Below are positions 1 through 64,000 of a DNA stretch of 64,000 bases, one piece after another; position 1 is the stretch's first letter; every line of letters starts with the position of its first letter. Source of the stretch: Tubiluchus corallicola (lineage: Eukaryota > Animalia > Priapulida); contig JAQGDQ010000192.1 of assembly GCA_030141605.1 (NCBI GenBank), positions 248,001 to 312,000 of the forward strand, given 5' to 3'. Made by a program: the position numbers and the translations under genes. The notes below the pieces were generated by a model that was given only the letters and a program-made list of their open reading frames with translations, was not told the origin of the DNA and ran no database searches.

Positions 1-643
1 TTTGCGGTTTCATAAATTAACATTATTACGGTCTTATAGCTATGTGGTGTAATGTAGTTTTGTGTAGGGCACCTTTAAACATGCTTACAAGAGAGCCTTG
101 TAGGCGCTATAGGGCATGGCAAAAGTTAAAACAGTATAGTACTACAAAAGTCTAATGTTTCTGGCCTATTCTCGTAATATCAAGGCTAGCTTTAACTTCA
201 CACTTTTCTGGACTGTCAAAGTAAGAAAGTATTAAAGTATTGAAAAATAACAGCACTTTTGCATTTCCTACACAATTTGATAACCTTCTTGTAGCGACTT
301 GTATTTGTATTTGTGTGGCTACATATATAGGACATTGCTTAAAAATCAATAAAAACCTTAATTATGAAATGAGAACTCCTGCCGACTGCTTTCATTTTTA
401 GTGAAACAATAGTAATGTGAAATAATTTTCGTTTTTTTCATATATGTGTATGTCGTGAGCGTCAATATAAGTCGAACAGAATAAAAAGTTTACTGGAATT
501 TTACAGCATTCTGTTAGTGCATTTCGTTGAAAGTTGGACCAACTTCAATCATAAGTGTGCCAACCCCTAATGTTACAGAGTGACACTGATAGTCACAGTA
601 TCAACATTCCTTTTACACAGCCATACAAAAAAGATTGACGTAC

Positions 644-19273
<18,630 letters not shown>

Positions 19274-20462
19274 TATGTGTCTCATGACTGCCACATTACA
19301 GTCGTTCACTAAAGGTATGTTGAATACGTGTTTCACAAATTAAAACCTGACTTAGCTGAGTTTCATAAACACACGATCTGCGTAATTCACACATGGGTAT
19401 GATACAACTAAGCATCATGACAACATACATTCCAAGCACATATTACTCTTTTTTAATGAGTAAAGGTAAAACTGGCTCTACGAAAACCACTGTTTAGTCG
19501 TAAAATAATCGCGCTATTACACCTCCTCCACCCAAAGTAAAAGCAAGTAGTGGGTGGCTGTTTTCAAGTGCACAACATTTTTACGACACTCCAACACAAT
19601 TATAGTTTCCTGCGTGCAATTTTTTCAAAAATGCACTGACAGATTGCACTAATATTCAAGCAGAGATTTCACTAATAGCCACTTATCAATATTAATGTAT
19701 TTACGTTTTGACTTTTACAGTAGTTGTTATTGTATGCCGCTGGCTGCTATAAACAGCTTGTTACGAAATCAGCGAACTGTCCTAGGCTCAACCGTTGCCA
19801 AGAAACCATAGGCTGGAATATCGTCTTTTGCCCCCTTGCAAGTTTCTAGGAGGCGTTTCTTCACTCATCGTTTTGCGAAGATAATAACAAGGCATGATAC
19901 TGGGGAAATTACGATAGCTTACACTTGGCATTTATTGGGTGTTTTACTATAAATAGGCGTAGAAGCAGCAGAACTAACTCAAAATTAATAAAGCAATGAA
20001 ATTCATTCAAACAATTTAATATTATTGGGAAATGATGTTTGTTTTATACAGAATGAGTATTTTACATTTTGCTGACACAAAACAAACAGAATCTGAAATA
20101 AGAGCAGGAAAATTCCTATTGCCAGTACTAAAACAAATGGCAACCAATCCGTGAGAGTTTTGTGCAAAATGAAGTGCTTGTCTACATGGAGTGATCACGA
20201 ATGACTTTTGACCTAGAAGTCAATAACACAGCTTGCCATCTCATCACAAGGTTCCATTTTTTGATATATTTAAAGCTATATATTGGAGTAAAAACCGTTT
20301 TGTGTTGAATTGCGTATTTAATAGACACTCTGGTTTCGCTTTTTTTCTGGTAGCCTGTCATGTTAAATGTTGTGGCATAACTTAAAGAGGAAAAAGCAAA
20401 ACATTTTTGCAGTTACAATTTGAAAGCAAAATGTTATACTGCTACTAAGTTCACGAAGCAAG

Positions 20463-20587
20463 AGCAAATATTGACGGCCAATTATTACAATTGCGAACAT
20501 CATAAAAGATATAAGATATAAGAAGATCTTGTATCTTATATCTCTTATGACGTTCGCAATGGTAATAAGTGGTCGTCAATATTTGCT
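20463..20587. repeat. 125-bp near-perfect palindrome
   Basis: Arms of ~61 bp with 6 mismatches and a loop of about 3 nt. Confidence 0.9.
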
Positions 20588-20825
20588 GAGCCGAGAGAAA
20601 TTGGTAATTAGAATGACTTGATTAATTATTTATTTAATTAGTTATTTGATTGATTTATGTACTTTCTCATATGCTTTCTTATTCATTGGCCGCAAAACTT
20701 TATCATTTACTCATTAGGAAGATGAAAAATCTGGTCTCGTTACTGTCTGCGCAAAGATCAGTAGTACCTTCATAACCCCCTACGATGAAAACTGTAGCAT
20801 ATGATAGCTTTCAAAGATAAACGTG

Positions 20826-20892
20826 ACAATAACAATACCACCATCACCACCACCACCACCACCAACAACAACAACAGCTACGTAACAATAAT

Positions 20893-20988
<96 letters not shown>

Positions 20989-21059
20989 AACAATAACAAT
21001 AACAATAACAATAACAATAACAATAACAATAACAATAACAACAACAACAGTGGCAGCGA

Positions 21060-21090
<31 letters not shown>

Positions 21091-21105
21091 AACGACCGCA
21101 ACAAC
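20826..21105. repeat. (ACA)n/(ACAATA)n/(GCA)n microsatellite
   Basis: Directly visible. Confidence 0.97.
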
Positions 21106-22554
21106 ATTATCAAGAATTAGAGATCCTGCACTTCGTTCGGATCCAAAATTTTTAAATGAGTACAATTACTTCATCTGTGCATAACTGCGTGCAAAGCTGC
21201 CACCAGAATGACAGCAACAACATTCCAGCTTCAAAACTGTTTTGAAACCGCAGTCAAAAATCCAGCTAACTATTGCTACCACACACGCTGAATGTAAACT
21301 TCCAATTATGAAAAACTTGCCAATATGCTTGTATCTATTAGCAAGCCGTCAACATCTTTTACTCAGAGCTACTGCAAACAAATGTATTATTTTGACGTTA
21401 GTTAATGAATGTGCTATTAGTCACAGATTATTTTTACACTAGGTTTGGCTTGCGTTGGTTTTGAAAGAACGATAATCAACGATAAAACCGTTTTGTAATA
21501 TAATTGCAAAACCAAGAAAACAAAACACAAAAGCTAATTACTAATGCCACTATGACTATAATATCTACTTTTACGGCTTACAATTTTGCCACTTTATTTT
21601 AAAATATAAGTTTGGAAGAAGGTGAAAAATAACTTTGACGAGCATCGTTGTATTTAATGCGTGAGTGTAGTATACCTTAGCAAGGTTATATCGGGTGGCG
21701 CAGAGAAAATATGCCTGAACTTTAGACAACAATATTAGAAACAAGTGCATTATAAAGTTGGAATTTTGTAGATTAATATTACAGTACATAACTTTTGGCT
21801 GTGGCTGTGCAAGTTACAACTTTATAGTTTTAGTGGTTGTTAAGTCATGGCGAATACAATTGCATGTTAAACAATTAAATGTGAACAATGTCAGTTATAC
21901 TCATCAACTGAAAAACAGCCATGCTGAGGTATAAAACACCCAAAATGGCAGCAAAACAATAAAGAAATTTAAGCAGTTTATATCATCGTCTTCACCACAG
22001 AAAATAAAGCATTAGCTGATAAAGATTTATTGTCAAGAAAAAATGGGATTTAATTTTTTAGATTACGGTATCTGGAATTCCCTTAAAGAGAAAGTGTACA
22101 ATAGCCACACAGAGGCGTTTAGTACATAGGAATTAAAGGCGGAAATTATTGAGTGCTTGGAGCAAATACACCTTAAAGAAGAGAGAAACTGCTGTTTCGT
22201 CTAGTTTGCAGTGAATATGTGGACACATTTTGTTATAAATTTTAAAAACAGTGACAGTTTTTTCTGGCCTTTATTTTTTTGACTTGTTGATTTAAAACTG
22301 TATCTTTGGACAAATCTAAAAAATGACCTAAAATTTTTGGCGTTTATACATAAACGACTGTAATCAATGAGGTACTTTGCTTCTTATCAAAACTTCGGCA
22401 AATTTTTTGCGTCACCTGATAGATACACGGTATTGATCACGATATTGATACAATTATATTATTGTTCATCACGGTATTGATATAATATTGTAACCGAATA
22501 TGTCATATTCTGTCATTTAGCTTCCCTATTGGCTTCATATTGCAACCGAATCTG

Positions 22555-23030
22555 TCATGTAGCTTTCCTATTAGACAATAATATTGCCCCGTTATATTTC
22601 AACACTATTTTTCTAACTGGTACAAGATTAAAAGAGAATTTTGTGATTTCGTGATTTGTGAAAGAAATCTTTATTCAATTTGAGCAAATTATCGTTCTTA
22701 GCAAAATTTAAACATGATTTTCAGTTTGAGTCATGTCTGAAAAATGTTAAAATTAGGAAAGACCAAATTCAGAACAACTGCTCATAACCTTATGACAGAG
22801 ACTGGGCGATATGAAAGAATACCTTGAACCAAGGAAAAATTGCTTGTGTGAAATATGTAACATAGTAGAGGATGTATACCATTTTTGGTTTTCGGTGAGA
22901 AAAGTTCAATGTGCTTTGGCAAAATTTATTCTTACATGTATATGATATAATATGGCGTAATTGTGTATTTGCATTTGTAACTTTGATCGGCCCTGTTGAC
23001 CATACATCATAATAAATATCTACCTATCTC
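22555..23030 (+). mobile_element. Degenerate LINE 3' fragment, paralog of the 25900-27425 copy
   Basis: Aligns by eye with 26135-26665 plus 27361-27425; HNLMTETGRY remnant; AATAAA and (TATC)n tail. Confidence 0.7.
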
Positions 23031-24846
23031 TAAAGTGGTCGTTAAAGAGGAATTTCATTTGTTTTTTCTTTAAGGCTGCTTAGATAAATTTCCCCCATTT
23101 ATATTTGTATCATTACCGTCAAAACGGCACTTGCCAAATAAACACCTGCGTGCCTGCCCGTGAAGCCATAACTTATAGTTTGTCCGTTTGAATTGCATCT
23201 TTTACTCTTTCTCTCTTGCATTTATGTGTAATTACGTACATCCGCGTACTGATTAGAAATACAAAAAAATGGAAGACAAATTATAACTTTACGCTTTTTG
23301 GACCCACTTCCAAAATCCCTGTATTTGTTAACTAAATAATATCATTGCTTTGTAGTTACGGAGGCATTGTTTTAGCACAGGTCAAGCTTTGGAATAAAAA
23401 AACAACATTATTATATTTACCAAATAAGAAAACCATTCAATGCAGGAGTTGTGGCGCAGTCTGTAAACTTTAGGCTTATACTAACTGTGTAATGGCAAAG
23501 TTACAAAGTGGACTCTAATCTTTCTCTCTGAGATTTTTCTCTGAGATTGCTCGGAAAATAATAACAATAACGGTGATTGCAGCGATGACGACAACAACAC
23601 TATTTGATGCGATTATTATGTACAGCATAATTGGAACAAAACGCAATCATTTTAACTTGGTAAAAGCGTCACCGATCGATTTAGAAAATTAAAGGCCGCG
23701 CGTTTCAGTTATAATCTGAATTTTATGGCTAATCGCTCGAATATTAAAATCGAGTTCTTGTACAAAAAATGTTGACTTAAGACACCTTAATGTGCTGCAC
23801 TGCAAACAGAAAAAATTTACATAACTCATAAATTATTAATAAAGTTGCTAAACTATATTCTTCATTTAATTTTAATTTACACCAGTGCGAAGAAGTCCAG
23901 GATGTCCGTAATTTATGAGCAGTGCTTGCTTATTTGGGAAACATCAATCAGTACAATTTTTGAAAAAGCTGTATTCTTTTAACCCACCAGTTTGCATAAA
24001 TTCAGATGAGAGGTGAAAATGGGGGAGATACATGTTTAAGTTGCGAAAATTTATTGTAGTCATTTTTTCGCCTGACTCAGTGAGAGCAGGTGAAGCTATT
24101 AGTTTTTCAAATATTTGCCTCCTTTTAAAGGTTGAACGCATGCGAGACGAATTTATGAGTCAAAAGTTGTTAACTGTTGAGGTTATTTTTCCCACAAGGC
24201 CTTTTACTATGACAAAGAGCTGTGTAAAATATTATTTGAAGAACAGCCTCATTAAATTTTCATACACCTCAACGAAATCGCCTTGAAATTCACTTCTGTT
24301 TGTGGGATTTTAATCCTTAAATCTTTTTAATGACATTTAGGGGGTATATGAGAAGTAATTAGGCTCTTTATTTGCCTAAGAACTTTCCTACTAATCCAAG
24401 TCTTTGTAAAGTGACGTATATATGTTATGTATCTAAGTTTTATAATTCCTGATTTCCTTATTTAAGTACAAAATTAGATAATGATTTTGTGTTTGTTTAT
24501 TGAACCACCATTACTAAACATTACATTACAAACAAATAAACAATACAGATTTAATCAACAGTAAAAGAAACGTTTTCTAGAGACAAAATCCCTTTGCAAG
24601 GGAATATTGTGGTTCGAGTATACGAGTGTTAAAAATAGTTATCACAACAATGTTACATAAAGTAGGATTAATAACTCTTTACACAATTGTATCGAGATTT
24701 TATTTAGACAGTAACTGATTCCTAGTCTGAGATGCTGATTTCAGAAAAGCTTAATTATGCTTAGTCTCGCATAATTCGTCATCTTAACTACTATTATAGA
24801 CAAATTTATCATTGTCATTTTGTGTGGCAGAAAATACCGGGAACGT

Positions 24847-25345
24847 AAGATAAGATAATATAAGATAAGATAAGATAATATTTATTTTCATCGGTATGAT
24901 ATAAAACAGTACATATTTGTAAAACATGAGCTTAAAGCTCGTAAACCGATATCAAACATAATGTATATGAGCGATAACATGGTAATAATATGTACTTCTT
25001 AAAAACTTTTAGATGCCACCTACATGAAAGACAGTAAAAATTTGAGACAGTAAAAATTTAGGCAGTGACATTTTCTAAAATTTACACAAAAAGCTATGGT
25101 CAATAAAAAATTTTCCTGCCAACACATTCAGCATTTAATTAAGACTTAATAAAATTGGGAAGTTCGCTGAATTTACAAATGGCACATTTACATGATGCAC
25201 CAGTCCATGAGTTAATTAGACGTTTAAATTCCCCAAGATTTTCGGCCATTCGGAGACAGTTTGGTAATTCATTCCACAATGTGGCTCCATAATAGGAGAA
25301 ACTTTTCTTTCCGTATGTAACACGGAACACGTATTTTCAACATTA
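24847..25345 (-). mobile_element. 3' fragment of a CR1/L2-type LINE
   Basis: YGKKSFSYYGATLWNELP..LR....LGEFKRLI is a typical ORF2 C-terminus, followed by AATAAA and a (TCTTA)n tail. Confidence 0.8.
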
Positions 25346-25899
25346 TTAAAAACGGTCAATCTGTCATCCATTATTGTGTGAAAATCAGAGAACCTTAAGT
25401 GCCCATCTTCAATCACTCGTAAGAGAAAGAGTACAGAATTTCAGTCACTACGCCTACGTTATTTACGTAGGTAATTTAGAAACATTTGGCCAGGTAAACT
25501 CCAAACTAACACGAACAATACTTGTTTCCACTTATTCCTGCATTATCTAAATGAGCATACATTGATCTATGTATGCGGAACGGTGTTTGCCCACTTTACT
25601 GCATTCAGTATTATTATGTTTAACCGTATTTACACTAGTCTTAACTATGCTAATGGAATTTTGTGATATTTCCTATGTTCTTTCTCTTGTTGCTGCTGCG
25701 TCTCAGTCTCCAGAGTGTGTAAAATACTATGCTACATTCATTAAAAGCATCCCAATTCTTATGTTGAAATAATACATCTTCATTTGAATTTTATTTTAGC
25801 TTAAGTAAAATCAGCCATATCAAAGATATAAATTTCAGATCAATTTGAGAAATTTTTGTTTATAAAAAGCTGCTTACAAAGTTTCTTAATATAATTTAC

Positions 25900-27425
25900 G
25901 TACTGGTGATCTAGCTTACCAGCATGCTATCATGCTTTTCGACATATTTGAATGAGGATGAAGGAAATAGCTAATTGGTATGACGTGCTGCTTAGCAACT
26001 CAGGTTCAGCAACAATGGGTCTGTTGAAGGAGGATGCATATAGTTTGTTGTATAGACCTACTCACTTGAATGTAGCTAAGATAGTTGTTTAATGTGTCAT
26101 CGTGGAAGATTATCCTTTATGTGGATATCAATTTAGCCTTTCTATTAGACAATAATATTGCCCCTTTGTATTTTAATACCATTTTTCTTACAGACATCTC
26201 AGATTAAAAGCTAATTTTGGATCTCATGGAGGGAATCTCTAAACAGTATGAACAAATTATCATTCTTAGCAAAGTTTAAACATGATTTTTAGTTTGAGTC
26301 ATATCTGGAAAATGTTAGAAACAGGAAATATAGGATAGCTCTGACCAAACTCAGAACTAGTGTTCATAACCTTGCAATAGAGACTGGACGATCTAAAAGA
26401 CCACCTATACCAAGAAAAAATCGTTTGTGTGAATTATGTAACACAGTAGAATATAGGATGAATGCCATTTTTGTTTTGCTATGGGAAAAACAATGTGGCC
26501 TGTAATTTTTTGTTAAATACTGTAAACTAATGTATTCCTGAGTTTTGTAATTTAACGGACAATCATGCATTGAAGTCTCTTGTGTAATTTAACAGTGTGT
26601 TCAACGTGCCGTGGCAAAATTTATTTGCACACATATGGATGTGATATAATATGACATAATTGTGTCAGTAAGTCCTCGCTCAACGAGTCCATTTAGCGAC
26701 GTTTTGATTTAACAACGCTGGCCATTAGACACGTTTCTTTCGCTTAACGATGCACATTTCATTTTAACGACGATTTTTTTTATTTTTCTCAAGGCAAATT
26801 TTTATTTTATCGACGACATTGTTACCCGATTTGATGCATTAAAACAGTACATATTGTGTTATACTCTTCTAAAAATGCATCAATAAAGTAAACAGTGCAC
26901 TTATCATATGTTTTTGCTACAGAACTGACTTGTGACCCTAATTCAACTATCAAGTGACCAGCGAACAAACTTTACCCAAGGAATTTTGCCTGCAAGCTGT
27001 TGCTGACTAAGTAAGTCGGTAGATAATTTCTCAATGTCGCTCCATGGCTTAGCTTTGACTCTGCTGTGTTTATTGTTTATCGGCTGCCTAGGCTTTAAAC
27101 ATTAATGAAAGAGAAACCACTATAGCTAGGTATTAGTAAGAAAAAATATATAGGTGGTTTCAGGAAAGCAGAAAGACATTAATCAGTAGATATATGAATA
27201 AAACTTATAAAATGTTTAACTTATATGATTTAAGCAGTATTGATTGTTGTCTCTGTAACGTATCTCAGTTCTTTTACATTACATTCTATGGAAGTCTTGG
27301 CTTCGTTTGGCTTAACATCGCGTTTTGCTGGAACGTATTAGCATCGCTAAGTGAGGACTGTATTTGTGTTTGCAACTTTGATTGACCCTCTTGGCCATAT
27401 ATCATAATAAATGTCTATCTATCTT
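25900..27425 (+). mobile_element. Degenerate LINE 3' fragment with C-terminal zinc-knuckle remnant, interrupted by a MITE
   Basis: LRTSVHNLAIETGRSKRPPIPRKNRLCELCNTVE..DECHF at about 26350-26470. Confidence 0.75.
26666..27360. mobile_element. Tigger/pogo-like MITE inserted at a TA site
   Basis: Ends cagtaagtcctcgctcaacg...tcgctaagtgaggactg|ta. The empty site tgtg-ta-tttg is visible in the paralog at about 22962-22972. Confidence 0.72.
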
Positions 27426-27965
27426 TATAAGTATTGCGCTTCCAGACCCGCCATAACCATCAGCATTAAAAAGGTCCTGTTTAAGTGCCCAGTATAGGTT
27501 TCGAGAGCACTGAACTGTATAAAAAATTGCTGACAATAATGTAACTGCTGGGGTAACGCACAAATCGTCAGCAGACTACGTGACTAAAAGACAACCATTA
27601 CGAAAACAACAAGATGATACCACTTGGAAAAATTAGCACAAAGCAAACAAAGCGAAAATCGTGCGCTCACTGTAGATGTCTCTTGCTTTTTAAAAGAAAC
27701 AGAGTACGACAATTTCTTATATTTTCTGGGATATATTTTCTCGGAGCACTAATGTATTAATAAAACTTCAAGACCACCATACTTGGAAACAATATTTTAG
27801 GATCCTGACAAGCAGTATACTATTCATTTTTTGTACGACATTCCATTGCTTTTGCACCTGCCTTTCTATACAAAATGTTTAGGTTTCAAATTAATTCCTA
27901 AATCTTTAGAAGTGGATTCCCAAGGAAAACAACAGTAACAGATGACCACTTGATGAAACAAGTGC

Positions 27966-28802
27966 GCGGTAAAAACGCACTGGTAAAAATGGCACAGATA
28001 AAAATGGTACCGGAACAAATGGCACAGTAAAATGGTACACGTAAAAATGGCACAGGTAAAATTGTACAAGCAAAGATGGTACAGGAAAAAGTGATACAAG
28101 AAAACATGGCGCAGGAAAAATATGAGTTAGGTTAGAGTTACTGTTAGGGATAATTATTTTTCTTTTATTTTTTAAGTTTACCAAGGAGGTCACATTTTCA
28201 ACGTCTAAGGCATAGGGTAAGCAAAATGAATTTGCCGGGGAAGGCCAAAAAAGATCTTTTTGCTCATTTTCAACCAAAAATTTCCACAACACCTTTGCAA
28301 AAATGCCTTCGTGGAGAGAATTTTATAGCTCACTGGAAAGAGGGGGAACTTAGCTACAAGATAATAAATACCTTCGCCTGGACGAATGACTACGGGTTAG
28401 TTCCAGGTCAGCCTTATAAGCTAACTTCAGTTTGTCTGTCAATCCATATTATGAAAGTCAAAACAGGTCAAAGAACTGTAGACAAATGCTAAATATAAGA
28501 TATTTGTGCACTGTTGATTATAATTCTATGAACAAAATGTTTGGTGGGCTATTTCACTGTAGTGCATGTATATTTTTGTATGTTGTCTGTTCTTCGTTGT
28601 TTTATGTGTGTTATTCTTATCAGAAAAAACAGACAAACATATTTAGGATTATTCAACGTTGGCGGTCTGCTTCCTACTGAGTGCATTTTAGTTTTACATA
28701 TATGCCATTTTTTCTACTATTCCGTTTGTACCCTTTTTCCTGTGCCATTTTTAACGGGTCATTTTTTCGTATGCCATTTTTATCTGTGCCTTTTTTACCT
28801 AC
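27966..28802. mobile_element. Foldback-like non-autonomous element, inverted arrays of 15-bp GGTAAAAATGGCACA
   Basis: Forward array 27966-28120 and reverse-complement array 28700-28802. Confidence 0.7.
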
Positions 28803-28899
28803 TTTCGATGAAGCTCGCTATGCTGCTCGCTCTTCAAAAAGTTCATGAATGAAAATACAATTAGCTTTGCTTTGAAAAGGCAGAAAAGTGAGTATGATG

Positions 28900-29100
28900 A
28901 CGTTATAGGGGCGTCTAAGCAAAAAATTCCATCTTAATTCTTGCAAGCCTCAACAGCATCGGCTTACAACATCGGTAAAATACAAAAAAACGCCTTGCTT
29001 TTTGTTAATTAACGAGAAACCTGAACAGCTAAAATTGCGGAAGAGTTCTGTTTTCAGATGAATCAACTCTTCAACAACTTGTTGCACAATTGGGAGGTTC
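28900..29100 (+). mobile_element. Tc1-like transposase remnant
   Basis: Fragments RLT...KRLAF and RVLFSDEST (first catalytic Asp motif). Confidence 0.5.
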
Positions 29101-29299
29101 CCACATTACTAAACTACCACGCACAAATGTCGCGCCAAGGAAGTTAAAGAAATAGCTTCCCAAAGTGAAGTGGGGAATTTACTTTTAGGTATGTGTGTAC
29201 AGTCTAAATCAACGCGATGGAGAGAAAGAGAGAGGACAGACTCAAGCGTTTCAAATTTGAACAGAGTGCTATTGGCAAACCCTTGAATGGATGTAAATC

Positions 29300-32200
29300 A
29301 ATGGACCACCAGTCAAAGACCACAGGTCGAAGGGCCACCAGATAAAGAACCACCTGTAAATACTTTAAATTGTCTTCCCTAATCAATGATGATAATTTGT
29401 TATTATGCAAAAACGACCTTTTTTTCCATATGAATGTGAGTAGCCTTAATAAACATTTTAGTAACATAATGGATGGCATCAATCACTTTCCAAATCCACC
29501 TGATATAATTGCTCTCCCCGAGACGATGTTACGTGATAATGCCCCCTTTTTATGTGGAATTTCAGGTTACCACTTTATTTCAAAAAATTCGACCACTAAA
29601 GCAGGTGGCGTGGCTTTATATGTAAAAGAGACCCTTGAATACACTTTACTAACTGAATACTCCATAAATCCCCATAAAGTATATACTAACACTCTACCTC
29701 ATATTGTCAGTAGAATATTAGTAGATTACATCTGGATTAGTTTATCTACTACCCAAAAAACTTTCCTATTATTTTCGAGGTCATTTATCGCCATCCAAAT
29801 TATTCTGTGGCACACTTTCATGATGAACTGGAAATGATATTAAGCAAAATTAATACTACTGGGAAGCCAGCATTTATTTGCGGGGATTTTAATATAAATT
29901 TAATACAACACCAAGATAAACCTTTTGTCGCAAACTATTTAAATATGATTTTCGCGTCACATTTTACACCTGTTATTACTCGGCCGACTAGAATAACCCC
30001 TACATCCAAAACACTAATAGACCACTTCTATACCAATTATTATCAAAAACCTTTAATTCCCGGTATAGTTCTTGCAGAAGTTTCTGATCATCTACCGATA
30101 TTTTTAGTAGTGAAAAGATCTCATATTGCCAACAATTTGTTCAAGAAAACTAAACGTGATATGACTAATTTTAATCAAGTAAATTTTCTTAATGATCTGT
30201 ATACTATGATTCAAAATAATCTCTCCATGCCTATTGTAGATATGAACACATCTTTGGAGATACTATTAAATAAATTTAATGAAATACTGAATAAACATGC
30301 CCCTCTTAAGATAATGACTAGGAAAGAAATAAAAACCTCTCAAAAACCATGGATAACATCTGGTATCTTAAAGTCTATACAAACTCGTAGTAAAATGTAC
30401 TTAACTCAGTCTTCTTTGTTGTATAAAATAAAATACCACAAATCCTATTCTAATAAATTAAATCATATTAAGGAACTAGCAAAAAAGAACTATTATTGTA
30501 AACTACTTGAGAATCAAAGAAATAACATGAAACAAACATGGTGTACTATTAACAATATTATTAAAAGTAAAAATAAATCTCAAATGATACCAAAAGAAAT
30601 AATGTATAACGGTCAATCTGTAACCAATTCAACTAATATTACAAACATTTTCAACAAATTCTTTCAGTCCGTAGGTACTTCTATGGCTAGTCAAATTTCT
30701 GGATCGATGAATACCTACCAGTCGTACCTTACCAATCCGAACATTAACTCAATCTTTTTAACTCCGGTTCTTGTACAGCAAATTAAATGTGAGATCTTAA
30801 AGCTGAATGAAAATAAAACATGTGGGCGTGAAGACATTCCAATTAAATTCTATAAAATTGCAGTAGACGTAATATCACCTGTATTGGCCAATCTTTTTAA
30901 TTCATCCATTAACGAAGGGGTGTTTCCTGACATACTCGAAATAGGTAAAATTATTCCAATATACAAATCAAACTCTCCAATAAACCCTACAAATTATCGT
31001 CCTATCTCTATGCTTTCCCCTATTGCTAAATTATTTGAAAACATTTTATTTAAACAACTATCAAGCTTCTTTATAACTAATAATATTCTTTCTCGATTTC
31101 AAATTGGATTTAGAAAAAATCATTCGACAGATTTAGCAACTGCAGAGTTTATTGAAAATATGTTGAAATCTTTATATAAAAATACTACAACTTGTGCTAT
31201 ATTTTTTGATCTTTCAAAAGCCTTTGATACTGTTCAACATGATATTCTTCTTGAAAAACTAAGGCACTATTAGAGGCATTGCACTGAAACTGCTGCAGTC
31301 ATACCTATCGAATCGTAAACAGTTTACCGTTGTCCTTAATTCACCATCAGAGTTAGTCAATATAAACTGTGGAGTCCCACAGGGTTCTACCGTAGGACCT
31401 TTGCTTTGCCTTATATATATAAATGATCTGCCTTCAGTTCCTAGCTTTCAATCCCGTTTATTTGCAGACGATACAAACCTTTTTATTTCGGACACCAACG
31501 TACAAAATTTAGAAACAAATACAGAGTTGTCAAAAATCAGTGAGTGGATGAAGGCTAATAAGCTGTCAGCCAATACCTCTAAAACCAAGTTCCTGATCAT
31601 TAGTAAAAAAAATCAATATGTACCACAGTTTACTATTAAAATTAATAACCATGAAATAGAGCAAGTGTCTAGCATAAAATATTTAGGGCCTTACATTGAT
31701 TCAGACATGAAATGGAAATCCCACATTAATATAATTGCAAGTAAACTGAGTAAAACGGCCGGTATTATTGCTAAACTCAGACACTATATTGACAGAAACA
31801 CATTAAAACTCATATACCATGCACTTGTCTATCCCTACCTGAAATATTGCATTCTATTATGTGGAAAAGCCAAAATTACTTACCTGTATCCGCCAAATAC
31901 TGTACATAATAAAATTGTTAAACTAATGACGTTTGCAACACGTGATCATGCCACGCCCTCATATATGTCCTTTGGTGTCCTTAAATTAAAAGATATTTAC
32001 TCTATAGAGCTTTTAAGTTTATGTACAAGTATGAAAATAATATGTTGCCGTCCTTGTATGCTAGCTACTTTACACTAATTAGAGATTCACACTCGTATAC
32101 TACTAAAGCAGCTACTGGGGGCCACTGTTTCCAGCAACAATTTCTAACATCTTATGGTTTAAATTCCTTGCAATTTTTAGGTGTCAAGTTGTGGAATAGC

Positions 32201-34565
32201 CTTGAATCTTCTGTTAAATCTTCTCCATCTTTAAAAATAGAACTAAAAAAACATCGTACTGAAATAATCTTAAAATATTAATGAACATTAAGTCTTTTTT
32301 AAATTGATTTTTGTTATATTTATTAATAATCATCTTAAGCTATAATTTGATTGATAATTCTATGCTCGTTAATTATTTTTCATCCTGATCATTATGTTTG
32401 TTAATATTTCCAGATGCTTAAGATTTGAGATAAAATACTGAAAATGACCTCATGGAATTACGTTATACTTGGATGGTTATTCAGTTTGCAGATGTGAATT
32501 TAGTGAAACACTTATAGTCAAACCTGTGGTAAGTGGTGCATGCCCTCGCTATGCTTATGGCTGCATGTGGCCAGTATCAGTTAACAGTTATGCTACATGG
32601 CAAAATATTGATTAATTTTTAATTTGTAATTTAAAATTATTTTCACATATTACTGACTAATCCAGCAATGCAAGTATAACATATGCATGTACTACTAACT
32701 AACAACTGCTGCTATACAAAAATAATGCTTTAGATAAAATGTAATAATTTAATTTACAATTACATTATAGTTTAATTTACATAGCTCACAGTACTAATCT
32801 AAGTAGAGCTTTGTTATTAAATTAGTAGAAGGGTGGTAGACTTGATGACCTTACGGTCTTTTCGCCACCCTGTCTCTCTTAGCTGTCACATCATTTGTTA
32901 ATGCTATGTTGATTATGTTATTGAGACAAATAAATTATTCTGCATCTGTATCTGTTCTGTATCTGTACCTGTCAAAGACCCACCGGCGGTCAAAAGACCA
33001 CCAGATAAAAAACCACTGGTTAACGAGTCTCAAGAAAAGACGAAGGAACACCGGTAGAAAGACTACCAAATGAAAATTAGCAGACTAAGCAAAAGTGAAT
33101 CGAAAAACTATTGAAATACATTTTGCTTTGTGGAAATAATTATATTATCTGCATAGGTTAAAGTTAAACTGTAAATGTCTGCATTACTTATTTGCCAGCG
33201 CCTTCTACTCACTAGGCCAAAAATACTGTTCTCATGAATTGAATAATGACGAATAATGGGGCTATAAATTATGAAAAAGAAAATTAAAAAGGAATTTTAA
33301 AAATTTAAATTAAAATTTTTGAAAAGTTAAAATGTATAACTTTAACTAGTATATTTTTAAGATTAACTTTATTAGGTTTAATATAACAGTTTAGAAATTG
33401 CATCTTATATTTACAGCTGTAACAGCTAACCGAAACGTCTACTTTTAATAAAGATGATTTTTGTTACAACGTTTGACTTCACTGACAGTTAACTGGAAAA
33501 TACTCATTCAAAAATAGTTCATCTTTTTTGTGACTTGGAGCTAGGGGCACAAGCCCAACGTTCCATTTGATGTATAACATGTAACAAGTGATTTTGGTAA
33601 TCCATATAAAAATGAAGTCGGTAGTACTCAGTAAAGTTTGTTTTTGTAAGAACGACACACCTGAATGATGTAATGATTGCAATGATGGGGTTGAAATTAT
33701 TGCATTATTTTGGAACCTAACGCTAGTAGACACTAATTGAGATCAGACAGAAGTAGAAATACGTTTCCTGCCTTTCTTATAACGATCAACGAACATTAAA
33801 ACATTTCCAAATGATGACAAATGACATATAATTTTCTTTTTTTAGAATCCAGAAACCCGAGCAGCACCATGCTAATCATGTAATTATTCGCAGGTAGTAG
33901 TTTTGTTTGAACATATATTAAACCTACGAAAACTTGTAAAGCTAGCGACTATAATTAGGCGAGCGAGCACCATCTTTTAACAAAACGTACGTAGTTTTAT
34001 ATTTAAAGCTCTCCCGAAAAACTCCATCCTCCTGCCTACTTCACAAAAACAACTTTTCTTCAATATTTTTAAAGCAACTGTTTTGTTTTTTATCTGTTGG
34101 TCTTCTGCATTTGCTAGTATTTTACCTGTTAGCCTTGTGTCCAGCTGAGTGTTTTAACCATTCTTATACAGCTATCAACTTCTTAAGGTATGCTCGAAAT
34201 AAATTTTAAATAAAAATAAAATGAAAAGTGCAAGACATTTATCAATTATTATGTATTATTTTCGCCAGAAGTGATCAGTCGCACTTTATTAAATAAAATA
34301 TTAAGGGTAGGTAAGTGAAAGTAAATAAAAGCAATTTCACCCAAGTTGTTGTCAGCACATCCTCTGGTGGTCATTTTCCACTCGCCTACCTGTCACCCGC
34401 CATCCTTTGACCGTCTTTAAAGTAGTAAAAGTGGTCCTTCGTTCGGTGGTCCTTTGTCATGTAGTCCTTCGTTCGGTGGTCCTTTGTTAGGGGTGGTCTT
34501 TGTCAAGTGTCCTTTGTCCGATGGTCTTTTGACCGATGGTCCTTTGTCTGTTGGTGTCTTGGGCC
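29300..34565. mobile_element. Foldback-like element with ~15-bp GACAAAGGACCACC arrays; left array split by the LINE
   Basis: Forward units at 29302-29356 resume at 32968-33020; inverted units at 34365-34565. Confidence 0.6.
29355..32972 (+). mobile_element. 5'-truncated, decayed CR1/L2-clade LINE (APE endonuclease plus reverse transcriptase)
   Basis: APE motifs (HMNVSSL, GGVALYV, ICGDFNINL, TLIDH, SDHLP) and RT motifs (NYRPISML, QIGFR, FFDLSKAFDTV, GVPQGS, LFADDT). Frameshifts near 29770, 31270 and 32020. 3' stem-loop near 32830-32872, AATAAA and a (TCTGTA)n-like tail. Confidence 0.93.
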
Positions 34566-35229
34566 TCGTCTTAGTGTTTTGTTGTACAATTTTAAACATA
34601 ATCAACCTTTTGTTTATGTTTGCGCTTTAAGGACTTGGTGCTAAAAATGCCCATGTTTTTCTCACGCAATAATATCGTTTAAATTTGACAAGTCTTAGAT
34701 ATGTGTGGTCACTTTGTACTTCTTAGGTCTAATACGGTCACCACAACTAATAAGAGAGCTTGCGCTCTGGAGGATGCATTTAAGCTACTGAGCTGTGATT
34801 GCTCGGTTCACATCCAAGACGCAAAACATTGTTATCGCTCTTCAGACCACCCACTATATAGCTAAATGAAGTTCATCGCCTTGGGTGCAAAGTAACTCAA
34901 GTTATTCGCACATTATCGTCCCCACCAACGGAGCGTCATTAGTAAGTATTTACGGAAGAGAGAAACCTTAGATTTGCCGTGTTTACAAATATAAATCAGT
35001 TCGGAATTCGGTACAAGTGAATAATTGTCTGAGATGCCAATCATTCAGAAAATACAACGTAAACAAACAATCTATCAACATTAATAATGGCAGTCTTTAT
35101 GGCGAAAATTGCTCATTTAAATTCAAAACAAACAAAAATAACTGCACACTAATATGACACTACGTGAAGAAGGCGTGCATTAGTGATTATTAGAGGGTAG
35201 GTAGTATTAATCGCAGACAGCTCCATATA

Positions 35230-35449
<220 letters not shown>

Positions 35450-38400
35450 AATATATAGAGAGGAAACCTGTCTTATCGCATCATTAACGATGTAATTGTT
35501 TAATGAATAGGCCTGGTATAAAGTCCAAGGCAAGTCCATTCTTTGGGAAAAACCTGACGGCCGTGAAAGCTGACAGAGCGGGTTTTTCCCCACGTTAAGA
35601 GGCAAAGCTATCTCTTAACTTTACATGTACTAACTGTAATTAAAGGGAAGCTGGTTTTTCCCCACGTATGGGAGCCGGTTTTCTCATGTAATAAAGACAC
35701 CAAGTGTGTCGAGGGTAAAAAACTATGATGATACATTGAATTGTTAATTTCGTGACGTTGACAAACACTATTCTGTTTTATTTACAGGTCATGTCTCGAA
35801 GTTATTATGTTGTTATGTTATGTCGTTAATTATGAAGTGATAATGTAAATAAGTACATCATGATGTTTTAACTCATTTGTTTATTGCTTTCATTTACATT
35901 AATAATATACTTTTCGAGCACAAATTTTAGATAAAACATTTAGTTTGATACATCGACCCTCTTAACTTTTCTGAGCTAAGCACGAAATAAGCGAGATTTA
36001 TGAACCAAAATAAATTCCCCGTTCACGACATGATACCAGATTTTACTCTTGTTCTCGAAAAATGACGTGTTTGCTTGACGAATGGAAATCGATGGCATAA
36101 AATTTAGCACATAAAATGTGTACCAAAAAGACAGAGAATAAGTAATTTAAAATACTGATATTATAATTCTTATTTGTAATATGGAGTGGAAAACAGAATC
36201 AGATATTATTAGCTCACTGCGAAATCAGGCATGGGCGTAATGGACGGTATGCACTTTAAAAATTTTCTTAAAAGCTTTTTCGTATTCACATTATATTGCG
36301 AGGAAACGTATTAATATACATATTTGAAGAGCAGGCTGCGAATCATAATTATATCGTTTAGTGCTACCTGCCGCCCAACGCCTCATATTTTATCACATAG
36401 ATTAAACAATTCCACTAAAAAGCGAAAAAAATCAGGAAGGTCTTAAACCAGGTCAAATTTCAGCGTACGTTGTAGATTACAAATCTCGATGAATTATTTA
36501 TGAAGTCTTATGTTAGACTCTGTCCTATGATAATGTCCAATTTTTACTATGGATAGATATCGAAAAAAAGCTATCAAGATAAAAAATGATTTCAATTTAA
36601 AATAACTAAACTTCGCGGTAATGCTCATATTGCTGTTTGTTTCAGTTTTCCTCCTCTAATTCAACTGTTCTCAGAATGGTCTGTCTGCAGTTCAACATGT
36701 GACTACTGAGATCAAAACAGGCGAGTCATTCCTTTAATACCTATCTACCTATTTAACTAAAATTCAATTTCCAGTTGTTTAATTGAAATCGCTCTCTTGT
36801 GACGCCACGGAAAAGTGGAAGTACCTGAGTTGGTATTTGGTCCTGTTCCAAGGCTTCTAAGACTACAGCATGACTCTAATTAGTAATGCTCATGTTGAAA
36901 TGCTGAGCCATTTGGACTGGTCATCTATTAAAAAATGAACGAAAGTTTCCTGTCAAATATTATTTTATGTGGACAGCTTTGCTCGGGATATCGACGAAGG
37001 AAAGATCAGAAACTACATTACTCAAGGCTGAACAATGGTACAGACAGATCAGTGAATTATGGAACCGTATAGTTCCCGCGATACACTGCTTTGAGTACAA
37101 AGGCATGGAGGCTTGATGATCAGGCAACACCAAGGCAAGCGTTCACAATGTAAAAGAAGATAGAACACAGCGTTATGTCGTGGAAAATTGACGATATATG
37201 TTTATGTTACTCTATTATGTGACTCTATTGCGAGCAATTGACAATCTATTTAAGTCGTTCAGCTACAATAGAAACTAAAAAAGTGGTCTGTCATAAAGTT
37301 TATGTCAAGAGGTTAGGTTAGAAAGTATCAGTTAATTTTTTTAGTTACTGTAACTAAAGAGAAAAATTGCTTAAAGCGAAAATTAGGTTTCTGCCCTAAT
37401 GCGATGGTCATGCGGCGAAAAGTGTTTTCAGTCACAACTCTTGAACGCTGATTTTCAAAGAAATTAAAAAAATGTTTCGCAAAGAAACGAGGTAAAACGG
37501 ACAAAATGTAGATATAGCTAAGAAAGTCACACGTTATTAAGAGTGCTTCTATTGTATCTATTGACAACATATTTTATCTATGACTTTATATAACAGTGCA
37601 TTTGCTGTTAGATTAACGCGACAAATTTAAATGAATTGGACATATAGTTTTATTTTTTCTCTCTAATGGTTTCTAATGCATTTATAGCATCTAAATGCAA
37701 AGTGCGTGAGTTGTTAACAAACATGCCAACAAGCATGTGTATTAGCTGAGACTTGAAAATTTTGAAGTCTTTAAAAAGGACGTGAGATCTTCTAATATTT
37801 ATCCATAATTTCATAAACGATTTCGTTGGTTTGCATCCAGCTTAAAATGGTTAGATACCTAATTGTAGATTACCTTTTCCGAATGTGTCTGCCACTTCAT
37901 ATTTCTTCAGATGTAGGTTGTAACAAAATTCATTGCTCGACCGTTGATAGCCAATGTTAGCTCTGAGTATTTTATTTCACTATTTCGTTTATTGGGTTGC
38001 AGTGACGCATTCGAGAACTGGCGAATAATTGCAATCTGTTATCTTTTCAAAACGCGTTTACTTTTTAATATCGAATACCTAAGTTAATATTAATAGATCA
38101 TTAAAATTAGATATACCACAATCATTGTCGTTTCTGAGCTAGCGGTAACATGTGATATGATCATAGATATTCTTGTAAGATGTAACGTTTGTTTACAGCT
38201 GTGTTTGAGTAAATAAAAAACTTGGATAGGGAATTCAGACACTCACATTCTATGAAAAGCTAAAGGTGTTGCGGAAAAGTGGTATTTTGGCTTATCTGTG
38301 TTTTGCATTTATTACCGATATAAGCTTTAATTAGCTTTTAATGTTTGCTAATATTTTACAAATAATTGCCTGATAAAGCCAGTTTTCATTGAATTTGATT

Positions 38401-38718
38401 CAATGTTTTCCTTTTAATGGCTCTTCTTAATTTGTGCTAATAATTTACAAGAACTGACTAACGCCAGCTTTGGGCGTTGGTTTGATAAATGCACGCAAAA
38501 ATGTCCTACTATTACGATAGTATTATGGTAATTTAAAGCTAATCGTTTGCTGCGTCGGCGAACGAATCTATCAGATCTGGTAATAAGCCAGGCTTACAAA
38601 ACTGCGCTGCATTGCGTTCGTATTAATGCGCACTCAATCTCGCTACCTGAGCTGTTGGGAATAACGTTTGATAGAGCTCCAAATCTAAAAACTGCAAGTA
38701 CAAGGTGAAACTTACACG

Positions 38719-38803
38719 ATGAAACCGACTGAGATAGCTCAGTGCATTTTTTGTTTGTTGTGTGTTTTTTGTTTAATAACTGGGACATCTTCACAAGAAC
38801 ATG
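38719..38803 (+). CDS. Signal-peptide exon of the peptide-precursor gene (MKPTEIAQCIFCLLCVFCLITGTSSQEH)
   Basis: ATG, hydrophobic core, T-S-S/Q cleavage-like site, G|GTAAGA phase-1 donor matching the acceptor at 46113. Confidence 0.72.
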
Positions 38804-41800
38804 GTAAGATATTTTTCAAAATTGATTAGTATAGTTTTTATGGGAACAGATACGAATTAATAAACAAACTACAGTAAGCTTAAATTGTTACTTTCATGTC
38901 TCTGTTGTTGTTATTAAAGCCTGAAGAAGTTATCATAGGCAGACAACCCCGGAATTTATTTATGATTTTTACTTGTTATCGTTTTGAAAAACCATTGTGC
39001 TAAGAAGTCATGACAAAATCTGTACTTTTAGCAATAAACAATCCAGGTGTAGTGTATCAACTCTATTTAAAATATAATATGATAAAATTACGATAAAAAT
39101 AAACTAATTTTGCATTCTTTGTAATTGTATTTCATCTAGAAATAGATTTGTATGTACCCAGGAGAGGACATAAGTATGTGTTAAACTGTAGTGTTTCTTC
39201 ACAAATGCATTGGTTTTCGAGAAACTTATCAGTTTATAAACAACTCGATTTCTTACCCAGTTTACAAATTAACGTTGTTAATTTCGTGTTTCCAGTTGAA
39301 AAAGTTCATTAGAAATATGCCTAGATGTTTAACATAAGACTTTTTGCCGATCTTATCATTATCATTCATAATTAGCCCAAAACTGGATTTTTATTTTCAT
39401 TTAAGAAGAACAGAGTCATGTTTTTAGATATTCAACGAAATTTTATTCACTGCCAGCCACACGTTTACATTCATTAATCCCTCGTTCATTATTTTTCCTA
39501 GATTATTAAGGTCTCTAGGAAAATATTGGCATCGTCAGCAAACAAATGAAACATTAATTTATTTGAACAAAGATCATTTATGTACGGCAATAATAACAGG
39601 GGACTCCAGGACCTGTATCGACATTTTAGCTGAATAAAAAATGTCGTCAATAAAGTCGAAAGAGATAAACAGTCGAGATAATAAAGTTGACCACAAGTGA
39701 CAAATACGAGAAGAATTTAAAACAAAGTTCGCAACATTGCGGACAAATTGTCAATTCTAGAGATTCTTGTATCGTGAAAGTATAATATACAATTACAATT
39801 AATTTGCCTTGCAAAGGTCATACTTTAGACTCAGTATTTACCAAGCCGGCAGTGAACACGTCGTGTAGCTGTAAAAATATAAGCAGATAGACGGATGGAT
39901 AGATGGATGAACGGAACAACCGACCCACCAACTAGCGGGCAGAGAGCCAGACAGATAGACAAAAAGATAGCTAGAAAGACTAACTTACTGAATGAACAAA
40001 GGAACAAATAAATGAACGAATGAATGAATGAACGAGCAAATAAACGAACGAATAAATGAATGAATGAGTGAATAAATGAGAAAGAGGTAGGCAGGCAGAC
40101 TGCCAGACAAACAAATATTTTAGATTTTTATCAATACAGAACTTGCAAAATAGAACAGCAAAAAAGTTATTTATTACTACCATTTACAAAAGCCATCATG
40201 TAAACGTAGTAATTTTTAGCAGAAAATTATGATTTTTTATGGCACTTTTAGGTTTATTATACGCTTTTGTCGCTGTTGTTACTCGTTAACCACGGCATTT
40301 TGTCTTATTCGATTACTTAAATTACTTTAATTTAATGCAGTGCCCTTGAAATTTTTTGCCAAAGTTTAAACCTGTGATTCGTCGTTACTTTCGTTTTGCA
40401 TGTATTTACAAGTAAACGGTGTAGAGGAACAGTTTCTTGAAGCCTGAGGAGCCGACGTGTCTACTTATATAGCTAATATGCAGATGTCAGCTGCATGTGT
40501 TATATGGTATCGTATAAATCCTACAATGTGTGGTTTTAATTCTAAAAGTAATTAACTTGCTAACCCTTGAATTAGAGCTTACTGATTATACAGTCATGTG
40601 GCAGGCTAAATCATTGATTTCTCATGAACTAGCACTTTTTTATTTATTATTTATATTTATTCGTACACAATTTAATCTATTATTATTACAGTGCGCATGG
40701 TTTTTAAGTATTAGATCTTATAATCACTTAATCAGGCTTAATCACCAGGCACATGTAATAACACGGATAGGTCTGAGAGTATCTCGTTTTGAAGCATCAA
40801 ACTAGCAATGGTCTTCTTAAAGTATAGATTGTGACTTATTGCTTATACGATATGTTTGTATAACATGTGGTTTCTATAACCATCAGTAATTTCTTTGAAG
40901 TTAATTGACCAACGACGCTCCTCTTGTATGAAACTCTTGCTCAGTAATTTAAGTTTTTTGGTCCAATTTTGAAAGTTTTCGCTATTGTTTTCTGCTATCT
41001 TGCTGACTCTAGAGCAGGTGTAAAGTCAGCCTGAAAAGAGCATGAAATTGTGTAAACTAAAATTACTGCGCTCTGAAACCAAGGTGATACCACTGAAATT
41101 CTCATGAATCATAAAATCGGGAGCGAAATTGCAATTGGTTTTCTGTTATAATTATTAATAATTTTTAAGAAAATCATTGAAACTAATGAGGGACTTTTGA
41201 AATACCCTATGTTTTTTAACTTTAAATTTATTGATACACCACTTTATTGGTGCTAAAAATTTTGTAGTAAGTAATTGTGCATGTGTTTTATTAGTTGTTA
41301 ACAATATGTTTATCTGAAATATACTACTTTTTACCTACTAACAATCATGGACCATCATGGACCAGTAACTTTCAAAGCTATTCATAGTGTATCTATGTAG
41401 AATACAAATTCTTATTGTTATTCTTGTGCAGATTCAATTTTTGCATCATTAAGTATGGCGATTTTGTTTATATTAATTGGATTAGCATGTTCCCAATTGC
41501 ATTTTTCTTTTTTTGACATATGCTGCTCGTAATAACGCATTATCCTTACAAATAGAAAATTTTTCTATGAATCAAAACACTAAAAAAGCAGCGCAAAAGT
41601 TGCAAATGAGAACCTTAGTTTTTGAGAAACAATGTGTCAAAAGTCTATTAGAACTTAAAGTTTTTACGAAATTAGCCTACCTTTCTTTATTATCGAGTGC
41701 TGACTGAAAGCCATCAGGAGATCATTTATTTTTAAATAAAACAGCATACGTGTCCTGAATTTATGGTTTTTCCAGCTCAAACTACTATTATAATGTACAT

Positions 41801-44800
41801 TTCACCATAAAACCGAAAGCAGCTAATGTTCAGGCTCTATAAATAAAATTACGGTTCATTATTTTTCCAAGACTTATGCATAAAAACTTTATTAACGCTA
41901 TCTCATTAACTATTCTACACTTGTGACGTGCAGAATTTTAAAAAGCAAAATACTAGATGCGAGAAATAGAGAAAAATAATACTGCAGTGAAAAAGATCCA
42001 AAACTTTAATTTTAAGTTAGAAGCCAGAGTAAGATAGTGACGGTAAGTGTCAGTTATGCAGGTCACACTGTACAGATTTGGCATAATAACCTGTAATAAA
42101 ATTTAGTAACTGTAATATCCTCTCTGAATGACAAAAAATAAACAAATTTTAACCATTCTTTCATATAGGAACAAAAAATACTCACCAGCACTATGCCCTG
42201 CATTTTAATTATCAAAAGGATTTTGACATTTTGCGTTTGACATTATACATTTTTGTAAGGGCATCGAACACCTACAATTACAAATACTGTTCCGAATGCA
42301 AAATGTGGAGAAACTCGTATTAAAGATAATACAAGTAATATCTGGAAAGTAACACAGTGACATTTGGAACTACGAACAGTGCATAAAGCAAAACTAGAAT
42401 GTGCAACAAAACAAATTCAGCTTTAAAAACTTTTTTAAAATTTAAATCAGATTTTAATTTTATATATTCTAACTTATCTGATTTCAATACTAAGGTATTC
42501 TGAATAAAAATTGACCAATGGATTTCACATTTTTTTCAAAGCCAAACAATAGCTTTCATGTGCCGTTTTAGCTTCTTTAGTAAGCTCATGATTCTTGCCT
42601 ACATATTTATAATACTCCTTGAACACATCATTGAGAACCTTACTTACTTCTTTTATGATAACTTCACTTAATGGCGTAGGTATTTCTTGAGCTATTTCCG
42701 CATGCCTGACGAGAAAGGCAAAGTGATAATCGTCTTTGGCAAACGATTTTAAAGAGCCTTTCGCTTTTAGGTCTTTCGCTCTCAGTTCCATTAGCAACTG
42801 AGCAGCAGCAGCATTCATATAACTTGACTCCCGTTCCAATGACAGATCACTTAGATCTGGCACTCCATTTTCGCTAAATGTGAACTGCGTAATCGTATCT
42901 TCACCATACGTATCAAGCTTTTTTGTAGGCTCCTCAATTGGAGTTATACTCTTGAGCTTTTGACGTTTAAAAGCTTTGGCATGACTGTCATCTACCAGGG
43001 TGTCACTGATCATTGTCTGCGACGTCCCTGTGCCTTTTCTGACCACTGCAGCTGCTTGCAGATCTTTTAGGGTATAAACACGTGGTGAGCCGGGTGGTTC
43101 CTTGCCCAATGGTCTCTCCGTTTCACTGATGGTGCCTTGCCTCGTACTTATATCCTGTTTTCCTACTTGCACAGCATCAATAGGCATTTGAGTATACCGC
43201 CCATTTCTATTAATTTCTGGCAACAATTGAGCTGCTGCAGTTTTTTCTCCCGCTTTCGTGTTTACCAAGGTTATTTTTGGTACTTTTGCCACATCTCGCT
43301 GTTTCGGCTCTATTTCATCAGATTTACTTCGCGGCATTTTATATTTAGTTTTCAACAACTTTTCACCACTACCACTGTCTGCGTCCTGTCGTTTCTTGTT
43401 GAAAATGCTTTGCAGGCTCGAGGCTTATATAAAGTTTCGAATAAGACTGTGAGAAATTACTGATATTAATCCAATCTGTAAGCTGAAAATCCTCGGGATT
43501 GTTCCATTGAATAATGTGCGAAATGTTAGCCACCAAAGAAGATGTTAATTTATTACAGCGCTTATATGGCGTGTATTGATACTAAACAAGTCTTATTTAA
43601 AATAATATTTTATACCAACTGACCGTCTGAGTCTTTTATTGGAACACGTGGATTAAGTATTCGGCACCTGCAAACATTGTTAAACAATACCAAAAGATGG
43701 AATGGCTCAACAATAAATTCTAGTTTGACAACAATCACCAACGTCGGGTATTGTAGTAAAATACTGAACGATAAGTTCAGTAGTAGTAGTAAGTCTGGTA
43801 CAGGTAAATTTGCTCCTGATAATTTCTGGTACACAGAAATTTTAGCACTGGGAAAATTGGGCATAGGAACAAGTGGATCCGGTACAAGGTAAAAATAGTG
43901 CGAAAGGCGTTTCGTGCTAGGAAAGTTTAGTGCTGGAAAAGTTTGGTACTAGGAAAGTTTAGTGCTGTTAAAGTCTGGCACTATGAAAATTTGATACAAA
44001 GAAAATTTGGTGCAAGAAAAGTTTGGTACTACGAAAATATCTTTTATATAACCCACTGGTAAAAGTTAAAGAAGTTCATTGCTGTATTTGTTTCTATTTG
44101 TTTTTTTTTGTTCATGTCCTTGTTTGTTTGTTGTTTGCTATTTCATTCAACGTCATTGTTGTTGTTGTTTGTCTGTTTCTTGCTCGCTTCATGGTTGTGA
44201 TCATCATCGTCGTCGTCATCATCATCTTAATGATTAGTCACCTTTGTTACTTTTGTCAATATGTTGCTGTTGCTGTTGCCATTGGGCATTACCATTATTG
44301 TTGTTGTTGTCTTTTTGCTGTTATTATTGTTGTCGCTGTTATTGTCGATGTCGTCGATGTTGTTGTTACTATTGTTGTTGTTGCTGATTATGATGTTGTA
44401 GTTTGTTTATTTGTTTGTTTGTTTCTTGCATGCTGTTTTTGTATCATCTTCAGCATCATCATCGTCATCATTGCAGTCGTCATGTTACATTTGTTTTTTC
44501 ATTGCTGTTGCTTTTGAAAATTATTTTGAAATGAGACTTAGAAATGTTCCTTCCTGTTTTGTACCAAATTTTTCAGTCCCAAACTTTCCTAGTACGAAAT
44601 TTTTCCACTACCATTTTTTTCTTAGTGCCAAAATTTCCATACACTTTCTTAATACTAAACATTTCTAGTACAATATTTTCTTTCTACCAAATATTCCCTA
44701 TAATAGATTTTCCTAGTACCGAAAATTCCTTGGACCTAAAAATCATAGTACCAAATTTACCTGTGCTCCTAGAATTAGTATACTGCTAATTTTAACAAAC

Positions 44801-47800
44801 TTTATAGGCCAGTATTAAACAATATACACTATATTTACAAGATAGTTTTATAAGTATGATATGTTTACAATAATGATGTTTACACAGGTGCACGGTAAGT
44901 TTGGCACAAGTAGGTTTGGTACAGGTAAGTTTGGTACTGGTAATTTTGGTACTAGGCTCATGTTATTACATTTGTTTCTGTTTTTTTTCACATCCTCTGT
45001 TGTTTGTTATTTGTCATTGTTGTTGTTTGTTTTTTCTTGTTTGCTCTTTTGTTGTGATTACTAAGACCACCACCACCACCTTCATCATCATCATCATTAT
45101 TACTGTTATTGCTACATTTGTCATTTTTGTTGCTGTTGCTGTCGTTATTGTTGTTGCTGCTGTTAACATTGTCAGCAGTGAACATCATAATTATCATTAC
45201 CATCACCATCACCACTGTTACTGTTGTTGTTGTGCCTATAAATAACGATGGATGATTACAGTAATATTGATGATGATGATAATAATGACGATAGTGATGA
45301 TGGTAATATTAATGACGATGATAACAGTGATGATTATGCCAAAAATGACCATTATGATGATGTTGACAGTGACAATAATTAAGACAATTGTAGCAAAAGT
45401 AAGAATGACAGCGATTGCTACTGCATACAGTAGTTACTGCTGGCACTACAATAAATTTTAAAATAATGTATCTGCGATGTTAAAAATTAGTGCGTTTTAG
45501 AAGGCTTATAAAGGTGGCTGTCATGGTAAGTTTGGTACTACTGGAAGGGGTCACGTACTAGAAAAGTTTGGGAAATACTGGCATAGCGTAGTAGTGCGCT
45601 ATGTGAATGCATGGATGGGATAATCACGGATAAAATTTTGTCTGCCACACACTATTAATTACAATATGATGTTTATGAACTTTTTAATAAACTAGACTTT
45701 CCTAGTACCAGATTTCCTCCCTACTGTATAAACTTTCTGTAGTTGAAACAATTATTTTATACTGAGATATAGAAATGATTTCTTTCACATTTATTACCAA
45801 ATTTTTCACTACCACACTTTTCTAGTACCAAGTTTTCCTCATATCAAACATTTCCCGTGCCACATTTTCCCAATACCAAAAATTCCTTGTACCTTAAACT
45901 GATAATACCAAATTTACCTGTACCAAAACTACGACATACCAAAAATTCCTAGTACCAAGTTTACCCGGTACGAAAATTTCTTCGTACCAAAATTACTTGT
46001 ACTAAACTTATCTGTACCAAATTTACTTGTACCAAATTTTCCTACATCAGCTTACACAACATCGCAAACTAACTGATGTCTAATAGAAAGTAATATGTTT
46101 TGCAATTTTCAGAAATGGACGAAAGTTCAGAAACAGAATTATTACGGAAATTAGAGTCCTTGTTGAGGCTCAAGAGACTTTCCTTTTTATATGACAAAAA
46201 TCAAGATGATTATCATACAGATACCGAAAAACGTGGCGTAAGTATAAGTTTGTTGCCGTTAGACAGAGATTATTTTGCCATTAATCTGGTAGGTAAAGGA
46301 ATAAAACATGACGTTACTTGTATTCCTCTGAATACAAGTGAGAAACAGTGAACACTTAGAAATTTTGAACCCTAAGCTTAATGGTAAAATTTCACCTGTA
46401 GCATTGTGTGTGAATCAATTGAATACAAATGGCAACAACACATTTTGTAATAGTAAAAGGTATGGTGTGGTGTATTGTGGTGAGATATAATGTAGTGTTA
46501 TGTATTGTGGTATGGTATAATGTGGTGTGATGTATTGTGGTAAGGAATTATGTGGTATGCTGTATTGTGGTAAGGTATAATGTGGTGTGATATAGTGTGA
46601 TTTTGTGTGATGATGGTGGGATGTGGTGCCGTGATGTGCCAAGGAATGGTGTGGTATGGGTGTGCGATTCTGCGTATGCAGTGCATTGTTTGTATCATGT
46701 TGCATCATGCCGCATCAGATTGTATTACCTTGCATTTTTCTGTGTGTTTTTTACCTTGCCAGATAACATTTCGTAATTCACTTTATGTAAAATTAAATCC
46801 ATGATTTTTTACCTTCTATGTACTAAGTTATTTATACTAACTGCACATGTCGTTTCAGAATCAGAATAGTTTTATTTGCCTTCCAAATAATTATGAATAC
46901 GGTACACATGCGTCCGTAATTTGTACAAACAATCGTATTGATCACTTTAAGGTCTTAATTCGTAAATGTGTTTATTGCCTAAAAATAGAATTTTAAATAG
47001 CAGTAACATGATTTTATCTAGCATAACTGATACAGATATTCGATATAACTCATTGTACTTCCAATATTGGAACTCATTGCTAACCTCTTCATTTATTATT
47101 TAACTAACCTCTGCCCCTCTTGTACAGATTTACCTTATGTATACAGTTTTATAATCTGCACACTTATTTGTTCTTATATAGCACTTTGTGTATTGATTTA
47201 AATCTAAAACAAATAAATAAATAATCACTGGATTGTACATAATAATAATTTACAAAAGTTAAAGAAGGGAGCTATAGCAAAAACCAAATGGTCATCTTAT
47301 CTGCCATCCCTGACTAGTGAACCTACTAATAGATGGTAAGTAGGCCTAGACATTATTATAGCAAAAATAACGAATACAACAAAAAAAATTAATTAAAATT
47401 AAATTTTGGTAAGCAATTCTAGAAAATACAAATTACGCAAATTTATGCACAAAGTCAAAAAGAAAATTAATAAAGCAGGATTTAATATACATGTAATAAA
47501 GCAAAGCATACATGTAGTTACTAAATATACAGAGAATAGCAAGCAAAATTAATCATATTATGCAACAGAGAATATGTTGAATATGAAATATGAAAGTGAC
47601 AATGAACTGTCATATAGAAACAATACTTCTTTGGGCATGTAATGCTAGATTTTCTAAATTATTTATTATTTTTTATCATTTTTTGCAATCACGCACAAAT
47701 TAGAACTTTGGAAGCAAGGTAAGTTTTACCTTTCGTGTGTGTGTGTGAACGCCTGTGATTTAGATTTAGATATAGTTTATTTCCGTAATAATACATCCAA

Positions 47801-50800
47801 ACATCATAAATTAGTACAATACTGTACTAAGTTGTTAAATGTGGAAAAAGGATGGTGAATAGCCGAAAGAGGTCATCAAGTCAACCATCCTTACTCAGCA
47901 GAGATATTAAGACTACAATTGACGCGTGCTTATTATGAATTCAAATGAAATAAAACGAAGCAGTTTAATTACAAATAATCAAATCAAGCTGTAAAGTAAT
48001 TCATGCTTTTCAAGCAGTCAGGAAGAACGGTAAAAGCAAAAATATTATATTCAACTTACTCAAGCAATTAAACAAAGTACCAAGGAACTCTTTTACAAGT
48101 ACTAGGGTAATCAGTAACAAATCACTGTAAGACCCTTGCATACTGTGTGCACAAATCGTCCTTGATAGGCCCTTTGGCTTTTCAAGGAAAAAAGGAAGTC
48201 CTGTTTTGTTTCTGAAAGAGCTGAAAAAGAACAGGAAAGTCATCTCAAGTTTGCACTTTTAACTGCCTAATGAAATAGTTTTCTGGTTTTAATTGTTTCA
48301 ATTCGATCATTTTTAAGTTTAAGTTTACATTTTTTCATGTGCAATGCTTTCATGAGCTAATAATTAGCGTGATATGAAATAACATGACAACATTATACGA
48401 CATGACATTTAAAATGACATTACGTGACATGGTATAACGTGACGTAACATGACATGACGTAGCGTGACGTGACATGATATAACATGACAAGATATGACGC
48501 GACACTGCATGACGTGAAGTGACATGACATGACAGCTGTACAGCTATATATCATAGCTATAAAATTTCTTTGTTAATTTTTTGTCTGTCTGTTTTCTTTT
48601 TATGCTTGGCATTCCTATACAACTTCAAACAGATGGTAAGTTACCTATTTTATTAGAACTTACTAAAATTATCAAACCTGTCTTCTGTTTAATGAAACAC
48701 ATGCCTACATAGTCTGGAAGGGACCAAAATGATTATTGCTTTGCGGTGAATTTATCGACTTTTTTAAATATTAAGTTAACATCATATAAGAAGCCTCGGT
48801 TGCGCCATCTCTTACACTTTTTAACACATCTACTGGTTGTTCAACGTTATTAAAATCTAAATGTGAATATATTCCCTACATCTCGTCATTCTCTATTATT
48901 TCATCATCTTTCTCACCACATTTCACACTCATTACCTTTCAGGCTTTCCTGCCCTTTATCTTGCACCTTGGGATAAATAAACTATGAAACAACGTAGAAA
49001 AGACTTAAGGCTGTCGATTATAGCCAGGGATTACACTGAGATTCAGATAAATTTAGCATATTTCATATAACGGAATTAAAATCACTAGTTTAAAAGTACA
49101 TTAGCAATATAGGTTTGAGATTATCACTCATAGCATTTTATGAAGAATAGAAGGTAAATAACTACGTTATTTTATTTCCATGGTTTTGTTGAACATGGGG
49201 CACGCACACTAGTTAAATCTTATGAGTTTTATTATTATCATTTATCGGTGATAATTCTATCTTTCTGATGAGCTCAAAGTTTTCACGCCATAAATAATTA
49301 GGCTGAAGTCCGCACTTATAATTGTTGCGCACTGTAAATTATTTGCCCAGCTGCAATAATAACGACAGAAACTTTGATGCCGTAGAATTTAATCTTTTTG
49401 CATGAATGTGATGAAAATCTTTACAAAACTGTAGAGCGTCTTCAGTCTGTAAATAAATGACTTAATTAGATTTTACTTTTCTGAAAGGCAAAACCTAAAT
49501 ATTTAATGCACAAGAATATTCTTTACTTACATAAAGCTAAAAAAATTCGTCTTGAAATATTATATCACCTACGTATACTGCCTTGTTGATCACAGAGCTT
49601 GTAGCAACAACGCTGTATAAAACTTGAAAATTTAAACTCCCGCGACGACCGTTAGACGCAGTACCTTTAACAGTAGGTAGATTGAAACGTTTGTTTGAAA
49701 AAGTAATTAGAGCATTCGTAGTGCACACTTCACTAACTAAACAAAAGTATAAATTACTGTATCTTGTCAAAATACGTTTTTGGTGAGTCAGTGGTGCACG
49801 CTGGGAAGGTGAGCCAGTGACATTTTATCGGTTGGCGCGGACCTTTTAAATAACAAAGAATTCTCTTGTCTGGTTACGTAAGTCTTTCAAACAGGTGTAA
49901 ACGTAATGCAAAATAATGTAATTTTGTGTGGAAAATTTTTTAGGACATATTTTGAAATCGCCTTTCTTCCCCTTTAAGAAACACCTTTAAGAAATGAAAT
50001 ATAATACAATTTTTCACTAGCAATTAAACGATGAAGGGATTAATGGTGGTAAATTGAACTGTAAAATCAGATATGAATTTATGGCACCTACTTTAATTAA
50101 GATCAATTAAAAAATTCTTTTATTGCTTGGCTGCAGATGTGTCTCGTAAGTATGCGCTTGTTTTGTCCATAAATTTCTATGTATTACGTAGAATTATCCA
50201 TCAGTTATGAATGTAGTAGAGAATTTATTTGTTCATACCGCAACATTAAAAGAATTAGTACTGCCCGTTTGTTGTTTGCGTGACATTAAGTTTATATGCA
50301 ATATACTCCCTTGGAATAGCATACCATTATAGTGTAGCTAATGTATAGTGTAGTAGCAGGGATAAAGGTGTGCTGGTGTCCTAAACATACCCAGATTTTG
50401 TGCTGAAATATTCCATGTGAATAAATTTCTGGGCCAGCAGTACACCACAATTTGATGTGTAGTTGTGCATAGCCAATAAGTTTAAGCCTTCATTTTTTGA
50501 TAGCGTTAGATCCGCCAAATACTTTATCCGTCCCTGCTATGATGCTATGTAATGATATGAAAAACATCACAGCCTGCTTAGTTTGCTTATGTGTTAATCC
50601 GACCCTGTGTAACGTAGGGTCGGATTATTAACGTAATGTACTTGTTATTTATTTACCTTAATGTAACGACCATTGTTATCTTCAATGCATGATATTTTAG
50701 ATTAAGGCATTGCGTTTGTTTTTTTAAAAAAAAATTAGTTTTGATCACACATGAATGATATGATAATATTAAAAGTTCGGCTTTCCTAGTTATAGTGCAT

Positions 50801-53800
50801 TATGTCATTGCAATATAACAAACTGTGATGTTATTTAAACGTTTTAAGGCGTTGTAAACAATTTTTTCTGATTTATATCTAGAACCTGTTAACCATCACA
50901 GGGTCGAAAGCATTCACACATTTTGCAACCCACCTAAATATTTTCAGCTACCCTTTCCATACATAGAAAGGCCTAAATAAATTAAATGAAAGAAAACAAC
51001 ACGCGCCTGTCCTGCGATTTTTCTTCCGAGTGGGCGCTAAATATTATTATTGTAAGTCTTTATTCAACATCTATTTGCAGACATTTATTTATAATTGACA
51101 ACATATTAATTTCATTGCAAAATAAAAAAACGTATTATCCAAGTTAGTTCATACGACAAATTACATTGTAAAACATCTGACAATTTCATTTTTAAAATTA
51201 TATAACCAAGTTCCACTGCTTTACTAATTTAGATTAAATTTAAATATTTAATATATATTAAATATATATATACATACCCCACTGGACCTGTATAATCTAC
51301 TGACACCTCTACAAAATTTTCATACTTGAATCAATTTTTTATAATCTTGATTTTCTGTTAATGTGGTGTAAGGTATAAAATCGTCTTTGATAAGATTGAT
51401 AATAGTTATTAATAAACTTAAAATATTTTCACTCCGTGTTAAGTATACATATTATAATCATTATTTAAAGCATTAATTAATAAATTCAGTTGCACATTCA
51501 AATAACAAGTGCTCAGGCACTTATGAGGTGTGCCACTACATGAACAAGTTGGATTTAATGGCCGACCATTATAATTAAAAAATAATTAAAATTGTCATGG
51601 CCTAATAGAAAACTGAACCCAATGACTTCAACAGCCTGTTTTACCAGCAGGGAATATCGGGGACCGACCAAATTTTTGTTGGCAATGTAGACGATGGGTT
51701 TCACTGAAATTTGTTTCTGCCTCGCTTTAATCATTGTTGTTCTACAAACAGATTCGATTTTTGTCAATTGTTGTTCAGAAACCTGTCATTTTTACAATAG
51801 TCAAACATTTCACACGGCACTTCGTTAATATGTAGGTTTCTGATTCTAATGTCTTTCGTGCTTTTTAAGTTTTGTGTAGTAGCAGCTACGCGTTGTCTCA
51901 CGAAGTACTTCTTGACAAAGTCATATGCTTCTTTATTGATAATGACAGTCTTACTAAATCATTTTCTTCACAAATGAGGATTTTAGAAACAAATTTTACT
52001 GTAATAGCTGAAATTCTAGGTCCAAAGAAGCAAATCCGCAAATTAATATGCTCTAGTTTTTCTCTAGGTGGGTGGAAATGTACACCAGCTGCTATTTTCT
52101 TAATACTGTATACTATATCATCGAAAATGCACAAGTGCCAGTCATCCAACAACATAACATAATAATATGGGAGAAATATCAATGCTTTACACAAAGCAAT
52201 TACAACAGTCAAATTTAGCCCCTTACTGTCAAAACAAAGGCAAACTGTCAAAGTAGTAAAGTGTAAACTGTGCTGTTAAGTATTTATATGCTCGTAACTT
52301 CGTAAGATAACCAATTCTTTGTCTACAGTGCAGAAATACGACTTGGTTAAAGGTGTATAAAATTTGTAAAGTCGTAAAAAATTACAGTTCTTAATTTAAT
52401 TGCATATCATTAGTTTCTTAGTCCTTTGTTTTTAGTTCTTTAATTTCGCAGTCCTTACAATATTTTTTATAAGTTATATGGTATTTGATCGTGCTACAAT
52501 TTGCATAATTTACATGACATTTTAATGTCGGCTTGCAAACATTTTGATATTTTCCAAAATAACTGAGCTAATTGTAATAATTGTTACGTAAAATTGAGCG
52601 TTTTTTAATCGAGATGTAAGCCTAATTTTGAAAAGTTCAGTACCAACAAATAATTTTATAAGTTTCATTTGACAATGTCAGAAATTATTTTTGTCCATGC
52701 AGATGATTATGTAAGAATACGCAGCTGTACAGCCAAACATCATGTAATGTAAGTTGCACAAAGTAAATGTGATTATTTATTTTTTATTGCGCAGTTGGAC
52801 TCTCGGGTAAGTATAATTTTTATTATTAAAGATAGCTGCCCACAATATGGACACAATAATAGGCCTGCATATTTTTAAGGAAATTATCATTTTTCCTGTG
52901 ACAATATATTCTGTAAAAAAGGTTGCATGTCCTGCTTTATAACACTATGCTTAGCTTCTTGGAGGATTTTATGTTTATTCCTGTATATCTCAAGTGAACA
53001 ATGATCGCCTGTCTAGGATTGGATGCACCTAACAAGAATGCCATTTCAGTCGCACAGATTACAGAATTAATAATTAAATTCAGAAGGAGGAAGGCTTTGA
53101 AAAATTGTGAGTCAACCAGAATCCAGCCAGATCTCTGTGACATCAGGCCTCACGCTCCATTCATTTAAGCTGTCAACCTACATGTCTGAGTTCTCATACT
53201 AGTCAGCATGCATGCAATCAGTCAGAGCCACCTATTCATAGTAAAAAGAAACTAATTAATCAATAAGCTACCATAGGTTTCTAGAAACAAGTATAGAAAT
53301 GGGCCTATTCTAACTGACTAACAGGCTCAACAAATTTGTTAATTAATATATTTATCTTTTCTTTGTCTGCTGCTCTCTTCAGAATTGTGGTGGTTTGGGG
53401 GTAAGTATCACTTATGAACATATATGTTATACCTATATATGCGCCGCTAAGAAACTCCAGATTAAAACTGCGTACTACAATTCTTATCTGGTGCTCATAA
53501 TCCAACAGATTTTAGATTTCTGCAGTTATCATTCACCGACGAATTAATCATGTAATAATAACAACGAGAACGAGCGTGACGGCAATGACGAACGCGACAG
53601 CAATAATTCTAAGAAAATATCTGTAATGCATTATCTCTACGGTTTCGGTAAAAAAACTGGAAAAAAACAACGGAACAATGGTAAAAAGCTTTCCTGAATA
53701 TTGTTATAATTAAAAGCTTTCACTAACCTAGTAACATTGGAAAATAATGTTTTGTCTCAAAAAATCGTTCCTTCAAAAACTACTCAAAAATATCTACGTT

Positions 53801-56642
53801 TAAATAAGACTAGAAATTCAACTAAAGATGAATTTAAATATTTGTTAACAATGTTTCTCACGTGGCCAGAAAATGAAGATTTTGAAAACAACAGTTACAA
53901 AATTGGGTCTTGATCAGACGTCAGTCTTTTCTTTGAAAATTATAATTTTGATTTTTTGAATTCGCGTTGTATGATTATATAATAACTGCACTTCACTATG
54001 AAATAGCAACTTTTTGACTCGTGATCTGTCGGCCAAAGGTCAGTCAACCAATCTCCTGCCAACTTATACCATTTCTGTGTGCTTATTTTGGCCGACGAAA
54101 GGAAAGTATTTGCCTCCTCCACCCCTATTTTGCCCATAGTGGGCTCAGGGATCAACAAATCTTGGAGTAACGAATGCCATTCAGTTAGTCTCATTGAGAC
54201 TTTTCTATTTGATATACTACAAACAATATTCGTCAAGAGTGAAAAAACATCTGTGCCTACTCTTCCAGCTTCAGTTTTTTACTTTCGTTAATTTTTTTAC
54301 TTTCAAAATAGCCCATATTCAGCCACGTATAAGACACATGACCTCGTCTAGGCACATAGCAAAAATTGTTTCTGTAGCTCAGAAACTGTAGGAGAAGATA
54401 AAGCCTAATAAAAAAAAACTTAAATATATATATAAACCCTAGGTACCTGACATGAGTTTTCCAGCTTATTTACTTTTCCAGTTATTGACAAAACCCTGTT
54501 TTAACACTTTTGCCCATGTCACGTGACTTAGCCACGTCCACTTTCAAATAAATTATTAGTGTCCATCTACCCTTGCTATAGAACTCCAGTACTGCAACAA
54601 GAGCTGAGTGACAAAGTAATTTGTCCTATGTTTCATATTTTGGTTTCTGTCACTGTGACTTTTGACCCAGAAGTCACCTTTCCTATATCATCTTCTGAGC
54701 ACCTGTCTCATGTGCCTACCCTGCAAGTTTCGTGAAGATTTCGCTCTAGGCGGTACATACATGACCCCGTTTTCTGTTTTTCGCTCCTATCTCAGGCCCT
54801 TATATGGAACCGTAGCTTTTTAAAACCCCACGTGCACACCTACCCACAGTACCTAAATACTAGTGGGAAAATATTTGAAAGAAAAACTGAAAGTCCTAGG
54901 AGGAGATGCGAACTAATGCCAGTTGCCCTATTTTTTACATTTTGGATCCTTAAGGAGTTCCAACTTTTTTAAACGGCAGGTGTACATCTGCTCATATCAC
55001 CTAAATACTTGTAGAAAAATAAAAAGACAGAATGCTGTAGGAGTTGCGACCCATTTGAAAAATTAGCCAATGCCCACTGCACTTACCCCCTTCGCCCGCT
55101 CCAAGTTTCGTAACCCAAATTTGCAAGTCTAATGAGTTATTAAGCGGAAGGCAAGCGGAGAATAAAGAAATAAATAATAACTGTGTCATCGAATGTACGA
55201 GATTCAAGAAGATTTTGCTGTTGCATTATCTTGATGACTAGGGCATTTTGTCCAGTATGTAGTGTCAAGAGCATGAACTGATGATGATGTTTTTTCAGAG
55301 GACGTTTTCTGTGATTAATATCAATAATCACTGTATAGTCGGCCCGAAATTTGCCATCATTTTTGTTTCTGATGACAGTCTTGTTAATACAACTGAAATG
55401 AGCTCTACGTTTGATTTGTATTAAATAATTTGACATATAATTGTCGTAATTCCCTGAATCTGTTTTGGAGCGGAATAGATTAACTTAAAACTGGAATGCA
55501 TTTGTATCTCACGCACAAGAGAATTTACGAGAACGCTAAAATAGACCGACATATTTCTATCAGATGAGTAGATGCTTCCCTCGAGGGTTTCTACGGAGAT
55601 TTTTTTTGTACCTTTTAATGTGTTGCACAAAGAAATACATGAGAAATTGTATGACCAGCGCAAAAAGTTTGCGTATTGCAAATTTAGAGCTGAAATGCTA
55701 AAATTGAATTCTTTGGCTTCACAAAATTAACAATATTTTGCAGATGTTTTTGGAAACCTTCCAATTAACGTTTCATTTGGCTACTAAAGTTAAATATAAG
55801 TTTGTTTAAAGAAAAACAAATTGTTTAAAGCGTTATTGCGTAATACTGGGTTGAGACTAGTGCTGTTTAAATTGTTTATTATTAGAGCCAACGAATGTTT
55901 TCTGCTTTTTTAGAAACGAGTTCCTGGCTTATTTGCACAGTATCTAACACGAAAAGTTTACAAACCGTCTGATTTAGAACAGGTATGTACCAGCATTACT
56001 TTGAATTTTCCTTAATATGATAATAATAAAAGTTTATTTAAAACATGCAGTTATTGTAGTTGTTACAGCAACTATACAGTATACTGTATACTGCAACTAT
56101 ACTGTATACAGCAACTATATAGTTGCAATACTCCCTGAATTACTACATAACATTTTTAATAAAAATTTAAAATAGTATACATGTACTTAGACGATAACGA
56201 AATTAATGATGTAAATTACTTGTCTTTCTATTGAATGACCTTCGATGGAGAACTTCCGTAACATTATAACATATTACAGGAAAATCACCAAAAAACTCTG
56301 ATTTTAAAAGTAACGCATTCAGAATAAATGCAACGTATGTTACACATCTTTGTAGAAAAATGGCCTCCAACTTTATAGGTTTTCGAGGCCTTGTTATTAT
56401 CTAAACTTGTTTCGAACCTCACTCGTGATGATTACTTTTTTGTGCTCTTGCGTGCACCCGAAATCAATTGAACATGTCAACCCCCAAACAGCTAACATAA
56501 ACTACCTCCCTGATTACAAAAAAACATACAGAAAGACTGTTGGCGAACTGGCCGCCATTGAGTGTTCAGGTTGTGCTCCTATCACGACTGCCCAAACTTT
56601 ATTGTCCAAACTATAACAATCTTTTTGTATTTTTTTCAGTAA
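38719..56642 (+). CDS. Predicted ~112-aa secreted peptide/neuropeptide-precursor-like protein: join(38719..38803,46113..46237,46763..46772,47704..47718,48633..48635,50137..50145,52703..52710,52795..52806,55914..55982,56640..56642)
   Basis: The joined exons translate to MKPTEIAQCIFCLLCVFCLITGTSSQEHEMDESSETELLRKLESLLRLKRLSFLYDKNQDDYHTDTEKRGITFQLWKQDDVSHDYLDSRKRVPGLFAQYLTRKVYKPSDLEQ*. It has a signal peptide, three KR sites and acidic spacers. Every junction is YAG/GTA. Confidence 0.68.
42525..43337 (-). CDS. Uncharacterised intronless ~270-aa protein (MPRSKSDE...YCLALKKM) nested antisense in intron 1 of the peptide-precursor gene
   Basis: An 813-nt non-repetitive ORF in AT-rich DNA, with raised GC and natural amino-acid composition. 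First ATG at 43337. No family recognised. Confidence 0.75.
   Translation of the reverse strand: MPRSKSDEIEPKQRDVAKVPKITLVNTKAGEKTAAAQLLPEINRNGRYTQMPIDAVQVGKQDISTRQGTISETERPLGKEPPGSPRVYTLKDLQAAAVVRKGTGTSQTMISDTLVDDSHAKAFKRQKLKSITPIEEPTKKLDTYGEDTITQFTFSENGVPDLSDLSLERESSYMNAAAAQLLMELRAKDLKAKGSLKSFAKDDYHFAFLVRHAEIAQEIPTPLSEVIIKEVSKVLNDVFKEYYKYVGKNHELTKEAKTAHESYCLALKKM
43795..44770. mobile_element. Foldback-like element A, inverted arrays of 15-bp GGAAAGTTTGGTACT/GGTAAATTTGGTACA with a low-complexity core
   Basis: Forward array 43795-44035, reverse array 44550-44770, (GTT/CAT)-rich middle. Confidence 0.68.
44885..46045. mobile_element. Foldback-like element B, same family as A
   Basis: Forward array 44885-44955, reverse array 45695-46045, low-complexity middle. 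Confidence 0.68.
46113..46237 (+). CDS. Precursor exon with two KR sites (EMDESSETELLRKLESLLRLKRLSFLYDKNQDDYHTDTEKRG)
   Basis: ttttcag acceptor and C|GTAAGT donor; inside ORF 46100..46351. Confidence 0.75.
46460..46660. repeat. Degenerate pentamer repeat (TGTGG/TGTAT)n
   Basis: Directly visible. Confidence 0.85.
46763..46772 (+). CDS. 10-nt microexon (ATAACATTTC)
   Basis: Long pyrimidine tract ending ccttgccag, GTAATT donor; supplies the phase shift needed for the KR-containing frame. Confidence 0.55.
47704..47718 (+). CDS. 15-nt microexon (AACTTTGGAAGCAAG)
   Basis: T-rich AG-free tract with TGC, TAG acceptor, AAG|GTAAGT donor. Confidence 0.62.
47755..47900 (-). mobile_element. LINE/SINE 3'-end fragment
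   Basis: The reverse complement contains ggatggttgacttgatgacct...caccatcc, similar to the LINE 3' stem-loop at 32830-32872, then AATAAA and a (TCTAAA)n tail. Confidence 0.5.
48380..48535. repeat. Degenerate pentamer repeat (CATGA/CGTGA)n
   Basis: Directly visible. Confidence 0.85.
48633..48635 (+). CDS. 3-nt microexon (ATG)
   Basis: About 75-nt AG-free pyrimidine-rich stretch, CAG acceptor, GTAAGT donor; frame-neutral. Confidence 0.5.
50137..50145 (+). CDS. 9-nt microexon (ATGTGTCTC)
   Basis: ttcttttattgcttggctgcag acceptor, GTAAGT donor. Confidence 0.62.
50345..50548. mobile_element. Small MITE-like element
   Basis: Imperfect TIRs atagtgtagtagcagggataaag / ctttatccgtccctgctatgatgctat. 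Confidence 0.45.
52703..52710 (+). CDS. 8-nt microexon (ATGATTAT)
   Basis: atttttgtccatgcag acceptor, GTAAGA donor. Confidence 0.6.
52795..52806 (+). CDS. 12-nt microexon (TTGGACTCTCGG)
   Basis: ttttttattgcgcag acceptor, G|GTAAGT donor, 84-nt upstream intron. Confidence 0.63.
52950..54270 (-). mobile_element. Possible highly degenerate Penelope-like retroelement remnant
   Basis: VGTDVFSLLTNI (~54225-54260) resembles the Penelope RT motif SFDVxSLFTNI; IRIVVRS at ~53470-53490 resembles the linker region. Weak. Confidence 0.3.
55292..55488 (+). repeat. ~195-bp dispersed repeat, copy 1 (inverted relative to 59225-59420)
   Basis: Reverse-complement match; ORFs 55140..55436 and 59276..59458 are near-identical. 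Confidence 0.9.
55914..55982 (+). CDS. 69-nt exon (KRVPGLFAQYLTRKVYKPSDLEQ)
   Basis: ttctgcttttttag acceptor, CAG|GTATGT donor, open in phase 0. Confidence 0.65.
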
Positions 56643-56790
56643 ATCTCGCAACAGAAATGTCCTGGATAAGCTAAATTAGTGCTAGCTTTGGCGTTGGATC
56701 TAGGATGGACTGATGCGTTGGATATACTGTATTACCAACATTTTTTATCGATGATTTACTCTTTGCAAATAAAGCACATGAATGCATTAA
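56640..56790 (+). other. Probable terminal exon (stop TAA at 56640-56642, 3' UTR, AATAAA at 56768-56773)
   Basis: Strong ctttttgtatttttttcag acceptor immediately followed by TAA, with a canonical poly(A) signal downstream. Confidence 0.45.
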
Positions 56791-57334
56791 AATACCGATT
56801 TTGTTATTTATAATTCACCACTACTTTTAACCACGTGCTTAAACTTTTTGCATGTAATAATTGGATACATTTTCAGCCTTTGTTTGTTCAAGCCTCAATG
56901 ATAGCAAGAAACCGACTCTTGGCCAAGAATAGCAAAACAGAGACATTTCTGCTGTTGCTCCCAATCCTTCCCATCCGAGTTGGTTTATCCTAACTATGTT
57001 TTTAAATCCTTGTCGTTTTGAAATAAACATTACCTGCAAATTCTTTAATATAACAAGACTTATAAGTCAAAAAGGCATAAAAATTTAACAGAATATGAAT
57101 ATGTTATAGTCAATGTGTGAAATCGGGTATTCTATAGAATGCGTGTGCCAAAACAAACAAGATAAACTGTCTAAGATAATTCCTTCTACTCTTTTCCTAG
57201 GCATTATAAACAATGCAAAAGTTTGTCTAGGCGAAGTGCGTAATTCTTACATTTTGAATATACTTTTCCTGGACATTTTATATAATAGCAATTTAATGTT
57301 AGGGAATGTGTGAATTTGAATTCGGTTGGCTGGT

Positions 57335-57510
57335 TGGATGATAGATAGATGGATGGATGGATGGATGGATGGATGGATGGATGGATGGATGGATGGATGG
57401 ATGGATGGATGGATGGATGGGTGGATGGATGGATGAATGGATGGATGGATGGACAGATGGATGGATGGATGGATGGAGGGAGGGAGGGAGGGAGGGAGGG
57501 AGGGGGGGGA
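57335..57510. repeat. (GGAT)n(GGGA)n microsatellite
   Basis: Directly visible. Confidence 0.97.
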
Positions 57511-58500
57511 CAGACAGAGACGGACCGATAGATAGATATATAGACATGTAGATATTTGTAAATTGCGAAAAAATTGTTCTCTACAGATCAAATTTCTACT
57601 ATTAATAACTTCTTCTTCCATGACAACACCAGTCCATAGCCATTTAAACTACGCACAACATGCAAAACTGTATTTACACAACCTCTAAGCCCTGTGTAAA
57701 CTGCAAACAAATTTAAGAATTTTTTTTACGAAAACAGCCTTAAAAAATCCACGTGAATTGCTGAGAACCTTCCTATGCATAAATAGGTTTAAGAAAAAAA
57801 TGTTCTTAAGAACTTTAAAGAAAGACAGGATGATTTTTCATATACTACCTCATTTTCAAGTCTGATAAAAAGTATACATTTTAACACAATTAATACTGCA
57901 AAAAGCGTTTCTGATAATTAAATAATAGATTAAAAACGTAGTTAGCGGCAGATGAGCCCAACTACTGATGACATCACAAACTAACATAATTTTCAACAGC
58001 TATACTATTTCACGAGCGTGTTGCACATGTTTTTCCTAAAGTGAAAATTAAAGTACAGCGCTACTGTATGATATTCAGTGCATTGTACAAAACTGGGCCA
58101 GGTTTAAGATAAAAATTCAAATTTCAAATTTACCGCTGTGCTCGCGCATGAGCTGTCGAACGTGTGCAGTTCGTCATAAACAAACACACACGTTTGTGGT
58201 ACAGCACCTAGCGAATGGCTAAATGCATGTAACAGCGAACTAGTAGCGTGAACGTGAAATTACTGTGATACTGTGCTAATAATTCTTTCACGTAAGTCAT
58301 TTTTGAAAAAATAGTATGTTCGTTTCAAAATTTTAAAGAGTAGATTGTTTTGACCTACAGTTTAAGATGAGTTCAGTTTTGCTTTAATGAATCATCAGGG
58401 TTACTTGATATGGAAAGTGATCCACCTGATTGAACAGCATCTCAGAGATGTGATGTTGAACCAAACACCAGCTTAATGTAGTACGTGGCGTAATCTCGCG

Positions 58501-58746
58501 TTCAGACTAGCGAGTTTTCTCTGGCAAGTAACTGGCAAGCATGTTTATACTAAAGAGGAAAACTTGCTGCGGATTACTCTCCGACAGTAAGCTGGCACTC
58601 TCTTCTCTATACACAGCGAGACGTATCCTGAGCAACTCGCAACAACTGTCGGTGTTTGCAATTTCTGGACGACAATCATTTGCAAGGCACTTTACCTGCG
58701 AGTTTCCTGTCAGAGAAAAACTCGACAGAAAACTTGCTAGTCTGAA
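58501..58746. mobile_element. MITE (possibly PIF/Harbinger-like)
   Basis: TIRs ttcagactagcgagttttct / agaaaacttgctagtctgaa match at 19 of 20 positions. Confidence 0.7.
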
Positions 58747-59224
58747 AAAATCGTTTTATGTATTCTATACAATACCTAGACAATGCACAAAATATCTAAC
58801 AAAAGTTCGCTTCTACACATATTATGTTCATTTTACACATTGCCAAAGTCAATTTACGCATTTTATATAAATCCTAGCTGTTATACAAAACGTCTAGTAA
58901 AGTGTGAAAGAGTTCTGGCAAAAAAATTTATTTCACATTTTTCTCGAAATGCATAGGTGTTATATGAAATGCCTAGGAATTTTATAAAATGTCTGAATTT
59001 TACACTTTGCTTGTAACATGTACATGTATTTTATTCGCAAGAAAAAATTTGGTTGCAAGTTTTATGTTTTATTTTCGTTGAATATTTTAACAATGCGATA
59101 TTTAAAATGGTATTTCATTAACAGCTAAGGAGGATTTTTTCCAAAACTGAGCGAAAAAGGGAGTTATTTTATATTTTTTAAAGATTTAACTTATTTTGTT
59201 TTGCATACATGGCGATATATTAAG

Positions 59225-59420
59225 TTAAGTTAATCTATTCCGCTCCAAAACAGATTTAGGGAATTACATAATTATATGTCAAATTATTTCATACAAACCA
59301 AACGTAGAGCTCATTTCAGTTGTATTAACAAGACTGTCATCAGAAACAAAAATGATTGCAAATTTCGGGCCGACTATAGAGTGATTATTGCTATTAATCA
59401 CAGAAAACGTCCTCTGAAAA
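59225..59420 (-). repeat. ~195-bp dispersed repeat, copy 2
   Basis: Reverse complement of 55292-55488. Confidence 0.9.
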
Positions 59421-59539
59421 TACAACATACAATAAAATACAAAAAATGGTGCAATTAATAGGAGGCGACATACGACCATTACGTCCGCTACATGATGCCT
59501 CTACATTTTAACTTTTGATGTTTCTTTGTCCACTACGGA

Positions 59540-60040
59540 GACAAACAGCCCTTAAACAGCCCTGACTTAAATCCTCTGGGTTTTGGTACATAGGAGAGCC
59601 AATCTCAGCAGGTGTACTGCGCAAAAAATCAAAGATGTAATAGATGTTACTGAATTAAAAAAAAATTATTCAAGACATGGCTAAATTTCAGCAAAATGAT
59701 ATTAATTCAGTGTTCGACAATACAGATCAAGGTTTCTCAATGTAATTGAAATGGAAGGCAGATAGAACAAGTTTTCTAAGTTAAATAACAAAAAATATTA
59801 AACCCGATTTTGTTTTTCATTTAAACAGTAAATTTTGGAAAATTTCTTTGACTTGCCATGAAACACAATTTTAAACATCACATTTGTGAAAAGTTCAGCG
59901 AAAATACAAGTAGGAACTTTTCTTTCCTGTAAAATATACATGTATTCAATGTTATTCCGTTAAATTTTCATGCTTTTTTGGCGCGCAATTTTTATTTTAT
60001 TGAAGAATTGCAGCAAATGTGTTTTCTGGACGACCCTGTA
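59540..60040 (+). mobile_element. Tc1/mariner transposase 3' remnant with right TIR
   Basis: PLNSPDLNPLGFGT*ES..QQVY and RFLNVIEMEG remnants; ends ttttctggacgaccctg|TA. Confidence 0.75.
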
Positions 60041-63000
60041 ATTAACCACGGAATCTTCAGCAAAGATCCGACCTTGCAACGTTTGTGCAGAAGGTGGATA
60101 AAATAAGAGTTCTTTGTGCATGAGAATGTGGATGGAGAGTTTAGTTTTGTATGCAGTTCGGCGTGCTATAACTGGTATTCAAGACTCAACAGCACAGCCT
60201 AGGACGAGTTGTGGCAGGTCCGGATGTAATTTATTACATAGGATAACCTCTAACAAGGGAAAAACGGCTGTAAGTGTGTTAACTTATGGTAACAATATGT
60301 CTGGCAGCTAATTTTCTAATACAAGATGACAATAAATAGGGTCGAAACAGACATACATACACACCGTCAAATCGCGTAAAAAATGTTTCCCAAAATAATT
60401 CACAAATGGCATAATTGCCCAGTATTATAACGATCGAATAATTATATTTTGTATAGCCTAATGGTTTTAACAAACTTCCTAACAACTTTGATATGCAACT
60501 TATGCCTTACTTTCTTTCGCGTTTATGCGTTTTCTTTCGTCATATTTCGACATAATTTCTATATTCATCAGAATTAGAACTGCAACTGACTTCACTTGCT
60601 CTCATTCCGAGTAGATGGCGCTACAACGACGAAAACGATTAGGTTTATAGGTCTTCTTGAACTTGAATGTTATGAAGCTATTAATTTTAACGAAATTTAC
60701 TTTTACCTATGGTTTGTATCAGTTGTGTGAAAATAAACAGGTGTGAGTCAAATAAAAATATAGCCTCAGCAAAAATTATGTTTTATTCAACTTGAAACAT
60801 TATATCTTTCTGTTATTGCACTTTATACATTATAAGTCTAGTTCACAAGTCAGTTTATTTCAAGTAACGATTAAACAATTTCACATTTAAATTTAGCACT
60901 TCAATATCATAATTAAGCATAAGCACAGCATATTAAACCATTATATGACATTTAACCCGTACTACTCCCAGAATTATATTTTATAAATTGTGTAAAAGGC
61001 GTATAATTATAATAATAACTGAAAAGGTAAGCTTGCTATAATAGTAGACGATTCAATTTTATACATGTGTCGTCTTATCAAACTAACCATGGCTTAATCA
61101 TCTCAAATATAATTTGTACAAGGAAGTACTGTTTGTAAACAAAGCTTTAAACTTTTAAGAAAAGACATTTAATTTAATTTAGTACTTGGCTCACGGACCA
61201 TTTTTGGATACCTGTAATTTGTTACAGTTTTTCATCTTGTTGTTGTAGTATTGACAGCATTTCTTACGCGAGAAAAAAATAATTCGCATCATTGACTGAG
61301 AGATTAACTGGTGAAAAGTTTATTTTTCAGCCAGAATTTGAACCGGTGTCTCTCACTTACAGGGCAGAAACTATCAATACAGAACTACCGAGAATTTGTT
61401 CCCATTCTAATCCCTTTATGAAAAACTTCTTAATTTAAATTTGCCATCAAGTCTACGGAATATAAGTAACGCAAACATAGAGGAAAGACCGTGTATATAT
61501 GCATAATTTTGATGAAAAGTAATTAGCTTTACTGTAATGTATTTCTGTGTTAGGCTTATTGTTGTTCTGTGTAATCCAAAAGCTTCGCACTAGGGAGAGC
61601 ATCAGAATTAATTAAGCAATACTGCAAGGACAATACTGATTGGCCACAGATATAAATAACTCCTTAGCACAGTAATAACTACAAAATTAATCTATCCGCC
61701 CTTCTTGAACACAAGCCATGGTAAAGATACAGTTTTGGTCTGTAAACATCAAAGTAACGCGACTTCGTCAAGCTGATGTATGACACAGAACCTCGAATTG
61801 GCTCTTGATCGGTCTGAGTAGGCATACAGCTATCGTAGCAAAAATAAATGACTGGTTGGCAAGATTTCTTTGCCTTCCGAATCCAATTCGTTTAATTGCA
61901 GTACCCGGATCACAATATATTCATGGCTAGTATTACCATCACCACCGTGACATAGTCGCTTAATTGCAAATTTGAGAGTAGTAGAAATAATTGTAGGATG
62001 CACGAACTATATTATTCCCACGGAAGAAAAACGCCAGGAGGCTACAATAAATAAAAAAATCTGACAGATAAGGAGGTGACTAGCAAAGTCCCGTATCCAT
62101 CCTTTTGAAAAAAATTGGGAGTTTACATATCTCGAGGAGGGCTTTACATTGAAAAGCAAGGTATTAGCCAATAAATGCAATTTCATCACTATTTCAACTG
62201 TCTCTTTTACAAGAACTTGCAAACCCTACAGTCTTCCCTTGACAGGGACCTGCAAACATGCTTATCTTCATTTTTGATGGTGCCTGATTGGTTAAGTCAT
62301 GCCATTTGCTCAAATTGTGAAGTTAAATTACACGTAGATTAGTATGATTCTGTTTTTGCAAAAAAATCTTATTACGTTGTAATTAATATTATCATAATGG
62401 TCGTCATTATCATAATAATCTCAACTTGTCATCACCAGTAGCAGCAACAGCAGCAGCACCATCGATCACAATTCATGTCATAATCACTGGCACTATGTCA
62501 TCATCATCATAACTACATTTTTTATTAATGGGCTAGAGATTTTGCCAAGTTAGTTTTTTAAAGATCTATAATTTGAATAGCATTTTAAATTTTGTAAGTT
62601 TTAATTTAAATGAAAGCTTAGGCTTTGAGTTCTTCTTGACTATTTTAATTTCTTCAGAATTTTAATTTTCTCGAAACTTTCAAAAATTGCAAGTTTTTAA
62701 TTTGTGTGATGTGAGATAAATTATATTTTAAAGGGTGGAATACTGATCTTTGTTTGTCTTAGTAATTATAGTAGTTACAGTGGTAGCTAACTGCAGCAGT
62801 TACGTATCTACGAAAAAAAAACTTGCAAACTCACCAAACTAATAGTGGAAGGTATACCAAAGTATACCATCTTCAACTTTTATTGTTCTGTAACATCGCT
62901 CAGATTTCAAACTTTTCTCAAAAAAGGCTTAAAATAAGTGAAACAACCTAGTTATTATTCCTGAACACTTACAAACAAACACAAAGAAGTTATTAGTTGT

Positions 63001-64000
63001 AAAACAAAAACGAAGGTTTCTCTTCAAACTTGTTTACTTTTAGATACGTGACTTTGCAGGTCACCTCATCAGATGTCGAAGATAAATTATGAGTGCTATT
63101 ACTGAATGTCGCTATTATTTTAGTTGTCCCTTGTGAAAAAGAACAGCAGGCCGAAATATAACAACAATTTGATGAAATGGTTAATACACATCACGTGCCA
63201 AGTAGATGGAAATATCATGGTAAAATAAATTAATGAATGCGATGAAGAAAAGTTTTATCATCGAATTTGCTGCTAATTCAATAACGACAATATTAAAGGA
63301 AGTGAATTTATTTGTAATAACTTCCAGAATGTTATTCGAACGGTTACAGTATTGTATAACTTGTCTCACGAGGCAAATCATCAGTCAATTTGTACATGTA
63401 CATTATAAGAAATATACTTAATTTTATTTTATGTAATGAATAGTATTATAAGCCGCAAGCTGTATGAAATGCACGTTGACAGTACCCAAAAAACTGCCAG
63501 TCATTATAGCATGACTTGTGATCATTCACAGCCAGTCGTTACAGCATGAAAACGAGAACCGTAAGACTGATATATTTGTCCTGCAAGTTATCTTAAAAAC
63601 ATTATAATTAATGTACCCTGCAAACAGAAACGACGTGGTAATTATTGTATGGTCAAGAAATTTCTAAAACGTGAAGTTATCTATTGTGTTTCACAGAACG
63701 GTGCTCTGACCGAAGGTAGCAGTCCAGAAGTTTAGCTAAACTTCACGAAATACTCTTCATTTAATAAGAACCTAAGGCGGACACTGTCACAGGCTCCTTA
63801 TTTTGTTGACCATGAAACGGTATTTTCTTTGACGTGTAATCGCGTTCTAGAACTACAGGTTCATGTTATGGGCAATTTAGTGTGAAAGTATCAGTGCAAA
63901 TACAATTATAGATAGTATAAGATTTCAATAAGCCAACAACCGGCGATCAGTGGCATTAACCGTTTTAGGTAACTTTTGGTTGGGTGCTTGCGCAATAAAC

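Follow-up and report, generated by a model that had tools for sequence, protein, structure and literature searches.

Introduction

Prohormone processing by convertases, carboxypeptidase and PAM is well established, and the mature peptides that it releases are usually encoded within one exon or split by one intron. For spiralians, a neuropeptide catalogue comprises 72 groups (PMC8557429). Tiny exons are a feature of the schistosome micro-exon genes (MEGs), described in the parts of the two papers covered here as mostly microexon-built, flatworm-restricted and fast-evolving (PMC4350168, PMC10526429); these same parts make no mention of prohormone processing. In the sections of the literature retrieved for microexons together with neuropeptide precursors, schistosomes were the only subject, and no tiny-exon peptide hormone gene was among the matches listed, some of which consisted of a title or the start of an abstract. 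The tiny-exon layout is known from parasite secretions, and a description of it for peptide hormones was not found in the literature searched.

Here we describe a gene of the priapulid Tubiluchus corallicola, located in a stretch of 64,000 nucleotides (hereafter the window; assembly GCA_030141605.1, contig JAQGDQ010000192.1, positions 248,001 to 312,000 of the forward strand). The gene is spliced and transcribed, and its probable product is a precursor of about 108-112 aa for a neuropeptide or peptide hormone, with one predicted amidated peptide derived from a run of frame-preserving microexons. An earlier note on this DNA had proposed a hidden spliced gene with the anatomy of a prepropeptide and a microexon-encoded central peptide, which our analysis supports; it had overlooked the predicted amidation signal and the pair of cysteines.

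Results

Gene model

The exons and candidate exons are given below in window coordinates.

E1, 38719..38803, + strand: start codon and predicted signal peptide; ends in phase 1 with donor GTAAGA; from sequence.
E2, 46113..46237, + strand: 125 nt, acidic pro-region, KR, acidic spacer peptide, KR, Gly; covered by the contig.
m1, 46763..46772, + strand: 10-nt candidate with donor GTAATT; skipped in the contig.
mX, 47333..47335, + strand: 3-nt candidate (Met) with a GTAAGT donor; skipped in the contig.
m2, 47704..47718, + strand: 15-nt microexon, NFGSK in phase 0; spliced in, 15/15 contig letters.
m3, 48633..48635, + strand: 3-nt (one-codon) microexon, Met; spliced in, 3/3 contig letters.
m4, 50137..50145, + strand: 9-nt microexon, MCL, with the first cysteine; spliced in, 8/9 contig letters.
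m5, 52703..52710, + strand: 8-nt candidate with donor GTAAGA; genomic signal.
m6, 52795..52806, + strand: 12-nt candidate, LDSR, with a GTAAGT donor; strict signal match.
m7, 53383..53400, + strand: 18-nt microexon, NCGGLG, with a strong acceptor and a GTAAGT donor; genomic signal.
E10, 55914..55982, + strand: 69 nt, KR at its start, then a 21-residue C-terminal peptide with one RK; from sequence.
E11, 56640..57040, + strand: stop codon and 3' UTR, with AATAAA at 56768 and 57022; end approximate; from sequence.

The six segments of the earlier note (10, 15, 3, 9, 8 and 12 nt) lie where it had placed them, with AG/GT ends, as do exons 38719-38803, 46113-46237 and 55914-55982 and the stop exon from 56640, and the 112-aa frame is open when they are joined as proposed. 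Four of the six are strict matches to the signal rule given below, whereas m1 (GTAATT) and m5 (GTAAGA) have weaker donors. The list was incomplete, m7 and the candidate ending at 47335 having been missed; the latter may also be read as an 18-nt form from 47318, which we discarded for its stop codons in phase 0. The open frame by itself is weak evidence: among the 128 ways of combining seven candidates, 64 run to the same stop.

Spliced contig

A single 185-nt contig from one public run, presumed to be RNA (record 12 of run X2), covers 46112-46237 at a depth of 59.4 and with about 95% identity (6 of 126 letters differ; the two that are listed for E2 fall at third positions and are synonymous). 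In this contig E2 is joined directly to m2, m3 and m4, in order and in phase 0, and introns of 1466, 914 and 1501 nt are absent. Thirty of the 39 letters of its loose end were compared: 26 of 27 match m2+m3+m4 directly behind 46237, and the longest contiguous match of the loose end in the window is the 15 letters of m2. The mismatch is the final base of m4, synonymous if that exon is 9 nt long. The contig skips m1 and mX, and apparently m6, which is probably an exon; a second isoform was not seen in that one contig. As the skipping of mX, a strict candidate, shows, a strong signal is no guarantee that an exon is used. After m4 no order matches the window exactly, and whatever follows rests on four letters; the best ungapped fit is m4 to m7 (2/30 mismatches), which relies on three letters of m7, one of them differing, while m5 in that place gives 4/30 without gaps and m6 also 4/30. 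The direct join of 46237 to 55914, named by the earlier note as the observation that would speak against it, is absent from the contig (22/30 mismatches).

We infer that E1 is joined to E2, because the mean X2 depth of 2.48 in bin 38731-39161 equals 18 letters at depth 59.4 divided by 431, and because the contig carries 20 letters 5' of E2 that depart from the intron sequence. The RNA junctions cover E2-m2-m3-m4; m5 to m7, E10 and E11 were placed from genomic sequence, and the evidence for the amidation site and for the second cysteine is therefore genomic. A search of the public runs listed no RNA match for 55900-57050, which counts neither for nor against transcription there. Another public run, X1, is DNA that reads through the introns at 99-100% identity; it may be the source of the window and is therefore not counted as independent.

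Microexon signals

We scored a strict rule (YAG, 1-20 nt and GTAAGT, with a pyrimidine tract), rule and region both having been picked after the candidates were seen. It gave six matches in 46238-55913 against one in the other 118,324 strand-bases (expected 0.08), and none of 1000 dinucleotide shuffles reached six (mean 0.43, maximum 4). The microexon cluster exceeds chance. With the donor relaxed to GTAA there were nine matches against 5.07 expected (P=0.07), and signals of the m1 type occur at chance level. The pyrimidine fraction of m7 (0.85) is the highest among plus-strand GTAAG candidates. The path E2-m2-m3-m4-(m6)-m7-E10 uses triplet exons only, all in phase 0 and all with GTAAGT donors, and its microexons account for 45/324 to 57/336 coding bases. 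The predicted block of four to six microexons extends over 9.7 kb, and when all microexons are skipped the frame is retained, leaving 93 aa. An origin of the microexons by tandem duplication was considered and is not supported, with 2/27 pairs at the 99th percentile of the random-pair flank score, about what is expected from 54 comparisons.

Predicted precursor and its processing

E1 encodes a predicted signal peptide, judged from hydropathy only (9-residue peak of 3.38), with small residues at -1/-3 before Gln26. Two KR sites, separated by an acidic spacer, lie in the contig-covered part of E2, and a further KR opens E10. In phase 0, m4 and m7 contribute one cysteine each, m7 also providing a candidate amide-donor glycine; the precursor has six cysteines in all, four of them within the signal peptide. 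Gly-Lys-Arg forms if m7 joins E10, a predicted junction. The last residue of E2, which ends in phase 0, is the first Gly of the predicted mature peptide, whose bounds coincide almost exactly with the borders of the microexon block: given that E2 ends one residue past KR and E10 opens with KR, the block is the peptide. Judged from sequence, the product is probably a peptide of 15-22 residues, amidated and disulfide-bridged.

According to this model, the signal peptide would bring the precursor into the secretory pathway, convertases would cleave at the KR sites, and carboxypeptidase and PAM would convert the Gly-Lys-Arg of m7/E10 to a C-terminal Leu-amide. A ring may form between the m4 and m7 cysteines, predicted as Cys-x2-Cys in a 15-mer when m4 joins m7 and as Cys-x6-Cys in a 19-mer when m6 is included; use of m5 would enlarge it. 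Skipping one exon would alter the ring or the tail, and skipping all would remove the peptide with the remainder in frame. The most likely receptor of the mature peptide would be a GPCR. Neural expression, processing and alternative splicing are predicted.

Searches for relatives

The homologue query was the 41-aa translation of E2, and short single-exon queries of this kind make blank results weak. A word search among longer proteins gave 0/13 candidates at E<=10, phmmer against 1.84 billion representatives gave none at E<=0.001, and 0/5 pieces matched Pfam. The one match in the PDB (E 0.7) was set aside as chance, and the ESM Atlas returned only bacterial HerA-like fragments with low recognition. 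In metagenome contigs 0/596 pattern matches were confirmed; one exact 20-mer (in L001) had unrelated flanks and 50% GC and was attributed to chance. Exact-string searches with motifs found no matching precursor in the 3.85-million-character supplement of PMC8557429, nor a match in 33,728 characters of the xenacoelomorph supplement of PMC6188537, and no paper with any of the five and six peptide motifs sought in the literature was found.

Discussion

The specific 112-aa product of the earlier note, in which m1 and m5 are used and m2-m4 are read in phase 1, could still be the main form, the contig being a minor form or one from a diverged population. Its frame is open, m1 and m5 sum to 18 nt, the m1 acceptor is good (pyrimidine fraction 0.75) with a donor matching 5/6, and the window's allele permits m5 only together with m1, m5 otherwise shifting the frame. 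Against this, the sole spliced contig mismatches the proposed order at 23 of 30 letters and skips m1, so that the exact 10+8 compensation once claimed is unused there; a pair of non-triplet candidates restores the frame by chance in about one case in three, m1-type signals are no more frequent than chance, and the cysteine of m7 would be left unpaired. We regard this reading as very improbable. The acidic central peptide goes with it, the contig reading m2, m3 and m4 as NFGSK, M and MCL, and so do likenesses to glucagon, CRF and sulfakinin motifs, which held only in the phase-1 frame and were dropped on the contig evidence. m1 is either a chance match or a frame-switch exon. The latter belongs to a broader proposal, which we consider doubtful, that the block is a splicing-programmed peptide slot with a dual-coding frame switch by m1+m5: eight cassettes between two fixed cleavage sites would yield amidated ligands of several ring sizes, or none, cell types would choose the ligand by microexon splicing, and m1+m5 would re-read m2-m4 as the wholly different, acidic peptide of the earlier note.

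Two further readings keep the observed splicing and change the fate of the product. The same gene could serve a secretion outside the nervous system, from gland, skin or mucus, as a defence, pheromone or venom-type peptide, with microexons varying the product as in the schistosome MEGs. Exocrine peptides, too, can have dibasic sites and be amidated. In the covered parts of the papers, MEGs have this layout of a signal exon and tiny symmetric exons set apart by long introns (PMC4350168, PMC10526429), and no neuropeptide family match was found; the microexons are nevertheless a minority of the gene's coding bases, the listed E2 differences are synonymous as opposed to the high dN/dS stated for MEGs in the portion covered of PMC4350168, the gene is single-copy in the window, and a toxin-like cysteine frame is absent. 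We consider such a role unlikely, though worth keeping in mind, and nothing points to the toxin precursor that the earlier note had allowed for. Alternatively, the product may not be processed into a bioactive peptide, being a secreted protein that is structural or in decay, or the m4/m5 junction of the window's allele may carry a frameshift. No homologues were found, and the fit of a DNA contig (record 7 of X1) ends after 50144 with 26 letters over, where X2 differs, which could be a length difference between the window and the public runs. The coincidence of processing signals with exon borders, the synonymous E2 differences and the fully in-frame path offered by the window's own sequence argue against this reading, which we judge improbable. 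We retain the neuropeptide or peptide-hormone precursor as the probable identity of the gene, for a model that covers one animal, in which the function of the peptide is putative and for which no relatives have been found so far.

If the model is correct, a bioactive peptide can be spelled out almost base by base in exons of 3-18 nt, and the edges of the microexon block match the cleavage sites. Neuropeptide mining from genomes would fail to see genes of this kind, gene predictors would mistranslate them, and invertebrate peptide catalogues may consequently lack a class. The locus would also lend itself, as a small natural system, to asking how microexons in a row, one of them a single codon long, are recognized, and whether their splicing can turn a ligand on or off or exchange one form for another.

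The predicted precursor shares with bilaterian neuropeptide precursors carrying one amidated peptide the signal peptide, KR sites, acidic spacer, predicted Gly-Lys-Arg and length of about 110 residues, and differs from the usual ones in that its peptide is split by four to six introns. Vasopressin/oxytocin peptides have the form Cys-x4-Cys-Pro-x-Gly-amide beside the signal peptide, followed by neurophysin; the predicted peptide has another ring size, no Pro, and no cysteine-rich domain. CCHamide and GGNG-excitatory peptides have a ring with a His/Trp core and end in Cys-x-Gly-(Gly/Ala)-(His/Asn)-amide, whereas the phase-0 translations here are without His or Trp and place Cys directly before Gly-Gly. 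Like allatostatin A (AstA)/buccalin peptides, the predicted peptide ends in GGL-amide; nemertean AstA peptides read LD...GGL-amide and phoronid ones LDSRF... (supplement, PMC8557429), whose start m6 (LDSR) resembles. The AstA C-terminal motif is Y/F-x-F-G-L/I-amide or F-x-x-G-L/I-amide (PMC12509031), whereas m7 gives N-C-G-G-L-amide, with Asn in place of an aromatic residue at -5 and Cys at -4, and AstA precursors are multi-copy as against one amidated peptide with two cysteines here. The window also contains an AstA-type gene, at a distance of 33 kb.

With the schistosome MEGs, as the covered parts of the papers present them, the gene has in common secretion (predicted here), symmetric exons of 3-18 nt, introns of 0.6-2.6 kb and a structure easily missed by annotation; a MEG coding region is mostly small symmetric exons, while here the microexon block fills one convertase-bounded slot. 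MEGs produce a pool of variants by skipping exons; here the one contig skips mX and apparently m6. One MEG motif in the portion covered of PMC10526429 contains the four residues CGGL as well, a match of a length that does not speak for kinship. The SRRM3/4 (eMIC domain) neural microexons are likewise 3-18 nt long and frame-preserving (PMC10551640), as are m2, m3, m4, m6 and m7 (15, 3, 9, 12 and 18 nt, all in phase 0). UGC stands upstream of m2, m3, m4 and m7; within -35..-3 it is found in 8/8 against a background of 43-45% when the acceptor's own TGCAG is counted, and in 6/8 (P=0.06) or 4/5 (P=0.10), not significant, when it is excluded. SRRM3/4 microexons typically act as cassettes adjusting a domain that is already there (PMC10551640), whereas the series described here would build a whole peptide.

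Microexon signals and the spliced transcript

The gene lies in eukaryotic, repeat-rich DNA with 34% G+C, and its exons and candidate microexons are the following:

38719-38803, (+), E1, predicted signal-peptide exon
46113-46237, (+), E2, 125 nt
46763-46772, (+), microexon m1
ending at 47335, (+), microexon mX, 3 or 18 nt
47704-47718, (+), microexon m2
48633-48635, (+), microexon m3
50137-50145, (+), microexon m4
52703-52710, (+), microexon m5
52795-52806, (+), microexon m6
53383-53400, (+), microexon m7, 18 nt
55914-55982, (+), E10
from 56640, (+), E11, stop exon

All exons named in the earlier note are present and, joined as proposed there, give an open frame of 112 aa; as evidence this openness has little weight alone, since 64 of 128 candidate subsets reach the same stop. 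Microexon-like signals with a GTAAGT donor number six in 46238-55913 and one in the remaining 118,324 strand-bases; none of 1000 shuffles reached six. A GTAAG donor rule gave seven signals (0.74 expected), and a GTAA rule gave nine (5.07 expected), which is not significant. Scored by a rule fixed after the candidates had been seen, the signals cluster in this interval beyond chance. The six microexons proposed earlier all exist as segments, but four are strict (GTAAGT) matches, and two further strict ones, m7 and mX, had been missed. The sole strict match outside the gene is a 16-nt signal at 31884-31899 (-). A short perfect hairpin-like inverted repeat occupies 50590-50630, in the intron 3' of m4.

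Two public sequencing runs, X1 and X2, were compared with 38300-51200, a range that ends before m5, m6, m7, E10 and E11. X1 is a DNA run and may be the origin of the window sequence; the RNA status of X2, a single run, is a guess. A 185-nt contig of X2 (record 12, depth 59.4) gives exact coverage of E2 and continues with 39 non-intron letters. Thirty of these were compared, matching m2 at 15/15 positions, m3 at 3/3 and m4 at 8/9, with three more letters beyond. When 384 exon orders were tested ungapped, m2-m3-m4-m7 was best with 2 mismatches, followed by m2-m3-m4-E10 with 3 and by orders placing m5 or m6 after m4 with 4; read-through into the intron after E2 gave 21 mismatches. The 30-letter match therefore shows that m2, m3 (a single codon) and m4 are spliced in consecutively in this contig, that m1 and mX are skipped, and that the frame is phase 0. 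Since the exons are joined without introns, splicing is proven whether or not X2 is RNA. The order proposed earlier, with m1 to m6 all included and m2-m4 read in phase 1, disagrees with the contig at 23 letters, and the direct E2-E10 join, named there as the case against the microexons, at 22.

At its 5' end the contig probably reaches into the end of E1: the X2 mean depth in the E1 bin, 2.48, is what 18 letters at depth 59.4 would give, and the 17.4 of the E2 bin corresponds in the same way to 126 letters; the placement comes from bin depth, the joint itself falling outside the alignments listed. Compared with E2, 6 of 126 letters differ, and the two differences listed are synonymous.

The junction after m4

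Four X2 letters, the first of them at the final m4 base, do not match any exon order of the window exactly, and no microexon beginning with them was found between m4 and E10. We somewhat favor a pair of substitutions, a synonymous one in m4 and a second that exchanges Asn and Asp where m7 begins, with m5 and m6 skipped. Somewhat behind stands an m4/m5 junction with one extra base in X2 relative to the window, which would include m5 and m6 in frame. X1 DNA record 7 fits as far as 50144 and leaves 26 further letters unplaced, which shows a sequence difference at this spot and does not give its kind. The two substitutions agree with the 5% divergence and require no defect in the window. Both the substitutions and the longer junction lead into m7.

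The predicted precursor

In phase 0, m2 encodes NFGSK, m3 M, m4 MCL, m6 LDSR and m7 NCGGLG. E2 ends in KR plus one Gly and E10 begins with KR, so the microexon block takes up the interval bounded by two predicted convertase sites. The exons of the path (m2-m3-m4-m7, with or without m6) are all triplets with GTAAGT donors, and the precursor has 108 aa without m6 and 112 aa with it. Judged from the sequence, m7 most likely supplies the amide-donor glycine; the two cysteines of the putative peptide lie one in m4 and one in m7. By analogy with established prohormone biology, the precursor would be secreted and cleaved at its convertase sites, and the peptide would be amidated C-terminally through the m7 glycine, closed into a disulfide ring by the m4 and m7 cysteines, and active on a receptor. 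Skipping of the whole block leaves a 93-aa open frame that lacks the peptide, and would turn splicing into an on/off switch for it. The hidden gene is real: a transcript confirms three microexons, the reading frame is corrected, and the missed m7, the predicted amidation exon, is added. One contig supports its splicing, and it is probably a prepropeptide gene of unusual architecture.

Other features of the window

648-14670, (-), EGF-repeat gene, extending past the window's left end
4713-4814 and 5726-5953, (+), putative allatostatin-A-type peptide-precursor gene, antisense and nested in introns of the EGF-repeat gene
5260-5730 and 6470-7110, (+), and 7120-7340, (-), frameshifted minisatellite copies of the allatostatin-like peptide unit, period ~39 nt
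11005-11331, (-), open frame with a signal-peptide-like stretch and then a basic run, within an intron of the EGF-repeat gene, same strand
29346-32078, (+), frameshifted LINE-type retroelement with endonuclease and reverse transcriptase
42525-43424, (-), 299-codon open frame within intron 1 of the microexon gene, opposite strand, in low-copy DNA (X1 record 2)

The N-terminal domain of the EGF-repeat protein (~200 residues) has 63 relatives and matches no Pfam family. Named relatives of the gene come from bivalves, annelids, a gastropod and amphioxus at 49-61% identity, the best match overall reaching 68%. In a tree of 55 rows, from which matches P0056-P0063 and one short alignment were left out, the protein falls outside the starred mollusc clade and also outside the starred clade that includes amphioxus and a sea-urchin cluster. 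The source animal is a bilaterian invertebrate and may belong to the spiralians.

The allatostatin-A-type gene would be a second peptide-precursor gene in the window. It has a signal-like exon in phase 0 with a GTAAGA donor, an [M/I]D start of the kind usual among the spiralian members, and another exon encoding two Gly-Lys-Arg peptides, the first of which fits the allatostatin A motif F-x-F-G-L-amide as given in PMC12509031. Homologues among longer proteins numbered 0 of 29 candidates, and there was no Pfam match. The exon with the two peptides has minisatellite copies to either side of it, inverted in one set; apparently an exon with many copies of the neuropeptide decayed into satellite and left two intact peptides. 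The frame at 11005-11331 may be an alternative first exon or belong to a further small gene with a secreted product. That at 42525-43424 is possibly a nested gene, with a Pfam match at threshold only (Mso1_C) and an Atlas lead of 0.89 to a eukaryotic cluster; no exons were found upstream of it.

Comparison with known systems

No relatives of E2 were found in protein collections and one DNA collection, a weak search given short, single-exon queries. In the literature covered, mostly non-subscription papers with bioRxiv supplements excepted, we came across no peptide hormone described as having its mature peptide encoded over a microexon run. UGC motifs mark SRRM/eMIC-dependent neural microexons, according to PMC10551640, and UGC likewise lies upstream of m2, m3, m4 and m7; the enrichment loses significance when the TGCAG belonging to the acceptor is left out of the count. 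The predicted GGL-amide terminus of the peptide and the LDSR encoded by m6 resemble spiralian allatostatin A/buccalin (PMC8557429). Membership in this family is ruled out, because the putative peptide has no aromatic residue where the family motif (PMC12509031) calls for one and is present in a single copy. Schistosome micro-exon genes (PMC4350168 and PMC10526429) offer a similar working layout, but microexons here account for 14-17% of the coding region, and prohormone sites are present in the product.
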